Shown piece by piece: positions 1 through 64,000 of a stretch of 64,000 bases of DNA (positions are counted from its first letter, which is position 1; each line of letters begins with the position of its first letter). The DNA is taken from contig DASYKK010000017.1 in NCBI GenBank assembly GCA_035995565.1, forward strand, positions 2,286 through 66,285, read 5' to 3'. The notes below the pieces were generated by a model. The model was not told the origin of the DNA. It saw only the letters and a program-made list of their open reading frames with translations, and searched no databases. The position numbers and the translations under genes were made by a program. This DNA is from Candidatus Angelobacter sp. Lineage in GTDB: Bacteria; Acidobacteriota; Terriglobia; Terriglobales; Acidobacteriaceae.

Positions 1-309
1 GCCCGCGCTGGATATCGCCCGCCAGTTCCGCGGATGGACATACCTGCGCCGGGCGAAAACGCCCTTGCGACGTTGCGTCTGGGAATCCATCTAATGAAGC
101 AGGCTGAATACATCAGCGACCATGATGTGAAGGTCGCGACCAAAGTGGCTGAGGTAATCTGCGGCGGCAACGTTACGCCGGGAACGCCGGTGAGTGAGCA
201 GTACATCCTGGACCTGGAGCGAGAAGGCTTCAAGTCGCTCTGCGGCGAGAAGAAGACGCAGGAACGGATACAGTTCACGCTGAAAACCGGCAAGCCGCTG
301 AGGAACTAG
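1..309 (+). CDS. 3-hydroxyacyl-CoA dehydrogenase family protein, C-terminal fragment (FadN-like; N-terminus outside window)
   Basis: Frame 1 is open from nt 1. It ends ...[38 protein letters not shown], which I recognise as the typical C-terminus of long FadN-type 3-hydroxyacyl-CoA dehydrogenases. Thiolase and acyl-CoA dehydrogenase genes follow, as in fadN-fadA-fadE operons. Confidence 0.8.
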
Positions 310-953
310 TGAAAAAACGCGGACTCGTTATCTTAGGCGTGGTGGTGTTGCTGGGAGCGTGGCTGATGGTGATCGGCTACGAGTTCCTGGAAAAAGAGAA
401 CGCTCTTTTTCAAAAGAACGTGAAAGCGGCGAAAGAAGACCAGCAGCGTTGCGTGGCGCGAAATTCAAAGTATCGGAATTATGACCAGTTTCGTACCAGT
501 ATCCGCGTGCCATACACGAGCGATTTGCCGCTGGAGCGCTGGATGCGCCAATACAACACGGTGCGCGCCGGCATGAGCGAGTCGGAAGTCGAAATCATTC
601 TGGGCGCTCCGGATTATGCTCGCTGTGATGTGACTAAGCAAGGCGATAAGTTTGTGGGCTCGACGTGGTTGTATGCAGTGGTGGTTCCGCAGGACGTGGC
701 GAATGACAGCCAGAACAGCGGAATTCAGATTGTCTTTGGACCGGACGGAAAACTGACGGACAAGAATGCGATGAACATGCAGCCCAAGCCGAGCCCAACG
801 CCGACGCCCGTTGCAACGGCAACACCGTCAGCGACGCCGGAGAGTTCGCCATCGCCGACAGCTTCGCCGTCGCCGAGTCCGGTGCTGACGCCAAGTCCGA
901 CGCCGGAAAGTATGCCGTCAGCGACAGCAACACCGAGTCCGACGCCGCAATGA
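309..953 (+). CDS. membrane-anchored BamE/SmpA_OmlA-like protein with Pro/Ser/Thr-rich C-terminal tail
   Basis: GTG start overlaps the upstream stop (TAGTG). N-terminal hydrophobic anchor [36 protein letters not shown]...IVFGPDGKL resembles the BamE fold pattern. The last ~60 aa are low complexity ([40 protein letters not shown]...). Confidence 0.6.
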
Positions 954-1153
954 GGGAACAGATGAACCGTAAATACGCTGTCGTTTATGAGCGGTCAGGA
1001 ACGGGCTGGGCGGCTTATGTTACAGAGCTTCCAGGACTGGGAGTTGCTGGACGAACGCGGAAACACGTGGCTACGCTCATACGAGAAGGTATTAGGTTTC
1101 ATCTCGAAGGTCTAAGAGAAAAACGAGATCACAAGCCAAAGGCTAAGAGCTAG
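950..1153 (+). CDS. HicB-family (UPF0150) antitoxin-like protein, no HicA partner seen
   Basis: ATGA overlap with the upstream [50 protein letters not shown] fits the HicB N-terminal domain pattern. An alternative start is ATG 962. Confidence 0.7.
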
Positions 1154-1177
1154 CGGCTAGTTGCCAGGAGCATTTTT

Positions 1178-2356
1178 ATGCGTGAAGTCGTAATAGCGAG
1201 TTCTGTTCGTACCGCAGTCGGAAAATCAGGCAAAGGCACTTTGCGCGCCACGCGTCCAGACGATCTGGCGGCGGTCGCCATTAGAGGCGCGCTGGATCGT
1301 ATCCCGCAGCTCGACAAAAAAGAGATTGAAGATGTGATTATCGGCTGTGCTACGCCGGAAGCCGAGCAGGGAATGAACGTGGCCCGCATTGCTTCGCTAC
1401 GCGCGGGGTTGCCGGTGGAAGTGTCAGCGATGACCATCAATCGCTTCTGCTCGTCGGGATTGCAGGCCATCTCGCTGGCGGTGGACTCGGTAGCGGCGGG
1501 CCGCGCTGAGATCGCGATCGGCGGCGGGACTGAGTCGATGAGCATGATCCCCATGGGCGGGAACAAGGTTTCTATCAATCCATGGCTGATGGACAACTAT
1601 CCTGACAGCTATCTTTCCATGGGGCTTACGGCAGAGCGGCTGGCCAAAAGGTTTGGCATCACTCGGCAGCAGGCGGACGAATTTTCCTTGAACAGCCACA
1701 AGAAGGCTATCGCGGCCATCCAGGCGGGCAGGTTTGAGGATGAGATTGTGCCGGTACCGGTAAGCTTTACCACGCCTAATGGCTCCAAGCCTAAACGTAT
1801 GGAAATCGTATTCAAGGTCGATGAAGGTCCCCGCGCGGAATCTACGTTGGAAGCCCTGGCGGCCCTGAAGCCGGCTTTCCATGCCAGGGGAAGCGTTACG
1901 GCAGGGAATTCGTCGCAGACTTCGGACGGCGCGGCCGCAACGGTCGTAATGTCCAGTGACAAAGCCCGGGAACTCGGCATCAAACCAATGGCGCGTTTTG
2001 TGGCATTTGCCACTGCAGGCTATCTGCCGGAAGAAATGGGCCTGGGACCGGTCTATGCCATTCCCAAAGTCCTGAAGATCGCAGGGCTGAAGCTGGAAGA
2101 TATCGACGTGTTTGAGCTCAACGAGGCATTTGCCGCGCAGGCGCTCTCCGTTATTAAGGAAGCCGGGCTTGATCCGAACAAGATCAATCCTAACGGGGGA
2201 GCGGTGGCATTGGGGCATCCGCTGGGATGTACCGGCGCGAAACTGACAGCGACGATTTTGCGTGAGCTGAAACGCCGGAATGGCCGATATGGAATTGTGA
2301 CAATGTGCATCGGAGGCGGCATGGGCGCGGCGGGGGTTTTCGAGAACATTGCATGA
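1178..2356 (+). CDS. fadA: acetyl-CoA C-acyltransferase (thiolase)
   Basis: AGGAG RBS upstream. Thiolase hallmarks are present: [11 protein letters not shown] (active-site Cys), [44 protein letters not shown]. Confidence 0.95.
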
Positions 2357-2781
2357 GTTCTTCACCACAGAGGGCACAGAGTGGCACAGAGGTGACCGGA
2401 GTTAATCAGGTCACACATGCAATCATCGGCGCCGCCATGAAGGTACATTCTGCGCTCGGACCGGGACTGCTAGAAAGCGCTTATGAGGCTTGTCTGGTTC
2501 ACGAATTGCGTAAGGCCGGATTCAGGGTTGCACAACAAGCGGAATTGCCCGTTATCTACGATGGAGTTCGGATTGATCTTGGTTATCGACTTGACCTCAT
2601 TGTGAATGACTGCGTTATTGTTGAGCTGAAATGTGTTGAGAAGATCGCTGCTGTGCATGAAGCGCAACTTATTTCTTATATGAAGTTGAGTAAGAAAAAT
2701 GTTGGCTTATTAATCAATTTTCACGTGCGGCACCTTAAAGATGGAATAAAAAGATTTGTGGAGGGAACAGACTGGAACTGA
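2353..2781 (+). CDS. GxxExxY protein (PD-(D/E)XK nuclease superfamily)
   Basis: [34 protein letters not shown]...[18 protein letters not shown]...[12 protein letters not shown] is the GxxExxY family pattern. The start is uncertain: ATG 2353 overlaps the thiolase stop, while GTG 2392 would leave the 9-mer array non-coding. Confidence 0.85.
2365..2392. repeat. array of three ~9-nt units (ccacagagg gcacagagt g gcacagagg), left arm of an inverted pair flanking the GxxExxY gene
   Basis: Read directly from the DNA. It matches the reverse complement of 2782-2808 (ccacagagg acacagagg aacacagag). Confidence 0.8.
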
Positions 2782-2808
2782 CTCTGTGTTCCTCTGTGTC
2801 CTCTGTGG
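2782..2808. repeat. array of three in-phase 9-nt units (ctctgtgtt cctctgtgt cctctgtgg), right arm, followed by TAAA
   Basis: Read directly from the DNA. It starts immediately after the GxxExxY stop codon and is inverted relative to 2365-2392. Confidence 0.8.
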
Positions 2809-2823
2809 TAAATAAGGAGATTT

Positions 2824-4623
2824 ATGGCTACAGCAACAGTCCCAAACAAAATTAAACTGGCGGGCGGAAGTTTTCTGATTGAAGAGCACGCAACTGACCA
2901 GGTTTTTACCCTGGAAGACCTGAGCGAAGAGCACCAGCAGATTGCGCAGACCACGCAGGACTTTGCCCGCAATGAGATTCTGCCTAACGCGGAGAAGATC
3001 GAGCACAAGGAATTTGCGGTCACGCGTGGTCTGATCCGCAAGGCCTGCGAAATCGGCATTGCCAACGTGGACATTCCAGAGCAGTACGGCGGCTCGGACA
3101 TGGATAAGATTTCTTCGGCGATTATCGCCGAGCATCTTTCCGTCTCCGGCAGTTTCAGCGTGGCGTTCGGCGGCCATACGGGAATCGGCACGTTGCCAAT
3201 CGTTTATTTCGGCACGCCGGCACAGAAGGCGCAGTATCTGCCCAAGCTGGCGACGGGCGAGTTGATCGCCGCATACGCGCTGTCCGAGTCCACGTCGGCT
3301 TCTGACGCCATGAACGCCCGCACCAAGGCTGTGCTCTCTCCCGACGGCAAAGAGTGGATCCTGAACGGCGAAAAAATGTGGATCACCAACGGCGGCTTTG
3401 CCGACGTGGTTATCATCTTTGCCAAGGTCGATGGCGAGAAGTTCAGCGCATTTATCGTGGAACGGACGTTCCACGGATTCTCGTCGGGCGCCGAAGAAAA
3501 GAAGCTCGGCATCCGCGGGTCTTCGACGACGCCGATCATCTTGAACGACTGCCGCGTGCCCAAAGAAAATCTGCTGGGCGAAATCGGTAAAGGCCATGTC
3601 ATCGCTTTCAACACGCTGAACATCGGCCGCTACAAGCTGGGCGCCGGCGTGGTGGGCGGCGCGCGCAATGCGCTGAATAATTCAATCGGCTATGCCAAGC
3701 AGCGCAAGGCGTTCGGCAAGACGCTGGCTGATTTCGGCATCATCCAGGAAAAGCTGGCGAACATGGCAGCTGGGATTTACACCGGCGAATGTATGTCTTA
3801 CCGCACGGTAGGCATGATCGACTCGGCAATGTCCGATATCGACAAGAACTCACCCGACGTTTACAAAGAAACCGCCAAGGGCATTGAAGAGTACGCGGTG
3901 GAGTGCTCCATCCTGAAAGTGTTTGGCTCGGAGATGCTGGATTACGTTGTGGACGAGACAGTGCAGATTTACGGCGGCTACGGTTTCGTGGAGGAGTACC
4001 CGGCGGAACGGGCGTATCGGGATTCGCGCGTGAACCGCATCTTTGAAGGCACCAACGAGATCAACCGCATGATCATCACCGGATGGCTCCTGAAGCGCGC
4101 GATGAAAGGCCAGCTGCCGCTTATGCCGGCGATCAAGAAGCTGACGGAAGAGATTATGTCGGGACCGAGTTCGGCGGAGCCGCTGGAAGGTCCGCTGGCC
4201 GCCGAGCGCACGCTGGTAAGCAACGCCAAGAAGGCCGCGCTGATGCTGGCCGGAGCGGCGGTGCAGAAGTATATGACGGCGATCGAGCAGCAGCAGGAAA
4301 TTCTTTCCGCGATTGCGGACATGGTGATTGAAATCTTCGCCATGGACTCCGTGGCGCTGCGCACGCAGAAACTGATCGAGCGCCAGGGTGAAGGGAAGTC
4401 CGCTCTGGCAGTTGCTATGGCCCAGGTGAGCCTGACCAACTCCATGGACAAGATCGAAGCGGCGGCCAAGAAAGTTGTAGCGGCGGTTTCTGAAGGCGAC
4501 ATGCTGCGCACGCAGATGGTCATTCTGCGGCGATTGTTCAAACATGAGCCATTCAACGTAATCGCGCTGACCCAGCAGATTGCCGCGCGTTTGATTGAGG
4601 CAGGGAAGTACGTGCGGGCGTAA
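2824..4623 (+). CDS. fadE: long acyl-CoA dehydrogenase (FadE-type)
   Basis: GGAG RBS. ACAD motifs are present: YALSESTSASDA, GEKMWITNGG, IYGGYGFVEEYPAERAYRDSRVNRIFEGTNEINR. It has the extended C-terminal domain typical of ~600-aa FadE proteins. Confidence 0.95.
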   Translation: MATATVPNKIKLAGGSFLIEEHATDQVFTLEDLSEEHQQIAQTTQDFARNEILPNAEKIEHKEFAVTRGLIRKACEIGIANVDIPEQYGGSDMDKISSAIIAEHLSVSGSFSVAFGGHTGIGTLPIVYFGTPAQKAQYLPKLATGELIAAYALSESTSASDAMNARTKAVLSPDGKEWILNGEKMWITNGGFADVVIIFAKVDGEKFSAFIVERTFHGFSSGAEEKKLGIRGSSTTPIILNDCRVPKENLLGEIGKGHVIAFNTLNIGRYKLGAGVVGGARNALNNSIGYAKQRKAFGKTLADFGIIQEKLANMAAGIYTGECMSYRTVGMIDSAMSDIDKNSPDVYKETAKGIEEYAVECSILKVFGSEMLDYVVDETVQIYGGYGFVEEYPAERAYRDSRVNRIFEGTNEINRMIITGWLLKRAMKGQLPLMPAIKKLTEEIMSGPSSAEPLEGPLAAERTLVSNAKKAALMLAGAAVQKYMTAIEQQQEILSAIADMVIEIFAMDSVALRTQKLIERQGEGKSALAVAMAQVSLTNSMDKIEAAAKKVVAAVSEGDMLRTQMVILRRLFKHEPFNVIALTQQIAARLIEAGKYVRA

Positions 4624-4636
4624 ACCCCACATCTCA

Positions 4637-4662
4637 CCACGGAGACACGGAGGCACGGAGAA
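4637..4662. repeat. solo copy of the 9-mer array family (ccacggag acacggagg cacggagaa)
   Basis: It lies directly after the acyl-CoA dehydrogenase stop. It has the same periodicity and RCACRGAGG-like consensus as 2365-2392, and is followed by gaagatccgggcatccgatccc. Confidence 0.65.
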
Positions 4663-4775
4663 GATCCGGGCATCCGATCCCGTATTTTCCGCAAGTGGAA
4701 AGGGATATTCGTAACTAACAGATTGTGAATCACCACGCGGCTGGCTATCATCTTTTGGCCAGCCGTTTATTTTTT

Positions 4776-5252
4776 ATGAATACAGAATGCAATCGCATCG
4801 CTTATCAACTTGCCGCAACCATCAACGGAGAAGCGTGGTACGGAGATTCGCTGCGTGAAATTCTGGCGGGCGTGACAGCCGAGCAGGCGCGAGCCCATCC
4901 GATTCCGAATGCACATTCCATCTGGGAACTAATCGTCCACATTGAGGCGTGGATTAATTTCGCTCAGGGCGCGATGGAGGGAACTCCCATTCCGCCGTGG
5001 CCTGCCATGCCGAAAGAACTGGACTGGCCGCCCGTCGGCGGGGCGAGCGACCACGCATGGAAAGAAGTATTGGAATCATTCTTTGCCAGCCACCTGAAGA
5101 TTGCCGAGAAAATAAAGACTTTCGGGGACGAGCGCCTGGAATCAACCGTACCAGGCAGGACTTACAATTTTTACCGGCTCTTCCAAAGCACGACGCAGCA
5201 CGCCGTCTATCATTCGGGACAGATTGCGTTGCTGAAGAAGATAGCGGCGTAA
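4776..5252 (+). CDS. DinB-family (DinB_2) four-helix-bundle protein
   Basis: GEAWYGDSLREIL...HSIWELIVHIEAW...HAVYHSGQIALLKK shows the DinB-family His triad pattern. The start is taken at MNTECNR; the ORF is open from 4725. Confidence 0.8.
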   Translation: MNTECNRIAYQLAATINGEAWYGDSLREILAGVTAEQARAHPIPNAHSIWELIVHIEAWINFAQGAMEGTPIPPWPAMPKELDWPPVGGASDHAWKEVLESFFASHLKIAEKIKTFGDERLESTVPGRTYNFYRLFQSTTQHAVYHSGQIALLKKIAA

Positions 5253-5266
5253 ATTTCGTACTCATC

Positions 5267-6709
5267 CTATTTTGTTGAAGCTGTTTCCGTTGCCTCTTCC
5301 ACCGGAGCGCTGCCCGTCATCTCTTCCGGTGGAGCGCCACCGGCCATCTGCTGGGCCACGATCATTTCGCGCGCTGCGGGCCGGAGGGCAGGTAGTTTAG
5401 ACCAGAAAATACCCGCGCCCACAATTGCCACAACGCCGCCGATTCCGACGGTCAGCGGGGCGCCCAACTTGTGGGCGAGGCTGCCGGCAAGCAGCGCTCC
5501 CATAGGAGCCATCCCCATAAAGGTCATGGCATACACAGACATCACGCGGCCGCGCAGGCGGTCCGGAACCATGCTCTGAATCAGTGTGTTTGAAGATGCC
5601 ATCTGGATCATCATGCAGTAGCCGGCGGGCACCAGCAGCACCGCTGAGAGCCAGAGCGAGCGCGAAAAAGAAAACAGCAGCAATGCTGAACCGAAACCGG
5701 CGCACGATGCTGCCACCCAGTTGCCCAGGCCGTAGACGGTCTTTCTCATCGCGAGCGTAATCGCGGCGCCCAGGGCGCCAATGCCGGAACAGCCCATGAG
5801 CAATCCCAAGGCCTGAGCGCCGCCATGGAGTATCTTGTCGGCAAAGAGCGGCATGAGCACCGCATAAGGCATGGCAGTAAAACTCACCAGTCCCAACAGC
5901 AACATAAGAGCGCGGACCGGGCCGTTTTGAGCGACAAAGCGGAAGCCCTCAATGATATTTTCAAGAGCGGATCCTTCGATTGCCATGCGCGGACGATCGA
6001 TCTTCATCATAGCCAGACCCGCGATGACTGCCAGAAAGCTAACGCCATTGGCAAAGAAGCACCAGCCTTCTCCGATGGCAGCGACCACGATTCCAGCCAG
6101 AGCCGGTCCCACAACGCGAGCGCCGTTGAACATGGAAGAGTTGAGCGCAATGGCATTTACCAGGTCGCCGCGCGAAACCATATCAACCACAAAGGCCTGG
6201 CGGGCCGGGAGATCAATCGCGTTGACAACGCCGGTAAGGGCAGCCAGCGTGACAACCTGCCAAATCTTTACACGGTGCGAAAGAGTGACCCACGCCAGCA
6301 TGAACGTGAGCAGCATCATGGCGGACTGAGTGGCAATCAGGATCTTTCGACGGTCGTAGCGGTCCGCCAGGGCCCCGCCGATGGGCGCCAGCAGAAAAAC
6401 TGGAATCTGCGAAGCAAAAGCTACTGTCCCCAGTAGTAGGGCGGATCCGGTAAGCCGGTACACAAGCCATGCTTCGGCGACCTGGTCCATCCATGTGCCA
6501 ATGAGCGAAATCAACTGACCGGCAAAAAATAATCGATAGTTGCTATGACGCAAGGCGCGCAGGGATTCAGGCCATCTGGAATTAAGGCTGCCGGCGGTGG
6601 GTTGAGGAAGATCGTCTGGCATCTGGCCATTAGATGCTTTCTGGGCCGAAAACAATAACCTATTTAGACACGTGCGATTAGCTGCCGTGGCCTCTCCAGT
6701 CCGTACCAC
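5267..6709 (-). CDS. MFS transporter (12-TM, EntS/MFS_3-like)
   Basis: Hydrophobic throughout. It has the MFS loop motif GGALADRYDRRKILI and a second-half repeat. GTG 6709 is preceded by AGGAA; an alternative start is ATG 6622. It is convergent with the DinB gene, 14 nt apart. Confidence 0.85.
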   Translation of the reverse strand: MVRTGEATAANRTCLNRLLFSAQKASNGQMPDDLPQPTAGSLNSRWPESLRALRHSNYRLFFAGQLISLIGTWMDQVAEAWLVYRLTGSALLLGTVAFASQIPVFLLAPIGGALADRYDRRKILIATQSAMMLLTFMLAWVTLSHRVKIWQVVTLAALTGVVNAIDLPARQAFVVDMVSRGDLVNAIALNSSMFNGARVVGPALAGIVVAAIGEGWCFFANGVSFLAVIAGLAMMKIDRPRMAIEGSALENIIEGFRFVAQNGPVRALMLLLGLVSFTAMPYAVLMPLFADKILHGGAQALGLLMGCSGIGALGAAITLAMRKTVYGLGNWVAASCAGFGSALLLFSFSRSLWLSAVLLVPAGYCMMIQMASSNTLIQSMVPDRLRGRVMSVYAMTFMGMAPMGALLAGSLAHKLGAPLTVGIGGVVAIVGAGIFWSKLPALRPAAREMIVAQQMAGGAPPEEMTGSAPVEEATETASTK

Positions 6710-6976
6710 TCAAATCTGTTTCCTGCTGCAAGGGCGGCCGGCGCATTACCTGGGATTAAGCGACGGGCAAGGCTTGAGTATGCAAAAAACCCAATAAAAA
6801 TCGCATGATTCTCGCATTTTTCTATTTACATAAAATCGGTGACAGGTTATCGTTGGTGAACCTCGCGAGTTGCTCGAATGTCTCCCCTTCCGCAATAGAA
6901 GGCGATCAAGCGCTTGGAACAGCTGTCCCCTGTATTTGCTTTTGCCCAACCCTCAACTCAGGAGAAACACAAAGAT

Positions 6977-8269
6977 ATGGTCAGGAAATCAATTTGTCTG
7001 AGCGCGCTGCTCGCGCTCGGCATGGTAGGAAGTTCGTTTGCCCAAAACCTTACAGATGCAGCCCAGGCACAGGTTGGAACCAGCTCGGATTCGTCCACTG
7101 GAGCAGCCCACGCAATTACACCGCAATTAATTCACAGTGTGCCCTCAGAACTGGTCGCTGATGATTCTACTAACGGCCCCTCAAGCATTGCCGGCAATCC
7201 CGGTGGCGTCCCGAACGTCATCTCGGTTCCAAACTTCAGCCGGTCTTTCACTTTCGGCGGAACAACATTCCCCTACACCATGATTGGTAATGATCCATCG
7301 CTTGGCCACCGCACTACGATTTCTACCAAGATCGTCGCCGTGTCCCTGCGATTGTTGAATGCGGATGGAACCGTTCTCACTACGGTGGATGCCGGAGAAT
7401 TTGTACAGCCCACGCTAAATTCCCCCAATTTCCAGAGGTTCAAGTACGAGCACGATGGCAGCTCGGGAATCCCCGGCGAACCGACGCAGTTCTCTGATGC
7501 AATCCAACGTGCCGAGTTCTTCAGTTCGATGGAGCCCAACTGGCACACTGAACTGAGCCCCAGCCTGGTTGACAGCATCACGATCACGGTCCCGAAATTT
7601 GTGAATGTTCGCTTCCGCGGACAGATTGTGCAGGCGCTTAATTATCAGTCCGGCATCGCCGCTGATGGTCACCGCTTCGTGCTGATGTTCAACCTATTCT
7701 TCAACCAGCAGCTTGGCGTCATCATGAATAATGAAATTGATGCGGGCCGCTTTACTACCAACGACATCAACCTGCCGTTGTTCCCCAACACTTTCCTGTT
7801 CTCGTTCAACCCCAACAACCCGAAACTGCGCGGCAGCTGCTGTGTTCTTGGCTTCCATACCTATTTCACGGATGGGGCCGTTCCGGAAAGCCGCTGGATC
7901 ACAGATTACGCCAGCTATATTTCTCCCGGAATTTTCGGTGGCGGGTTTGAAGACGTAACCGCGATCAGCCATGAGATCGCAGAAACCTTCAATGATCCCT
8001 TCGTCAACAACGTCACCCCGCGGTGGCAGTTCCCAGGCCAACCCGGCGCTTGCCAAGGCAACCTGGAAACAGGAGACCCGGTCGAAGTCCTGGCGAATGC
8101 GACGTTCCCTGTAACCCTGAAAAACAAAGGCGTGGAGACTACGTACCATCCGCAGACCGAGGCTTTATTGCAATGGTTTGCACAGACGGTCCCGTCTGAT
8201 GCTCTTCACGGCGCCTATAGCTACCCTGACCTGACAGCGTTGCCTACAGCTGCAACTCTTTGCCACTAA
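6977..8269 (+). CDS. secreted hypothetical protein, paralogue 1 of a tandem pair
   Basis: AGGAG RBS and signal peptide MVRKSICLSALLALGMVGSSFAQN. It shares FPYTMIGNDP, CCVLGFHTYF, DVTAISHEIAETFNDPFVN, WQFPG, C-x-NLE-GDP-EVL, TYHPQ and LLQWF blocks with the next gene. Confidence 0.7.
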   Translation: MVRKSICLSALLALGMVGSSFAQNLTDAAQAQVGTSSDSSTGAAHAITPQLIHSVPSELVADDSTNGPSSIAGNPGGVPNVISVPNFSRSFTFGGTTFPYTMIGNDPSLGHRTTISTKIVAVSLRLLNADGTVLTTVDAGEFVQPTLNSPNFQRFKYEHDGSSGIPGEPTQFSDAIQRAEFFSSMEPNWHTELSPSLVDSITITVPKFVNVRFRGQIVQALNYQSGIAADGHRFVLMFNLFFNQQLGVIMNNEIDAGRFTTNDINLPLFPNTFLFSFNPNNPKLRGSCCVLGFHTYFTDGAVPESRWITDYASYISPGIFGGGFEDVTAISHEIAETFNDPFVNNVTPRWQFPGQPGACQGNLETGDPVEVLANATFPVTLKNKGVETTYHPQTEALLQWFAQTVPSDALHGAYSYPDLTALPTAATLCH

Positions 8270-8296
8270 ATAGCGGCTGAACTTGTGGAAAACGTA

Positions 8297-8330
8297 AGCG
8301 GGATCGAGACATCGGTCCCGCTTTTTACAT
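8297..8330 (+). terminator. intrinsic terminator
   Basis: The stem gcgggatcg / cggtcccgc (9 bp including one G-U) has a 6-nt loop and is followed by tttttacattt. It sits 28 nt after the stop codon. Confidence 0.75.
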
Positions 8331-8497
8331 TTCCCACGCGTTTGCTGGCTTTCCTGCCTCCTGCGGGCCATAAAACCGGATTTCTGGCGCAATTTCGCAT
8401 TTACTTCCAATCCAGAGAAGCGTATTGTTCTTTGGCCAGCTTCTACTCTCAAGTTTGGTATTTGGAGCACCTCAGCTCCCTCTCAGGAGATACACCT

Positions 8498-9901
8498 ATG
8501 TTGAAGACCTCTCGTTACGCGTTACCCTCGCGCGTATTTCTCGGATTCTTACTTTTTATCGGCTTGGCCGGCGTCAGCTTTGCCCAAAACGATATCGCTG
8601 CGCCTAACGGCTCAGCAGGCTATGTAAGAATGCCGGTAGCCGCAATCGACAACTCCACGGGCCAGCCAGTAGGCTCGGCTCCTCTTCTTGTGTTTCCAGA
8701 TGGCGCAGATACCTCTAAAGGCAGCTTTTCCTCCGACGCGAACACGGCCGGCAGCGGGCCGGGAGGCAGTGCTCCGATAAAAACAGCCGCCATTACAACC
8801 AGCTCCGTTGGCGGCGTAATGACCGGATTGGATACAGTGCCGACTTTTACCGGCGCGTTCTTCAATCCTAATCCGTCTATTCTCGGAGCGCGTCCCAACG
8901 GCGTGTTTCCGTTCGTCATGATAGGAAACGATCCTCGCGTCGGCAAGACGACTCGTATCCCGGCCAAGATCACTGAAGTCTCATTGCAGCTGCTGAATGA
9001 TGACGGAACTCTTCGTGCCACCATGCCCTTTGCCCCATTTTCAGATCTCACGGAAGACTCGCCGAATTTTGCGCCGTCCAATTTCACCTCCGGACGCCAT
9101 ATACAGTACGGCGACGCAGTCCACCGCGCTCAATTCTTCAACAGCATGGACGAGGACTGGCATACCGTGTTGAGCGGCCCAACAATCGTGAACCGCGTGA
9201 CCTTCACCATCCCACGCCACGTAAGGGTCCGCTTGCCCAATGGAACCATCGTTTCGGTCCAGGCTTACTTCTTTGGCCATGCACCGAATGGCGATCCTTT
9301 CATTGAATTGCTGGACTTGCTCTTCAACGCCCTCAACACCAATCAGGTCGTGAATGACATCAACGCCGGTAACTTCACTACCGATGCGCTCAATATCAAT
9401 ATGTATCCCAACACGTTCCTGTTTTCGATCAACAATCAGGGACAGTTCGCTGGTTGCTGCGTTCTGGGGTTCCATACTTACTTCTTCGAAAATGGCGTGA
9501 CCCCGCAGCCGCGCTGGATTTTCAACTTTGCCAGCTGGATTTCTCCTGGTCTGTTTGGGGCAGGCTTCCAGGACGTAACTGCGCTTTCTCACGAAGTTGC
9601 AGAAACGATCGCAGATCCATTTGTCAACACGATTGTGCCGACATGGCAATTCCCGGGAGTTCCGCCAACCGCCAAAATTTGTCAGGCAAACCTGGAGGAA
9701 GGCGATCCTATCGAAGTCCTTTCAGTGGCAACCGTGCCGCTAACGCTCAGAGAGCGGCGGGAAGTGTTCACCTATCACCCGCAGATCATACCTTTGCTGC
9801 AATGGTTTGAGATGGGCACGACTTCCGACGCAATCGGCGGCGCGTTCAGCTATCCGGATACGACCACGCTTCCGCATTCCGCGCGGCCCTGCCCGATTTA
9901 A
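8498..9901 (+). CDS. secreted hypothetical protein, paralogue 2 of a tandem pair
   Basis: CAGGAGA RBS and signal peptide ...VFLGFLLFIGLAGVSFAQN. Conserved blocks FPFVMIGNDP, CCVLGFHTYF, DVTALSHEVAETIADPFVN, WQFPG, CQANLEEGDPIEVL, TYHPQ and LLQWF match paralogue 1. Confidence 0.7.
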   Translation: MLKTSRYALPSRVFLGFLLFIGLAGVSFAQNDIAAPNGSAGYVRMPVAAIDNSTGQPVGSAPLLVFPDGADTSKGSFSSDANTAGSGPGGSAPIKTAAITTSSVGGVMTGLDTVPTFTGAFFNPNPSILGARPNGVFPFVMIGNDPRVGKTTRIPAKITEVSLQLLNDDGTLRATMPFAPFSDLTEDSPNFAPSNFTSGRHIQYGDAVHRAQFFNSMDEDWHTVLSGPTIVNRVTFTIPRHVRVRLPNGTIVSVQAYFFGHAPNGDPFIELLDLLFNALNTNQVVNDINAGNFTTDALNINMYPNTFLFSINNQGQFAGCCVLGFHTYFFENGVTPQPRWIFNFASWISPGLFGAGFQDVTALSHEVAETIADPFVNTIVPTWQFPGVPPTAKICQANLEEGDPIEVLSVATVPLTLRERREVFTYHPQIIPLLQWFEMGTTSDAIGGAFSYPDTTTLPHSARPCPI

Positions 9902-9921
9902 GCAGGACTCTGTTTTCAACT

Positions 9922-9955
9922 ATGGCGCCGGTTTCCCCGGCGCCATTTTTGTTTT
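9922..9955 (+). terminator. intrinsic terminator
   Basis: Perfect 10-bp stem atggcgccgg / ccggcgccat with loop tttcc, followed by ttttgtttt. Confidence 0.85.
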
Positions 9956-10177
9956 CCAAGCGAATATCATCCAGGGAAGTTGCCGGGAAGGTAATTTGCA
10001 TCCTGGGAAACCCCCTGATAATCTAACTAAACGGTTAATTAATTCCTTGGGGCAATGTTGTCGTGCCCTTTTTGGTGAGCTTTGAAAGATCAAAATTCGC
10101 ACCGGCAACATAAGCGCATCCCGCCCTGCGCGACGGCATCTAAAATTCGATACCGCGTCAAGAAGGTAAATATACGG

Positions 10178-11620
10178 ATGCAAAGTGTTTGGGTCGTTTT
10201 TTTCATACTTCTGGCTGCCCTTTCTTCCGCTGCTCAACTTCCTGGCTCAGCACCGGCCCCCGGGCCGGACCGCCAGACTCCTGCAGTGACCTCCGCGGTA
10301 CCGCAATCGCTTGACTCATTCAGTGGCAGCGGTAAGGTGGACAAGCTGGTTCCGGGAGTAATTCCGCTATCCCTGCTGGACGCAATCGATCGCGGGCTGA
10401 AACACAACCTGGGCTTACTTCTTTCCCAGCAGCAGACTGAACTGGCCAGAGCGCAATATCGCCGCCAGTTGAGTGCGCTGCTGCCAAATATTTCCGGCAA
10501 CGTCAATGAGTCATTGAACCAGATCAACCTGGCGGCTTTCGGCATTCCGCTGCCCGCAGGATTGAAGTCGCCGGTGGTGGGGCCGTTCGGGATTTTCGAC
10601 GCTCATGCCAACATGAGTGAGACATTGCTCGACTTCAACGCTCTCAACAAAGTCCGCGCGGCCTCTGAAAATGAGAGAGCGGCAAAGTTTACGGTTCAGG
10701 ATGCGCGCGAACTGGTGGTACTGCTGGTCGGCAACCAATACCTGTTGACGGTGGCCAGCGCCACTCGACTGGATACGACCAAAGCCCAGCTCAACACTGC
10801 GCAGACCATCTTCCAGCAGACGCAGGACCTGAAAAAAGCCGGCGTGGCTGCGGGCATTGATGTTTTGCGTTCGCAAGTCCAGATGCAGACGCTACAGCAG
10901 CGCGTGCTGGCCGCGCAGAACCAGTTTGAACAGCAAAAAATGTTGCTGGCACGGACCATTGGAATACCGGTGGCGCAACAGATTCAACTGACTGACACCG
11001 TCCCTTACGCTCCGCTTACGGCTTTGAACCTGGAAGAAGCGTTGGCCCACGCGTACCAGGTACGACCGGAATTTCGGGCGGCGGAATCGCGTGTGCGTTC
11101 GGCTGAACTTTCCGTGAAGGCCGCCAGGGGCGAAGCGCTGCCAACCGTGGAATTGAACGGACAGACTGGCTTCATTGGGCCCGCTCCCGGAACCGCTGAG
11201 AACACATATGCAATTTCCGCCGGCGTGCGCATACCGATCTTTCAAGGCGGCAAGGTAAAAGCGGACGTCGATCAGGCAGCAACCTTGTTGCGGCAGGAAA
11301 GGCTGCAACTGGAAAACCTGCGCAGCCGGGTGGAATATGAAATCCGTTCCGCGCTGCTGGACGTGAAGACCTCTGATGATCAGGTGGCCGTGGCCAATCA
11401 GCAGATCGGTCTTGCGGCTGAACAATTGAAGGAAGCGCAGGACCGCTACAAAGCCGGCGTGTCCGGAAGCCTTGAAGTGGTGCAGGCGCAGGAAGCTGTT
11501 GCCGGCGCGAATGAGAACCACATTCAGGCCCTGTATCAGAACAATGTAGCCAAGCTGACGCTGGTGCGCGCCCTGGGCGAGGCGGAGCAGCGGACGCGAG
11601 CATTCCTGGGAGGAAAATAA
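10178..11620 (+). CDS. TolC-family outer-membrane efflux protein
   Basis: Signal peptide MQSVWVVFFILLAALSSAAQ. Two OEP repeats with typical LSLLDAIDRGLKHNLGL and ...YQVRPEFRAAESR... segments. It is immediately followed by HlyD and MFS genes. Confidence 0.9.
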   Translation: MQSVWVVFFILLAALSSAAQLPGSAPAPGPDRQTPAVTSAVPQSLDSFSGSGKVDKLVPGVIPLSLLDAIDRGLKHNLGLLLSQQQTELARAQYRRQLSALLPNISGNVNESLNQINLAAFGIPLPAGLKSPVVGPFGIFDAHANMSETLLDFNALNKVRAASENERAAKFTVQDARELVVLLVGNQYLLTVASATRLDTTKAQLNTAQTIFQQTQDLKKAGVAAGIDVLRSQVQMQTLQQRVLAAQNQFEQQKMLLARTIGIPVAQQIQLTDTVPYAPLTALNLEEALAHAYQVRPEFRAAESRVRSAELSVKAARGEALPTVELNGQTGFIGPAPGTAENTYAISAGVRIPIFQGGKVKADVDQAATLLRQERLQLENLRSRVEYEIRSALLDVKTSDDQVAVANQQIGLAAEQLKEAQDRYKAGVSGSLEVVQAQEAVAGANENHIQALYQNNVAKLTLVRALGEAEQRTRAFLGGK

Positions 11621-11621
11621 A

Positions 11622-12896
11622 GTGCCTGACCCGATTAAGATATCGCAATACGAAGTGGAAGAAGACGTGAAAGAGCCTGTCCGCACTGAAGTGGAGACGC
11701 CTGAGAAAGATGACGAACGCCGCTCCGGCAAAGAACGGCGCACGCTGACGGACACTCGCGCGGTGGGATTCTTTCGCTCGCATCCCCGGGCCAAATGGCT
11801 GATTGCCGCGGTAGTGATTCTTCTTCTGATCGGCGGCTTTTTCATCTGGCGGTACTACTCGGTTCGCGAATCTACGGATGATGCCCAGATCGACGGTCAT
11901 ATCAATCCCATCAGCCCGCGCGTTACCGGCACAGTTGTGCGCGTGCTGCATGACGATAACGAAGTCGTACAGGCCGGAACACTGCTGGTGGAACTTGATC
12001 CCAAGGACTACCAGGTTGCCGTGGACCGCGCTCGGGCTGACCTGGCCAACGCTCAGGCCAATTCGACGGCAGCCAACGTCGGCGTTCCACTCACGCAAAC
12101 TACAAGCTCCAGCCAACTGGTTTCCGCAAGCGCCGGCGTGGTTGGCGCGGCCCGCGATATTGAATCGGCAAAAGCCAGGCTTAGTGACGCCCAATCCAAC
12201 TTTGCTAAAGTGTCTGCCGATCTCAAGCGCATGGAGATGCTTATCGCCAAAGATGAGATATCGCATCAGCAATATGACTCCTCGGTAGCGGCGTACAACT
12301 CCGCGAAAGCAAACGTAGACGCCGCGACCTCTGCGATCGCCAGCGCCGAAAGCCGCGCTGCCCAGGCCGCTGCCCAGGCCGAAGGCGCTCGCACCGTGCC
12401 TGAGCAACTGAAAGTTACGCGCGCACGCGCTGGAGCCGCAACCGCAGAAGTTCAGCGAGCCGCTTCTGCGCTGGCGCAAGCTGAACTTAATCTCCAGTAC
12501 ACAAGAATTGTCGCGCCGGTAACCGGCGTGCTCAGCAAACGCAGCGTCGAACCGGGCCAGACGGTACAAAGTGGCCAGCCGCTGTTTTCCATCGTGAACC
12601 TTGACGACATCTGGACCACCGCCAACTTTAAAGAAACCCAGCTTCGCGACATGAAAGTGGGACAACCAGCCAAGATCAAAGTGGATGCTTACGGCCGGGA
12701 ATACAACGGCAAAGTCGAGTCGATAGGTGGCGCAACCGGGGCCCGGTTCAGTTTGTTGCCTCCGGAAAACGCCACTGGCAACTACGTAAAAGTGGTGCAG
12801 CGCATTCCGGTTCGCATTCGCTTTGACAAAGATCAGGACCCGAATCATCAATTGCGTCCGGGCATGTCAGTAGAGCCAGTTGTGTTTACAAAATAA
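11622..12896 (+). CDS. HlyD/EmrA-family membrane fusion protein
   Basis: GGGAGGA RBS with a GTG start 1 nt after the tolC stop. It has a single TM (WLIAAVVILLLIGGFFIW), STDDAQIDGHINPISPRVTGTV, a coiled-coil Ala/Gln-rich centre, and LNLQYTRIVAPVTGV...NYVKVVQRIPVRI. Confidence 0.9.
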   Translation: MPDPIKISQYEVEEDVKEPVRTEVETPEKDDERRSGKERRTLTDTRAVGFFRSHPRAKWLIAAVVILLLIGGFFIWRYYSVRESTDDAQIDGHINPISPRVTGTVVRVLHDDNEVVQAGTLLVELDPKDYQVAVDRARADLANAQANSTAANVGVPLTQTTSSSQLVSASAGVVGAARDIESAKARLSDAQSNFAKVSADLKRMEMLIAKDEISHQQYDSSVAAYNSAKANVDAATSAIASAESRAAQAAAQAEGARTVPEQLKVTRARAGAATAEVQRAASALAQAELNLQYTRIVAPVTGVLSKRSVEPGQTVQSGQPLFSIVNLDDIWTTANFKETQLRDMKVGQPAKIKVDAYGREYNGKVESIGGATGARFSLLPPENATGNYVKVVQRIPVRIRFDKDQDPNHQLRPGMSVEPVVFTK

Positions 12897-13005
12897 CCTC
12901 GAACAGCCGCGAGGCCCGTGGCCGCCGAGCGGCCAGCAAGAAGGCAACAAACCGATCGCAAACAAGAAGCTGTAACAGCGGTTTGGAGCATAGCGACAAA
13001 AACAG

Positions 13006-14565
13006 ATGTCCGAAAGCAAGCCAGTTATCAATCCGTGGATCATCGCCATTTCGGTGATGCTTGGCACCTTCATGGAGGTGCTGGACACCACGGTAGTCAA
13101 CGTCTCGCTGCAGCATATTGCCGGCAGCCTTTCCGTTACGCCGGAAGAAGCCACCTGGGTTCTGACTTCTTACCTGGTCGCGAATGCTATTGTGTTGCCG
13201 CTTACCGGATGGCTGGGCAACTACTTTGGCCGTCGCAATATTCTGCTAGTCTCGGTCGGCGGTTTCACTGTTTTTTCTTTTCTTTGCGGTATCGCGCCGA
13301 ATCTGCCATTGCTCATCATCTTCCGCGTGCTCCAGGGCGCAACCGGCGGAGGCCTGCAACCGCTCTCGCAAGCCATCCTGATGGAAGCCTTTCCCCCGGA
13401 GAAGCGTGCCAAAGCCATGGCATTCTGGGCGCTCGGCATCGTGGTTGCTCCCATGCTTGGCCCGGTGCTCGGCGGCTGGATCACCGAAAGCTACTCCTGG
13501 CGCTGGCTTTTCTATATCAACATTCCTATCGGGATCGCGGCTGTCATCATGGCTTTGCTCTTCATTCACGATCCGCCATACATCAAGCGCGGTGCAGGCG
13601 GCGTCGACTACTGGGGCATCGGCTACCTCGCGCTGGGCATCGGCGCGTTGCAGATCATGCTCGATAAAGGCCAGGAAGAAGACTGGTTCGCTTCGCACTT
13701 CATCCTTATTCTCGGCATTCTCTGCGTCATTGGCTTCGTGTTCTTCCTGGTCCGCGAACTTGTCACTGAGCATCCTGTGGTGCAGCTCAGGATCTTCCAA
13801 AACCGTACCTACTCCACCGGTGTCTTTCTTATGACCGTGCTGGGCTTCGTTTTGTATGGCAGCACCGTTCTGCTTCCGCTCTGGCTGCAAACGCTCATGG
13901 GATACTCCGCTTTGGAAGCCGGCATGGCTATGCTTCCACGCGGTCTGGGCTCGTTCCTTTTTATGCCGATCGTCGGCATTCTCATGGGCAAAATTGAGGC
14001 GCGCAAACTGCTGGCCGCCGGCCTGATCATTTCTTCGTTCAGCATCTACCAGCTCTCCAGGCTGAACCTGAACGCCGGCTACTGGGACATCTTCTGGCCG
14101 CAGCTTTTGCAGGGCATGTCCATGGGCCTGCTGTTTGTGCCGCTCACCACCATCACTAACGGCCTGATTCCCAAAGAGCAGATGGGCAACGCCACCAGCC
14201 TGTTCAACCTGATGCGCAACATTGGCGCCAGTATCGGCATTGCCAGCGTCACGACGATTTCATCGCGCCATACACAGGTCCACATCAATACGCTTTCGGC
14301 AAACGTGAATCCTTACAATCCGATTGCGCAAAGCATGATGGCCCAGATGAAGCAGGCCTTTATGTCCCGCGGCATGGACGCCGCCACCGCCACCAGACAG
14401 GCCACCGCCGGACTCTTTGGCATGGTCCAGCAACAGGCCGCCATGATGGGTTATGTCGACGTTTTCTTTCTTCTGGCGATCATGTTCGCTGCCTGCCTGC
14501 CGCTCATTCTGATTATGAAGAAGGCCCCCAAAGGCGGAGGCGGCCCGGGAGCCATGGCGCACTAG
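13006..14565 (+). CDS. DHA2-family MFS multidrug efflux pump (EmrB/QacA type, 14-TM)
   Basis: LDTTVVNVSLQHIAGSL, GWLGNYFGRRNILL and LQGATGGGLQPLSQAIL are typical EmrB motifs. The length of 519 aa fits the family. Confidence 0.9.
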   Translation: MSESKPVINPWIIAISVMLGTFMEVLDTTVVNVSLQHIAGSLSVTPEEATWVLTSYLVANAIVLPLTGWLGNYFGRRNILLVSVGGFTVFSFLCGIAPNLPLLIIFRVLQGATGGGLQPLSQAILMEAFPPEKRAKAMAFWALGIVVAPMLGPVLGGWITESYSWRWLFYINIPIGIAAVIMALLFIHDPPYIKRGAGGVDYWGIGYLALGIGALQIMLDKGQEEDWFASHFILILGILCVIGFVFFLVRELVTEHPVVQLRIFQNRTYSTGVFLMTVLGFVLYGSTVLLPLWLQTLMGYSALEAGMAMLPRGLGSFLFMPIVGILMGKIEARKLLAAGLIISSFSIYQLSRLNLNAGYWDIFWPQLLQGMSMGLLFVPLTTITNGLIPKEQMGNATSLFNLMRNIGASIGIASVTTISSRHTQVHINTLSANVNPYNPIAQSMMAQMKQAFMSRGMDAATATRQATAGLFGMVQQQAAMMGYVDVFFLLAIMFAACLPLILIMKKAPKGGGGPGAMAH

Positions 14566-14588
14566 AAAGGGTTCTGATCGCTTGTTTT

Positions 14589-14616
14589 CCTTTGTGTCCC
14601 TTCGTGTCCTTTGTGG
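14589..14616. repeat. solo inverted copy of the 9-mer array family (cctttgtgt cccttcgtgt cctttgtgg) followed by TAAA
   Basis: It starts 24 nt after the emrB-like stop and has the same ...tgtggtaaa terminus as 2800-2812. It is followed by ccgatcgcgtgcgatcacccgatcttc, which resembles the reverse complement of the tail after 4662. Confidence 0.65.
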
Positions 14617-14971
14617 TAAAGGTCTTGGGGTTTTCCGATCGCGTGCGATCACCCGATCTTCTTCCCGATCAGTGTTATCCGTGACAGGCTGGGGACCTTC
14701 TTGAGCGTGCGCATCTGGAATGAAGTGGGCTGCAACAACTGTGTCAACCGGCTGATTGACATTAAGACTGGCAATGGACTTTGTCATAAAACCTTACTGC
14801 CTGGACCTCCGTGCTCAAGGCGTACCGGATTTTATCGACACTGGCCTTTGTAAGACCCTAGGTTGTGAAGGGTGTAAATGCCTACCCAGCTACATCCGAC
14901 AGCTTCCGGCGTCGGCCCAATTACGGTCGATCTGCTGACAAAGAAGTACCGGAAGACGCGATGATAGGAAT

Positions 14972-17026
14972 CTACTTCGACCAAGTATTCGCGGTTACGA
15001 CACCCACCTCCACAGGAACATGGCTGATAAACTCCCGACCGGCCTTGCGCATTTCATCCGCTACGATCCGTGTAACTGCGTCAGCCTGTTCAGACACTAC
15101 TTCCACAACAATCTCGTCATGGACTGTGTTAACAATCCTAGCATCGTAATTCTGTATCTTATCGAATATATATCTCAAAGCGAGTTTAGTCATATCCGCA
15201 TTCGCACCTTGGATCGGTGTGTTTTTCCCCTGCCGCTCAATGGCTGACACCTTCATTTTGTAGTCTGGATCAGTCTTTAACGGCAAAACATAATAGCGTT
15301 TCCGTCCTAACAGAGTCTTGCTGTAGCCAACCCTATTCGCATGTTCCGCCGCTCTAGCCAGCCAATCAGCTACTTTTGGATATGCCTTGAAATACTGCTC
15401 AATTAGTTTTTCGGCTTCAGGCTTCTCAACCCCAATACGGTCCGCTAACGCGGCCGCACCCATCCCATATGCTAGGCCAAAGTTAATCGCTTTGGCTTGG
15501 GAGCGCTGCACCTTAGAAACCCCATCCAACTTAACTTTAAACATTTTACTTGCAGTAATGGCGTGTAGGTCGCCGCCACTGTTAAACGCTTCACAAAAAC
15601 CCGGATCGCGGGATAGTTGAGCCAGAATTCTAAGCTCTGCTTGGGAATAGTCGCAAGTGATAATCTTCCATCCAGGTGGGGCAATAAAGCACTCCCGAAA
15701 AAAAGCAGGTATCTGCTGCACATTCGGGTGTTGGCAGCTCAATCGGCCGGTCTCAGCTCCATATTGCTTAAAATCCGGGTGAATGCGATTTGTGATCGGA
15801 TTCAATAGCTCTAAAAAGCTATCACCGAATGCGGTTACAACTTTGTCATGTTCGCGAAATTCCAAAAGCTTCTTGGCGGCTGGATGATCAATTTTCGCAA
15901 GAGTTTCTTCTTTTGTGTCTTCAAGTTTAACCCCAAAATGAGCAAAAGCCTCAATAATTTGCTTTTGGCTGGTGATGATCAATACTGTATGCTCGGCACT
16001 ATACAAATGACCATTTGCAGATGCACCTGCGAGCAACGCAAGCACCTCCTTTTCTAATCTGGCTCTCTCAATTTTGTGCTGTGCGATTATTGCTTTCCAT
16101 TTATCTACATCGATCAGCACACCAGCTAGCTCCATTTCGGCAATGGGTTGTATGGCATCGAATTCAATTTTGCTTATGGAGGTTAGACCCTCTGAGTCAA
16201 GTTGTTTTCTTTGCGCATTGTACAAAGGAAACAGGACAGCTACGTCGGTTGCTGCATACTCAAAATGCTCTATTTCTAGTTTATTCGTTTGCTGAAAGCT
16301 AAGTTGTAAACTTTTTTCCAAATCGAGAGCGAAATACAATTTGGAAACAGCTTTCAACGCGCCGGATAGGTGCGTACCTGCTGTTAGCAAGCTGTTCGCC
16401 AACATGGTGTCAAAAATATTATGCAAAGAAACACCCAAATGGACCTTAATGAACTTATAGTCGAAAGCAGCGTTATGAAGGATTTTTACTATCCCTGTAT
16501 TTTGTAGTACGGGCCTAAGCGATGATCCAAGAAAATGCTTATCGATTTTCGTTATGTCAAATATATATATACAATCGGGCGTCGCAATTTGAAGAAGGAT
16601 TAACTTGTGAATATGGGGATCTAATCCAGATGTCTCAGTATCGATCGCGAGTGCCCGTGCGGCGGCAATCGAAGCTATGACTTCCGGGACCTGTCGTGAA
16701 TCATCAATGAGTTTATAAGGTATAGCGATGCGGTTTGTAACTTTATCTATTCTATAGGAATGCCACAATGGAACTCGAAACGGCCCATCCTGTGGCGGGA
16801 CTGAGGCGACGAGCATTTCGCTGCGAGTGCCTGCCGGGTAATCACAATCCGTGCAGGCTCCGTAAACATCAAGATAAACTCGGCCACATCTAGCGCATTT
16901 GTGATAATGCGAAGAGTACCCCGGAATCGGTGACCCACAAGATCCGCAGAGAGGTTCGTCAAAATTCTGATCCCTCTCGTCAGGCAGATTCACGTAATCA
17001 TCGCAATTTGGACATCGAACGCTCAT
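14972..17026 (-). CDS. family-A DNA polymerase (3'-5' exonuclease + polymerase, no 5' nuclease) with N-terminal double zinc ribbon
   Basis: The N-terminus has CPNC...CGSC and CARC...CTDC pairs. Exo motifs: AIDTETSGLD, LHNAAFDYKF, YAATDV. Pol motifs: ETGRLSCQHPNVQQIP, ITCDYSQAELRILA, RSQAKAINFGLAYGMG, VNTVHDEIVVEV. The DNA is visibly more AT-rich than its neighbours (not computed). Confidence 0.85.
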   Translation of the reverse strand: MSVRCPNCDDYVNLPDERDQNFDEPLCGSCGSPIPGYSSHYHKCARCGRVYLDVYGACTDCDYPAGTRSEMLVASVPPQDGPFRVPLWHSYRIDKVTNRIAIPYKLIDDSRQVPEVIASIAAARALAIDTETSGLDPHIHKLILLQIATPDCIYIFDITKIDKHFLGSSLRPVLQNTGIVKILHNAAFDYKFIKVHLGVSLHNIFDTMLANSLLTAGTHLSGALKAVSKLYFALDLEKSLQLSFQQTNKLEIEHFEYAATDVAVLFPLYNAQRKQLDSEGLTSISKIEFDAIQPIAEMELAGVLIDVDKWKAIIAQHKIERARLEKEVLALLAGASANGHLYSAEHTVLIITSQKQIIEAFAHFGVKLEDTKEETLAKIDHPAAKKLLEFREHDKVVTAFGDSFLELLNPITNRIHPDFKQYGAETGRLSCQHPNVQQIPAFFRECFIAPPGWKIITCDYSQAELRILAQLSRDPGFCEAFNSGGDLHAITASKMFKVKLDGVSKVQRSQAKAINFGLAYGMGAAALADRIGVEKPEAEKLIEQYFKAYPKVADWLARAAEHANRVGYSKTLLGRKRYYVLPLKTDPDYKMKVSAIERQGKNTPIQGANADMTKLALRYIFDKIQNYDARIVNTVHDEIVVEVVSEQADAVTRIVADEMRKAGREFISHVPVEVGVVTANTWSK

Positions 17027-17290
17027 CTTGATTGTAATAACCCCTTAGGTATTGTTCATACAACAGGTGGCTTCTTTAAACAAAAGGCTTCTTCGTGTGT
17101 GCCACCGTAGCCATTCGTGCGCATCTTTCACTTCAGAATTGTTTTAGTATATATCGGCAGTGGCTGCGGAACATCAATTGGGCTTAAGATATTGGCGATT
17201 GATGATGTGAAATGCATCGAGGACTGTGCATGAATAACAAATTCGCGTGTCTGCCGGGGTATTTTGATTTAATTTCAACAGACCTTTAGC

Positions 17291-17319
17291 TTGACACAAG
17301 AAGAACCTTCGGATAAAAA
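17291..17319 (+). promoter_or_regulatory. candidate sigma70-type promoter (TTGACA-N17-TAAAAA) upstream of the NusG paralogue
   Basis: ttgaca at 17291-17296, an exact 17-nt spacer, and taaaaa at 17314-17319, in an AT-rich 509-bp divergent intergenic region. This is a motif match only. Confidence 0.3.
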
Positions 17320-17535
17320 TGCCTACACTGCGGATGTAGATAATTAAATTTCTTTGATTAGGCTGGCTTCTCGTCCGGAGCTGTAAGGATCATACAGTCC
17401 GGATGGGGCTGCAATGGCGGTAGCCTGTAATGGTGTTGCCATACCTATTGGCATAACAATGTCCTGCTTTTATGAGTTAAAGAGCAGGAAACAATGGGTT
17501 AATCCTGGATAGACTTCAACTTTCGAGGGACTAGG

Positions 17536-18084
17536 ATGGAAGCACATTGCCCTACTGCGCAAGCATCCGAGTGGTTCGCCGTGCAGGTGAATGGTGGGCG
17601 TGAACACTTGAGTGCCACTCACCTCAGGGTACGCGGCTATGATATTTTTCTGCCATGCTACCCGGAACGCCGTCGCTGGACGGACCGCGTCAAGATCGTA
17701 GATCGTGCCCTTTTTCACGGATACATCTTCGCGCGCGCGATCCCTAATGCAGGGCAAATTGTGAGGGCTCCAGGGGTGATCCGGATCGTTGGGAATCGTA
17801 GCGGACCTGTATACATTCCTCTACGGGACATTGAAGCAATTCAACGTATTATTGACGCGGGGGCTCGGGTCGAGCCGTGCCCGCTACCACAGCCTGGTGA
17901 ACGTGTGTGCATCGAAGAAGGGCCTCTGCGTGGAATCGAGGGTACCGTGGTGGCCTCAAAAGGCGGGCACCGTCTGATTGTCAGCATATCGTTGCTGCAA
18001 CGTGCAGTAGCAGCCGAGATTGATTCGAACTGGCGCATTATACCCAGCTCCTTTTCCCGCACTTATCGGCAAGATTCTAACTAA
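17536..18084 (+). CDS. NusG-paralogue transcription antiterminator (LoaP/TaA/RfaH/UpxY-like): NGN + KOW
   Basis: NGN-like WFAVQVNGGREHLSATHLRVRGYDIFLPCY...LFHGYIFAR...GVIRIVG. KOW-like GERVCIEEGPLRGIEGTVVASKGGHRLIVSISLL. It is not in a secE-nusG-rplK context and is the first gene of the co-directional biosynthetic array. Confidence 0.8.
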   Translation: MEAHCPTAQASEWFAVQVNGGREHLSATHLRVRGYDIFLPCYPERRRWTDRVKIVDRALFHGYIFARAIPNAGQIVRAPGVIRIVGNRSGPVYIPLRDIEAIQRIIDAGARVEPCPLPQPGERVCIEEGPLRGIEGTVVASKGGHRLIVSISLLQRAVAAEIDSNWRIIPSSFSRTYRQDSN

Positions 18085-18308
18085 GCGAGGGCTGCGCCGA
18101 TTCGCTCACCCGGGGCATCTTGCAACCCTTTCCTCAAGACCAACGGCTCGCACTCACGCGGACCATCCTTCTGGATTGCTTGTGTCGGGCTGTCGTAGAA
18201 GCTTTAGATCAAATATAGTCTCCGCAGTGGGACTGAAAGCGGCCTAAATATGCCGCTAACGAGAACAAAGTTCCCGTTACAACGCGCATAACGGGTTAGA
18301 TAGCGTCA

Positions 18309-19115
18309 ATGCCCCACAGTGACCCAGATTTATCCCGACCGGTAGCTGTCCTAAAGGTGTCTCCGTGGCTCATTCGCTCGCCAACTTGCGGAGTCCCGAA
18401 GCTTCGGCTAGCTGCATTTCCTCACGCGGGTGGTGGAGCATCAGGCTTTCGTCGCTTATTTCGCTACCTCCCTGCCGAAGTTGAAGTGATTGGGATTCAG
18501 CTTCCAGGACGCGAAAATCGAGTTCGAGATCCCGCGAGTGGGAGTTTATTCGACTTGCTGCGCGATATTGTTGACAACCTTGCTCCGGCGCTCCAGGACG
18601 ACGTTCCGTTCGTCTTTTTTGGCCATAGTCTGGGCGCTCTTATTGCGTTCGAAGTAACACGGCTGTTCCGTGCGAACCGATTGTGCGGGCCCGCTGCTCT
18701 TATTGTCTCCGGACGCACGCCGCCTCACGTACCCCTGGTCCGCCCCGCCTTGCATGGACTCGCCGACAACGATCTGCTGCGCGAAGTTATCCGGCTCGAT
18801 GGTACACCTCGGGAACTGCAGAGCCACCCCGAAATGCTCAAGCTGATTCTGCCCGTCCTTCGGGCGGACTTAAGACTAGACGAAACCTACGCTTATTCGC
18901 AGGGGCCGCCGCTTGACTGCCCAGTTCTCGCCTGCGGCGGGCAAGACGATTCGGAAGCTCCATTGTCAACAATGCGGGAGTGGGAGATCCACACTTGTGC
19001 AAAATTTGTCCTCAAAACATTCGCAGGCGGGCACTTTTTTATGCATTCGAACTCGGCTCTGTTTAATACAGAACTGGCGTCGTTCTTGCGTAGCGTGACG
19101 CAGGTGATGGTGTGA
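18309..19115 (+). CDS. type II thioesterase (alpha/beta hydrolase, NRPS/PKS editing)
   Basis: LRLAAFPHAGGGASGFRRL, IGIQLPGRENR, nucleophile elbow FFGHSLGALIAFE, and C-terminal GGHFF. Confidence 0.85.
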   Translation: MPHSDPDLSRPVAVLKVSPWLIRSPTCGVPKLRLAAFPHAGGGASGFRRLFRYLPAEVEVIGIQLPGRENRVRDPASGSLFDLLRDIVDNLAPALQDDVPFVFFGHSLGALIAFEVTRLFRANRLCGPAALIVSGRTPPHVPLVRPALHGLADNDLLREVIRLDGTPRELQSHPEMLKLILPVLRADLRLDETYAYSQGPPLDCPVLACGGQDDSEAPLSTMREWEIHTCAKFVLKTFAGGHFFMHSNSALFNTELASFLRSVTQVMV

Positions 19116-19210
19116 CGTCGCGTACTTTGGAATTAGATATCCGGCCAGAACAGGACACGGTGCCCGGCCGATCCGGAACAGACAAGACTTCGTAGGCAGG
19201 TCTCCTAGAT

Positions 19211-21619
19211 ATGTTTTCAATTTTCTACGAGTGGCTGGAAGGGCTGGCGAGGGATTTGAGGTACGGCGCTCGAAACCTGCGTCGAAAGCCTGGGGTCCTG
19301 GTGGTTAGCGCTCTTTCGCTGGGGCTCGGAATCGGCGTGAATACAATTCTCTACATGGGTATCTCCAATATTTACGGACACAAACCAACGATGCACGATC
19401 CAAAGCGTGTCATGGGCGTCGAACTTGGAAACGGGAACCAGTTCTCGTATCCAGATTACCAGGATCTGTTGCGGAGCGGTATCTTCAGCGGCGCGTTGGG
19501 ATTCAGAACAACAACGCTCAATCTCGGTCCCAAAGGGGAAGTGACGCGTGTTGGCGCCACAGTCGTAACGGGGAACTACTTCGAGGTACTTGGCATTTCC
19601 GCGGCAGTCGGACGGATGTTCTCTGGCATTGATGCTCAACCAGAAACCGAACCCCGCGTTGTGGTGGTAACATCCGGGTTTTGGCGCGCCTACCTGAGGG
19701 GCGATTACGCCGCCATAGGTGAGCCAATCGTCCTGAACGGGGAGAGGTTTACCGTGGTCGGTATTCTGCCTGACAACTACCAGGCAGTCACGGGTTGGCG
19801 GGATCGCGGGGTATACGTTCCGCTGAGTAAGTTGATTTTGCCTAGCATCGACCAGCGTGACACGCCGAGTCTCACCGTGTTGGCCCGCTTGCAGCCGAAT
19901 ACATCGGCCGGGCAAGCAGCAAAGGCCGTTACCTCACTGAACGAGTGGCTCCAAAGCAAATATCCAGCCCGGCTGTCGAGCAGAGGACGACCGGCATCCA
20001 TATTCCCCGCGGAAGACCTTCAGTTCCGCGGCGCGCCAGCACAGTTGCTGTTGATGAAGATTGCCTGGGGCACAGCCATTTCCTTGCTTCTCATTTCGTG
20101 CGGCAATGTCGCTGGATTGCTGTTGGCCCGGGGATCAGATCGTCAATACGAGATGGCCATTCGCGGCGCCCTCGGTGCGGGACGTATGCGTGTTGCGCAG
20201 GCGATGCTCGCTGAAAGCTTTTTGCTTGTCATGACTGGAGCAGGAGTGGGTCTTCCATTGGCGTCATTGCTCAATCGAATTCCGATGCCCGCACCCATGA
20301 CGTATGTCCAGGACGCAATGGCGCTCGACAGCCGGGTACTGCCCTATTCTGGGCTACTCATTGGCTTTGCGACGCTCGTCTGCGGTGTGTTCCCAGCTAT
20401 CAGGACAATGCGCATAGACCTGATCGCCGTATTGAATCAGGGCGGCAGATTGTTCACTGCACCACGCGCGTGGTTGCGAGAGCTACTCGTTGCCGGGCAG
20501 GTCGCAATGACATTCATTCTTATAGTAGCGGCACTCTTGTGCGTAAGAAGTCAGATGCTGATTGCGCACGCGGACTTGGGGTTCGACATTGACCACGGAG
20601 TCGTCGCCCAGTTTGGACTTCAGCGCAACCAGTATGAAGGGCAGGATCGAGTTCGGTTAGCCGACCGTCTCACGAAGCGCATTGAGCAGATTCCCAGCGT
20701 AGTATCAGTGAGCGTAGCAGATATCGTGCCGCTGAGTGGCAACGCACTGATCAAGAGCTTCCACCCCGCCGGACGAACTGATATCGCGGGCACCCGCCCG
20801 GACACGTTCAGCGTAGGTCCGGGGTATTTCCGTACCCTGGGTATTCCGTTACTAAGAGGACGTGAGTTCAATGCTTTTGATCAACTTGGTGTCCCCTCTG
20901 TGGTGATTGTCAACGAGACCTTCGCCAGAACGTACTTCTCACGGACGAACATTATCGAAGAGATCGTTCAAACGGCGGGCGAGCGTGATTCCCGCGTGAT
21001 CGGGATCGTGCGGGATCATCGCATCGGCACAATTGGCGAGTCGCCGCGGTCGGTCCTTTACTATTCGTTTGCTCAGCGGCCGACTGAACTGAATCTTCAC
21101 GTGCGCAGTGCTGTGCCGCCGGATGCCCTTGTGGCCGGGGTACAACAGGCCATTCGGGAGATCGACGGAACAATCCCTGTTACGGTGCGGACCCTACACA
21201 ACGCGACAACGCTTGAACTAACCATGCGGCGCAGCGGCATGGTTCTGATGGGCGCATTGGGCGCGGTGGGACTGATATTAGCGGCCGTTGGCCTTTACGG
21301 TGTATTGGCTTATGTCGCTGCATCCCGTACCGGGGATGTCGCGATTCGCATGGCGCTCGGCGCCTCACGCGACCGCATTCGCTGGGAAATGCTGCGACGT
21401 GCTCTGATTGTAGTTTTGCCCAGCGTGGCACTTGGAGTGTGCTTGTCACTTTTAGTCATGCCTGCTTTCAGCACCTTCCTTGCCGGCGTGAACCCCTTGG
21501 ATCCCGTAGCTTTCGGTGGCGCGACGGCCATTTTTTTGCTAACTGGCGTTGCAGCTGGCTATGTTCCGGCGCAACGGAGTGCCCGCCAGGACCCCATGCA
21601 GGTATTCCGACGGCAGTAG
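19211..21619 (+). CDS. ADOP-family duplicated FtsX/MacB-like ABC permease (no adjacent ATPase)
   Basis: The N-terminus DLRYGARNLRRKPGVLVVSALSLGLGIGVNT is typical. There are two MacB-periplasmic-core plus FtsX halves, and the C-terminus ends YVPAQRSARQDPMQVFRRQ. The ~800-aa size fits the acidobacterial duplicated orphan permease family. Confidence 0.85.
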   Translation: MFSIFYEWLEGLARDLRYGARNLRRKPGVLVVSALSLGLGIGVNTILYMGISNIYGHKPTMHDPKRVMGVELGNGNQFSYPDYQDLLRSGIFSGALGFRTTTLNLGPKGEVTRVGATVVTGNYFEVLGISAAVGRMFSGIDAQPETEPRVVVVTSGFWRAYLRGDYAAIGEPIVLNGERFTVVGILPDNYQAVTGWRDRGVYVPLSKLILPSIDQRDTPSLTVLARLQPNTSAGQAAKAVTSLNEWLQSKYPARLSSRGRPASIFPAEDLQFRGAPAQLLLMKIAWGTAISLLLISCGNVAGLLLARGSDRQYEMAIRGALGAGRMRVAQAMLAESFLLVMTGAGVGLPLASLLNRIPMPAPMTYVQDAMALDSRVLPYSGLLIGFATLVCGVFPAIRTMRIDLIAVLNQGGRLFTAPRAWLRELLVAGQVAMTFILIVAALLCVRSQMLIAHADLGFDIDHGVVAQFGLQRNQYEGQDRVRLADRLTKRIEQIPSVVSVSVADIVPLSGNALIKSFHPAGRTDIAGTRPDTFSVGPGYFRTLGIPLLRGREFNAFDQLGVPSVVIVNETFARTYFSRTNIIEEIVQTAGERDSRVIGIVRDHRIGTIGESPRSVLYYSFAQRPTELNLHVRSAVPPDALVAGVQQAIREIDGTIPVTVRTLHNATTLELTMRRSGMVLMGALGAVGLILAAVGLYGVLAYVAASRTGDVAIRMALGASRDRIRWEMLRRALIVVLPSVALGVCLSLLVMPAFSTFLAGVNPLDPVAFGGATAIFLLTGVAAGYVPAQRSARQDPMQVFRRQ

Positions 21620-21656
21620 CCCGCAATCTTAATTGTTTTCTCGGAAAAGGACAGAA

Positions 21657-22190
21657 ATGCACAACATTCTTCGTTTCTTTGCCGGTCTCCTCTTCGTTGC
21701 CAGCTTAGCCGGGTGTGCAAATTACCCAAAGATTCCCGCAACAGGTGCCCCGGCACCGGATTTCCAGCTCATGAACCAAGCCGGCAAAACCGTAAGCTTA
21801 AAGGACTACGCTGGCAAATGGGTCGTACTCTACTTCTATCCCGGGGATTTCGGCAAACGGGGCACCGCAGCGGCGCGCAGTTATCGAGGAAATCTGCGCA
21901 AATTCGAGGAAGAGCAAACAGTCGTCATTGGGATCAGCCAAGATGATGTTTCAACCCATCAGGCTTTTGCCAAAGAGGAACAACTGCCGTTTACACTTCT
22001 TTCAGATGAGGGACAGAAGGTCGCGATGCAATACGGCTCTTTCCGGACGCGTCTGGTGCACACACTTGTGAGCTATCACACCTTTATTATTGATCCAAAA
22101 GGCAAGATCGCCCGTGTGTTTCTCGATCTCGACGCGATGGATCCGAGTGGCCAGATGCTCAGCGCTGTCAGTGCGCTGCAACAGCAGTGA
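21657..22190 (+). CDS. peroxiredoxin (BCP/AhpC-TSA)-fold lipoprotein lacking the peroxidatic cysteine
   Basis: Lipobox LAGC. APAPDFQLMNQAGKTVSLKDYAGKWVVLYFYPGDF...VIGISQDD...FTLLSDEGQKVAMQYG is a clear BCP-like scaffold. The expected DFTPGCT is DFGKRGT, with the Cys position occupied by Gly at 21861-21863. The only Cys in the protein is the lipobox Cys. Confidence 0.75.
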   Translation: MHNILRFFAGLLFVASLAGCANYPKIPATGAPAPDFQLMNQAGKTVSLKDYAGKWVVLYFYPGDFGKRGTAAARSYRGNLRKFEEEQTVVIGISQDDVSTHQAFAKEEQLPFTLLSDEGQKVAMQYGSFRTRLVHTLVSYHTFIIDPKGKIARVFLDLDAMDPSGQMLSAVSALQQQ

Positions 22191-22195
22191 CCCCA

Positions 22196-25100
22196 ATGAC
22201 ATCTCAGCAAATCCTTGACATCGCCATCGAGAGCGGAGTCTTTCTGTACGTTGAAGGCGGCGGTTTAAAGTATCGCGCTCCGGCCGGTAACATGTCCCCG
22301 GAGCTGCGACAACTACTGAAGCAGCATCGCCAGGAAATCATTCTGCACCTCAATAAGATGCAGGTGCAGGCGGTTGGTGATCGCTTCGAGCCCCCGCCGA
22401 TCCAGCGACGTATTGGTAGCGGTCGAGTTCCTCTGTCTTACGCGCAGCAACGGTTTTGGTTCATCGAGCAGTTGGAAAATTGCGGTATCCACATGCGAAG
22501 CGCTCACCGATTGACGGGATCGCTAAACGTCAGGGCTCTGGAAGATGCACTGAACACGATAGTCAATAGACACGAATCGTTGCGGACGGTATTCTTCGAG
22601 GAGAATGGCACGCCATACCAGTTTGTGGTTCCGACCGTCAAGTTCGGCTTGACACGGACGGACTTGTGCAGCCTAAGCGAAAGTGAACAGGAGTCTGAAA
22701 TCCGGCGCCACATAGCAGAGGATGCGCAGCGTCCATTTGATCTGGCGCGCGATCTGATGATCCGGGTCCATCTGCTTGCCTTGTCCCCCGAGGTGCACGT
22801 TGTCATTCTCAACCAGCATCACATCGCCTCGGATGCCTGGTCGCAATGGGTTTTTAGAAGGGAGTTGGTGGAACTCTATCTGGCTTACTGCGAAGGACGC
22901 CCCAACTTAACAGTACCGCTAAAATTGCAATACGCAGACTACACTGTATGGCAACAAGCCTGGCTAAAGGGTGAGGTGCTCGAGCGACAACTCGCTTTCT
23001 GGAAGCGGGCGTTGAAGGGCATACCGGAGGTCCATAACCTGCCACTCGATCATGGGCGGACGACGGGCACGACTCATTCCGGTGGATCAGTAGTTTGCAC
23101 AATTGACGATGAGACGTTGCAAGGCATCCGGGACTTCTGCAATCGCAGAGATGCAACCCTGTTTATGTTCTTTCATACAGCCATGTCAATACTGCTGAGC
23201 CGATACAGCGACGATACCGACATCGTTGTAGGGACGCCGGTTCTGGGCCGCGTTCATCCGGATTTGGAAGCAATGATTGGCCTGTTCGTCAATACCGTCG
23301 TCTTACGACTGAGGCTGGACGGTGACCCGAGTTTCGAGGAGCTGCTGAAGCAAGAAAAGCAGCAACTGCTCGATGCGCTTAACCATCAGCATGTACCTTT
23401 CGAGTTAGTCGTGGAGACTATGAAGCCGCGACGCAGCACTAGTTACAACCCGATATTCCAAGTTCTTTTCAACATGCAACCATTGGACACTGACGGGTTC
23501 GCGCTTCCGGGCCTCAAATATGAAGCACTCGGCGTCGCAGGGATCGGCACATTCGACCTTTCGATTACGGTGATGGAGTCGGTTCATAGTTTGTCAATCC
23601 GCTTCAGCTACAGTAGCGCAGTTTTCCTGGGTGCCACTGTGACGCGCATGGCCAACAACTTCCGAGCTCTCCTATCCAGCATCCTAGACTCACCCAGCCG
23701 GCGGGTCCGTGAACTGGACATGCTTGCACCGATGGAGCGGAATCGTCTGGTGACCGAGCTAAACCAAGGGCGATCCACCCCGGTCTATATCGTCGATTCC
23801 ACTGGCAATCTTATGCCTGAAGGCGGCCACGGAGAGTTATGCGTACCTGCGACGGGTTTGGCTCAGTATTGCAATGACCAAGATCCACGGGACGTCCAAC
23901 GGCAAATGAGGTCCATTCCCAATCCGCTTGCGAGTGCCAGCGACGAGCCTTTGTGGCGAACAGGCGCGCTTGCCCGCTGGTCCCCGACGGGGGAACTGGA
24001 GTTATTCGGAGCGCTCGCTGATCGCACTACAGTTGGTGGCGTGCGCATCAATCTTGCCAGATTCCGAGGAGCCTTGTCGACGACTCCGTGGATAATCCGT
24101 TTCGCGGTGGTTGTGCGTGAGGATGTTTCCGGTTGCGAGATTCTGGTCGCCTACGTTGCCGGCGACAAGAAGGCACTGGCGCCGTTTGAGCACTTTGTGA
24201 CTGAATTACGCATCTCACTGGCCTCGGCTCTCGATGGCCAGGAGGTACGCTTCGCCCTCGCTGTGGTTGATCGACTCCCATTTTTTATCGAGGGGGGGCT
24301 GCAGCTTGATTTGCTCCCGATACCCGAAGACGCCATAAAGCCAAGTGAGCTTTTTGAAGGGGACGCACGAACCGACACGGAGTTGCGAATGGAGCGGATC
24401 TGGCGCACTGTGCTGCCGGACTCACCCCTAAGCAACGTCGACAACTTTTTTGCCGTCGGCGGTCATTCTCTGTCGATGATTGTTCTAATTAAGCGAATCT
24501 CAATGGAGTTTGGCGTCGACATCCCGCTCGCGACCTTTATGGAGGCGCCAACGATCAAAGCGACATCCCGATTCGTCTCTGGCGCACCTACCAGTGGCAA
24601 TGCTACAGATGTGCGTCGGCCGATGAACCAGGCACCGCTGGAGGTTACCGAGTCCGTTGCGACCCGGCAGAACTCGATCCCGCCGCTCAGTCTTGCTGAG
24701 CGCTCGAAGCCCCTGGCGCTGTCTTTTGTTCAGCGAGGACTCCTGTTAAGAATGTGGTCCGCGAAGTCCGAGAGTGGGCGAACCCGCTTTAATATGCCGG
24801 ACAGTCGGCAAATCGTTGGACCCCTTTGCATCGAATCCCTACGCCGAACGTTCGAGACTATCGTCGCCCGTCACGCTATTCTGCGCACTGTCTACAGAGA
24901 GGAGTCCGGCGAACCGGTGCAAGTCATTCTGGCGCCCACCCCTTTTTCTATCCCCTTCATCGATCTGAGTGGGCTAGCGCTGGACGTACAAACGGCTTCA
25001 GTGGGGAAACACGTGCGCGATCACGCTCTACGTCCGTTCGACCTGGCGAGTGAGCCAAGCCTGCGCGTGTTGCTGTTGAAGCTTTCGGATCAACGCCATG

Positions 25101-26089
25101 TGTGCCTCATTAATATTCACCACATCGCCACGGATGGATTTTCCTTCACTGTCTTCATACGAGAGGTTAATGTCATTTACACCGCATACATCAAGGGCAG
25201 GCCCCACTCCTTGCCGGAGCTACCCATTCAGTACTGCGACTATGCTGTTTGGCAACGCGAGTCATTTGCCCGCGGCCTGTTCAATGCAGATATGAAATTC
25301 TGGAGACAGCGCCTCAGCGATCTTGCCTCGGTGCCCGGTCTTCCCCTGGACAAGCCACGGCCACTCGTTGAAAGTCTTAATGGCGCTTATCACCGGACAA
25401 TCGTCAATGCTGAGTTAGTGCGGCGACTGAGTGAACTCAGCCGGTCGCAGAACGGCACTCTATTCATGATCCTGCATGCAATCTTCGCGTTGCTGTTGCA
25501 TGGATACAGTGGTGCAGACGACGTCATCATTGGCGCGCCGGTCGCTAACCGTCATCACCGCGACGTTGAATCTGTCATCGGTTGCTTCACTAACAACCTT
25601 GTTCTCCGGTCCGAGTTCAAGCAGAATCCCTCATTTGTCGACTTCTTGGCGCAAACCATCGACAACGTTCAGCAAGCATTCATTCATCAGAGTGTGCCAT
25701 TCGGTTTGTTGCTTGAGGCGGCCAAACAGCTTAACCCTGAACGAGATCTAAATCAGTTTCCTTTATGTCAGGCGATTTTTACCTTCCAGAACAGCGTAGA
25801 GCGCGAGGCAATCGACCTGCCTGATTTAAAAATTACGCCCCTCGATACCATGGAAATCCTGGACACGCATAACCCGTTCGTCCTGGTGGACTTGGTGCTA
25901 GACGCGGTGCAAACGAGCGGCGGTTTGTCACTCCAGTGGCAGTATGCGACCGACATCTTATCCAAAGGAACGGTTGAATTGCTCGCGGACAGATTCGACG
26001 CCCTGCTGGAAAGTGTTCTCCGTTGGCCAGAAGAACGGGTCAATACCTTGTACTTCACTGCCAGCAACGCTGCACAACAGCTCACATAA
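22196..26089 (+). CDS. NRPS: TubC-type N-terminal docking domain - C - decayed A remnant - T - C
   Basis: Docking-like ILDIAIESGVFLYVEGGGLKYRAPAGNMSPELRQLLKQHRQEIILHL. C1 has PLSYAQQRFWF and HHIASDAWS (22817-22843). The A remnant spans 23780-24325. T has FFAVGGHSL (Ser codon 24467). C2 has HHIATDGFS (25118-25144). The ORF is open from GTG 22187, overlapping the upstream stop. Confidence 0.9.
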   Translation: MTSQQILDIAIESGVFLYVEGGGLKYRAPAGNMSPELRQLLKQHRQEIILHLNKMQVQAVGDRFEPPPIQRRIGSGRVPLSYAQQRFWFIEQLENCGIHMRSAHRLTGSLNVRALEDALNTIVNRHESLRTVFFEENGTPYQFVVPTVKFGLTRTDLCSLSESEQESEIRRHIAEDAQRPFDLARDLMIRVHLLALSPEVHVVILNQHHIASDAWSQWVFRRELVELYLAYCEGRPNLTVPLKLQYADYTVWQQAWLKGEVLERQLAFWKRALKGIPEVHNLPLDHGRTTGTTHSGGSVVCTIDDETLQGIRDFCNRRDATLFMFFHTAMSILLSRYSDDTDIVVGTPVLGRVHPDLEAMIGLFVNTVVLRLRLDGDPSFEELLKQEKQQLLDALNHQHVPFELVVETMKPRRSTSYNPIFQVLFNMQPLDTDGFALPGLKYEALGVAGIGTFDLSITVMESVHSLSIRFSYSSAVFLGATVTRMANNFRALLSSILDSPSRRVRELDMLAPMERNRLVTELNQGRSTPVYIVDSTGNLMPEGGHGELCVPATGLAQYCNDQDPRDVQRQMRSIPNPLASASDEPLWRTGALARWSPTGELELFGALADRTTVGGVRINLARFRGALSTTPWIIRFAVVVREDVSGCEILVAYVAGDKKALAPFEHFVTELRISLASALDGQEVRFALAVVDRLPFFIEGGLQLDLLPIPEDAIKPSELFEGDARTDTELRMERIWRTVLPDSPLSNVDNFFAVGGHSLSMIVLIKRISMEFGVDIPLATFMEAPTIKATSRFVSGAPTSGNATDVRRPMNQAPLEVTESVATRQNSIPPLSLAERSKPLALSFVQRGLLLRMWSAKSESGRTRFNMPDSRQIVGPLCIESLRRTFETIVARHAILRTVYREESGEPVQVILAPTPFSIPFIDLSGLALDVQTASVGKHVRDHALRPFDLASEPSLRVLLLKLSDQRHVCLINIHHIATDGFSFTVFIREVNVIYTAYIKGRPHSLPELPIQYCDYAVWQRESFARGLFNADMKFWRQRLSDLASVPGLPLDKPRPLVESLNGAYHRTIVNAELVRRLSELSRSQNGTLFMILHAIFALLLHGYSGADDVIIGAPVANRHHRDVESVIGCFTNNLVLRSEFKQNPSFVDFLAQTIDNVQQAFIHQSVPFGLLLEAAKQLNPERDLNQFPLCQAIFTFQNSVEREAIDLPDLKITPLDTMEILDTHNPFVLVDLVLDAVQTSGGLSLQWQYATDILSKGTVELLADRFDALLESVLRWPEERVNTLYFTASNAAQQLT
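23780..24325 (+). other. decayed adenylation-domain remnant (C-terminal third only, core motifs degenerate)
   Basis: The C domain runs directly into PVYIVDSTGNLMPEGGHGELCVPATGLAQY (A6-like). Then come WRTGALARW (A7, Asp lost), GALADRTTVGGVRINLARFRGAL (A8 degenerate) and LPFFIEGGLQLDLL (A10, Lys lost). The A1-A5 motifs and binding pocket are absent. Confidence 0.7.
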
Positions 26090-26090
26090 A

Positions 26091-27110
26091 ATGAATGGAA
26101 ATGCAAGAGGGAACGCCGTGTATGGTTTTGAGGCAAATGCCGATTCGGGGCATGATGTGCTGTGGAGGGGGCTCCCACACTCGAATTTTTACAGGCAGAT
26201 GAAGCTTACAGGGTCGACCACACTAGAATTGACGGGCGAAACGGAGCTAGAACGTCGTGCCTGCCGCTTGGACGTGGATCGCCATGCTGCGTTGGGCGCG
26301 TTTATAAACGCTAGTGGGCTGCATTTCACTACAATTATGCTTGGCATCTACCATGTAGTGCTGCAGTGGTATCTCGGAGATGTTGAGAGTATCATCGGCT
26401 GCTGCTTGCTGGAAAACGGCACGCCTCAAGGCGCCGAGGGCGGAATCCCGATAGTCCGATTGCGTCCCAGCTATGTGTACGCCGAGGATGATGATCGCAT
26501 CGAGGATGTGTTGCGAGATATCGAAGAGCGGCGCGCCGGACACCCTGTCGAAGTCGATATAGACACTTGTTCGTCGTGGACTTCCAAACGCGCTCCCACC
26601 TTTTACTATGTGGGTATTGAGGGCAGGGGCTTGAGCCATTCCGATACTGTAAACATCGCGGCCAGCCACTTGCCATTCCGTGTGATCGTCGGAGCTGCAA
26701 CGGAGGTAAATGGAACGGAACTCAGTATATCCATACCGTCCGCCATATCTCATGCGATCCCAATGCAAGACTTCCACCGGCGGCACGATACTGCACTTTC
26801 CTCATTGCTCGCGGGGAATTGTTCGCTGGTTGGTGAACTCAAGGCGCAGTTAGGCGACGCTGCGGAGGTCCCGTATCATCAGATCGAAGAAATGCAACAG
26901 AGAGTGATTACCCTTTGGGCTACGGTGCTCGGCATCCCAAAGGAGAAGGTAGACGCAACCTCGAATTACTACGAGTTGGGGGGAACATCCCTCAATGCGT
27001 TTCGGCTTGTCAATCGCGTGCGTCTGGAGTTGAAGCGTGACCTGAGCATCTGGGACATCGTAGAGAATCCGACCGTGGAACAGTTGTCACTGGCCCTGCT
27101 CAGGGACTAA
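26091..27110 (+). CDS. stand-alone carrier protein (PCP) with ~260-aa N-terminal region of uncertain function
   Basis: ATG lies 1 nt after the upstream TAA. The C-terminal segment is RVITLWATVLGIPKEKVDATSNYYELGGTSLNAFRLVNRV (PCP, GGxS). The N-terminal part (…GLHFTTIMLGIYHVVLQWYLGDVESIIGCC…) weakly resembles the C-terminal half of a condensation domain and has no HHxxxDG. Confidence 0.7.
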   Translation: MNGNARGNAVYGFEANADSGHDVLWRGLPHSNFYRQMKLTGSTTLELTGETELERRACRLDVDRHAALGAFINASGLHFTTIMLGIYHVVLQWYLGDVESIIGCCLLENGTPQGAEGGIPIVRLRPSYVYAEDDDRIEDVLRDIEERRAGHPVEVDIDTCSSWTSKRAPTFYYVGIEGRGLSHSDTVNIAASHLPFRVIVGAATEVNGTELSISIPSAISHAIPMQDFHRRHDTALSSLLAGNCSLVGELKAQLGDAAEVPYHQIEEMQQRVITLWATVLGIPKEKVDATSNYYELGGTSLNAFRLVNRVRLELKRDLSIWDIVENPTVEQLSLALLRD

Positions 27111-27116
27111 GCCGGG

Positions 27117-29201
27117 GTGTGCGACGTGGCTGATTTACAAATACAAGAGACGTCCCGAAGCGAAGTTCTCACCGCTGATGCTTTATTCCGTCGGAATGTC
27201 GCTGTTCGAGGCGAAGCACTCGCAGTTCAAGATGCAGTACAGGCCTGCACTTACCGAGAGTTAAATTCCAGGGCTTGCGCACTGGCTCATGAATTGCGAA
27301 AACGGGGTGTGTGCGCTGGTGACCGGGTGGTTATCTACTCCGAAAGAGGAATGCACGTCGTGATCGCCGTTTTGGCGGTCATGAAAGCTCAGGGCGTTTT
27401 TGTGCCGGTAGGTCTTGATACCCCGGCAGCCCGCTTGGCGTTCATCCTGAGCGATGCCAATTCCAAGTTGCTCCTCGCCGACAGAGCCGGCCGCGAGAGA
27501 TTAGCAGGATGTGATCTACATTTCCAGGCTGTCGTTATCGATGAGGTTGCATCCCGCAGCCTGGACGATCACGCACCTGACGATTGCGGTTCCTTAGATA
27601 CGACGCAAGTTCAGCCGAATGACCTCGCGTATATCATCTACACGTCCGGAACAAGTGGCGAACCAAAGGGTGTCATGATCGAGCACGGCAGTCTCGCGCG
27701 GAGGTATCATGACTGGGACCAGCCGTTTCAGCTCAGTCGTTTACGGCCGCGAATACTGCAGATTGCCAAGTTCGGGTTCGACGTGTTCGTTGGCGATCTC
27801 GTGAAGGCGCTTTGTTCAGGCGGCGTGCTTGTGATCTGTCCAACCGAGGCTGTGGCTGATCCGGTTCAACTCTATCGATGGCTTGTCGATGGGGCAATCG
27901 ACTACGTCGATATTGTTCCTGCCGTTTTGCGACCTCTCGTCGATTACCTGGAGCTGTCGGGACAAAATCTGGCCTGTGTGGGAGTGATCAACTGTGGCGC
28001 TGACCTGTGGACGAAAGAGGAATATCAGAGAAGCTGGCGCGTTACGAAAGCGGTGCGATTATTCAACGGTTATGGAGTAACAGAATGCACCATCGAGAGC
28101 ACGCTGTTTGAGGATGACGGCATGCTGGAAGGCAAGAACAGGCTGCCTATCGGTCGGGCCCTCGACAGTGACCAGATACTCATTTTGAATGAAGACCGTG
28201 AACCTGTGGCCATCGGCACGACCGGTGAAATATGCATTGGGGGTACTTGTGTGGCGCGCGGCTATCTCAACCGGCCTGAGTTGAACCAGAAAGCTTTCTT
28301 TGTGCGAACGGATAGTCAAGGGCAGCACGTCAGGTTTTACCGAACGGGTGATCTGGGTCGAATTGATGCTAACGGCGTGTTGGAGTTCTTGGGCAGGATC
28401 GATTCGCAGGTAAAGATCAACGGCCAGCGAATCGAACTTGAGGAGATCGAGAGAGTGCTTGGGCGCCTGCCAAACGTGCGCCAGGCTGCAGTCTGTTTCG
28501 AGATGAACCAACGTACGTTGACGGCATTCATCAAGGCAACGCATGGAACTACGCTCAATGCTTCCGATGTAACCACGCAGCTGCGGCGTTATCTTCCCGC
28601 ACACATGATCCCGAGCGCGATTGTGTTCGTCCCGGACTTCCCGCTGAACCAGAATGGCAAGATCGACAGAGGCCGACTGGCAAACGATCGTGACCGCTAT
28701 ACAACGCATGCGCCGCCGAATAGGAATCACGAGCTGCATCAAATCCGCAGTGTGACAGAGTTTTACGAGCGCCTCAGCCTCGGGGGCATCGACCTTATCT
28801 CCGTTGTGAGCGAGTTTGTGAAACCGTCCACGAGTTTTGCCTTGATAGTGATCGGCGCGTTTGCCCATGGGACCGCAAGTGCAACTTCTCCCGTCGAGTT
28901 GTTGATCCTCCTGGATGACGCTCGTGCGATGAAGCGACGGAAAAAAGACCTGGCTGGCGCTTGCGTCGAGTACTCCATGGGGCCCGAAGATAGCTACCCG
29001 AGAATTTCTGTTAGTCTCGACGGGCTCAAAATTCTTCTAACTTTCCTAATTGGAAAACCTGACGACGAAAACTTTTCACGAAAAGAGATAGCGAATCTGG
29101 TGACGAGTGACTGGATCGTGCAAGGCCAAGATGCAGTTGAGTCCTGGGTTCGCTTTTACCGGAGGCAGCAAATTGATTCCGGTGACAGGACCGCACCATG
29201 A
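27117..29201 (+). CDS. stand-alone adenylation enzyme fused to a C-terminal degenerate nucleotidyltransferase-like domain
   Basis: A motifs: YRELNSRA, IYTSGTSGEPKGV (27639-27671), NGYGVTEC, GEICIGGTCVARGYLN, YRTGDLGR, GRIDSQVKINGQRIELEEIE, PLNQNGKIDR. It has no T domain. The tail at 28749-29198 is paralogous to the ORF at 32723-33703. Confidence 0.85.
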   Translation: MCDVADLQIQETSRSEVLTADALFRRNVAVRGEALAVQDAVQACTYRELNSRACALAHELRKRGVCAGDRVVIYSERGMHVVIAVLAVMKAQGVFVPVGLDTPAARLAFILSDANSKLLLADRAGRERLAGCDLHFQAVVIDEVASRSLDDHAPDDCGSLDTTQVQPNDLAYIIYTSGTSGEPKGVMIEHGSLARRYHDWDQPFQLSRLRPRILQIAKFGFDVFVGDLVKALCSGGVLVICPTEAVADPVQLYRWLVDGAIDYVDIVPAVLRPLVDYLELSGQNLACVGVINCGADLWTKEEYQRSWRVTKAVRLFNGYGVTECTIESTLFEDDGMLEGKNRLPIGRALDSDQILILNEDREPVAIGTTGEICIGGTCVARGYLNRPELNQKAFFVRTDSQGQHVRFYRTGDLGRIDANGVLEFLGRIDSQVKINGQRIELEEIERVLGRLPNVRQAAVCFEMNQRTLTAFIKATHGTTLNASDVTTQLRRYLPAHMIPSAIVFVPDFPLNQNGKIDRGRLANDRDRYTTHAPPNRNHELHQIRSVTEFYERLSLGGIDLISVVSEFVKPSTSFALIVIGAFAHGTASATSPVELLILLDDARAMKRRKKDLAGACVEYSMGPEDSYPRISVSLDGLKILLTFLIGKPDDENFSRKEIANLVTSDWIVQGQDAVESWVRFYRRQQIDSGDRTAP
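28749..29198 (+). other. NTase-like C-terminal domain with catalytic residues replaced
   Basis: IDLISVVSEFVKPSTSFALIVIGAFAHGTASATSPVELLILLDD aligns with IDLTSLVFEFIKPASEVGVLVTGSIATRIATEVSDLDVLILAPS of the free-standing paralogue. At the catalytic positions GS becomes GA, DLD becomes PVE, and VDL becomes ILL. Confidence 0.65.
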
Positions 29202-30106
29202 CGAGACTCGGCATCTGTCACATCAGTTTCACGCCAGGTGATCAGCCGATTTGGTACCGGGATCTGCCGGATATCGAGGAGCAGATTCGCCTCCTAAACA
29301 TTCCCGATGAGGAAGATCTCTGGGAGTGGGGCTACTGCCGTCGCTCTTCCGGAGAGTATACCGCTCACGTTGCGGGTGGGTTCGGAGACCTAATGACGTA
29401 CCTGAGCGCTGAGAAAATCGAAGTGGATGCCGTGCTGGCCTGCGGTCCCTTTCAGAACAGTGCGGAGTGCTTCAGCGACGAGCTCCGAGCCGGCGTCCTT
29501 CCAGGAATTTCGATTCATCCTGACAAGTTGCACACCGTGGATGATCGAGAATGTATCAATGTTGCCCACGCGCTGGCGGAGGCAAGAGATTTGATCTACT
29601 CGGGTCACAGATACGTGCTGATCCTGGCGGCGGAAAAGCTAGAGCAAGACCGCTGCCGGTTTCGAAAGTACTCCATGGTCAGCGACTTTTGCTTCGCGAT
29701 TATCGTTACTAGCGTGATTGCACGTTGCCCCTGGGAACTGCTACATGTGCATATTGGCGCTGATCTGGATCCGAGTGAAGACACTGGCAAGATCCTGATG
29801 CGGCAGCTCGAGAGGGATTGCGTGGCAACTGTCCTGGCCGTTCATGGTTTGAAACCGCCTGACATTTCCAAATTCTTCTACTTGAACCTCTTTACACCTA
29901 TCGCCGAGATGAAAGCGAAGCACACCGGCTTCGCGTCCTCGCAAATCTATACCGAAGTGACGAAAGCAATGGCGCATTGCAACGGCGCCGACCCATTTAT
30001 CAATTTGCACACATATTCCGCAACTGGCCGCCCCGGTGAGATCTATGTGCTGTGCGCCTCGGCGCGGGCGCATGCAGCAGTTTGCCTTGTGGCTCGCCTG
30101 CATTAG
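29198..30106 (+). CDS. thiolase-fold, KAS III (FabH)-like protein; probable acyltransferase (tentative)
   Basis: ATGA overlap with the upstream gene. By-eye alignment to FabH: HTVDDRECINVAHALAEARDLIYSGHRYVLILAAEKL versus [37 protein letters not shown]. The Cys is retained. MVSDFCFAIIV aligns with IFGDGAGAAVL, and AHCNGADP with RHGNTSAA. The FabH His position appears not to be conserved. Confidence 0.5.
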   Translation: MTRLGICHISFTPGDQPIWYRDLPDIEEQIRLLNIPDEEDLWEWGYCRRSSGEYTAHVAGGFGDLMTYLSAEKIEVDAVLACGPFQNSAECFSDELRAGVLPGISIHPDKLHTVDDRECINVAHALAEARDLIYSGHRYVLILAAEKLEQDRCRFRKYSMVSDFCFAIIVTSVIARCPWELLHVHIGADLDPSEDTGKILMRQLERDCVATVLAVHGLKPPDISKFFYLNLFTPIAEMKAKHTGFASSQIYTEVTKAMAHCNGADPFINLHTYSATGRPGEIYVLCASARAHAAVCLVARLH

Positions 30107-30110
30107 GACC

Positions 30111-31244
30111 ATGCTAATCGATGAGCTAAAAATTGCTTCGAAGCGGATGCCTGAACTGGTCAAGGCGCTCAGCACTCGGGACATGATGGACCTTGAGAAC
30201 AGTGGCAGCGAATCCGTTACCGGCTTGTTGCGCGCGCATGGTGCGCCTGAGTTCCTTGTTCCCCGGGACCTTGGAGGCGGTGGTGGTTCCTTGTTGGAGA
30301 TTACACAAATTATGCGCGTCGTTGGATCCAGGTGTCCGTCGCTGTCCATAATGATGACAATGCACCACCATACAGTGGCAGCGATCGCACGTGGAATGAG
30401 CTCACTCTCTGGTGGGGCAGCATGCCTGAAGCGTGTCGCACGGGAGAGAGCGCTGGTGGCATCTGCCTTTGCTGAGGGCCGTCCGGGAGCCGATACTTTG
30501 GACTCAACTGTGCGCTGTACCCAGCTGGACGGTGGGGCTGGTTTCAGGGTGGTTGGATCCAAAAAGCCAAGTTCAATGAGCCATCATGCAAATTTCGCGT
30601 GTGTCGGCGTGTTGGTGGACATTGGCGGGCAAACAGGTCGCGGAATCGCCCTCGTGGACCGAGCGCTCGACGGGACCAATGTCAGTGATTTTTGGACATC
30701 CGAGATACTGGCATCTGCGGATTGCCATTGTCTCAAGTTCGAGGGTGTTCTTGTGCCGCACGGCTTTGTCCTCGTGCCTTTCGCCGATGGAAAGGTTGCC
30801 TGCAGGGAGGGCCTTGTAGTTGCCCATGCTGAGATCGTGATGTCGTGCCTCTTTCAAGTGCTTATAAGCGCCAGCTACTTAGGAATGGCGACTCGGCTTT
30901 GTGAGTCCGTGTTGAAGAAGCGCGGCGGCACGTCGGCACAACGTGTTGAGATCCTGAGTCGGTTGGAATCCGCGGCCGCGGCCATTTATCACCTCGCCGC
31001 GTCTGTTGAGAAAAGCGATATTTCCGCATACCTCCTGGGCAAATCAATGCTTGTGGCATGCAACACTGCTGCACAGATCGAGTACGCAGTGGCGCTGAGC
31101 GTCAAGGCTCTGGGTGGTAGCGGTTACTTAAGCAGTAAAGAAGCTCAATATCTGGTCCTCGCAAGCCACTGTCTCGATTTCCACCCGCCATCACGCCAGG
31201 TACGGGAAGAGATTATAGATGGCTGCTATACAGAATTAATTTAA
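30111..31244 (+). CDS. acyl-CoA/acyl-carrier-protein dehydrogenase-like flavoprotein
   Basis: ATG lies 4 nt after the upstream TAG. GLLRAHGAPEFLVPRDLGGGGGSLLEITQIMRVVGSRCPS, GFRVVGSKKPSS and ...ALGGSGYLSSKEAQYLVLASHCLDFHPP follow the ACAD domain order. The ~377-aa size matches aminoacyl-PCP dehydrogenases. Confidence 0.7.
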   Translation: MLIDELKIASKRMPELVKALSTRDMMDLENSGSESVTGLLRAHGAPEFLVPRDLGGGGGSLLEITQIMRVVGSRCPSLSIMMTMHHHTVAAIARGMSSLSGGAACLKRVARERALVASAFAEGRPGADTLDSTVRCTQLDGGAGFRVVGSKKPSSMSHHANFACVGVLVDIGGQTGRGIALVDRALDGTNVSDFWTSEILASADCHCLKFEGVLVPHGFVLVPFADGKVACREGLVVAHAEIVMSCLFQVLISASYLGMATRLCESVLKKRGGTSAQRVEILSRLESAAAAIYHLAASVEKSDISAYLLGKSMLVACNTAAQIEYAVALSVKALGGSGYLSSKEAQYLVLASHCLDFHPPSRQVREEIIDGCYTELI

Positions 31245-31246
31245 GG

Positions 31247-32263
31247 ATGTTTCTTAGTATCTCTATGAGTCTGCATCGAAACCCAACTCCGATGTCGTTC
31301 TTCCATGGCATACCGGTATTTCGTCTTCATTCCGCTCTCGTGGACAATACATACGCCCTTACAATCCAGGATTACGATGGTGATAGTTCCACTATCAACA
31401 ATGCAGTCTCGCAAGGTCGACTGGTTCTGATTCGCGCACTGCCATTTGATCGCGCTAGGGCCCTGTTTTGCGATCTCGTAGATCGTCATGGCTTAAGAGA
31501 TTCGTATGATATTCAGATGCAATATGTCGTGGGTTTGATGGCGGCCAGAGAACCCGTAGATCAATTCGCAGTGACTGTTAACAAACGTGGCCCCTATGAA
31601 ATAATACAGCCCCATTGCGAGGGCGACAGCAGCTCGCCCCTAGAGATTTTTGGTCTCCATTGTGTCCAAAATGCCGAATCAGGTGGTGAGAATATTTTAA
31701 GCCTGATAAGCCAGACCGCGGATCATTCCGGCCTCTGTGCGAAGGAGAAAGCCATTGTTAATACCGGCATGTCTTCGGCAGAACTGAATCGATTACGGAG
31801 AAACCACCTCGATGCAAAAACCGTAATCCCTGAGGTCCCTTGTGGCTGCAGCGTTTTGGCCCAGGTAGAACATGGGAGCATCATTGTACGCGGTGTCCCG
31901 CTAGTAAGATCCCGATCCATTGTCTCAGGTGAGGACCTGGTCAGCTATTGGGATAATGTGACCGTGCACGATCATGCTTTCCACAGATTCCAATACGAGA
32001 TACTGAAGCACCTGGGTATCTTTCATTGTAACGGGGATATAAGCGGCTATGAGGCCTACATGCATGTGGAAGACGATTCGCCTTGGGCTCCTGCGGACAC
32101 GTGCAGCGGCGATGTTGAACAAACATCGCGCTTATTTCTATGTCATATCATTTACAAAATGGAACCTGGGGACCTTCTAGTGTTCAACAATCGAGCCTGG
32201 ACGCACTCTTCAAACAACTGGCCGCCGGATCAAGTTCGAACACTGCATGCGATGTATGCATAG
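31247..32263 (+). CDS. TauD/TfdA (clavaminate-synthase-like) Fe(II)/2-oxoglutarate dioxygenase
   Basis: HxE facial-triad candidate IIQPHCEGDSS, distal His in LLVFNNRAWTHSSNNW, and Arg in QVRTLHAMY. The start could be a downstream ATG (31265 or 31292). Confidence 0.6.
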   Translation: MFLSISMSLHRNPTPMSFFHGIPVFRLHSALVDNTYALTIQDYDGDSSTINNAVSQGRLVLIRALPFDRARALFCDLVDRHGLRDSYDIQMQYVVGLMAAREPVDQFAVTVNKRGPYEIIQPHCEGDSSSPLEIFGLHCVQNAESGGENILSLISQTADHSGLCAKEKAIVNTGMSSAELNRLRRNHLDAKTVIPEVPCGCSVLAQVEHGSIIVRGVPLVRSRSIVSGEDLVSYWDNVTVHDHAFHRFQYEILKHLGIFHCNGDISGYEAYMHVEDDSPWAPADTCSGDVEQTSRLFLCHIIYKMEPGDLLVFNNRAWTHSSNNWPPDQVRTLHAMYA

Positions 32264-32323
32264 CAGCATTCAGTGTTCCTCATACCGCTCGCTAGTCTGT
32301 CGTCAGTGCGAGATCATACGGCG

Positions 32324-32688
32324 ATGGCGAAGAGGGCGAGACTGCTGGAGACCGAACGCCACTGGTTGCGCGTGTTGGGCACGTTGAATGAAGGAAGCAG
32401 GCGTGTTTGTCGCCCATAAAGCGCTGGCAGAAGGACACGGAGCGGTCAGCCGTCTAGTCCGGCTCACGAGCATGCTGCGGCCCACCTTTTTTTAAAGGTA
32501 TGGAGGAGTTGGAGGCCGGTCGCTTGCCCTACCGGAAAGAGGACGACTTCGCTGCGTGGGCGGCGGATGGAAGGGAATCGAGGAAGCCGATCCCCCGTCA
32601 AGTGAAGCCTCACAAGTTTCACGGCGACTTGAACTACACCTTCCATCTGTGGGACTCGGCGGTGATTTCGGATATTGTAATTTTGTAA
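32324..32688 (+). pseudogene. relic of an ISAzo13-family (DDE) transposase: frameshifted N-terminal HTH part joined to the extreme C-terminus
   Basis: Three frames read consecutively: MAKRARLLETERHWLRVLGTLNEGSRR / GVFVAHKALAEGHGAVSRLVRLTSMLRPTFF / KGMEELEAGRLPYRK...PHKFHGDLNYTFHL. The first parts align with the LDERxRRLxAAAEAxAxGxGGISxVSRATGVSRxxIxxGxxEL N-terminus I recall for this family. The last part resembles the FHGEWNYTI C-terminal motif. The frames change near 32400 and at the T-run at ~32487-32493. Confidence 0.5.
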
Positions 32689-32722
32689 ATTTTATTTTTC
32701 TGACAGATCCCAAGCCGAGAGC

Positions 32723-33703
32723 TTGATAGTGTCTAATATGGCTGAGAATCGCGTTGCTGCACAGTACGAATTACGTCCGCGGCTGAAGAAACGACCGCAC
32801 AAACTGCACCTTTGTTCTAGCGTCGAGGGACTAACGGCGGAGCTACGCGCCAATGATATCGACTTGACTTCCCTTGTATTCGAGTTCATCAAGCCGGCGT
32901 CCGAGGTTGGTGTTCTCGTCACCGGCTCCATTGCCACGCGCATCGCGACGGAGGTCTCAGATCTCGATGTCCTGATATTGGCGCCCTCTGCGGATGTCTT
33001 CAAAAGCCAGCGAAGGCGCGAAATTGCCGGAAGCATTCTCAATTATGTTTCTCAACCCGGGGGCGATAGGGAGCAGATCGGTCTTTTCCTTTCGGGCATT
33101 GAGGTCGATCTCGTTTTTGTGACCAATCCTGATGTCACACGATTTGTGGCATCGGCTGGGGTGTTGGATTATGGTGCCCGCAAGAAAGACAAGCACGCGA
33201 CCAACGATACGTTCACGAGCCGACTGGGCATGGGCTGGGTCATTCATGGTCAGAGCGTCGTGCAGCGCTGGAGGGAGTATTACGATAGTGAGGGTCTGCC
33301 AGCACGATGGATGTCAGAGCAATTCACCGAGGCGGCCAAGGATTTGGAGGATATGCATATCGGCATCGGACTCGCTAAGGGGCATGTGTCTGCAATAGGC
33401 GCTCGCGCCGTCAGTTGTCTTTTGCGTGCTTTACTCGCCTGTAACCGAATCTGTTCTACTTCTATCAGTTACATGAGGATAGTGAATCGGTTGATCAGCA
33501 CGGCCGATTCTGAGATGCGCGACGCCCTGATAACGGGAATGCGGTTAGCCTTCCCGCCTCTTTTCGAGACGGTGCAGGAAGAAAAGGCCTACTTTGAGGA
33601 CGTGTATGCCTATTGCGGCAAGGTCCGGACAATTCTGTCGCGAGATCCTGAAATGGTTGACATTCTTGCTTCAACCATCCATGACCTGGATCTGATACTG
33701 TGA
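32723..33703 (+). CDS. Pol-beta-superfamily nucleotidyltransferase with helical C-terminal domain (KNTase-like layout)
   Basis: hG[GS]-x10-DxD signature VLVTGSIATRIATEVSDLDVLIL (GS at 32924-32929, DLD at 32960-32968) plus a third Asp in GIEVDLVFV (33107-33109). The C-terminal ~150 aa are predicted helical. An alternative start is ATG 32738. Confidence 0.65.
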   Translation: MIVSNMAENRVAAQYELRPRLKKRPHKLHLCSSVEGLTAELRANDIDLTSLVFEFIKPASEVGVLVTGSIATRIATEVSDLDVLILAPSADVFKSQRRREIAGSILNYVSQPGGDREQIGLFLSGIEVDLVFVTNPDVTRFVASAGVLDYGARKKDKHATNDTFTSRLGMGWVIHGQSVVQRWREYYDSEGLPARWMSEQFTEAAKDLEDMHIGIGLAKGHVSAIGARAVSCLLRALLACNRICSTSISYMRIVNRLISTADSEMRDALITGMRLAFPPLFETVQEEKAYFEDVYAYCGKVRTILSRDPEMVDILASTIHDLDLIL

Positions 33704-33871
33704 GCGCACTCTTTGAAGAGCTGCGTTCCCAAGTCATTCCAGAAGGCAACACTTCCCAACAGCCCACGGCAGAGTCACCGAAAACAAAGATGGCTGTTCA
33801 TCGTATGTCGCTCGTGGCGATAGGTCTCGACTGAATAATGAACAACTTTGATCGGGGTTATTCCGACTAAT

Positions 33872-35659
33872 ATGCGGCTTCTTTACTCTTATTTGCGCAG
33901 GTACTGGGGGTGGGTATATCTCGCTCTTCTGCTCGCAACCATCAGCCAGATGTTCCTGCTTATAGACCCGTTGATTCTCCGTTATTTAGTTGATAAATAT
34001 GCTATTCGGTACTCACAATACACCCGTGAGCAGTTCGTCTACGGAGTGGGGTTTTTACTATTAGCTGCCGTCGGTGCGACTCTCGTCGGGAGGATGGCCA
34101 AATCTGTTCAAGACTATGTGGTCAACATCATCAGCGTCCGCTTGGGGTCAAATCTGTACTCCGATGGGATCCGACATTCACTTGAGCTGCCGTACTCGGT
34201 GTTCGAGGACCAGAGAAGTGGAGAGACGCTGGCCAAGCTCCAGAGAGCGCGTACTGACGTTGAGAAGTTCGTGCCGTGTGTCATAAGCACATTGTTCAGT
34301 GCGCTATTCGGTCTAGCGTTCGTGACGGTATACGCTTTTACATTGCACTGGGTATTAGCCGTGAGCTTTTTTGTCAGCATGGCGCTGACTAGCGTTCTGA
34401 GCTACCGGCTTTCGCTCAGAATTAGGAATCTCCAAAAAGTTATCACTGCAAAAACCGTGCATCTTGCCGGCTCAACTACGGAATCGCTACGTAACATCAA
34501 AATTGTTAAATGTTTGGGACTCGGCCGCCAGGAGATTGAGCGACTCAACGCAGAGACCGAGAACATCGTCGGCCTGGAACTTAGGAAGCTTCGCACATTA
34601 AGACTGGTGACATTTGTGCAAGTAATGTGCTTTGTCAGCCTTAGGGCTGCGCTCACGTTCGTGATGGTGTATTTCGTCTACACCGGCCAGATTACAGTGG
34701 GGCAGTGGCTATCTCTTTCATTTTACTGGGCCTACATTTTCGGACCCTTGCAGGATCTCGGTACCGCGTTCAATACCTTCCGTGAGACGGAGGCGTCGCT
34801 CGATAGCTTCAGTGCGATCCTGTTGACACCGACAGAGACAACACCGGCTAGTCCCGTGCTGCTTGGCCTACTCGACTCCTTAGCATTTGAGGACGTGAAT
34901 TTCAGCTATCAAACGAGTCCGGCTCTCTCCGGGGTTTGCTTTAGCGTAGCCCGTGGCGAAACCATCGCATTTGTTGGACCGTCAGGATCGGGCAAGTCCA
35001 CGCTCGTCAACTTGATAGTCGGCGTGTATTCGCCTCAGTGCGGACGCGTTCTCTACAATCGCACTTCATGCACGGATATTGATCTGAAGGACTTAAGGGC
35101 TCAGATCGGCTTCGTTCCGCAGGACACGGAGCTGTTCTCCGGATCCATCCGCTATAACCTGCTGTTCGCCTGTCCATGCGCAACCGATGACGAGTGCGTG
35201 GTAGTGCTAAAGCAAGCAGCCTGCGACGACCTGTTGCGCAGGGGTGATCGCGGTCTCGATACCCTGATTGGCGAAGGTGGTATGAAGCTCTCCGGCGGAG
35301 AGAAGCAGCGGCTGTCAATTGCCCGGGCGCTGCTGCGTCGTCCACGACTGTTAGTATTCGATGAGGCCACTTCGTCTCTTGATTCGATCACGGAGGTAGA
35401 GGTCACCGCGACTATCCGCGCGTTGGCGTCTCGCGACGTAATCACAATTTTGGTCGCACATCGCCTGTCAACGGTGATGCATGCAGACAGGATCTACGTT
35501 CTGGAGCGCGGTCAGATTGTTGATATCGGCAGCCACCTGGATCTTCTTGAGAGAAAAGGTCTCTACTATGCAATGTGGCGCCAGCAAGTCGACCAGCGCC
35601 TAGACCATCACGACGTCCACGGCAGCGCCAAGCTGCGTATTCCCGCGCTCGATTGCTGA
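33872..35659 (+). CDS. ABC exporter, fused TMD-NBD half transporter
   Basis: Six-TM N-terminal half. Walker A GPSGSGKST, signature LSGGEKQRLSIARALL, Walker B LLVFDEATSSLD, H-loop VAHRLST. The ORF is open from TTG 33848. Confidence 0.9.
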   Translation: MRLLYSYLRRYWGWVYLALLLATISQMFLLIDPLILRYLVDKYAIRYSQYTREQFVYGVGFLLLAAVGATLVGRMAKSVQDYVVNIISVRLGSNLYSDGIRHSLELPYSVFEDQRSGETLAKLQRARTDVEKFVPCVISTLFSALFGLAFVTVYAFTLHWVLAVSFFVSMALTSVLSYRLSLRIRNLQKVITAKTVHLAGSTTESLRNIKIVKCLGLGRQEIERLNAETENIVGLELRKLRTLRLVTFVQVMCFVSLRAALTFVMVYFVYTGQITVGQWLSLSFYWAYIFGPLQDLGTAFNTFRETEASLDSFSAILLTPTETTPASPVLLGLLDSLAFEDVNFSYQTSPALSGVCFSVARGETIAFVGPSGSGKSTLVNLIVGVYSPQCGRVLYNRTSCTDIDLKDLRAQIGFVPQDTELFSGSIRYNLLFACPCATDDECVVVLKQAACDDLLRRGDRGLDTLIGEGGMKLSGGEKQRLSIARALLRRPRLLVFDEATSSLDSITEVEVTATIRALASRDVITILVAHRLSTVMHADRIYVLERGQIVDIGSHLDLLERKGLYYAMWRQQVDQRLDHHDVHGSAKLRIPALDC

Positions 35660-35707
35660 ATCTCGCGAACCGCTGAATGCTTCTGGGCTCTGCCTTATTT
35701 TCTTATC

Positions 35708-38700
35708 ATGCTGGAACTACTTAATCGCTACTCTCACGGCTTAGCCGCGATCCCGATCATACATGCGCTCAAGCAGCGCGGATGTCTTGCGTGGATAGAG
35801 GCAGCGGGCCCGTTTTGCTCGGAGCAACTGGAGATCGAGTTCTCAGGTAATCGAGGATACGTCGAGGTGGCGCTTCGGATGTTGACCTGCCTTGGTTGGC
35901 TTCGTTGCCCGTCGGCTGGGCGATACGAAGCCACAGCGGAACTCGCGCGCTATCGCGAGGTACCAGACAGAATCCTGGAGCTTTATCGTTTTCCCTTCCA
36001 CCAATATGTAGAGCGGTCCAGCGGGGAGTCTCTCGCTTTTTGGCTCAAGCTGTCAGCACGGCGGTGGAATATTGATCACGCAGTTCTTCCGGATTACCTG
36101 GACGGCCTGTTGATCATTCCATTGTTGTTGGAACTTAAGGCACAGCGAAGATTGGATGTCATCGTGGAGACGGGTGCGCTGGATGCCATTGCGACGTTAT
36201 GCCTACGCCTTGATCAGCCAGTTCGGCGCGAGGTTGAACGGCTATTCGTGAGTAGAAAATGGGCTTCCGCGCGCTCTCTGCGACTCAATCGCGTCGGCCG
36301 GTTCATCATCGACAGAATCCATATCACCGCCGCCTTGGCATCCTACAGACCTATGTTTTCATGCGTCGAAGATCTCCTGTTCGGGGATCATGCTCGAGTA
36401 TTCGCCCCGGATTTGGCCAACCGCGAAACACACGTCGACCGTACGTTGAATGTGCGCGGGAGTGGTTTTCAGCATGAGAAGTACTTCTCGGCGCTCTGTG
36501 ATCTGGTGGTCCAGGTATTCGATCATGGGGCCTATGCCTCGCAACCGAAATACATCGTGGATATGGGTTGCGGCGACGGCTCAATGCTACGCAGAATATA
36601 CGAGACTGTGCGCGACCGCACCCGTCGGGGACAGGTGCTTGAACAACACCCGCTGATTCTGATTGCGGTCGATTTCAACGACGAAGCTCTCTTCGCTGCC
36701 TCCCAAACGCTCGATGGTATTGATCACATCACTTTCAAGGGTGACATCGGAGATCCGGCCGGTCTTATGCAAAGCCTGCGAGAGCGCGGGATCGACGACG
36801 CAGGCCGCGTACTGCACGTAAGGGCGTTTATGGACCACAATCGTCGGTATGTGGTTCCTGAAACCCACGATGCGGCCCAGCGCCGCCCACGATTCGGCGG
36901 CAGTTGCATCTACGTCGATGTCAATGGATCTTCCATCCCGGCTGGCGACCTGATACAGAGCACGATCGAGCATTTGCAGCGGTGGGCAAAAATCCTTAAC
37001 GAGCATGGGATGCTAGCCCTAGAAGTGCATTGCCTCTCGGCCCAAGCTACCGCAACATACCTGGACGAAAGCGAAAGCTTTCATTTCGACACCTATCACT
37101 CTCTATCCCATCAATATCCACTTGAGGCGGAGACATTTCTTGCTTGCGCTGCTGAAGCCGGGCTGTTCTGCCGCAAAGGACATTGCGTCGGTTTTCCGGC
37201 GAAGCTGGAGTTTACACGCATCACTCTTAGTCATTTTGAAAAACGGCCGTACACAGTTAGACATGCCTGTGCTGCGGATCTCATGGCGTTGACTGACCTA
37301 GACTGTGCTTCTCGTGCGTCACCACCGGTTCCCGCACAAGACCCAGTTCGTTGGTTAGAGACTCAGTTGCGCGAGTTTTCCGAAGGGCAGTTTGTGCTTG
37401 TAATGGAGGGGCAAATCGTCGCCGCGATTTGCTGCCTCAGGGCCAACTCTCCCGGGTCCGTCTCTGTAGGGGCAACATTTGGAGATCAAAGCTATGTAAC
37501 GGATCTGCTGCAGTTCGTCGAGCAGTACTGGGCAGTCAAGAAGATCTCGGTCGCCGGGATTGAAGATTGTCTGGCAGAAGTCAGGGCCCTCCCCGCCAGG
37601 CATGCCGTCGCTCCTGCCGTTGCACGGGACGTAACGACGCTGGTAGCCAAATATCCATTCGCGGCAGAGAACGACCCTCGTGACGGGGAACGCGAGCTGG
37701 GTATCTTTGCTCTCCGGTGGGTCGTTGCGCACCTCCAGAGAATGGGTGCCCTGCGCCAACCCGAAGAAGTGTATCAACTTAGAGACCTGAAGCAGTTATT
37801 GAGGATAGCGCCCAAATACGATCGCTACTTTGAAGCTCTCCTGCGCAGATTCGACCGAGAAGGCCTGGTGAGGCTGAAAGATCTACGCGTGGAGACCACA
37901 ACCCTCGTCCGCGAATATGCACTGCAATCTGTGCCGGACCAGGTGGCGGATTTCAAGGAAAATTTTCAGCAGCGTCATCCAGCCTGCGCCAGCCATCTAA
38001 ACCTCACCGCATGCTGTCTTGCCAGATATGAGGAGATCCTCACCGGTGCGATCGATGTCACCAACGTTCTGTTCGAAGACGCCAATATGGATGTTTTCAA
38101 GAACGTATTTTGCGGCGATGCCGTTTCGGATTATTTCAACCGGATTGTCGCCGACGCTGTGAACTGCACGATTCTCCGGCTGCAACCATTACCTACGAAG
38201 GTCCGTATTCTCGAAATCGGGGCCGGTACTGGCGGTGCGACCATCGGGATCCTGGAAGTGCTGGAGTCATTCGCGGGACTCGTTGAATTCTGCTTCAGCG
38301 ATGTTTCATTGGCTTTCACACGGCATGCAAAGGATCGGTTCGCCGACCGGTACCCATGGATTGATTACCGGTCCCTGGATATCGAGCAGGATTTGTCACG
38401 GCAGGGATTCGGGGATCACACTTTCGATATCATCGTCGCTTCGAATGTGTTACATGACACGCATGACATCGAAGTTACACTTCAGCAAACACGCAGGTTG
38501 CTGAGGGCAGGCGGGCTACTCATAATGAATGAGTATACGTCTGTAAAAGATTGCCTATCCTTTAGTGGCGCCTTGCTGCACGGATGGTGGCTCTTTAGGG
38601 ATCCCCAACGACGGCTGAGCGACAGCTGCCTGCTTAGCGTGCCCCAGTGGCGCAGCGCCCTGGAACATACCGGCTTCGAGCTACTTCAAGCGTTCGCTCT

Positions 38701-39075
38701 GCCGACGCAGAGCCCTAACTCAGAGTGCAGCCAGAGCGTTATGCTTTGCGAAGCCACAGAACGGCCGAATATCCAACATGTGCAGAACGATGTGCAGAAC
38801 GACGGGAGCAATGTGGCCAAGACTGTTATCGAAGGTGCTCGCAGCACTAGGAAGCATGGAATTGTAGGAGACTTTGTCGAGCAAGACATTCTGGTGATCC
38901 TTGGCCCTGAGCGTGCCAAAGGTTATCTGACACACCGCCCTGTAATGGAACTGGGGCTGGATTCCATCGAGTTGGTTGAGTTGCGACAGCTCTTGGAAAA
39001 ACGGTTCTCCGTAAAGCTGTCTCCGTCTTTTCTGTTCGAATATGAGACACACGAAAAGATGGTCGAGGCTTTGGT
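35708..39075 (+). other. loading module MT1 - truncated GNAT - MT2 - ACP (AprA-like order)
   Basis: See the motifs above. The GNAT-like segment (~aa 515-620) shows the N-terminal strands (YTVRHACAADLMALTDLD, FVLVMEGQIVAAICC). I cannot find a Q/RxxGxG/A acyl-CoA-binding motif in it. Confidence 0.6.
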
Positions 39076-42000
39076 GCCATTGGTGTCCGAGGAGAAGCTC
39101 CGGGATCGGTCGGCGCTGAAGCTCTTGGATCAGGCTGACCATGAATCGGATTCCGGAGAGAACAATCAAGAAGCCGCGTCGGTTCGCCCTCGCTTAGAGA
39201 AGGAGCCGATTGCGATCATCGGGGTCGCATGCCGCTTCCCAGGCGGCGCAACGTCACCCGATAAATTGTGGACACTTTTGGAGCGTGGCGCGCACGGAAT
39301 CGTTCCCATGCCTCCAAACCGATGGGAATGGCCGGCCTTTGTGGATGTTAACGAAAAGCATAAAGGCATTGATCGCGGCGGGTTCTTGGCGCGAATAGAT
39401 GAGTTTGATGCATCCTTCTTCCGCACCTCTCCAAGGGAAGCCGAATTGATGGACCCGCAGCAGCGGCTATTGCTTGAACTGAGCTGGGAGGCGCTGGAGG
39501 ATGCAGGGCATCAGCCAGCGGAGTTATCGGGCCGTGAAGTCGGCGTTTTTGTTGGCGCATGCCACTTTGATTATCGCGACGTTCTCGTCGCGAGTTCCGC
39601 GGTAGCCGACGCTTATATCGGATCCGGCAGCGCGCAGTCGATGCTCGCCAATCGTCTTTCGTATTTCTATGATTTAAAGGGTCCCAGCCTATGCATTGAC
39701 ACCGCCTGCTCAAGCTCTCTCGTTGCTTTGCACGAGGCGGTGTGCGCGATAAGACGTGGAGACTGCGAACAGGCGATTGTAGGCGGAGTCAACCTACTCT
39801 GCAGCCCGACCAACAGCGTTGCGTATTACTTGGGAGGCATGTTGTCACCCACTGGCGAATGTCGGGCCTTTGATGCGGCTGCCAATGGCTTCGTACGGGG
39901 AGAAGGTGGGGCCGTGTTGTTGCTGAAACCTCTGTACGCCGCGTTGGCAGACCGCGATGCGATATACGGCTTGATAAAGGGAGCTGCCGTGAACCATGGC
40001 GGCCAGGCAGCCTCGCTCACAGCCCCGAAACCGGATGCGCAGGCTGCCGTAATCGAAGCCGCCTGGTTGGATGCTGGTGTCCCAGCCGAGTCAGTGGGTT
40101 ATATCGAGACCCACGGTACTGGCACGCGCCTCGGCGATCCCGTCGAGATCAGCGGCTTGACTGAAGCGTTTCGTCGGTTGTACAACGCGCAAGGCTCGAG
40201 TTGGCCGGTAATGCCGCGCTGCGCAGTTGGATCGGTGAAGACCAACCTCGGACATCTTGAAGGTGCGGCGGGGCTTGCGGGTCTGATTAAAGTGCTGATG
40301 TCCATGCGACGTGGTCTGCTTCTCGCTACTGTTAATTTCGAACGCCTGAATCCCGAAATCGACTTGAAGGCCAGTCCGCTTTTTATCGTCGAGCGCAACC
40401 AGGTCTGGCATCCTTACTGTGACGCGCACGGCAATGAGCTGCCACGTCGAGCCGGTGTGAGCTCCTTCGGCTTTGGAGGAGCCAATGCGCATATTGTCGT
40501 CGAGGAGTACCGCGGTATTGCCCAGGAGTTCAGCGCTACCGATGCTGGACCATGGCTGATTGTTTTATCGGCGCGGAGTCAAGCGCAACTGGTCGCGCAG
40601 GCGGGCAGACTGGCAGATTTTATGGAGCGGGCCAACCCGAGCCTCCGAGAGGTGGCATACACCTTGCAGGTAGGACGAACGGCTATGCGGGAGCGTTTGG
40701 CGTTCATCGTAAAGAGCAACAAAGCGCTCATCTTCGCGCTGCGTAGCTACGTCACAGGCGAGCCGACCACCCTCGAGCATTTCCATTCAGGCACCGTGGA
40801 AGACCGCCTGGATCACGCACTCGCGGACACAGCGAAACAGGCGATCAATACATATATCTCTAGCAAAGACCTGCTGAATCTCTCCTCACTCTGGGTCAAG
40901 GGAGTGGAGATCGATTGGGAGCGTCTGTACGGGGAATCGAAACCCCGGCGCCTGAGCCTGCCAACTTATCCTTTTGCGCGGGAGCGTTATTGGCCTGACG
41001 CGCCTGAAGAGACGCAGGTGGTCGGTGGCGTGGCACGGCTGCATGCAGTGGTTCACCAGAACACGTCGGATCTTGAAGAGCAGCGGTACAGCACAACGTT
41101 TACCGGTCAGGAGTTTTTCCTGGGGGATCACCGAATCGCGGGGCAGCGGTTGCTGCCGGCGGTGGTGTATCTGGAGATGGTGCGCGAGGCCGTCACTCGG
41201 GCGAGGCAGAAGTCGTGGGAAAGAGAGGGCGAACGCGGGGCCGGCACGTTGAGGCTGATGGATGTGACCTGGTTACGCCCGCTGATGGTTCGAGAGGCCC
41301 CTGTCGAAGTGCATATTGGCCTGTATCCGGAGCGAGACGGAATCGCATTTGAGATTTACAGCGGGTCCGTGCGAGGTGAGGGAGGAGAAGTCGTCTACGC
41401 GAAGGGTGTTGCGGTTATGGGGGCAGAGGCTGCGGCTCCGCGATTGGATGTGGGGGCAATCAAGGCGCGATGTCAGGCGGGAAGCTATGAGGCAGCGAGT
41501 TGTTACGCTGTATTGGATGAGCAGGGAATCGTGTACGGAAAGAGTCATCGGGGCATTGAGGCTCTGTATGTAGGCTTGAACGAAGCGGTGGCGAAGTTGA
41601 GGCTGCCTTCGTCAGTATGGGCGAGTCGTGGTGATTTTGTGCTGCACCCCAGCTTGATGGATTCGTCGTTGCAGGCGACCATCGGATTCAGTCTGACCGG
41701 GGGAGAGGGAGCGGGGGCGAGGAAACGAGCGCTGCCCTTTGCGCTAAGGACTGCGGAGATTCATGGCGCTTGCACAGAGAAGATGTGGGCGGTAGTGCGG
41801 CGGGAAGAGGCAGGAGCAGACCGGAAGGGAATCAGCCGTTACGACATCGATTTGTGCGACGAGGAAGGGTGGGTGTGTGTGCGGCTGAAAGGTCTGGCCA
41901 CGCGGGTGTCCGGCGGGAGCGAGGAATCGGCTTCACGTGCGGCGGGCGAGGTGTCGAGTGCTATTCGGCCGGTCGTTGTCGATGGTCTGCAAGCGGACGT

Positions 42001-45000
42001 GCAAGCGGAGCTGATGCGGGCGATCTCCAAACTGATGAAGTTGCAGCCGGACAAGATTCGAGCTGACGCAGAATTTAGCGGACTTGGCCTCGATTCAATC
42101 GCGCTGATCGGCTTAGCCGACCAGCTCAGCGCCGAGTACGGTATTGCGGTGAAGCCCTATGAGTTCTTCGAGAGTCCGACGCTGGAGGGATTTTCCGGGT
42201 ATCTGGTCCGGACCTGGCCCGATGTAATGGCGGCCCATTTTGCGGTACAGGCCGGCGGCCCGCCCGTGGTGGAAGCTCCGGAGGGGAAGGCGCTGGAAAA
42301 AAGAAGAGTGCGGCGTTCGCGGTTTGCTTTGGTGGGTGCGACAGGAGGTGGTGAGGCCGCGGAGGGGATTGCCATCATCGGCATGAGTGGTCGTTTTCCA
42401 ATGGCGAAAGATGTTGACGAGCTCTGGGAAAACCTGTTGAGTGGCCGGGACTGCATCGGCGAGATTCCGCCGGAGAGATGGGACTGGCGAGCGGTTTATG
42501 GAGACCCTGGGGAAGAGAATAAGACCGATATTAAGTGGGGGGGCTTCATCGCGGGGATGGACGAGTTCGACCCGCAGTTTTTCAACATCTCCACGCGCGA
42601 AGCGGAGCTGATGGATCCGCAGCAGCGGTTGCTGATGATTCATATATGGAAGGCGATTGAGGATGCAGGCTATGCGCCGTCGAAGTTGTGGGGCAGCAAC
42701 ACTGGGATTTTTGTTGGTACCGGGCTTTCCGACTATGCACGGCTGATGGCGCAAGCGAAGGTTGGCATCGAGGGCTATACGGCAATGGGGACGGTAGCCT
42801 CGGTGGGGCCGAACCGGATGAGTTACTTTCTCAACCTGCATGGTCCCAGTGAGCCGATTGAGACAACGTGTTCAAGCTCACTGGTGGCAATCCATCGCGC
42901 GGTGTCGGCGATGCGAAGCGGCCACTGCGAGATGGCGATCGTGGGGGGAGTGAACACGATCCTGACGCCGGACCTGCACATCAGCTGTACCAAGGCCGGG
43001 ATGCTGAGCGGGAGCGGACGCTGCAGGACGTTTTCCGACCGAGCGGATGGTTACGTGCGCAGCGAAGGCGTGGGCATTCTGGTGCTGAAGAGGCTGGCAG
43101 CGGCCGAGCAGGCGGGCGACCACATCTATGGTGTGATTTTGGGGAGCGCGGAAAACCACGGAGGGCGCGCGAACTCATTTACGTCGCCCAATCCACAGGC
43201 CCAGGCAGAGTTGTTGCGGAGAGCCTACACGCAGGCTGGGGTGGACCCGGCGAGCGTGAGCTACATCGAAGCCCATGGGACCGGCACACAGCTGGGCGAT
43301 CCCGTGGAAGTGGATGGACTGAAGACGGCGTTCCGGGATTTATATCAGAGCTGGGGAAGCGAGGTACAGGCGGGGCACTGCGGCCTGGGCTCGGTGAAAT
43401 CCAACATAGGGCATTTGGAATTGGCGGCGGGTGTGGCGGGAGTGATTAAGGTCCTGTTGCAGATGAAGCACAGGATTCTGGTGCCGGGCCTGCATTGCGA
43501 GACGATCAATCCGTATATACAACTCGAAGGCAGTCCTTTCTACATCGTCCGTGAGAGGACAGAGTGGAAGACTGGGCAGAACGGGGATAATGTCCACGAT
43601 CTGCCGCGCCGAGCCGGAGTGAGTTCGTTCGGCTTCGGCGGGGTGAACGCACATGTAGTGCTGGAGGAGTATGTTCCCCGTATCGAGATTCCTCGCCGGA
43701 CCGTGACGCGGGAACGCCCTGCCCTGGTGGTACTGTCGGCACGCGATGAGGTGCGGCTGCACGAGCAGGCGGAAGGTTTACAGGCCGCATTAGGACAACA
43801 GCGCTTCGATGCGGCCGACCTGATCGACATTGCGTATACCCTGCAGGTGGGTCGTAATGCGATGGAGGAACGCCTAGGGTTGCTTGTGAACTCGATCAGC
43901 GATCTGGAGCAGAAGCTGCAGGCCTTCCTTAATAATAAGGATGAGGGAAAACGGGAGGGGGTGTATCGGGGCCAGGGGGGAAAGAATCAGGATGTGCTAG
44001 GCATTCTGAGGGCAGACAGCGAATTCCATACTGTGATTGACCGATGGATCGAGCAGCATCAATCCGAGAAACTGCTGGACGTGTGGGTCAAGGGAGTGGA
44101 GATCGATTGGGAGCGTCTGTACGGGGAATCGAAACCCCGCCGCCTGAGCCTGCCAACTTATCCTTTTGCGCGCAAGCGATGCTGGCTACCGAAAAGCAAG
44201 GCAACTGGTATGCAGATCGTGCATCCGTTACTGAACCAGACAGAGGCGGGCGATTCAGGTTTTTGCTTCAGTACCGTGCTGACCGGCGCGGAGGATTTCC
44301 TTACTGATCATGTCATTCAGGGCAGGAAAGTGCTACCGGCCGTGGTCTACCTCGAAATCGCACGCGCAGCCGCCGAGCATGTCGCCTTGAGTTCGATCAG
44401 CCCAGCGGCGGGGCAACAGAGCGCCATCGCGCTGCGCAACGTTGTCTGGCTGCGGCCGTTCATTGTGGGGGCAAAACCTGCGCAGCTTCATCTTCGGTTG
44501 ACACCGAATGACACTGGCCTGGGATTTGAGATATCGAGCAACCTCGAAGGAACGGATCGCGGCGGGGTTGTTTATGCGCGTGGGCATGCCAGGGCGAGCG
44601 CGGCAGTCCCAGCGCCGGTTTTGGACATAGCTGGCTTGCACGCACAATGTGATCGGTTACACTACTCCGGAAACGATTGCTATCAGGCTCTCAGGTCTCT
44701 GGGCTTCCATTCCGGGCCGGCCCATCGGTGTATCTCCGAAATCCATGTCGGGAACGAGGAACTCCTGGCGAAGATCCAACTGCGGGCTTCGCCGGTGCAC
44801 GTATACGATGGATTCGTCCTGCACCCCGGTGTGGCCGATTCAGCGATTCAGGCGATTATCGGGTTCATGCTTGCAGACCGGCGGAGCGATGCGGAGGCAA
44901 TAAAACCAGCGTTGCCCGCAGAGCTTGACAGTGTGGAGATATTCGCGCCGTGTGCTTTGGCGATGTGGGCCCTGATTCGCAGGGACAAGGATAAATTCGA

Positions 45001-48000
45001 TATCGACTTATGCGATGAGGACGGTCGTGTCAGTGTCCGTTTCCGCGGCTGGGCCGCACAGCCGTTAGAAGGCGAACTGCTAGGTTTCTTGCCCGTTGAG
45101 GCTCCGGTGACCGAGGAAGTGGTTTTGACGCAAGTCTGGGAGCCGGTTTCGATTATGCGGCTTGCACCTAGGCAAGCCCTGGCCACCGGAGGCATGGTGA
45201 TGATCGGTGGCACGTGCGACCAGCGATTAGCGATTCAGCGGCTTTTTCCTGACGCCAAATACGTAGAGCTGGCAACCGGAGAAACCGTCGAATCTATCTG
45301 CGGGAAGATCGTGGATCTGGGCGAGATTGGGCATGTAGTGTGGCTGGTGCCTCAACACCTTCCAGACACGCTGGCAGCCGACTCTATGATTGCCGAGCAG
45401 AGTCAAGGAGTGCTTTCAGGGTTCCGTTTGATCAAGGCTATGCTTGCCGCCGGCTACGGTGCCAGGATTCTGACCTGGACGGTGCTGACGGTCGGGATTG
45501 AGGCCGTTCACGCGACTGAGCTGGCTAACCCTACCCACGCTTCCGTCCACGGATTGATGGGCTCTGCGGCGAACGAACACCCCAGCTGGACCGTGCGCTT
45601 GATAGACCTGCCCGATTCCAACGACTGGCCATGGGAGGATCTATTCGCCGTGCAAGGGTTCCCCCACGGAAACGCATTGTTCTATCGGGAAGGCCGCTGG
45701 TATCGGCAGCAACTCGTGCCCTACCGACTCATCAACGATGCCCCGATGATGGCCTGTGAAGGGGAGGTTTACGTCATCCTTGGGGGCCACGGTGGAATCG
45801 GATCTGCATGGTCCGAGGCCCTCCTGCGCCGGTCGCGCGTACAACTTGTCTGGATAGGCCGGCGGCCGATGGACAACGTTCTGCAGGCCCGACTTGACAG
45901 GTTGGCCTCGCTTGGTCCGGCACCACTTTACATTTCAGCGGATGCAACAGACCTGCAGCAACTCGAGAGCGCGCGCACCATGATCCTTCAGAAGTTTGGC
46001 CGGGTTGATGGGCTGGTTCACGCTGCGATGGTGCTGCACGACCGGAGCCTCGCGAATATGACGGAAGACGCGTTCAGCGCCGCGCTCCGGCCAAAAATCG
46101 ATGGCACCGTTCGGCTGGCTCAGGTATTCGGGCGGGATGCTCTCCGCTTCGTCCTGTTCTTTTCTTCGTGCAATGCTTTCATCAAGTCAGCAGGACAGAG
46201 TAACTACGTAGCGGGATGCACGTTCCTGGACAGCTTCGCGCGCCGCATGTCTCGTGAGTGGCCGTGCAAGGTTCGTATTATCAACTGGGGGTATTGGGGA
46301 AGCATAGGGGCTGTGGCCTCGGAGCGCTATCAAGCTCTTATGGCTGGAAGGGGATTCGGCTCGATTGAGTTGCCGGAAGCAACTAGGATCCTGGACGAAC
46401 TGCTGTGTGGCCCTGAGGTGCAAGTGGCATATCTAAAAGTGACACAGCAGACCGCACTGAGCGCTTTCGACATCCTTTCCGGCGAATGGGTCACCGGCTT
46501 TCGTGAAACGCAGCCCTCGTGCCTGACCGCTATCGAGCGTGTGGGAAAAGCAAATGATGCGAGCGAATGGTCACCTTCACACGATTGGTGCGAGGCAGAA
46601 CAGGAGATCGACGCCCTCCTCATCAATTTGTTGCGGTCCCAGTTGCAATCCGCTGGGATCTTCGGTGAGAAAGGCGCCTCCTGGGAGGAGGCGCAGTCGA
46701 GCGGGAAAGTCCAGACACGCTTCCGCCTATGGTTCGAACACAGCATTCGCCTGGTGGCGACCAACGGCTATCCACCCGGATGCATACCGCAACGCGATGG
46801 TTTGGACCTGGTTCCCGCAGATAGCGAAGATGCCTGGGGGACATGGGAGAGCAAGAAGGGTCAATGGCTTAAGGATCCCGAGTTGGAGGCCGGCGTAAAG
46901 GTGGTCGAATCTGTGCTACACGCATTGCCGGACATACTAGCCGGACGGCGTGACGCCACCGATATTTTTGCGGATGTTTTTGCTTCCGGGTCGACTCCCC
47001 AGATCGCAAGGATCATGCGGAGAGGTCCGGTCATCCGTTTCTGCAATGAGACGATAGCTCAGGCAGTGGTCCAGTATATTTTGGAGCGCTGTTGCCGGGA
47101 TTCCCACTGCCAGCTGAAAATTCTCGAGATCGGCGCACGAACGCGCAGCACAACCGAGGGCATACTCGCAGCAATTGAACCGCACGCTAGTTGCCTGAAA
47201 GAATACGCCTGTACTGATACTTCAATGCAGGTCCTTTCCGCCGCACGGCGCTGGGCTGGATCTGAGCGCGCCTACCTCAACTACCAGCTGTTCGACGTGG
47301 AGCGATCGCCTGAAGCACAAGGCATGGCAATCGACAGCTACGATTTGGTGATCGCGAGCAATGTTCTGCATGCCACCAGGGACATCCACACAACCTTGCG
47401 CAATGCCAAGGCTTTGTTGAAGACCAATGGGCTTCTCATTCTCCACGACGTAACCGTCAACACCACGTTCGACCATCTCACTGTTGGTCTTCTGGACGGA
47501 TGGTGGCAGTTTTCGGACACCGAACCCCGCATCACTGGCGGTCCTGCGTTGCTGCCAGCGGGCTGGCGTGCTGTCTTGCAACTGGAAGGGTTCGGCCCCG
47601 TGCTCTTCCCGGCCGGGAAAGCGCACGACTACGGGCATCAGGTGATCGTGGCCGAGAGCGACGGTGTTGTCCGACAGCGCCTGGCGCGTTCAGCACTTTT
47701 ACAGGACCAGGTGGGCGCAGATCGAGAACCCGGAAATATTGTCGCGCCGCGTGTTGCAGACGACGGATTGCTTACCAGGGTCGACGAAGTCATGAGCAGG
47801 CCCCGGAACGCCGCGATCACCTACCTGCTCTCCACGGTTCGGATGCGGACGGCTGAGACTCTGGGCGTTGACATCGCTACGCTGGACGCACAATCGCGGC
47901 CATTCGCCGACATGCTGCTGGGCGAATTGGGAATGGATTCTCTATCTTCGAACAACCTGCGTAACACCCTGCGCTTGGAACTCGGCGTGGATATACCGCT

Positions 48001-48127
48001 TCAGCGGATTGTCGGAGGGAAGGTGCAAAGCCTGATCGATGCGCTCTACGACGCGCTGCTTATCCGTCGTGTCAGCGGCGTCGCCGATTCGGAAACCTCT
48101 GATGATCGAGAAACGTACGTTTTTTGA
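35708..48127 (+). CDS. 4139-aa PKS: MT1 - pseudoGNAT - MT2 - ACP - KS - DH - ACP - KS - DH - KR - MT(degenerate motif I) - ACP
   Basis: MT1 VDMGCGDG (36557). GNAT-like start YTVRHACAADLMAL (37250). MT2 VRILEIGAGTGG (38201). ACP Ser codons at 38963, 42095 and 47939. KS1 DTACSSS (Cys 39707) with HGTGT and NLGHLE; KS2 ETTCSSS (Cys 42869) with HGTGT and NIGHLE. DH HxxxGxxxxP His codons at 41129 and 44309, each with DxxxQ. KR GGHGGIG (45782) and SNYVAG (Tyr 46205). MT3 LEIGARTRS (47123-47149). No AT motif (GHSxG/GQGSQ) follows KS1 or KS2. Confidence 0.95.
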   Translation: MLELLNRYSHGLAAIPIIHALKQRGCLAWIEAAGPFCSEQLEIEFSGNRGYVEVALRMLTCLGWLRCPSAGRYEATAELARYREVPDRILELYRFPFHQYVERSSGESLAFWLKLSARRWNIDHAVLPDYLDGLLIIPLLLELKAQRRLDVIVETGALDAIATLCLRLDQPVRREVERLFVSRKWASARSLRLNRVGRFIIDRIHITAALASYRPMFSCVEDLLFGDHARVFAPDLANRETHVDRTLNVRGSGFQHEKYFSALCDLVVQVFDHGAYASQPKYIVDMGCGDGSMLRRIYETVRDRTRRGQVLEQHPLILIAVDFNDEALFAASQTLDGIDHITFKGDIGDPAGLMQSLRERGIDDAGRVLHVRAFMDHNRRYVVPETHDAAQRRPRFGGSCIYVDVNGSSIPAGDLIQSTIEHLQRWAKILNEHGMLALEVHCLSAQATATYLDESESFHFDTYHSLSHQYPLEAETFLACAAEAGLFCRKGHCVGFPAKLEFTRITLSHFEKRPYTVRHACAADLMALTDLDCASRASPPVPAQDPVRWLETQLREFSEGQFVLVMEGQIVAAICCLRANSPGSVSVGATFGDQSYVTDLLQFVEQYWAVKKISVAGIEDCLAEVRALPARHAVAPAVARDVTTLVAKYPFAAENDPRDGERELGIFALRWVVAHLQRMGALRQPEEVYQLRDLKQLLRIAPKYDRYFEALLRRFDREGLVRLKDLRVETTTLVREYALQSVPDQVADFKENFQQRHPACASHLNLTACCLARYEEILTGAIDVTNVLFEDANMDVFKNVFCGDAVSDYFNRIVADAVNCTILRLQPLPTKVRILEIGAGTGGATIGILEVLESFAGLVEFCFSDVSLAFTRHAKDRFADRYPWIDYRSLDIEQDLSRQGFGDHTFDIIVASNVLHDTHDIEVTLQQTRRLLRAGGLLIMNEYTSVKDCLSFSGALLHGWWLFRDPQRRLSDSCLLSVPQWRSALEHTGFELLQAFALPTQSPNSECSQSVMLCEATERPNIQHVQNDVQNDGSNVAKTVIEGARSTRKHGIVGDFVEQDILVILGPERAKGYLTHRPVMELGLDSIELVELRQLLEKRFSVKLSPSFLFEYETHEKMVEALVPLVSEEKLRDRSALKLLDQADHESDSGENNQEAASVRPRLEKEPIAIIGVACRFPGGATSPDKLWTLLERGAHGIVPMPPNRWEWPAFVDVNEKHKGIDRGGFLARIDEFDASFFRTSPREAELMDPQQRLLLELSWEALEDAGHQPAELSGREVGVFVGACHFDYRDVLVASSAVADAYIGSGSAQSMLANRLSYFYDLKGPSLCIDTACSSSLVALHEAVCAIRRGDCEQAIVGGVNLLCSPTNSVAYYLGGMLSPTGECRAFDAAANGFVRGEGGAVLLLKPLYAALADRDAIYGLIKGAAVNHGGQAASLTAPKPDAQAAVIEAAWLDAGVPAESVGYIETHGTGTRLGDPVEISGLTEAFRRLYNAQGSSWPVMPRCAVGSVKTNLGHLEGAAGLAGLIKVLMSMRRGLLLATVNFERLNPEIDLKASPLFIVERNQVWHPYCDAHGNELPRRAGVSSFGFGGANAHIVVEEYRGIAQEFSATDAGPWLIVLSARSQAQLVAQAGRLADFMERANPSLREVAYTLQVGRTAMRERLAFIVKSNKALIFALRSYVTGEPTTLEHFHSGTVEDRLDHALADTAKQAINTYISSKDLLNLSSLWVKGVEIDWERLYGESKPRRLSLPTYPFARERYWPDAPEETQVVGGVARLHAVVHQNTSDLEEQRYSTTFTGQEFFLGDHRIAGQRLLPAVVYLEMVREAVTRARQKSWEREGERGAGTLRLMDVTWLRPLMVREAPVEVHIGLYPERDGIAFEIYSGSVRGEGGEVVYAKGVAVMGAEAAAPRLDVGAIKARCQAGSYEAASCYAVLDEQGIVYGKSHRGIEALYVGLNEAVAKLRLPSSVWASRGDFVLHPSLMDSSLQATIGFSLTGGEGAGARKRALPFALRTAEIHGACTEKMWAVVRREEAGADRKGISRYDIDLCDEEGWVCVRLKGLATRVSGGSEESASRAAGEVSSAIRPVVVDGLQADVQAELMRAISKLMKLQPDKIRADAEFSGLGLDSIALIGLADQLSAEYGIAVKPYEFFESPTLEGFSGYLVRTWPDVMAAHFAVQAGGPPVVEAPEGKALEKRRVRRSRFALVGATGGGEAAEGIAIIGMSGRFPMAKDVDELWENLLSGRDCIGEIPPERWDWRAVYGDPGEENKTDIKWGGFIAGMDEFDPQFFNISTREAELMDPQQRLLMIHIWKAIEDAGYAPSKLWGSNTGIFVGTGLSDYARLMAQAKVGIEGYTAMGTVASVGPNRMSYFLNLHGPSEPIETTCSSSLVAIHRAVSAMRSGHCEMAIVGGVNTILTPDLHISCTKAGMLSGSGRCRTFSDRADGYVRSEGVGILVLKRLAAAEQAGDHIYGVILGSAENHGGRANSFTSPNPQAQAELLRRAYTQAGVDPASVSYIEAHGTGTQLGDPVEVDGLKTAFRDLYQSWGSEVQAGHCGLGSVKSNIGHLELAAGVAGVIKVLLQMKHRILVPGLHCETINPYIQLEGSPFYIVRERTEWKTGQNGDNVHDLPRRAGVSSFGFGGVNAHVVLEEYVPRIEIPRRTVTRERPALVVLSARDEVRLHEQAEGLQAALGQQRFDAADLIDIAYTLQVGRNAMEERLGLLVNSISDLEQKLQAFLNNKDEGKREGVYRGQGGKNQDVLGILRADSEFHTVIDRWIEQHQSEKLLDVWVKGVEIDWERLYGESKPRRLSLPTYPFARKRCWLPKSKATGMQIVHPLLNQTEAGDSGFCFSTVLTGAEDFLTDHVIQGRKVLPAVVYLEIARAAAEHVALSSISPAAGQQSAIALRNVVWLRPFIVGAKPAQLHLRLTPNDTGLGFEISSNLEGTDRGGVVYARGHARASAAVPAPVLDIAGLHAQCDRLHYSGNDCYQALRSLGFHSGPAHRCISEIHVGNEELLAKIQLRASPVHVYDGFVLHPGVADSAIQAIIGFMLADRRSDAEAIKPALPAELDSVEIFAPCALAMWALIRRDKDKFDIDLCDEDGRVSVRFRGWAAQPLEGELLGFLPVEAPVTEEVVLTQVWEPVSIMRLAPRQALATGGMVMIGGTCDQRLAIQRLFPDAKYVELATGETVESICGKIVDLGEIGHVVWLVPQHLPDTLAADSMIAEQSQGVLSGFRLIKAMLAAGYGARILTWTVLTVGIEAVHATELANPTHASVHGLMGSAANEHPSWTVRLIDLPDSNDWPWEDLFAVQGFPHGNALFYREGRWYRQQLVPYRLINDAPMMACEGEVYVILGGHGGIGSAWSEALLRRSRVQLVWIGRRPMDNVLQARLDRLASLGPAPLYISADATDLQQLESARTMILQKFGRVDGLVHAAMVLHDRSLANMTEDAFSAALRPKIDGTVRLAQVFGRDALRFVLFFSSCNAFIKSAGQSNYVAGCTFLDSFARRMSREWPCKVRIINWGYWGSIGAVASERYQALMAGRGFGSIELPEATRILDELLCGPEVQVAYLKVTQQTALSAFDILSGEWVTGFRETQPSCLTAIERVGKANDASEWSPSHDWCEAEQEIDALLINLLRSQLQSAGIFGEKGASWEEAQSSGKVQTRFRLWFEHSIRLVATNGYPPGCIPQRDGLDLVPADSEDAWGTWESKKGQWLKDPELEAGVKVVESVLHALPDILAGRRDATDIFADVFASGSTPQIARIMRRGPVIRFCNETIAQAVVQYILERCCRDSHCQLKILEIGARTRSTTEGILAAIEPHASCLKEYACTDTSMQVLSAARRWAGSERAYLNYQLFDVERSPEAQGMAIDSYDLVIASNVLHATRDIHTTLRNAKALLKTNGLLILHDVTVNTTFDHLTVGLLDGWWQFSDTEPRITGGPALLPAGWRAVLQLEGFGPVLFPAGKAHDYGHQVIVAESDGVVRQRLARSALLQDQVGADREPGNIVAPRVADDGLLTRVDEVMSRPRNAAITYLLSTVRMRTAETLGVDIATLDAQSRPFADMLLGELGMDSLSSNNLRNTLRLELGVDIPLQRIVGGKVQSLIDALYDALLIRRVSGVADSETSDDRETYVF
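40892..40980 (+). repeat. 89-nt intragenic direct repeat, copy 1 (post-KS1 linker)
   Basis: tgggtcaagggagtggagatcgattgggagcgtctgtacggggaatcgaaaccccggcgcctgagcctgccaacttatccttttgcgcg. It is identical to 44084-44172 except for one base (ccggcg versus ccgccg). Confidence 0.9.
44084..44172 (+). repeat. 89-nt intragenic direct repeat, copy 2 (post-KS2 linker)
   Basis: 88 of 89 nt match 40892-40980. Both copies encode WVKGVEIDWERLYGESKPRRLSLPTYPFAR, while the flanking sequence is clearly diverged. Confidence 0.9.
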
Positions 48128-48170
48128 TACCCGGCCCTGAACTCCTTGACAAATGAATGTGGACTGACTA

Positions 48171-51100
48171 ATGGATAAAGTTGCCCTATTGCTGGACGAA
48201 GTTGCGCAGCTCGGAGTGACGCTCGCTGCAGAGAGTGGGCAGCTTCGGATCAGTGCGCCGAAAGGGACGCTGACCCGCGAACTGCAGCGCCGAGTTGTGG
48301 AAAGCAAAGACGAGATCCTGCGTCGATTGCAGACGGTCGCATTGTCGGTTCCGGTACGTTCCAGCGTTCGCCTGAAGCCGGACCCACTGGGTGACGCTCT
48401 TTCCTTCCCTCTCTCGGACCTGCAATTAGGGTTCTACATTGCCAACGATTCCTATATGGAGTTTCACGTCAGACCCCATTGCTATCTTGAGTACGATTTG
48501 ATTGACCTGGATCCCGTGGCCTACGAAGCGGCTTGGAACAAGATGTTGCATCGCCATCGCCGCGAGCTTTGCACGGTGACCCGCGACATCAAGTTGAAGC
48601 TGCTGAGTGGTGACCCCATCCTTCGATGCCAGATCTACGATTTGCACGGTTCGAACGCCGAAGAAGTTGGTGGCCGCCTGCTGGGCATACGCAAGGAGAT
48701 GAACCGGCAGGAGTTGCCTTTGGATGCCTGGCCGTGGCTGGATCTTCGTATATCGCTATGGACGGAAAACGGCCGGGAGATGGCGCGCGTTCATTACAAT
48801 CATAATAATTTTTTTTCCGATGGCTTCGGGACGATGCAGTTCCTTCACGAGATCGACGAATACTATTCAAATCCTGGCCTGACCTATCCCCCTCTTACTC
48901 TGTCCTATCGCGATGCCGTGCTCGGTCTTGAACGCCTGGACAAATCGGAACTGGGTGGGGCGGCCTACAATTACTGGGCCGCGCGTCTTCCGGGTTTACC
49001 GCCGCCGCCAAGTCTGCCTCAGAAGGCCGGACTTAACCGCCGCTGCAGATCACAACTGGAGCGGAGGGAAGGTGGAATCGAGAAGCCGCTGTGGGATGCT
49101 TTCAAGAGCCGTGCGGCCGCCTTTGGGATCACACCGTCCAACGCAATGATTGCTGCGTATGCCTACGTGATTGTGACCTGGAGCAACTCGGACCATTTCA
49201 TCCTGAGCCAGATGGTAACCCGGCGGTTCGCGGACCTTCATCCAGACCTCACGCGGATGCTGGGCAACTTCGCGTCCCTGTACCCACTGGAAATCAAATT
49301 GAGCGCGTCCGCTTCGTTCGCAGACAACGCGAAGAGGATCCAGGAACAGGTGATGGAGGACATGGAACATCTGCAAATCGGCGGGATGCGGGTCTTGCAG
49401 GAGCTAAATCGTTTGAAGGGTTCTTTCGGAACGGCACCCTCTCCTTTTGTCGTTGGCAGTGGTTTGTCTCTCAAGAAATACAAGAAGGCTGCGTACACCC
49501 TTCTGGAGACTTCGCAAACAGTTCTGGACCATCAATTCTTTGAACTCGAAGATGGCAGCTGCTACTACGTTTGGGACCTAATAGAAGTGTTTTTCCCGGA
49601 GGGCGTAATCGCCCATATGTGGGACGCCTTCAACCGCTTGGTGCACCTTCTGGCCAGCGACAGCAGCGCCTGGCTGCACACCGATTTCGATCTGGTGCAT
49701 GTGCGCGACTTGCGCGATAGGCACGAACGAAACCAGACCGCAGAACCGGTATCTACTTCGGGACTCCATGCGGCCCTCAGCAAAGAGGCAGTGGTCCGGA
49801 GCAATAGCATCGTTCTATTAAGTGCACAAGGTCCGCTGTCGTACGGCGCGCTGGATGCCGAGAGCAATGCGCTCGCCGCAGAGTTGTGGAAAAGGGGCGT
49901 CAGGCGAGGCGATTTGGTCCCCGTAATCATGGATAGGGACAAAGAAATGCTGGTTGCCGTTATGGCCATCCTGAAGGCGGGTGCAGCGTATGTGCCGATC
50001 GACCCGCGCCTGCCGCAGGCACGGATCGCATTGTTGCTGACCAGCGTTGGGTCGCGTCTGGCGGTGACCCAGCCGAAGTACACCGGGCTGCCCGCCTGGC
50101 CTGAAGGCATGACGGTTCTTTGCGGTTCGCTGAACGGGCCCGCTGCCGGAGCGTCGAATGGCGACATATCCTGTACCGCTGGAAACTCAGACTTGGCCTA
50201 TGTGATTTACACTTCAGGTTCGACAGGAACGCCAAAGGGAGTAATGATCTCTCACTGCGGCGCCTTGAACACGATCCTTGACATCAACCGACGGTTCAAT
50301 GTGGGTCCCTCTGACAGGCTGTTCGGCGTGTCGGAGTTTAACTTCGACCTGTCTGTCTACGACATTTTTGGGACCATTGCCGCTGGCGCGTGCCTCGTGT
50401 ATCCAGATCCCGAATCGGCCCAGGATCCCATGCATTGGCTCGAGTTGACCCTGCGGGAGAACATCACAATCTGGAACTCCGTGCCAGCCTTGATGCGCTT
50501 GTGGGTCGAAGCAGCGGAAAGGCGGCGGGCCCGCGTCCCTTCGCTGCGCCTTGTGTTGCTCAGCGGGGACAAGATTCCACTCGACCTGCCGGCCGCAATC
50601 AGACTTATAGCACCGAATGCCAACATTGTCAGTCTTGGTGGCGCCACTGAGGCCTCAATCTGGTCCATCCTTTATCCCATCCAACAAGTGGAACCAACCT
50701 GGGCGACGATCCCATACGGCTACCCCATGGTTAACCAACGCTGGTATGCGCGCGATCGAAATGGAAAAGACTGCCCAACGTGGGTTCCAGGCGAGCTGCA
50801 CATCGGCGGCGTGGGTTTGGCGCAGGGATACTGGCAGGATTCGGAGAAGACTGAACGTAGCTTTTACCTCGATCCGTTGACCGGAGAACGGCTATATCGC
50901 ACTGGTGACCTTGGGCGGTATTTGCCTGGCGGTTGTCTGGAATGGATGGGACGGCTCGATTTTCAGGTGAAGGTGCAGGGGCAACGCATCGAACTCGGGG
51001 AGATCGAAGCTGTGCTGGGGGAGCATCCGTCCATTGTTCAGGCGGTAGTTGTGTTAGAGGAGACCATGGGACGACATGAGCCGAGATTGGTCGGTTACAT

Positions 51101-52364
51101 CGTTCCCAAGGAGGATGCGTGCGTAGAAGTGAAGCACATTGTGTCCTTCCTCCAGAACAAGCTGCCCCCGCATATGTTGCCAACGGCCTGGCGGATGCTG
51201 GAGCGGCTGCCATTAACAGCGAATGGGAAAATCGACAGAAAGGCCCTGCCGAAAACACATTTCATCGCAGATGCGGATTCCCATAAGAAACGAGAGTATG
51301 TCGAGCCCGTTAACGCTATCGAGCAAAGACTGCAAGCGATCTGGGAATCCATTCTCGGCGTCGCGCGAATCGGTGTTACCGACGATTTTTTCGATCTGGG
51401 CGGGCAGTCATTCGATGCCATACGAATTTTCGCGTTGATCAAAGAAGAGCTTGGCCGGGCGTTTACGTTGAGCGACATCTGGCAGGCACGCACGATTCGC
51501 GAGCTTGGGAAGGGCATAACGTGCCCGGAAGACACGCCGCAAATTCACAGAATCGTGCCCATCGATCTAAGAGGCACTGGCGACTCTTTGTTCCTCGTGC
51601 ATCCCGCCGGGGGTTCAGTGATGACGTACACACACCTCGGTGAGCGGATCAATCGTCCACTCTACGGAATACAAGCCTTCCCCAGACTAGATGATACGCG
51701 CCGGCGAACGGATGTCATCGCAATGGCCAAAGAGTACGTTACGGAGCTTAAGCAACACCAACCGGCGGGTGCGTATTTACTAGGGGGTTGGTCGTCAGGC
51801 GCGATGATCGCGTTTGAGATGGCCTCGCAGCTCGAGGCTTCCGGGGAGCGCGTAAATCAGGTGTTCATTCTGGACGGACCAGCGCCGGTCCCGCGCGCCG
51901 ATGTGAGCGATAAGCGCCTGTTGCTCTGGTTCCTGCAGGATCTGGTGCTTGACCTCCCCCTTGAGCGGCTAGAGGGCGAGACCTTCCTGGGCTTGAAACC
52001 GGAGGAGCAGTTGCGCAAAGCGGCTGCACTGTTGAAGGGGCCTGGTATGCTCGGGCTCGATATTGAATCTATGATGGAGAGCTTCCTGGTTTTTAGAGAT
52101 GTCGTCATTGCAGGAACCCGCTATAACCCGACGCGCATTTCCTCCAATTTGACTGTCGTGCGCGTGGAAGACGATATCGTGGACGAGTTCTCCACCCACC
52201 CAGGCCGGGACGCAATCGATTGGGGTTGGAGCCGGTTCACCACAGGAAATGTACGCTGCATACGAGTATCCGGCACACACCACACGTTTCTGAAACAGCC
52301 AATATTGGGGGACTGGTGCGAGCTGTTTAACGGAGCCGAACCTGCCGGCGTGAGGAGGGCGTGA
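48171..52364 (+). CDS. NRPS: TubC-type docking - Cy-like (NxxxxD variant) - A (Cys-type signature) - T - TE
   Basis: Docking-like LLDEVAQLGVTLAAESGQLRISAPKGTLTRELQRRVVESKDEILRRL. Cy1-like FPLSDLQLGFY (48405). NNFFSD (48804-48821) sits where Cy domains have DxxxxD. A motifs: YTSGSTGTPKGV (50209), FDLSVYDIFG, WNSVPAL, SLGGATEASIWSI, YRTGDLGR, LPLTANGKIDR. T GGQS (Ser 51408). TE LFLVHPAGGS and GGWSSGA (Ser 51792). Confidence 0.95.
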   Translation: MDKVALLLDEVAQLGVTLAAESGQLRISAPKGTLTRELQRRVVESKDEILRRLQTVALSVPVRSSVRLKPDPLGDALSFPLSDLQLGFYIANDSYMEFHVRPHCYLEYDLIDLDPVAYEAAWNKMLHRHRRELCTVTRDIKLKLLSGDPILRCQIYDLHGSNAEEVGGRLLGIRKEMNRQELPLDAWPWLDLRISLWTENGREMARVHYNHNNFFSDGFGTMQFLHEIDEYYSNPGLTYPPLTLSYRDAVLGLERLDKSELGGAAYNYWAARLPGLPPPPSLPQKAGLNRRCRSQLERREGGIEKPLWDAFKSRAAAFGITPSNAMIAAYAYVIVTWSNSDHFILSQMVTRRFADLHPDLTRMLGNFASLYPLEIKLSASASFADNAKRIQEQVMEDMEHLQIGGMRVLQELNRLKGSFGTAPSPFVVGSGLSLKKYKKAAYTLLETSQTVLDHQFFELEDGSCYYVWDLIEVFFPEGVIAHMWDAFNRLVHLLASDSSAWLHTDFDLVHVRDLRDRHERNQTAEPVSTSGLHAALSKEAVVRSNSIVLLSAQGPLSYGALDAESNALAAELWKRGVRRGDLVPVIMDRDKEMLVAVMAILKAGAAYVPIDPRLPQARIALLLTSVGSRLAVTQPKYTGLPAWPEGMTVLCGSLNGPAAGASNGDISCTAGNSDLAYVIYTSGSTGTPKGVMISHCGALNTILDINRRFNVGPSDRLFGVSEFNFDLSVYDIFGTIAAGACLVYPDPESAQDPMHWLELTLRENITIWNSVPALMRLWVEAAERRRARVPSLRLVLLSGDKIPLDLPAAIRLIAPNANIVSLGGATEASIWSILYPIQQVEPTWATIPYGYPMVNQRWYARDRNGKDCPTWVPGELHIGGVGLAQGYWQDSEKTERSFYLDPLTGERLYRTGDLGRYLPGGCLEWMGRLDFQVKVQGQRIELGEIEAVLGEHPSIVQAVVVLEETMGRHEPRLVGYIVPKEDACVEVKHIVSFLQNKLPPHMLPTAWRMLERLPLTANGKIDRKALPKTHFIADADSHKKREYVEPVNAIEQRLQAIWESILGVARIGVTDDFFDLGGQSFDAIRIFALIKEELGRAFTLSDIWQARTIRELGKGITCPEDTPQIHRIVPIDLRGTGDSLFLVHPAGGSVMTYTHLGERINRPLYGIQAFPRLDDTRRRTDVIAMAKEYVTELKQHQPAGAYLLGGWSSGAMIAFEMASQLEASGERVNQVFILDGPAPVPRADVSDKRLLLWFLQDLVLDLPLERLEGETFLGLKPEEQLRKAAALLKGPGMLGLDIESMMESFLVFRDVVIAGTRYNPTRISSNLTVVRVEDDIVDEFSTHPGRDAIDWGWSRFTTGNVRCIRVSGTHHTFLKQPILGDWCELFNGAEPAGVRRA

Positions 52365-55300
52365 TGCACGAGCTACTTAGTAGGTTATCTGACCTTAACG
52401 TAAGACTTGAAGTCAGAGCGGGCAAGCTCCATGTGACTGCGGCGCCCGGCGTTGTGACACCTGAGTTGCAGCAGACGATCAGCCTGCAAAAAAAAGCCTT
52501 GATTGAGATGCTTGAGTCGGTTGACGCTCTACCATTACAAAACGAACTACAGCAAATCGTCCCTGACCCGGCGAAGCGCTACGAGGCGTTCCCGCTGAAC
52601 GACGTCCAACATGCCTACTGGATTGGTCGTAGCGCTCATATTGAACTGGGCGCGGTATCCACTCATTTTTACTTCGAGATCCAATGCGGAGCGCTCGATC
52701 TGGGCAGGCTGACGTCATCGTTCCAAAAGGTTTTGAGGATTCATGACATGTTGCGCGCCGTTGTCGACGTGAATGGGCAACAACGCGTCCTTGAAAAGAT
52801 TCCACCTTACGCTATCGCTGTGTCTAATCAGCGGGGTGCCGATCAGCAGCAACGCGAGACTGAGCTTCTCCGGATTCGGTCCGAGATGTCACATCAGGTC
52901 TTCCCTTGCGATCAGTGGCCCATGTTTGACATTCGGCTGGCCCAGATTTCCGATGAACATTCACTTCTATGCGTGAGCTGGGACTTTTTGATGGTCGACG
53001 CATGGAGCATGATGCTTGTGTTTAAGCAATGGTTTGGTTATTACCAGGATCCAGACTACCAGGTGAGTACCCCCAGCATCTCGTTTCGCGATTACGTACT
53101 CGCCGAGGCGAAGTTGAAAGAGCAGCCAGACTATCAAAGATCGAGAGACTACTGGTGGAGCCGGCTCGACCAACTTCCGCCTGCGCCGCAGTTGCCAATG
53201 GTAAGCAACATCGATTTAGGTCGTAAGCACGCGTTCAGACGCCGGAGACTTCAGCTTCCTGCGGATCAATGGGACCTCATCAAGACCCGCGGGCGCCAGT
53301 CTGGAATCACGCCCTCTAGCGTTTTGCTCGCGGCCTTTTCCACGGTTCTCAACCTGTGGTGCAAGGCTCCACACTATTGTTTGAACCTAACCCTATTCAA
53401 CCGGCTTCCTCTTCACCACGAGGTCATGACCCTCGTGGGCGATTTTACGAATTTGATGGCCCTGGAAATTGATGCCAAGGAGCGCTGTAGTTTTGTGGAG
53501 CTGGCCGCCCGAATCCAGGCCCAGTTTCTTCGGGACTATGATCACCGCCAAGTCAATGTCGTGGAGGTATTGCGCGAGCTGGTCAAGCGTCGGGGCTGGC
53601 AGCAGCAGGCAATGCTCCCGGTCGTGTTCAGCAGCACGTTGATGCTGGATGGCAAGAGGAGCGATGACGGCGGGGTGCTGGAAAGATTTGGCCCCATGGT
53701 TTATGGCATCACCCAGACTCCCCAGGTGTGGCTCGATTATCAGATCTTTGAAGTCAACGGCGATCTGGTTATCAATTGGGATGCCGTCGAAGAGGTTTTT
53801 CCACCAGGCGTGCTCGATGACATGTTCGAATCCCATCAGGAACTTCTGCACCTGCTTGTCAGGGACCTCGGCGCTTGGGGGCGGCAAGATCCTGCCGTGC
53901 TGCCCAAAGCTCAGCAGCAAATCCGGGAACGTGTGAACCACACTGCGGCTGAAGTTGTTGACCGGTGCCTCCACGATTTGTTCATCGCAACCGCAATGAA
54001 ATATCCAGACAGGATCGCACTGGCCTGCGACGCTCGCGAGATGCGTTACGGAGAGTTGCTCGCGCACAGCAATCTAGTTGCGGCGCAGCTCATCCAGTGC
54101 GGGGTACGGCCACAGGAACTTGTGGCGGTCGTTATGGGAAAAGGTTGGGAGCAGGTTGTTGCTGCAATGGGAGTGCTGATCGCTGGTGCTGCGTATCTCC
54201 CGATCGAGCCTCACTGGCCCACGCTGCGTCGCAACCATATTCTCGAGCAGGGTGAGGTTCACATCGTTCTAACGCAACCGCCCTTGAACCGGGCATTGGA
54301 GTGGCCATCGAATGTTCATCGGATTGAGGTAGCAACGCAGCAGGGACTGGATCTGCTTACAACTGCTCCGCCCATCCGGCAATCCCCGGAAGATCTGGCT
54401 TACGTCATCTTCACGTCGGGGTCCACGGGCACGCCCAAGGGGGTGATGATCTCGCATCGTAGCGCCGTCAACACGGTGGTTCATGTGAACCGTATGTTTA
54501 ATGTCGGGGCGGGCGACAGAGTTCTGGCGGTCTCGGATCTCACCTTCGATCTATCCGTCTACGACCTCTTCGGAATTCTTTCGGCGGGGGGGACGATCGT
54601 CGTTCCCGATGCCGCGCTTTCCCGAGATCCAAGCCATTGGGAAGACCTGATTCGGCGTCATGAGGTAACGATCTGGAACTCTGCACCGCCCCTTATGGGA
54701 ATGCTCGTCGATGGCTGGGGATCTGACAGTGGCCGCCATCTTTCATCTTTGAGGCTGGTTCTTTTGAGTGGCGACTGGATCCCGGTGCCGCTGCCCGACC
54801 GCATCAGAGGCCTGTCCCTAGGCGCACAGGTTATCAGCCTTGGAGGCGCCACCGAAGGCTCTATCTGGTCGATCTTTTATTCGGTCGAAGAGGTTTCCTC
54901 CGATTGGGAAAGCATCCCCTATGGGAACGCACTACCCAATCAGCATATGTACGTGCTGAACCAGGGGCTCCTGCCCTGCCCGGACCTGGTTACAGGTGAC
55001 ATTTACATCGGCGGCCTCGGGGTAGCGTTGGGGTACTGGAAGGACCCAGAAAAGACAGCCAGGCAGTTCGTCATTCATCCAGAGACCGGCGAAAGGCTGT
55101 ATTACACGGGCGATCTGGGGTCCATGTGCAGGGACGGCAACATCAAATTTCTCGGGCGCGCTGACTCCCAGGTTAAGCTGCGCGGCCATCGCGTGGAACT
55201 CGGCGAGATAGCAACGTGTCTTCAATCGCATCCTGATATTCGTGACGCCGCGATCCGGCTACTGAAGCTAGACAACAGAACAGTTATGACGGCATATGCA

Positions 55301-58300
55301 GTTGTCGACAGAACCGGGCCCGGCCGTCTCTTTGAGCAAACCGAAGTATCCACCGAGGCGCTGCATAAGGCATCCAGCGGAATCGAGGCGGCGGCACGGG
55401 AATTTATCGACGATGCGGACCGGGAAGGACTCCAGAGGTTCTGGTGTTTTTGGCAAGATGTGGAACGTGTGAGCCTTCGCGCCATGCTCGAAACGCTGCA
55501 AACGCTGGAGCTCGTCAACGGCTCAAATGCATTGAGCCGGCTGGACCTGTTGATCGGAAGCGGACGCGTCTTACCGCAATATCGACGTCTAATCCTGCGT
55601 TGGTTTACCGCACTCGTGGATGGGAGACATCTCATTGAACACGATGTGGCTTATACGGTGTCAGGCAGCGGTATTTCCACGGCGGAGAACGTTGAGCACC
55701 AACTCCTCGCGCTGGAGCGGTCGTTCGGCAGCGACGATCGCTTGAAGGGGTTTGTCGAACACGTCGCGAGTTGTCTCCGCAATCATCTTTCGCTACTCTG
55801 CGGCGAAATTAATCCGCTGGAATTGCTCTTCCCGGAAGGGTCTTGGCGCATCGCGGAGTCGCTGTACGAGAGGAATCCTGCTGTGCGGCACCATAACCGA
55901 CTGATAGCTTCGATGGTAAGCGCGTTTGTCGAAACCTTAGACTGCGACAGGAACCTGCGAGTTCTCGAAATCGGGGCCGGTACAGGAGGAACAGCGACTT
56001 CGGTTCTTCCCGTCTTGCCTCCTGCGCGAACGGAATACGTTTACACCGATGTGTCCCCCTATTTTTTTAGTACAGCAAAGGAGAAGTTCAAGTCCTATCC
56101 GTTCGTCCGATACGCGGTTCATGACCTGAACAGGGATCCCAGGGAGCAGGGGCATCAACCCCACAGCTATGACCTGATTATCGCGACTAATATCCTGCAC
56201 AATGGTCGCGACATCAGCGTTGTGCTGCGCGGTATTCATGACCTCCTGAGACCTGGCGGTTACTTGCTGGTGCTGGAAGGTACGCAAACGACACTCTGGA
56301 TGTGGGCTACGGTCGCTTTTCTGGAGGTGGTCCCTACATACACCGATAGTCGCGCCGAATCCGATCAGCCGGCTCTTGGCGTCAAGGAGTGGTTGTCGGC
56401 GCTGACCGGCGCCGGATTCGAAGGTCTGCAGTCCTTTCCGGCGCCCGGCGTCGATCCCTTGTCCGAGCTTTTGACCGCCATGCCGCAGCACGTGATCGCG
56501 GCGCAGGGGTCGGCTCATGCAACCAGGTTCCGACCGGAGGAACTTGCGACCTTTATGCGGGAGCGACTTCCTGACTATATGGTTCCGCAACGGTTCGTGC
56601 TGTTGGACAAACTTCCACTAACCAACAACGGCAAGGTCGATTTGGCTGCGCTGCCCACGGAGAGTGCACTGCCGGATGCAGAAGCGCAGCAGGTTGTTTT
56701 CCCCAGATCCGAAACCGAAGAGCTGATTCTGAACATATGGCGGGACGTGCTTGGTGTGGCACAACTCAGTGTGACCGCTAATTTCTTCGAGGTTGGCGGA
56801 GATTCGCTCCTCATCACTGAAGTCATGCGCAGGTTGAATCGTTCGCGGCGTTCCCCGCTTACGATTGCAGAGCTCTTCTCCTATCCGACAATCCGGAGTT
56901 TAGCGGATTTCTTAAGCGCTGTGCCGGATGCACGCGCGATTCAGCCCACCGCGATTTTGCAAGAGCTGCCGCAGCGAGCCCAGAGGGCATCCGATGCTAT
57001 TGCAGTCATTGGAATGTCTGGCAGATTTCCCGATGCAGAGAATGTTGAGCAGTTCTGGCATAACGTTGCTGCAGGCAAGTGTGCGGTCAGGCACTTCAGC
57101 GATGCGGACCTGTTGCACGCTGGCGTAACCTCAGAAGAGTTGGCCAACCCTAATTACGTGAAGGCAGGTCTTGTCCTCAGAGACATTGATCTATTTGATG
57201 CGGCGTTCTTCGGCTTTACGCCGCGAGAAGCAGAGATCATGGATCCGCAGCAGCGGTTTCTCATGGAGTGCGCGGTTGCAGCGCTTGACACCGCGGGATA
57301 CCCAAGCGAGAAATATGCAGGCAAAATTGGGGTGTTCGTCGGTAAAGGCACAAGCCTGTATCTCCTGCAAAACCTGCTGTCGCGCCCCGATATCATTCAG
57401 CAAGTGGGCTTGTTGCCGATTCTGAACGTCAATGAAAAGGATCACGCGGCGACGCTCATCTCTTACAAGCTCAATTTGACCGGGCCAAGCCTCAACGTGA
57501 ACACGACTTGTTCCACCTCGTTGGTGGCGGTCCACTTAGCGTGCGAGAGTCTGCTCAATCACGAATGTGAGATGGCGCTAGCCGGGGGCGTAAGCTTCGT
57601 TAACTTGCGAGAATCAGGATATTTGTACCAGGAAGGCCAGATCCTGTCGCCCGACGGTATTTGTCGCGCGTTTTCGGATGACGCCAATGGAGCCATGTTC
57701 GGCAGCGGAGTAGGTCTCGTTGTGCTTAAGCCACTTGCCGTCGCGTTGCGTGATGGGGATAGTATCCAGGCGGTGATCAAGGGAACAGCAATCAATAACG
57801 ACGGGGCACTAAAGATGAGTTATACGGCGCCAAGTCTGCACGGCCAGGCCGAGGTGATTGCCAAAGCGCAGGCTCGGGCGGGCATAAGCCCGGATATGAT
57901 TCAGATGATCGAGGCGCATGGTACGGGAACCAGACTGGGTGATCCTATCGAATTTGGAGCTCTGCGGCGCGTCTTCGGGGGACCAAGGCCCGATGGAACT
58001 CATTGTTCTCTGGGTTCCGTGAAAACCAATATCGGTCACCTGGATGCAGCGGCCGGTGTTGCAGGATTGATCAAAGTAGTGCAAGCGTTGAAGCACAAAC
58101 AGATTCCGCCGACTCTGCATGCACGTGTTGCCACCCGCAAAGTTGATTTTGCAGACAGTCCCTTCGAGTTGACGTCGAAGCTGAAGGACTGGCCGGCCGG
58201 CGCGGTTGCCCGTAGCGCGGGCGTAAGCTCCTTTGGCGTCGGCGGGACAAACGCGCACATCGTCGTGGAAGAGTCGCCGCGACCCGAAGAGCGATCCGCC

Positions 58301-60070
58301 GCCACCAGACTCCAACTCCTGCCGGTGTCAGCGAAGAACCCCAAATCCCTGAAAGGGATGCTGCTGGCGCTTGCTGATGAGTTTGGTAAGCGACCTGAGT
58401 CGTCGCTCGAAGATGTGGCATTCACCCTTCAGGTGGGGCGCAACGCCCATCCTTATCGTAGCTATATCGTGTGTAAGGAGTTGTCCGACGCGCAGGGGCA
58501 GTTCGCGAATCCGGAGCGCCTGGTAATCGAACGTCAAAACGAAGGGCTTACGCCCGCAGTTGTCCTTCTGTTTCCTGGACAAGGCTCACAGCAGAAGGAC
58601 GCGACTTACGAACTCTACAAGAATGAGCCAGGGTTCAGAGCCGCGCTTGACGAGTGCGCAGACATCGTGCAGCAGTACACCGGCGAAGACCTCCGCGACT
58701 GGTTGTATACGAAGCGTCCGGCTGCAGCGGTGCGCGGGCGAAACGTGCAACTTGAACAGACGGCTATTACACAGCCTCTGCTCTTTTCAATCGAATATGC
58801 TCTCGCGCGGTTCTGGGAGTCCCTCGGAGTCCGCCCTGTCGCAATGCTTGGTCACAGCATCGGTGAGTACGTTGCAGCCTGCATAGCAGGGGTGTTTTCG
58901 CTTCCTGAGGCGCTTGCGCTTATTGTGGCACGGGGCCGCCTTATCCAGAGTTTGCCGCCAGGTCACATGGTTGCAGTCAGTTGCGGGGAGGAGCAACTTC
59001 GTGGGATTCTCGATGGTTCCCCCTGCTGTCTGGCTGCCGTGAATGGCCCATCGCAATGTGTGGCATCGGGTCCTAGCGCTGATATCACCAAATTGCAAAC
59101 CTGCCTGCAGGCCGCAGGGGTATCAAGCAGCCTCCTGCGAACTTCTCACGCATTCCATTCTCAAATGGTCGCTCCGATTCTCCAGACATTTGAGAACTGT
59201 GTAGGTGAGGTTAAGAGGAGCCGCCCGATGGTACCGTTCATCTCCAATGTCAGCGGTACTTGGATAACTGATGCCGAAGCGATGAGTCCGGCGTATTGGG
59301 CCAGGCACCTGCGCCAAACTGTGCGCTTTGGGGATGGACTACAACAGGTTTTCGGCATAGGGAATCGTGTTTTGCTAGAAGTTGGACCTGGCCGTATCCT
59401 GACCACTTTGGTCAGGCAGACTGATCCCTCCGCGCGTGTCATTCGGTCCTTAAGTAGTGAACGCCCTTCGCAAGGTGAATGGTGGAGCTTCCTAGAGGCT
59501 GTTGGACAGCTATGGCAACACGGAGTAGAAATTGACTGGACTCGCCTTCACGAAGGACGGCAGCCACGACGCATGCCGTTGCCTTCCTATGTTTTCGACC
59601 GTAAGCGCTATTGGGTTGAGAGTCGCGCAAGCGTTGGCCCCGCCTCCGTCGGAGTCGAGGGAACAGCGGAGGCGGTGGCCCAACCTGCCGATGTGACCTT
59701 GTCTCTTGAGAGCCGCGACCGCCACGGTCTGGGGACAGAATTTGTGAGCCCGCGGGATGGAATTGAGGTCAGGCTGGTTGAGATCTGGAAGAGCTATCTT
59801 GGTATCCAGAACATTGGTGTTCGGGATAGCTTCTTCGAACTGGGTGGCGACTCACTTTTGGCTGCTCGAGTCCACTCGCAGATCCGAGAGCAGTTTGACG
59901 TTGAGCTTCCGCTGGCCCGGATGTTCGAATTAGCCACAATTCGACGTATTTCGCTGTACATATCGACCAGCCGTGATCCCGGGCTGATCGATACCCTCCC
60001 CGAACACGACCTGGACGACCTCCTCGCTGTGATGGAGTCGCGTCAGCCTGGAGACGTCCTGACATCTTAG
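52364..60070 (+). CDS. hybrid NRPS-PKS: TubC-type docking - Cy - A interrupted by MT - T - KS - AT - carrier
   Basis: Cy: FPLNDVQHAYWIGR (52589) and DFLMVD (52982-52999). A: FTSGSTGTPKGV (54410), FDLSVYDLFG, SLGGATEGSIWSI, A8 GRADSQVKLRGHRVELGEI (55154), then an inserted MT (VLEIGAGTGG, 55961), then LPDYMVP...LTNNGKVD (56566-56641). T GGDS (Ser 56804). KS NTTCSTS (Cys 57509). AT FPGQGSQ, GHSIGE (Ser 58856) and HAFH (59147). Last carrier GGDS (Ser 59852). GTG 52361 is also possible; GAGGAGGG RBS at 52352. Confidence 0.95.
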   Translation: MHELLSRLSDLNVRLEVRAGKLHVTAAPGVVTPELQQTISLQKKALIEMLESVDALPLQNELQQIVPDPAKRYEAFPLNDVQHAYWIGRSAHIELGAVSTHFYFEIQCGALDLGRLTSSFQKVLRIHDMLRAVVDVNGQQRVLEKIPPYAIAVSNQRGADQQQRETELLRIRSEMSHQVFPCDQWPMFDIRLAQISDEHSLLCVSWDFLMVDAWSMMLVFKQWFGYYQDPDYQVSTPSISFRDYVLAEAKLKEQPDYQRSRDYWWSRLDQLPPAPQLPMVSNIDLGRKHAFRRRRLQLPADQWDLIKTRGRQSGITPSSVLLAAFSTVLNLWCKAPHYCLNLTLFNRLPLHHEVMTLVGDFTNLMALEIDAKERCSFVELAARIQAQFLRDYDHRQVNVVEVLRELVKRRGWQQQAMLPVVFSSTLMLDGKRSDDGGVLERFGPMVYGITQTPQVWLDYQIFEVNGDLVINWDAVEEVFPPGVLDDMFESHQELLHLLVRDLGAWGRQDPAVLPKAQQQIRERVNHTAAEVVDRCLHDLFIATAMKYPDRIALACDAREMRYGELLAHSNLVAAQLIQCGVRPQELVAVVMGKGWEQVVAAMGVLIAGAAYLPIEPHWPTLRRNHILEQGEVHIVLTQPPLNRALEWPSNVHRIEVATQQGLDLLTTAPPIRQSPEDLAYVIFTSGSTGTPKGVMISHRSAVNTVVHVNRMFNVGAGDRVLAVSDLTFDLSVYDLFGILSAGGTIVVPDAALSRDPSHWEDLIRRHEVTIWNSAPPLMGMLVDGWGSDSGRHLSSLRLVLLSGDWIPVPLPDRIRGLSLGAQVISLGGATEGSIWSIFYSVEEVSSDWESIPYGNALPNQHMYVLNQGLLPCPDLVTGDIYIGGLGVALGYWKDPEKTARQFVIHPETGERLYYTGDLGSMCRDGNIKFLGRADSQVKLRGHRVELGEIATCLQSHPDIRDAAIRLLKLDNRTVMTAYAVVDRTGPGRLFEQTEVSTEALHKASSGIEAAAREFIDDADREGLQRFWCFWQDVERVSLRAMLETLQTLELVNGSNALSRLDLLIGSGRVLPQYRRLILRWFTALVDGRHLIEHDVAYTVSGSGISTAENVEHQLLALERSFGSDDRLKGFVEHVASCLRNHLSLLCGEINPLELLFPEGSWRIAESLYERNPAVRHHNRLIASMVSAFVETLDCDRNLRVLEIGAGTGGTATSVLPVLPPARTEYVYTDVSPYFFSTAKEKFKSYPFVRYAVHDLNRDPREQGHQPHSYDLIIATNILHNGRDISVVLRGIHDLLRPGGYLLVLEGTQTTLWMWATVAFLEVVPTYTDSRAESDQPALGVKEWLSALTGAGFEGLQSFPAPGVDPLSELLTAMPQHVIAAQGSAHATRFRPEELATFMRERLPDYMVPQRFVLLDKLPLTNNGKVDLAALPTESALPDAEAQQVVFPRSETEELILNIWRDVLGVAQLSVTANFFEVGGDSLLITEVMRRLNRSRRSPLTIAELFSYPTIRSLADFLSAVPDARAIQPTAILQELPQRAQRASDAIAVIGMSGRFPDAENVEQFWHNVAAGKCAVRHFSDADLLHAGVTSEELANPNYVKAGLVLRDIDLFDAAFFGFTPREAEIMDPQQRFLMECAVAALDTAGYPSEKYAGKIGVFVGKGTSLYLLQNLLSRPDIIQQVGLLPILNVNEKDHAATLISYKLNLTGPSLNVNTTCSTSLVAVHLACESLLNHECEMALAGGVSFVNLRESGYLYQEGQILSPDGICRAFSDDANGAMFGSGVGLVVLKPLAVALRDGDSIQAVIKGTAINNDGALKMSYTAPSLHGQAEVIAKAQARAGISPDMIQMIEAHGTGTRLGDPIEFGALRRVFGGPRPDGTHCSLGSVKTNIGHLDAAAGVAGLIKVVQALKHKQIPPTLHARVATRKVDFADSPFELTSKLKDWPAGAVARSAGVSSFGVGGTNAHIVVEESPRPEERSAATRLQLLPVSAKNPKSLKGMLLALADEFGKRPESSLEDVAFTLQVGRNAHPYRSYIVCKELSDAQGQFANPERLVIERQNEGLTPAVVLLFPGQGSQQKDATYELYKNEPGFRAALDECADIVQQYTGEDLRDWLYTKRPAAAVRGRNVQLEQTAITQPLLFSIEYALARFWESLGVRPVAMLGHSIGEYVAACIAGVFSLPEALALIVARGRLIQSLPPGHMVAVSCGEEQLRGILDGSPCCLAAVNGPSQCVASGPSADITKLQTCLQAAGVSSSLLRTSHAFHSQMVAPILQTFENCVGEVKRSRPMVPFISNVSGTWITDAEAMSPAYWARHLRQTVRFGDGLQQVFGIGNRVLLEVGPGRILTTLVRQTDPSARVIRSLSSERPSQGEWWSFLEAVGQLWQHGVEIDWTRLHEGRQPRRMPLPSYVFDRKRYWVESRASVGPASVGVEGTAEAVAQPADVTLSLESRDRHGLGTEFVSPRDGIEVRLVEIWKSYLGIQNIGVRDSFFELGGDSLLAARVHSQIREQFDVELPLARMFELATIRRISLYISTSRDPGLIDTLPEHDLDDLLAVMESRQPGDVLTS
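55260..56560 (+). other. methyltransferase domain inserted in the adenylation domain between motifs A8 and A9/A10
   Basis: A8 ends at ~55215 and A9/A10 resume at 56566. The ~430-aa insert contains the class-I SAM motif LRVLEIGAGTGGTA and IIATNILHNGRDISVVLRGIHDLLRPGGYLLVLE. Confidence 0.8.
58557..59430 (+). other. acyltransferase domain, malonyl-type motifs; the only AT seen in the window
   Basis: LLFPGQGSQ, MLGHSIGEYVAA and TSHAFHSQM (the HAFH motif is usually associated with malonyl-CoA). Confidence 0.8.
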
Positions 60071-60100
60071 AGCAACCACAAACGAAAGCGAGAATGACTT

Positions 60101-60574
60101 ATGAGAGACGAAAGCCTGCGTACACAAATTTCATTGGCATCGATTACGGTCCTGCTAATTGGTTGTCTGATGTTCGCGTTCATGATTATCGAGAGCGCGC
60201 TGGCAGACAATAACTTCCGGGCATTGCGGCGCGATCCCGGTCTTGGAGCACTGAGAGTTCTCGTATATTTTATCCCCTTCTATGCGTTCGTCCCTCTCTA
60301 TGTGTATTTGGTGGGTGATCTCCGATTACGAGTTTTGCGCTGGGTGGTAGTTGCAATCGCAGGTCTGGGGTTCGTTTTCTGGATACTGCATCACCTGTCC
60401 CACTGGTACTTCGGGGGGAGACCTACCTTTAGCTCGCATGTGATTGACCTGTGTCTCCATACGCTCGGGCTGTGGCTACTCATCAGCTCAATCAAATGGG
60501 CGAGGCTCCCGTTTGCCGCACGTGAAATCGATCGTGCCCCCATTGCTAGCAAGGTAGCTTTGGGGCGAGAGTAG
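60101..60574 (+). CDS. small integral membrane protein (about 4 TM), unknown function
   Basis: Hydrophobic segments ITVLLIGCLMFAFMII, VLVYFIPFYAFVPLYVYLV, VVVAIAGLGFVFWIL and LCLHTLGLWLLISSI. It also has a His cluster, ILHHLSHWY. There is no recognisable family motif. Confidence 0.55.
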   Translation: MRDESLRTQISLASITVLLIGCLMFAFMIIESALADNNFRALRRDPGLGALRVLVYFIPFYAFVPLYVYLVGDLRLRVLRWVVVAIAGLGFVFWILHHLSHWYFGGRPTFSSHVIDLCLHTLGLWLLISSIKWARLPFAAREIDRAPIASKVALGRE

Positions 60575-60580
60575 GGAGTT

Positions 60581-61192
60581 ATGTCTCATATTTCCAGGTG
60601 GCTTTTAATAGGTTTTGGCGTCGCGCTGCTGGCAGCAGCAACGCCCTCAATTGCTTACGCCCATCCAATGGGTCAGGCCGCGGACGGCTTCAAGAGTGGA
60701 CTCTTGCATCCGGTATTCGGTCTTGATCATTTTCTTGCCATGTTGAGTGTGGGAATCGTAAGCGCACAGCTCGGTCGAGAAAGGATATGGACAGTCCCCG
60801 GAATGTTCGTTCTAGCTATGATTGCCGGCGCAGTCCCCGGTATCAAAGGCGAAATATGGCGCTTCTCTGAAGCTGGGATCGCTAGCTCCATGATCGCGCT
60901 CGGTGCCGCAATAGCCACCGTGACAGAAAAAGTCAGAAGTTGGCCTGTACTGCTCATGGTGGCTGGGTTCGGAAGCCTGCATGGGCACGCGCATGGCATC
61001 GAGCTACCGAAAGCCGCCGATCCCATCTACTACGCGTTTGGTTTCCTAACCAGCACAGTCGTCATTCATTTACTAGGGGTGGCCATTGGCCACCTATTCA
61101 CCAACAGATGGCCACTCATCGTCCTGCTTCGCCACGTAGGATCGGGGATTGCGGGCATGGGTTTGATGTTCTTGAAGTTGGCGGCCAGCTAG
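60581..61192 (+). CDS. HupE/UreJ-family metal (Ni/Co-type) permease
   Basis: The signal peptide ends ...SIAYA, followed by HPMG. GLLHPVFGLDHFLAMLSVGIVSAQ is the HupE/UreJ signature, and GSLHGHAHG is a further His cluster. Confidence 0.85.
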   Translation: MSHISRWLLIGFGVALLAAATPSIAYAHPMGQAADGFKSGLLHPVFGLDHFLAMLSVGIVSAQLGRERIWTVPGMFVLAMIAGAVPGIKGEIWRFSEAGIASSMIALGAAIATVTEKVRSWPVLLMVAGFGSLHGHAHGIELPKAADPIYYAFGFLTSTVVIHLLGVAIGHLFTNRWPLIVLLRHVGSGIAGMGLMFLKLAAS

Positions 61193-61193
61193 A

Positions 61194-62840
61194 ATGCCCC
61201 TCAGCTCAGTGCAATTTGATGACATTGTTGTTGGCGGTGGAACAACAGGTGCGGTGATTGCGTCACGTTTAAGTGAAGATCGGGAAAGGCGCGTGCTGCT
61301 GCTCGAGGCCGGACCTGATTACCCCGATACACTCCCAAACGAGTTGCTGGATGCTTCCTATGCCGTAATAAACGGGCACAATTGGAATATGCAGGCCGTT
61401 GTCCGGGAAGGCAGCCCAGCGATGACAGGTTCGCGGGCGCGGGTAACCAAAGTCTTTGATCACTTATCGAGCTTTTTAGAACCAGAAGCGAAATCGCAAC
61501 AATCCTGGTTGGGCCGCCAAGCCACCATGTTTCCGTATCCATTGGGTAGGGTCATGGGTGGAGGTTCGGCAATCAACGGGTGCATGGCTCTGCATGCCAG
61601 ACCGGAAGATTACGCGAGATGGGCAGTGGCTGGCGGCGACGCGTGGAGTTGGGAGCGCGTCCAGCCCTACATGAGCCGTATTACAACCGCGGATAGTAGC
61701 AAGTCGGCGGTGCCGATTGAGACGGCCGCACCCGAAGATATCACTCCATGCCAGAGAGCATTTCTGGAAGCCTGCCAAGCCCTGGGAAACCGCGAAGTCA
61801 ACCTAAGTCAAGGCACCATCGCGGGAGTGGGTACGATTCCAAAGAGTGTCCGCAAAGGCCAGAGAGTCTCAACCGCCACACTCTATCTCGCGGCGGCGCG
61901 AAACCGCTCGAATCTGACAATACGATCCAACTGTATGGTTGACAGACTCATTTTGGAACGCAGTGATGGCTCGCTAATGGCGACAGCTGTCGAAGCGCTC
62001 GTCGACGGCGTGCGATGCCGGTTTTCCGGCGGGCACATAACTATCTCCGCCGGAGCGATCAACTCACCTGCAATCCTGCTGCGTTCCGGAATTGGCGCGA
62101 CAGGCGAGATTGTGCGAGGCAATTTAACGCCAATGCTTGATCTTCCCGGTGTAGGCAAGAACCTGCAGGATCACCCTTCCGTGAGCATATGGGCCACACC
62201 CCGGCAGGGGTCTTGTCTTGCGGGCGAGCCAGTACATCAGTTGATGGCACAGCAAAGATCTACAGCCTCCGAAAAGCTTTGTGACGTCCAGGTCTACATG
62301 CTTAGCGCGATGCCAAGTCAGGATCTTCAGGGGCTTCAGCAGATGACTGGTTCAGATCTCGTGCTGGGTGTCTCCGCAGTGATTGCGACACCAAGCTCCA
62401 GGGGACATATAGAAGTGGCTAATGGCGATGCCACAACGAATCCGCGCATCTATCTCAATTGCCTAGAGGACCCCGAGGACTTGCGAAGGATGATGGAAGG
62501 CGTGCGGGCGGCGTGGCGAATGTTACGCGGAGGGCCTCTCGATATTCACATTGATCGAATTCTGTTGTGGACCCAGAACATTATTGATTCCGACGTGTTG
62601 CTTGAGAATCTGATTCGAGCCACGGTTCGGGTAGTCTGGCATCCAGTCGGAACTTTGCGTATGGGTAAGGAAGGTGACGCCATGGCAGTTGTGGATCCGT
62701 GCGGACGGCTCTACGGATGTCTAAACGTTACCGTGGCCGACGCGTCCATCCTGCCCACCGTTCCAAGCGTCCCACCGAATCTGACCTGTATGCTTATCGG
62801 CGAGCGTATCGCTGCCGGCATGCGCGGGCTGGAAGCCTAG
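61194..62840 (+). CDS. GMC-family FAD oxidoreductase (choline-dehydrogenase-like)
   Basis: FDDIVVGGGTTGAVIASRLSED (FAD GxGxxG), GRVMGGGSAINGCMALH, the C-terminal WHPVGTLRMG active-site His region, and DASILPTVPSVPPNLTCMLIGERIA. Confidence 0.9.
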   Translation: MPLSSVQFDDIVVGGGTTGAVIASRLSEDRERRVLLLEAGPDYPDTLPNELLDASYAVINGHNWNMQAVVREGSPAMTGSRARVTKVFDHLSSFLEPEAKSQQSWLGRQATMFPYPLGRVMGGGSAINGCMALHARPEDYARWAVAGGDAWSWERVQPYMSRITTADSSKSAVPIETAAPEDITPCQRAFLEACQALGNREVNLSQGTIAGVGTIPKSVRKGQRVSTATLYLAAARNRSNLTIRSNCMVDRLILERSDGSLMATAVEALVDGVRCRFSGGHITISAGAINSPAILLRSGIGATGEIVRGNLTPMLDLPGVGKNLQDHPSVSIWATPRQGSCLAGEPVHQLMAQQRSTASEKLCDVQVYMLSAMPSQDLQGLQQMTGSDLVLGVSAVIATPSSRGHIEVANGDATTNPRIYLNCLEDPEDLRRMMEGVRAAWRMLRGGPLDIHIDRILLWTQNIIDSDVLLENLIRATVRVVWHPVGTLRMGKEGDAMAVVDPCGRLYGCLNVTVADASILPTVPSVPPNLTCMLIGERIAAGMRGLEA

Positions 62841-62940
62841 GCGAGGAACGCGGTACCCTTCGCCCTAAATGCAGCTGGTTTTCCGAAATCGTGCGGAACT
62901 TTCAATGACACATAATAAGAAGGAGCGCTTGCGCAGCCTC

Positions 62941-64000
62941 ATGGCGTCTACTGCCGTTGTGACCCGAGTTCCGTTGGTCGCGCGGCGGCTGCGGACTTCG
63001 GAGCTAGAGCCTTTGTCATTTGCACAACAGGGTCTCTGGTTTGTGTCGCAACTGGAGGGACCAAACCCCGCCTACAACAATTCGATCATCATTCGAGTGT
63101 CCGGGGCTCTGGACGTGGAAGCACTTAATCGAGCTGTCTCCCATGTCGTCCAACGCCACGACTCGTTGCGGACGAGGTTCGTGGAACGCGGGGGTGTTCC
63201 AAGCCAATTCTGTGAAGACATCGCGGAAGTGCGAATGGATGTGCAATGGGTGACCTCAGCGGAGCTAGATGCTGTATTGCTTAGCGAAGCCCGGCGTCCC
63301 TTCGAAATGGGAAAAGACCGACTTTTCCGCGTGCGGCTGTACAAGGAATCGAGCGAGCGTTTTGCCTTCGTGGTCAGCATGCACCACAGCATCTCGGACG
63401 CTTGGTCCGTCGGTTTGTTTATACGTGAGATGGTGTCGCTTTATGACGCTTATAGCAATGGAAGTGATCTGTCACTCAATGCGCTTCCAGTAACGTACCT
63501 CGATTATGTGCATTGGCAACGCGACTGGCTCGACAGTGGGGTGCTTGAGCGCCAACTCGGGTATTGGCGAAGTCAGTTGAAGGATCTTTCTCCGCTGGCA
63601 CTGATACGCCCTGACTTGCCGCTCGTCCGGCCGCATAGCACCCGTGGCGGCGCCGTGGAGTTCGCAGTGCCGCTCCAGCTTTTGAAGCATCTGAAATCCC
63701 TGAGCAATGAGCACTGCTGCTCACTTTTTGTGACATTACTTGCAGGACTCGCCGTTGTTTTGAATCACTATTCATCGCGGCGCGATATCGCAATCGGAAC
63801 GGGGGTATCCAATCGGCGAAGCACAGAGCTTGAAGGTCTGATCGGCTACTTTGTCAACACTTTGGTACTCCGTCTTGAGTTGTCGCCGGATATGTCATTC
63901 ACATCCGTGCTAAGGGCTGCACGTGATGTGTTAACTCAAGCGTTGGAGAACCAGGATGCCCCTTACCATCGAGTCGTTCAAGAGTTGCGGCCGCAAAGAA
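62941..64000 (+). CDS. NRPS, N-terminal condensation domain; continues past the window edge (absent from the supplied ORF track)
   Basis: My own translation gives MASTAVVTRVPLVARRLRTSELEPLSFAQQGLWFVSQLEGPNPAYNNS...MHHSISDAWS...YLDYVHWQRDWL...GLIGYFVNTLVLRL..., with no stop to nt 64000. AAGGAG lies at 62919. An alternative in-frame start is ATG 62905. Confidence 0.85.
   Translation, partial: MASTAVVTRVPLVARRLRTSELEPLSFAQQGLWFVSQLEGPNPAYNNSIIIRVSGALDVEALNRAVSHVVQRHDSLRTRFVERGGVPSQFCEDIAEVRMDVQWVTSAELDAVLLSEARRPFEMGKDRLFRVRLYKESSERFAFVVSMHHSISDAWSVGLFIREMVSLYDAYSNGSDLSLNALPVTYLDYVHWQRDWLDSGVLERQLGYWRSQLKDLSPLALIRPDLPLVRPHSTRGGAVEFAVPLQLLKHLKSLSNEHCCSLFVTLLAGLAVVLNHYSSRRDIAIGTGVSNRRSTELEGLIGYFVNTLVLRLELSPDMSFTSVLRAARDVLTQALENQDAPYHRVVQELRPQR

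Follow-up and report, generated by a model that had tools for sequence, protein, structure and literature searches.

An AprA/BryX-type loading module, probably for a tert-butyl starter unit, at the N-terminus of an AT-less polyketide synthase from a probable Acidobacteriota genome

Few natural products contain a tert-butyl group, a substituent that is attractive in medicinal chemistry. AprA of the apratoxin A pathway, from the cyanobacterium Moorena bouillonii (PDB 6B39/6B3A/6B3B/7UCH and 6D6Y), is to our knowledge the only loader of its type with published biochemistry. It is a stand-alone protein of 1138 aa followed by cis-AT modules, and it carries, in this order, a first methyltransferase (MT1), a truncated GNAT (pseudoGNAT), a second methyltransferase (MT2) and an ACP. 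The GNAT-type loaders SxtA, GphF and CurA share a homologous MT1 family and homologous GNAT cores with AprA-type modules, but their GNAT is a competent decarboxylase and they lack MT2. SxtA is mono-methylating and the N-terminal region of CurA is, as far as we know, not an active methyltransferase. In BryX of the bryostatin locus (L024) from a non-cyanobacterium, Ca. Endobugula sertula, the AprA-type loader is fused N-terminally to a multimodular AT-less PKS, and we know of no direct demonstration of the function of this loader. BryX was the closest AprA homologue in 2011 (PMC3075265, Table 1).

The open reading frame at 35708..48127 (+ strand, as are all features below) of the window, i.e., the whole 64-kb stretch of DNA analyzed, is intact over 12.4 kb and encodes a 4139-aa PKS with the layout MT1-pseudoGNAT-MT2-ACP, KS-DH-ACP, KS-DH-KR-cMT-ACP. 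Its N-terminus, MLELLNRYSHG, agrees with those of homologues, and all loading domains lie on one polypeptide, N-terminal in the first PKS protein; positions 35708-39075 correspond to aa 1-1122. The initial annotation had proposed the order MT1-pseudoGNAT-MT2-ACP for this region, and Pfam, a phmmer search of PDB sequences, AlphaFold/Foldseek and alignments with 60-odd homologues agreed on it; every motif quoted there (VDMGCGDG, ILEIGAGTGG, VLHDTHD, IMNEY and LGLDSIEL) is present. The Pfam search of aa 1-1122 identified AprA_N at 1-66 (E 1e-20), WH_AprA at 132-227 (E 1e-19), Methyltransf_36 ("AprA MT-like") at 240-507 (E 1e-97), Methyltransf_12 at 835-938 and PP-binding at 1077-1122, with no Pfam family in aa 508-~820; PF23526, PF23589 and PF23525 exceeded their Pfam cut-offs. 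Among PDB sequences the matches were SxtA MT-DC 7UCI (query 1-576, E 2e-143), AprA MT1-GNAT 6B39 (query 2-622, E 6e-135) and AprA GNAT-MT2 6D6Y (query 509-1012, nearly gapless, E 6e-86). These Pfam and PDB scores are far beyond chance. NCBIfam contained no model specific to the loading module and gave only generic methyltransferase matches below threshold. The AlphaFold model of the 1122 aa (pLDDT 82.9) reached Foldseek TM scores of 0.86-0.87 to AprA MT1-GNAT, 0.91 to the SxtA MT, 0.71 to AprA GNAT-MT2 and 0.84-0.89 to the CurJ/DszA C-MTs. Foldseek comparison with the AprA, SxtA, CurA and GphF loaders, run with this model and with a model of aa 500-668, thus spoke in favor of the proposed identity. 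Sequence comparison and predicted structures together confirmed that the N-terminus of the PKS represents an intact copy of the AprA/BryX-type loading module.

MT1 (35708..37228; aa 1-507, delimited by Pfam and PDB matches) is predicted to be a metal-dependent C-methyltransferase of malonyl-ACP and belongs to the AprA/SxtA/GphF family; its homology to SxtA extends to sequence (E 2e-143) and fold (TM 0.91). Within it, Pfam places AprA_N at 35708-35905, followed by a winged helix at 36101-36388 and the AprA-type catalytic MT core at 36425-37228. In the alignment, both methyltransferases retain the SAM motif and the residues that are invariant in their family. For MT1 these include D285, G287, G289 and G291 of SAM motif I, VDMGCGDG (36557..36580; aa 284-291), which are invariant in the family, and 83 of the 87 family columns conserved at 95% or more. 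Tyr463-His464 (37094..37099) corresponds to AprA Tyr455-His456, in contrast to Phe458-Gln459 of SxtA. A small gate residue is also common to AprA and this loader: Ala209 (36332..36334), the predicted steric gate for the second methylation, aligns with Thr202 of AprA and Ile204 of SxtA. The gate is Thr in 16, Ala in seven, Val in two and Ser in two AprA-type loaders, none of the 27 having Ile, and it is Ile in four SxtA-type loaders and Val in one, so that the two groups overlap slightly at Ala/Val. Replacement of Ile by Thr at this position permits a second methylation (PMC10784701). With Ala209 rather than Ile at the SxtA Ile204 position, the MT1 active site is predicted to have room for two methyl groups.

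The four altered near-invariant columns of MT1 are concentrated, as three of them fall inside one 8-residue motif, RAFMDHNR (36821..36844; aa 372-379), which differs from the near-invariant RSFLDHDR found in AprA. Asp378 is replaced by Asn in this variant, while His377 is kept, as is His441 elsewhere in the alignment. His377, which the altered positions adjoin, is the presumptive metal ligand, mapped from the SgvM ligands H244/H296 (PMC10502145). The Asn variant occurs naturally in about 27 of ~170 relatives; DHN is the norm in one distant, ACP-less MT1 subfamily and is also seen in other loaders. Given this natural occurrence, RAFMDHNR as the mark of a dead MT1 was dropped as the leading reading.

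The middle segment (37229..37687; aa 508-660) has a truncated GNAT fold according to alignment, models and Foldseek, and it is about equal in length to that of AprA and shorter than the corresponding region of BryX. The initial annotation could not find the acyl-CoA-binding Q/RxxGxG/A motif here, and rightly so: motif A was not found in aa 508-660, where the matching loop reads TFGDQSYV. Alignment with 15 functional MT-GNAT homologues revealed that both catalytic residues are missing, with Glu619 in place of the catalytic Thr ("VGVTRC" in the homologues), and the "RFHE...YRPED...GVLIEYD" segment together with the C-terminal strands bearing the catalytic His absent. Accordingly, the only GNAT strands and helices in the structure model are those of the N-terminal half. 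When aa 500-668 were modelled alone, the segment still folded as a GNAT core, and the top Foldseek matches were AprA pseudoGNAT, SxtA DC, CurA GNAT and GphF GNAT, followed by generic GNATs; the TM score to CurA GNAT was 0.40 over ~120 of 200 residues. The domain is a vestigial pseudo-domain: motif A is missing, and so are the catalytic Thr and the His-bearing C-terminal part. Since there is no catalytically competent GNAT, the module is not of the GNAT-decarboxylase type of CurA, GphF and SxtA, despite the homologous MT1.

MT2 (37688..38761; aa 661-1018) has a PKS C-MT fold, composed of a helical lid and a class-I core with the SAM motif ILEIGAGTGG (38207-38236; aa 834-843). The dyad shared with AprA, His916 (38453-38455; in VLHDTHD, aa 914-920) and Glu942 (38531-38533; in IMNEY, aa 939-943), is kept and both residues are invariant in the family alignment. 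This MT2 also retains all 40 columns conserved at 95% or more among 27 AprA-type MT2s. Six clade-specific residues separate those 27 from canonical C-MTs, including Phe801 where canonical enzymes have Tyr, and all six (F749, F753, F797, F801, G954 and C974) are present here and common to AprA; the module-2 C-MT of the same PKS lacks them.

After a disordered linker (aa 1019-1049), the loading ACP (38855..39112; aa ~1050-1135; Pfam and model) carries the phosphopantetheine Ser1086 (38963-38965) in LGLDSIEL (aa 1082-1089). The following KS1 (39185..40477; aa ~1160-1590) has an intact Cys-His-His set (DTACSSS, ETHGTGT, NLGHLE), clusters with KS1s downstream of other AprA-type loaders, and is the predicted starter acceptor. 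Acyl_transf_1 was absent from the 4139-aa PKS in the Pfam search and RhiE-like KS-flanking linkers are present; the PKS thus appears to be trans-AT-like, with extension modules that have no integrated AT. All non-cyanobacterial relatives are AT-less in the same way. No free-standing acyltransferase was found within the 64-kb window, unannotated ORFs included, and the cluster continues past its 3' end. The only AT domain of the window (58541..59470) lies inside a C-A(MT)-PCP-KS-AT-ACP protein (52361-60070), and this embedded AT is a possible source of malonyl units for the AT-less carrier proteins.

AprA aligns end to end with the loader, but the two are only 36-40% identical. They differ in the gate residue and in the MT1 motif described above, in the host, here probably Acidobacteriota, and in the fusion of the present loader with AT-less KS modules. 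BryX shares this fusion, with MT1, MT2 and KS1 being 42%, 42% and 53% identical to their counterparts here, but has another set of downstream modules. The closest relatives are acidobacterial trans-AT PKSs (L001, L006, L007, L020, L028 and P0348), whose loaders show 52-63% identity to this one. P0348, from public data, is an orthologue collinear with the full 4.1-kaa protein (4171 aligned columns, 60% identity), and L001 has the KS-DH-ACP-KS-DH pattern in common with this PKS; these closest relatives carry the canonical RSFLDHDR, unlike the loader described here. Our scan of the contigs of species-representative genomes, in which the genome of the window itself was not recovered and the best locus was 59% identical, revealed the fused architecture at 30 loci; six are cyanobacterial and 24 are not, and ten come from Acidobacteriota. 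The window probably stems from the genome of an uncultured member of Acidobacteriota. Its acyl-CoA dehydrogenase pointed to Acidobacteriota more clearly, at 84-88%, than did its PolA-like gene, which was ambiguous: JGI metagenome 3300035673 carries a fragment 100% identical to it, and its named relatives, at only ~50%, are Chloroflexia. The suggestion that this domain order would be notable outside cyanobacteria therefore fails, because BryX of a gammaproteobacterial symbiont was described years ago and 24 non-cyanobacterial species-representative loci exist. A literature search on BryX and pivalate and on acidobacterial trans-AT loaders returned nothing useful.

From the biochemistry of AprA we infer the chemistry and product of the loader. 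Chain initiation is probably the task of aa 1-1135 of the PKS, as an AprA/BryX-type module that turns malonate into a tert-butyl (pivaloyl) starter unit; the branched starter suggested in the initial annotation stands as a homology-based prediction. Its most likely function would be the conversion of malonyl-ACP via dimethylmalonyl-ACP to pivaloyl-ACP, with isobutyryl as the main alternative product. Since the module has no AT, malonyl would be loaded onto Ser1086 by a trans-acting acyltransferase. MT1, dependent on metal and SAM, would then methylate C2 of malonyl-ACP twice, and MT2 would couple decarboxylation of dimethylmalonyl-ACP to a third methyl transfer. The truncated GNAT would serve as a non-catalytic scaffold joining the two methyltransferases, and KS1 would pass the pivaloyl unit into the AT-less PKS/NRPS assembly line.

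Skiba et al. are said to have found in 2018 that AprA MT2 also takes methylmalonyl-ACP, in which case the product is set by the number of methyls that MT1 adds. With a single or a slow second MT1 methylation, decarboxylative methylation of methylmalonyl-ACP by MT2 would give isobutyryl. This outcome, already listed as an option in the initial annotation, is unlikely, though it would fit a gate that is not the Thr of AprA and a variant RAFMDHNR that could alter MT1 activity. Ala is smaller than Thr and should offer more space to a second methyl, it occupies the gate in seven of the 27 AprA-type loaders, the closest homologues included, and the known GphF-type isobutyryl loaders consist of an MT and a functional GNAT rather than MT1-pseudoGNAT-MT2. 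We consider it a long shot that RAFMDHNR and the much-reduced pseudoGNAT reflect altered MT1 chemistry (metal preference, methyl count), so that the starter is not simply pivaloyl; otherwise, the cluster could make the first acidobacterial tert-butyl polyketide-peptide.

It is very unlikely that MT1 is inactive and the module partly degenerate, yielding a less methylated starter or requiring another enzyme. The cluster of changes beside the presumptive His ligand could be read in this way, but the other 83 invariant columns, the SAM motif and both His377 and His441 are retained, the DHN variant is standard in a whole subfamily, and the reading frame is unbroken. Moreover, without a functional GNAT, MT2 would be the sole possible decarboxylase, and a dead MT1 would leave the module little purpose. 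That MT2 is instead an ordinary alpha-C-methyltransferase whose substrate is the beta-ketoacyl intermediate made by the first extension module, with the starter made otherwise, is hardly credible: its fold resembles that of extension-module C-MTs and it is 30-33% identical to those of CurJ and DszA, but it sits upstream of the loading ACP, outside any extension module, has the six residues missing in canonical C-MTs, and matches AprA MT2 6D6Y best in the PDB (E 6e-86, compared with 4e-62 and 1e-46 for canonical C-MTs).

The pivaloyl-forming module proposed here is a known one and not a new enzyme kind, since it is already common in bacteria other than cyanobacteria, and knowledge of how AprA-type modules work or where they occur is unchanged by this loader. 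It adds a divergent sequence for enzyme engineering and is useful as a genome-mining lead. The loader may belong to an acidobacterial family of AT-less PKS/NRPS lines, and a loader so securely assigned to the AprA type, in a genome that is probably acidobacterial, would offer a structural handle, a 9H singlet with three SAM-derived methyls, by which the product of this PKS/NRPS cluster, cryptic in other respects, could be traced.

The PKS is encoded by an uninterrupted ORF of 4139 aa on the forward strand (35708-48127), in which 35708-39075 corresponds to residues 1-1122, and the start codon is right, since all homologues begin at the same point as its N-terminus, MLELLNRYSHG. Pfam searches, in which each named family scored far above its curated cut-off, placed on this strand AprA_N (aa 1-66), WH_AprA (aa 132-227), Methyltransf_36 ('AprA MT-like'; aa 240-507), generic class-I MT models (aa 822-994) and PP-binding (aa 1077-1122), with no Pfam family matching between aa 508 and ~820. 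The loader is followed by KS, RhiE-like linker, DH, ACP, KS, DH, KR, C-MT and ACP; Pfam detected no acyltransferase domain in the 4139-aa PKS. Phmmer searches against PDB matched the SxtA MT-decarboxylase didomain 7UCI (aa 1-576; E 2e-143), AprA MT1-GNAT 6B39 (aa 2-622; E 6e-135), AprA GNAT-MT2 6D6Y (aa 509-1012; E 6e-86, almost gapless), and the C-MTs of DisA/DszA (6CCA; E 4e-62) and CurJ (5THY; E 1e-46). Residues 1-1122 were modelled with AlphaFold from an alignment of 12 full-length homologues (mean pLDDT 82.9); the top Foldseek match of the model in PDB was the SxtA MT (TM 0.91 on target), followed by four AprA MT1-GNAT entries (TM 0.84-0.87). The DszA and CurJ C-MTs (TM 0.84-0.89) ranked after the AprA entries, and AprA MT2-GNAT gave TM 0.71 with a high rmsd, as expected from inter-domain orientation. 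The AprA-like order MT1-pseudoGNAT-MT2-ACP proposed in the initial annotation is thus confirmed by Pfam, PDB phmmer, AlphaFold/Foldseek and homologue alignments, and all the motifs it quoted were found in place. The structural interpretation as an AprA-type loader is supported, while the starter product is predicted.

To examine the GNAT-like segment, 15 MT-GNAT-ACP homologues were aligned with 12 homologues of the full architecture and the query. The functional GNATs of the 15 share four elements: 'YSQRI'; motif A ('QxxGLGD') with the strand 'QLLxLNxLP' before it; 'VVGVTRC'; and 'LDPxLRFHExxGA...YRPED...GVLIEYD', which carries the catalytic His. The catalytic Thr known from work on CurA is located in 'VVGVTRC'. 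The query keeps the first GNAT strands. Motif A, the acyl-CoA motif that the initial annotation could not find, was indeed absent from the query in this alignment, the corresponding loop being TFGDQSYV; AGIEDC occupies the VGVTRC position (Thr to Glu619), and the entire His-bearing C-terminal part is lacking, so that the sequence passes directly into the MT2 helical lid. The AprA-like homologue P0012 and other full-architecture proteins show the same losses. Modelled in isolation, aa 500-668 (pLDDT 76.6) formed beta-alpha-alpha-beta-beta-beta-alpha, a short strand, then helices. The best Foldseek matches were AprA pseudoGNAT entries, SxtA DC, CurA GNAT (2REF/2REE; TM 0.40 on the 200-residue target) and GphF GNAT (6MFC), with dozens of ordinary GNATs ranking below. 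The segment thus does model as a GNAT fold, and the outcome that the initial annotation had named as a refutation did not occur; what is left of the fold is a truncated core and, judged from the alignment, a pseudo-domain.

The best-supported reading, which we consider fairly probable, is the AprA route, by which pivaloyl-ACP would be made from malonyl-ACP through predicted MT1 and MT2 chemistry: MT1 would methylate malonyl-ACP twice, MT2 would carry out a decarboxylative methylation to pivaloyl-ACP, and the pseudoGNAT would serve as scaffold. MT1 keeps 83 of the 87 alignment columns with ≥95% conservation across 61 members of its family, including the SAM motif I recognised earlier (VDMGCGDG), His377, Glu439, His441, Glu456, Asp461 and Gln469. 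An isobutyryl starter, for which MT1 would methylate a single time, is an unlikely alternative. SxtA methylates once, and an active-site Ile-to-Thr change mimicking AprA permits a second methylation (PMC10784701, a secondary source). SxtA Ile204 aligns with AprA Thr202 and query Ala209; at this position 27 AprA-type loaders have Thr (16), Ala (7), Val (2) or Ser (2), and five SxtA-type proteins Ile (4) or Val (1). Where SxtA has the pair Phe458/Gln459, AprA has Tyr/His and the query Tyr463/His464; the PDB 7UCL variant is F458H. The four deviations from near-invariant columns are Leu471Pro and, within RSFLDHDR, Ser373Ala, Leu375Met and Asp378Asn; 36821-36847 (aa 372-380) encodes RAFMDHNRR in place of the near-invariant RSFLDHDRP. 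In SgvM, a fold relative, metal is bound by two His ~52 residues apart (PMC10502145), and by analogy His377 and His441 are putative equivalents, which would make Asn378 the neighbour of a ligand. A functionally impaired MT1 is nevertheless quite improbable, since the Asn variant occurs naturally: several other loaders have RSFLDHNR, and in a distant subfamily the motif is as a rule 'R[AS]FIDHNRR'. Asp378Asn, at first sight a warning sign, therefore appears to be a tolerated natural variant. The members of that subfamily, P0072-P0096 (~870-1040 aa), consist of AprA_N, WH, MT36 and a second MT; no carrier-protein domain was found in them.

For MT2, an ordinary C-MT is the rival reading. The domain had been described as a second PKS-C-MT-like methyltransferase. 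It retains ILEIGAGTGG and all 40 columns ≥95% conserved among 27 AprA-type MT2 domains, His916 and Glu942 included. These two residues aligned with the CurJ His-Glu dyad in the PDB phmmer alignment, a dyad whose role is known from work on the CurJ C-MT. Six positions tell AprA-type MT2s apart from a set of five canonical C-MTs, which comprised CurJ, DisA, the C-MT in module 2 of this PKS and two others encoded in related loci: F749, F753, F797, F801 (Tyr in 4/5 of the canonical set), G954, and C974, which is Pro in the canonical enzymes. At each of them the query carries the AprA-type residue, which makes MT2 an AprA-MT2 orthologue and not a displaced extension-module C-MT, and leaves the ordinary C-MT reading hardly credible.

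The cluster begins after a PolA-like gene (14972-17026, reverse strand). The product of the latter, 684 aa long, is a DNA polymerase of family A that has a 3'-5' exonuclease domain and lacks a 5'-nuclease domain; relatives with a name come from Chloroflexia at only ~50% identity, in contrast to 84-88% to Acidobacteriota for neighbouring metabolic genes, and a 100%-identical fragment exists on JGI metagenome 3300035673, contig Ga0372939_0000787. The acyl-CoA dehydrogenase at 2824-4623 has 84-88% identity to proteins named Candidatus Angelobacter, Terriglobales, Acidobacteriia and Acidoferrales. Taken with the acidobacterial affinity of the closest loaders and a G+C of ~55%, this points to an uncultured acidobacterium (phylum Acidobacteriota) as the most likely host, which is certainly no cyanobacterium. 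The first cluster gene is a NusG paralogue of the UpxY/LoaP family (17536-18084), in front of which lie 510 bp of intergenic DNA with 43% G+C; its score to this antiterminator family, 90.9 bits, is below the cut-off of 100. Type II thioesterase, transporters, peroxiredoxin and an NRPS (dock-C-PCP-C) follow, then an A/PCP/KASIII-like/ACAD-like/TauD-like cassette (25944-32263) whose probable role is to supply a modified building block, either an amino acid or an acyl unit. It comprises a 388-aa protein with C-terminal PCP, a free-standing A domain, weak KASIII-like and acyl-CoA-dehydrogenase-like ORFs, and a TauD-like ORF. An ABC exporter lies between the cassette and the PKS, after which come dock-C-A-PCP-TE (48171-52364), the NRPS-PKS hybrid dock-C-A(MT)-PCP-KS-AT-ACP (52361-60070), HupE/UreJ and a GMC oxidoreductase. 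The cluster is incomplete, because a further NRPS ORF with an HHxxxD C domain leaves the window (62905-64000). The single AT domain of the window lies within the hybrid (58541-59470); no free-standing AT was found in the 64 kb, and a trans-AT may lie beyond the window end.

The first extension module (39185-42200; aa ~1160-2170) is KS-DH-ACP without KR, a pattern present twice in the closest acidobacterial relative, L001; its DH-like domain may belong to a split module, or may be an isomerase or pyran synthase in type. The ends of the two KS-to-DH linkers (40892-40994 and 44084-44186; protein ...VKGVEIDWERLYGESKPRRLSLPTYPFAR...) share a direct repeat of 103 nt with 94% identity, which suggests module duplication or gene conversion within the PKS gene. 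Across DH1-ACP-KS2 (40001-44000), GC skew is 0.19-0.22, versus mostly <0.1 elsewhere in the window, and G+C climbs to ~0.60 (window ~55%).

A module profile was run against one genome per GTDB species, a set in which the window's own genome is absent, and returned 80 loci, in 30 of which tblastn with separate domains placed MT2 directly behind MT1. These 30 comprised Acidobacteriota MAGs (10 loci; the closest relatives, 52-63% identity), Xanthomonadales-like taxa (6; two Tahibacter, Rhodanobacteraceae, Luteibacter sp. CQ10, Lysobacteraceae and Lysobacter), Cyanobacteria (6, including AprA of Moorena bouillonii), Gynuella (2), and one each from Verrucomicrobia, Aliikangiella marina, Flavobacteriales, Ca. 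Thiodiazotropha, Alteromonadaceae and Ca. Endobugula sertula (BryX). In the Planctomycetes loci L075 and L079 (proteins of ~790 aa), MT1 is followed ~1.3 kb on by a weak (29%), partial MT2-like match, which may represent an arrangement of a third kind (MT1-GNAT-MT?), unlike either the AprA or the GphF type. Among the proteins examined, cis-AT domains follow the loader only in cyanobacteria, whereas the query and the other non-cyanobacterial loaders are fused to AT-less KS modules, except in the Aliikangiella locus L018, where no KS was detected. An exhaustive phmmer search of 1.84 billion cluster representatives gave ~22 clusters (50% identity) whose N-terminus aligns as a single block with residues 1 to ~1120; the best, P0348, aligns collinearly over the entire PKS with 60% identity. 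In a quick, unbootstrapped neighbour-joining tree of 79 KS domains, all 19 KS1s after AprA-type loaders fell within one clade of 25, the query KS1 in a clade of 13 KS1s all downstream of such loaders; this clustering of sequences fits a shared, unusual starter.

The initial annotation regarded this domain order outside cyanobacteria as notable, a view that did not survive: the 2011 paper on the apratoxin cluster (PMC3075265) already listed BryX as the closest homologue of AprA, cyanobacteria contribute only 6 of the 30 loci, and in a paper of 2026 'MT1-PsiGNAT-MT2-ACP' counts as an accepted signature of pivaloyl starters (PMC13564409). Novelty by host thus fails, and the window's loader is a divergent further example of an already known loading-module type.

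Follow-up and report, generated by a model that had tools for sequence, protein, structure and literature searches.

The stretch of DNA analysed here (the window, 64 kb from Candidatus Angelobacter sp.) carries part of a large NRPS-PKS cluster, and lodged between two of its megasynthase genes is a cassette of three genes for a small membrane protein (TM157), a HupE/UreJ-type permease (HupE) and a GMC-type flavoenzyme (GMC). The cassette is a co-transcribed and co-inherited part of the cluster, whose relevant features are the following.

19211..21619, + strand: MacB/FtsX-type efflux permease in the cluster, candidate exporter of the product (Pfam MacB_PCD, FtsX)
33848..35659, + strand: fused ABC permease/ATPase with an exporter fold, in the cluster (Pfam ABC_membrane, ABC_tran)
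35708..48127, + strand: PKS of 4139 aa whose loading module is AprA-like (AprA_N, winged helix, MT2-like domain), followed by two more KS modules (Pfam)
48171..52364, + strand: NRPS with docking domain, divergent Cy-like domain (NxxxxD), A, T and TE (Pfam)
52361..60070, + strand: hybrid NRPS-PKS with TubC-type docking domain, Cy, A with embedded methyltransferase, T, KS, AT and T (Pfam, motifs)
60101..60574, + strand: TM157, a 157-aa four-helix inner-membrane protein (ORF list, homologues, AF2)
60581..61192, + strand: HupE/UreJ-family divalent-metal permease, 203 aa (Pfam PF04955)
61194..62840, + strand: GMC-family FAD oxidoreductase, 548 aa (Pfam GMC_oxred_N and GMC_oxred_C)
62905..64000, + strand: first part of the following NRPS (C domain), truncated at the window end (translation; gene calls on identical contigs)

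The original prediction had recognised two membrane proteins between the megasynthase genes and had placed both reading frames exactly, while missing the third gene of the group, the GMC oxidoreductase at 61194-62840. The trio is translationally packed, and the intergenic gaps from the hybrid NRPS-PKS through TM157, HupE and GMC to the next NRPS measure 30, 6, 1 and ~64 nt. No promoter or terminator signals of the cassette rise above shuffled expectation.

Assembly lines and their chemistry

The hybrid NRPS-PKS contains a canonical Cy motif (DFLMVDAWS) and finds its best PDB relatives in BmdB, FmoA3, PchE and the Cy domains of EpoB and HMWP2; the nearest solved relatives of its Cy-A module are thiazoline-forming modules, including those for pyochelin and yersiniabactin. 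The Cy-like domain of the NRPS encoded directly upstream shares 29% identity with the canonical Cy domain and has Asn in place of the first Asp. The A domains of this and the adjacent module carry matching motifs of the Cys type, and this NRPS is probably the terminal module despite its position in the middle of the cluster. Of the two thiazoline-forming modules that had been proposed, only one has the canonical Cy motif, and the other, with NxxxxD, is non-canonical. Thiazolines occur in many non-chelating natural products and are not diagnostic of chelators, so that their earlier designation as a hallmark of this class was overstated. The starter unit is set by an AprA-like alkyl loader of the MT-GNAT type, not by an aryl carrier; a salicylate synthase was not found in the window, and Pfam searches of nearly all of its large ORFs identified no salicylate, catechol or hydroxamate chelator genes. 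The next NRPS, of which the window holds the start, has orthologues of 2557-4315 aa, including those in loci L004 and L108.

Several poorly annotated enzymes are encoded at 29198-33703. The enzyme candidates in the window comprise a weakly matched Fe enzyme of the TauD type, a flavoprotein resembling acyl-CoA dehydrogenase, and KAS III-like and nucleotidyltransferase-like proteins. The TauD-like gene (31247-32263) was considered as an isonitrile-forming enzyme of the ScoE type and dropped because it gave zero PDB sequence matches. The fused ABC protein has generic MsbA-like matches in NCBIfam, all below the cut-off.

The three cassette proteins

HupE is a bona fide member of PF04955 judging from a match that scores 157.8 bits, where the cut-off is 23 (E=2.6e-46), and that runs from end to end of the profile (3-178 of its 179 positions), in agreement with the first assignment, and the motifs quoted in its support are all present in the translation: AYA/HPMG, HPVFGLDHFLAM and LHGHAHGIE, the slash marking the predicted Sec cleavage site. 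The N-terminus reads TPSIAYA/HPMG and aligns with AHA/H of the Rhizobium protein, and His28 is invariant in 29 cluster-linked homologues; if the signal peptide is cleaved as predicted, mature HupE would begin with this residue. Both family motifs are kept, H43-P-V-F-G-L-D49-H50 (HPxxGxDH) and H134-G-H-A-H138-G-I-E141 (HGxxHGxE), together with F76 and E97. The AF2 model has a pLDDT of 91.6, and a fold search against the PDB found no solved relative.

The closest functional archetype is HupE of the Rhizobium leguminosarum hup cluster, a protein of the same Pfam family that shares 39-44% identity, a signal peptide leaving an N-terminal His, and both motifs. Residues H43, D49, H50, F76, E97, H138 and E141 of the window protein correspond to H36, D42, H43, F69, E90, H130 and E133 of the Rhizobium protein, which are reported to be essential from mutagenesis. 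No HupE member is known to transport organic substrates. HupE/UreJ proteins are secondary transporters of Ni and Co (PMC2667541), and within the cluster HupE would presumably likewise act in transport. Unlike its rhizobial counterpart, the window HupE belongs to an NRPS-PKS cluster, not to a hydrogenase or urease locus, and has a new, His-rich membrane protein as its partner.

In keeping with what had been noted earlier, the 64-kb window contains no hydrogenase or urease genes, nor any B12 genes, when nearly all large ORFs are searched with Pfam. The accompanying generalisation that HupE is 'normally' linked to such genes did not hold up: for 37 non-cluster relatives, whose neighbours number 147, the 25 commonest neighbour families include neither hydrogenase nor urease, even if the archetype from Rhizobium is itself encoded in a hydrogenase cluster. 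It is conceivable that HupE imports Ni, Co or another metal for a pathway enzyme and has no part in the function of the product, given that HupE genes elsewhere adjoin the metalloenzymes they feed, as in the [NiFe]-hydrogenase cluster of R. leguminosarum, and that the enzymes at 29198-33703 are poorly annotated. However, the window yielded no enzyme family that depends on Ni or Co, the immediate partners of HupE are a flavoenzyme and a membrane protein, and cofactor supply leaves unexplained the receptor encoded in the gammaproteobacterial clusters described below; we regard this explanation as improbable.

TM157 has zero matches in Pfam or NCBIfam. It is nevertheless a real gene, as judged from 15 close homologues in which HHLSHW is invariant, a profile that retrieves 85 cluster representatives among 1.84 billion proteins, and an AF2 model (pLDDT 82.5) with four long helices; its first description as a 157-aa four-TM protein holds. 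A cluster of conserved His and Asp residues (H97, H98, H101, H113, D116 and H120) spans the last part of helix 3 and the first part of helix 4 and is predicted to face the periplasm. Across the family the conserved columns are H97 (65/65), H101 (62/65), D/E116 (55/65) and H120 (49/65), a pattern that resembles a set of metal ligands. For the metagenome pattern scan alignment A1 was used, the profile alignment A2 being too diverse. The ideas that TM157 is a HupE fragment, or is related to the DUF6512-type proteins encoded just after non-cluster HupE genes, were rejected because hhalign gave both a probability of <1%.

Most TM157 members with a readable neighbourhood adjoin NRPS genes. The relatives beyond this cassette are again found beside NRPS genes, and once beside a multicopper oxidase with a TAT signal. 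Some of these NRPS clusters lack HupE, which makes an obligate TM157-HupE machine unlikely. TM157 belongs to a small, unannotated and new family of NRPS-associated membrane proteins.

GMC starts 1 nt past the HupE stop codon and has no signal peptide. It falls below every NCBIfam equivalog cut-off, and in the PDB it most resembles alcohol, HMF and choline oxidases. A tailoring role as an alcohol oxidase or dehydrogenase is probable. GMC is present in the cassette in all syntenic loci, and this constancy could be taken to mean that GMC acts on the product together with TM157, the latter being either an anchor that binds haem or quinone or a juxtamembrane metallohydrolase, and that HupE has a role other than ion uptake, for example in product handling. 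A four-helix bundle whose helices 3 and 4 carry His residues in pairs would suit such a role, as would weak fold matches to VKOR-type quinone reductases (TMq about 0.5, not significant) and the HExxH motif of 12/65 family members. Yet the Foldseek search of the PDB returned nothing at E<0.28 and generic four-helix bundles only; position 98 is H in 29, Q in 22 and E in 12 sequences, which makes an HExxH protease family unlikely as a general reading. Moreover, TM157 stays beside HupE and not beside GMC in one locus with a rearranged cassette (L096), and HupE keeps all of its ion-binding residues. A membrane-bound redox or processing complex therefore appears improbable.

Conservation, uptake markers and regulation

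The cassette recurs in about 30 homologous clusters of Terriglobia, Thermoanaerobaculia, Holophagales and a gammaproteobacterial lineage, so that the absence of the permease from syntenic clusters, which would have spoken against the metallophore proposal, is not what is observed. In the Acidobacteriota loci and metagenome contigs the cassette adjoins the same Cy-A(MT)-T-KS-AT-T gene. Identities across loci are 60-86% for HupE, 59-69% for the megasynthases and 44-66% for TM157, HupE usually being the best-conserved gene of the cassette. TM157 lies directly upstream of HupE in the Acidobacteriota loci; it follows GMC instead in the two gammaproteobacterial loci (L107 and L110) and probably in L103, and in L096 it is GMC that has been relocated, with TM157 and HupE still adjacent.

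A neighbour-joining tree places the 25 unique cluster-linked HupE sequences in one clade, apart from 73 others, and none of TM157, GMC or the cluster NRPS genes lies near any HupE relative at <=50% identity. In a single lineage (L012 and L097) an in-frame deletion of 54 aa removes the HGHAHG helix pair of HupE and leaves TM157, GMC and the synthases intact, indicating that HupE is dispensable or decaying there. This damaged copy would fit membrane genes that were mere passengers without a functional tie to the cluster. However, the cassette has been kept across two phyla and through changes of gene order, its conservation exceeds that of the synthases, and the cluster-linked HupE proteins form one clade; in the light of the synteny data such hitch-hiking is close to refuted and highly improbable.

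On the two gammaproteobacterial contigs the order is HupE, GMC and TM157, followed directly by a TonB-dependent receptor and then by a convergent NRPS. This evidence comes from one lineage represented by two contigs, whose receptors are 83% identical, and a search for receptor homologues in all fetched flanks and the window found these two loci only. The window itself encodes no TonB-dependent receptor according to Pfam on nearly all large ORFs and a receptor HMM on six-frame ORFs, as had been stated. Genes for a periplasmic binding protein, a FecCD permease or a TonB-dependent receptor are absent from the window and, at every Acidobacteriota locus, from the sequence up to 10 kb away from the cassette, and none of the Acidobacteriota clusters has a receptor in the 35 kb upstream or in the reachable downstream flanks, which span 10 kb and end inside the next NRPS genes (up to 7672 aa) of these clusters. 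A published rule for siderophore-like clusters looks for at least two of the transporter families PF00593 (TonB-dependent receptor), PF01032 (FecCD) and PF01497 (periplasmic binding protein) (PMC12971057); the window has none of the three and would be passed over, and the gammaproteobacterial variants have PF00593 alone.

No Fur box with <=3 mismatches was found, the regulator sites of Acidobacteria not being established, and the four promoter regions hold no palindromes. Riboswitch or other RNA control of HupE found no support in an Rfam scan of the whole window, in which no family, the B12 riboswitch included, reached its threshold.

Uncultured soil Acidobacteria such as Ca. Angelobacter have many huge NRPS-PKS clusters; these were reported to be without the usual siderophore markers and so have been thought to serve competition, and a survey of Ca. 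Angelobacter clusters reported no such uptake transporters, its authors taking efflux pumps without uptake markers as a sign of interbacterial competition (PMC9723581). Clusters of Ca. Angelobacter with MacB and ABC efflux pumps and without uptake markers would fit a product that is a metal-sequestering or ionophoric antibiotic, in which case HupE, with TM157, would supply the withheld metal or buffer the producer against its own compound. TM157 relatives in HupE-free NRPS clusters are placed as an immunity-type protein might be, and one borderline relative (P0217) lies between a TetR regulator and a gene of the glyoxalase/bleomycin-resistance type. However, the latter match is weak (E=2.8e-4), and the receptor in the gammaproteobacterial clusters points to re-uptake and not to pure export. 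Self-protection also requires a metal-binding product and so overlaps with the metallophore reading; we consider it unlikely.

Metal acquisition and related systems

The reading that we favour, and whose chances we judge to be evenly balanced, is that the product is a thiazoline-containing metallophore and that the metal, once set free from it, passes the inner membrane as an ion through HupE, possibly with the help of TM157. A cassette that is a fixed and inherited part of the cluster suggests a scavenger for a metal other than iron. This may be Ni or Co, the divalent transition metals that best fit the HupE family, with Cu or Zn as the alternative. The original prediction of a metallophore gains comparative support from the retention of the permease in syntenic clusters and from the receptor inside the gammaproteobacterial ones, the classical marker whose absence had been noted, and falls short in that no receptor turned up in the searched flanks of the Acidobacteriota clusters; it stays an inference.

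A plausible sequence of events would start with export of the megasynthase product by the candidate MacB-type and ABC pumps of the cluster, after which the product would bind metal outside the cell. The complex could re-enter through a TonB-dependent receptor of the kind encoded in the gammaproteobacterial versions, and the metal, once freed in the periplasm, would cross the inner membrane as an ion via HupE, a role consistent with the conservation of its functional residues. More speculatively, the His/Asp cluster of TM157 might take the metal from the ligand or pass it on to HupE. The cytoplasmic GMC flavoenzyme would in the simplest view be a tailoring oxidase. A more specific proposal is tentative and somewhat doubtful: an NRPS-PKS-made Ni/Co (or Cu) metallophore would have an uptake route of its own, with TM157 and HupE as its last stage at the inner membrane. 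Were it correct, this would be the first assembly-line 'nickelophore/cobaltophore' system, and the first metallophore cluster to employ, in place of intact-complex import, an ion permease together with a new His-cluster membrane protein, the latter stripping the metal in the periplasm. It would also be a sign that trace-metal acquisition is the purpose of some enigmatic clusters of Ca. Angelobacter.

The proposed route is reminiscent of several known systems. It shares with yersiniabactin and pyochelin the Cys-derived heterocycle modules (PchE and HMWP2 are among the nearest solved relatives), an A domain that harbours a methyltransferase, a Cy-A-T module ending in TE and, in the gammaproteobacterial variants, a TonB-dependent receptor within the cluster (cf. 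uptake by FyuA/YbtPQ and FptA/FptX). It differs in having an AprA-like loader and no salicylate (aryl) starter, a much larger assembly line, a proposed inner-membrane step through an ion permease where those systems import the whole complex by ABC or MFS transporters, and no receptor found in the Acidobacteriota clusters. In the nickel route of Helicobacter the TonB-dependent FrpB4 acts together with the secondary permease NixA, on the same logic of an energised receptor in the outer membrane and then, at the inner membrane, a small secondary permease for Ni; however, this route has no dedicated NRPS-made ligand, and NixA is a NiCoT and not a HupE protein. Ligands of the yersiniabactin type also serve non-iron metals (PMC8636617, PMC10136090). 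The opine metallophores (staphylopine, pseudopaline and yersinopine; Cnt) handle Ni, Co and Zn with biosynthesis and uptake encoded in one operon (PMC5719457, PMC10136090). They resemble the system proposed here as dedicated non-iron metallophores whose biosynthesis and uptake genes lie together, but they are small ligands made by CntKLM-type enzymes and taken up as complexes by ABC/TBDT-type systems, without NRPS, PKS or HupE. In the 'Anglerase'-HupE/UreJ_2 fusions a periplasm-facing N-terminal His site has been proposed to feed a HupE-type channel, and the superfamily can evidently couple to Cu-binding modules (PMC12537917); those proteins belong to PF13795 and have a fused soluble domain, whereas the window encodes a PF04955 protein and a separate four-helix partner.

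For one family of these clusters, the conserved HupE cassette points to a concrete and testable function, namely the handling of trace metals. HupE and the TM157 family would be new markers of non-iron metallophore clusters, which current genome-mining rules miss because they use only three transporter families (PMC12971057), and TM157 adds a new NRPS-associated membrane family with a conserved site that looks like a set of metal ligands. The gammaproteobacterial carriers offer an experimental handle, as they should be easier to culture or express. A receptor 70% identical to theirs ends a different NRPS cluster, where it follows two fused ABC half-transporters.

A permease cassette inside an NRPS-PKS cluster

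One large biosynthetic cluster occupies the window from ~17.5 kb to its end. A NusG-like regulator comes first, followed by a type II thioesterase and a MacB-type pump, then by a peroxiredoxin and several NRPS parts. After an ABC exporter come a 4139-aa PKS with an AprA-like loader, a Cy-like-A-T-TE NRPS and finally a Cy-A(MT)-T-KS-AT-T hybrid. The genes beyond the hybrid are as follows:

60101-60574, + strand: ORF of 157 aa, four-helix membrane protein (TM157)
60581-61192, + strand: ORF of 203 aa, HupE/UreJ permease (HupE)
61194-62840: GMC flavin oxidoreductase of 548 aa, the third gene between the megasynthase genes
from ~62905: next NRPS, running beyond the window end

The original prediction located both membrane-protein ORFs correctly between the megasynthases, but counted only these two and passed over the GMC gene, whose start lies 1 base past the HupE stop codon. 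The intergenic gaps across 60070-62905 are 30, 6, 1 and ~64 nt, and no promoter-like or terminator-like signals exceed shuffled expectation in this interval; TM157, HupE and GMC are thus most likely cotranscribed with the megasynthase genes.

HupE matches the Pfam family HupE_UreJ (PF04955) over its full length (157.8 bits, E=2.6e-46) and carries the motifs HPVFGLDH and LHGHAHGIE; a typical Sec signal peptide ends in AYA, so that the predicted mature N-terminus would be His28. AlphaFold2 models the protein with high confidence (pLDDT 91.6), and no solved structural relative of the model was found. Aligned to the HupE inside a [NiFe]-hydrogenase cluster of Rhizobium leguminosarum (CP090108.1), the window protein is 39-44% identical and shares the N-terminal His and window residues H43, D49, H50, F76, E97, H138 and E141. 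Their Rhizobium equivalents are H36, D42, H43, F69, E90, H130 and E133, reported to be essential by mutagenesis, and their numbering fits the alignment. Rhizobium HupE is reportedly strongly inhibited by Cu2+. The HupE/UreJ proteins are viewed as secondary Ni/Co transporters that fall into Ni-specific and Co-specific branches (PMC2667541), and members of a related family, HupE/UreJ_2, are found fused to Cu-binding periplasmic domains (PMC12537917); taken with the Cu2+ inhibition, this means that sequence alone names no metal. A permease supplying a cofactor for the pathway has an outside chance of being the explanation.

Retention of HupE with the cluster

Identical HupE copies occur on three further metagenome contigs with unchanged neighbours. 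The homologues at 58-86% identity, in loci with enough flank, all lie within the cassette, behind an orthologous Cy-A(MT)-T-KS-AT-T gene and next to TM157 and GMC, in Terriglobia, Thermoanaerobaculia, Holophagales and unclassified Acidobacteriota. A TM157-seeded search added 17 metagenome loci, 16 of which have TM157 followed by HupE; the sole apparent exception is a short contig with the gammaproteobacterial order GMC-TM157, where HupE is expected upstream, outside the contig. In one locus (L096) GMC has relocated upstream while the TM157-HupE adjacency is kept. HupE usually shows the highest conservation in the region, as in the comparison of the window with locus L004 (HupE 81% identity, synthases 69%, GMC 65%, TM157 57%), and neighbour-joining places the 25 unique cluster-linked HupE sequences in one clade, separate from 73 others. 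The suggested check on retention of the permease in syntenic clusters thus came out in its favour wherever flank sufficed, and there is good support for a functional tie of HupE to the cluster. That the membrane genes are mere hitch-hikers is very unlikely, to the point of near dismissal, given the conserved synteny, sequence conservation and single clade.

Outside the cluster the picture differs from the one first proposed. The statement that HupE normally sits beside urease or hydrogenase genes was too strong, since neither appears in the top 25 families among 147 neighbours of 37 non-cluster HupE relatives; the commonest are DUF6512 (13) and DUF1007 (7). TM157, GMC and the cluster NRPS genes are absent near all 75 HupE relatives at <=50% identity in GTDB species genomes. 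A conserved ~215-aa membrane protein with the motif LHFAFELS...SVNESxWEHLKLYFWPG lies 3' of many non-cluster HupE genes (L013-L087; e.g. L032:10501-11151, L059:10605-11246) and probably belongs to DUF6512.

The TM157 family

TM157 has no match in Pfam or NCBIfam, and its model, four long helices at pLDDT 82.5, has no significant match in the PDB. It is a genuine conserved gene: a profile run against 1.84 billion representative proteins returned only 85 members, all of ~140-170 aa. Among aligned members H97 is conserved in 65/65, H101 in 62/65, D/E116 in 55/65, H120 in 49/65 and H119 in 42/65. The HupE-linked members all carry HH[LM][SA]H[WL], continuing as ...SH..D...H where the full pattern is readable. 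These His/Asp residues lie where helix 3 ends and helix 4 begins, and by the positive-inside rule would face the periplasm. A general HExxH protease family was ruled out, as H, Q and E all occur at position 98.

Away from the HupE cassette the family mostly adjoins NRPS genes. Three tandem paralogues (L106:5155-8370) are directly preceded by an NRPS ending in a TE and followed by a TAT-signal multicopper oxidase (HWHG, HPHPH, HCHNLEHED), a hint that the family may be tied to copper; another copy (L112) lies directly 3' of a probable NRPS reductase domain, assigned by sequence only, and a chimeric database protein begins with docking plus Cy and ends in TM157. Two further settings tell less: one relative sits beside an unannotated protein (L105), and a borderline member has a TetR regulator on one side and a glyoxalase-type gene on the other. 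TM157 is therefore associated with NRPS products in general, not with HupE alone. A membrane redox or processing unit formed with GMC has a slim chance, similar to that of cofactor supply.

A proposed role in metal scavenging and its rivals

The best single explanation, which we regard as about evenly poised, is that the cluster product is a metallophore; beyond HupE as an intact metal-ion permease kept with the cluster, we infer the mechanistic steps. The proposal of two thiazoline-forming modules is borne out only in part: the Cy domain of the hybrid has a canonical DxxxxDxxS motif, its nearest solved relatives being the thiazoline-forming modules BmdB, PchE, EpoB and HMWP2, but the Cy-like domain of the 48171-52364 NRPS shares just 29% identity with it and shows NxxxxD instead of DxxxxD.

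Several observations count against a metallophore. A published rule for siderophore-like clusters (PMC12971057) asks for transporter genes that the window lacks, and a role in competition was the preferred reading in a survey of Ca. Angelobacter clusters, which detected no uptake markers (PMC9723581). No metal-regulator sites or riboswitches were found in the window, and no classical chelator genes were seen. Finally, in one Thermoanaerobaculia-type lineage, represented by two independent assemblies, HupE has lost the HGHAHG-bearing helix pair through an in-frame deletion of 54 aa (L012:2795-3229, L097:6407-6841), while TM157, GMC and the synthases are intact beside it. Self-protection against a metal-binding antibiotic is the foremost rival, though an unlikely one. 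The literature searched describes no HupE-type permease inside an NRPS cluster.

As first reported, the 64-kb window has no TonB-dependent receptor, nor was a periplasmic binding protein or FecCD permease found in it, and no receptor lies within reach of the Acidobacteriota clusters. A smaller cluster version, on two contigs of one gammaproteobacterial lineage (L107, from an NCBI 'Pseudomonadota' MAG; L110, a 333-kb JGI contig), reads Cy-A-T-TE, Cy-A-T-KS-AT-T, HupE, GMC, TM157, TonB-dependent receptor and a convergent two-module NRPS. The receptor is flanked by biosynthetic genes and so internal to the cluster, not at its edge; a receptor within an NRPS cluster classically signals re-uptake of the compound (PMC12971057). 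This embedded receptor, from a single lineage, suggests metallophore function more strongly than any other observation. Its nearest relatives are common in Xanthomonadales, which suggests local recruitment. A 70%-identical receptor is the last gene of a different NRPS cluster, behind two fused ABC half-transporters, and a 63%-identical one in Stenotrophomonas (L111:6001-10302) directly follows a histidine-utilisation operon, with a second receptor gene adjoining. The cluster-embedded receptor at L107:12684-14762 has a His-Gly run, THGHGHGYTD, near the protein start.

The window cluster has further features of its own. Its PKS (35708-48127) opens with AprA_N, a winged helix and an MT2-like methyltransferase; cyanobacterial loaders of this type make branched alkyl (tert-butyl-type) starters, and their occurrence in an Acidobacterium is unexpected. 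The TE domain within the mid-cluster gene 48171-52364 and the N-terminal TubC-type docking domains on three megasynthases (22187, 48171, 52361) indicate that assembly order probably differs from gene order. An AhpC/TSA peroxiredoxin gene (21633-22190) separates the MacB pump from the first NRPS gene. At the upstream edge, the NusG-like gene (17536-18084, a KOW-type antiterminator) may encode a processivity factor for very long operons. Just upstream is a family A DNA polymerase with a 3'-5' exonuclease domain (14972-17026, - strand), where GC dips to 0.47 around 16001-18000 against ~0.55 elsewhere, a stretch that may mark a cluster boundary or insertion. Upstream of the cluster, at a distance of 3-12 kb, are an EntS-like MFS exporter (5267-6709, - strand; scoring under the NCBIfam cut-off) and a tripartite OEP/HlyD/MFS efflux set (10082-14565).
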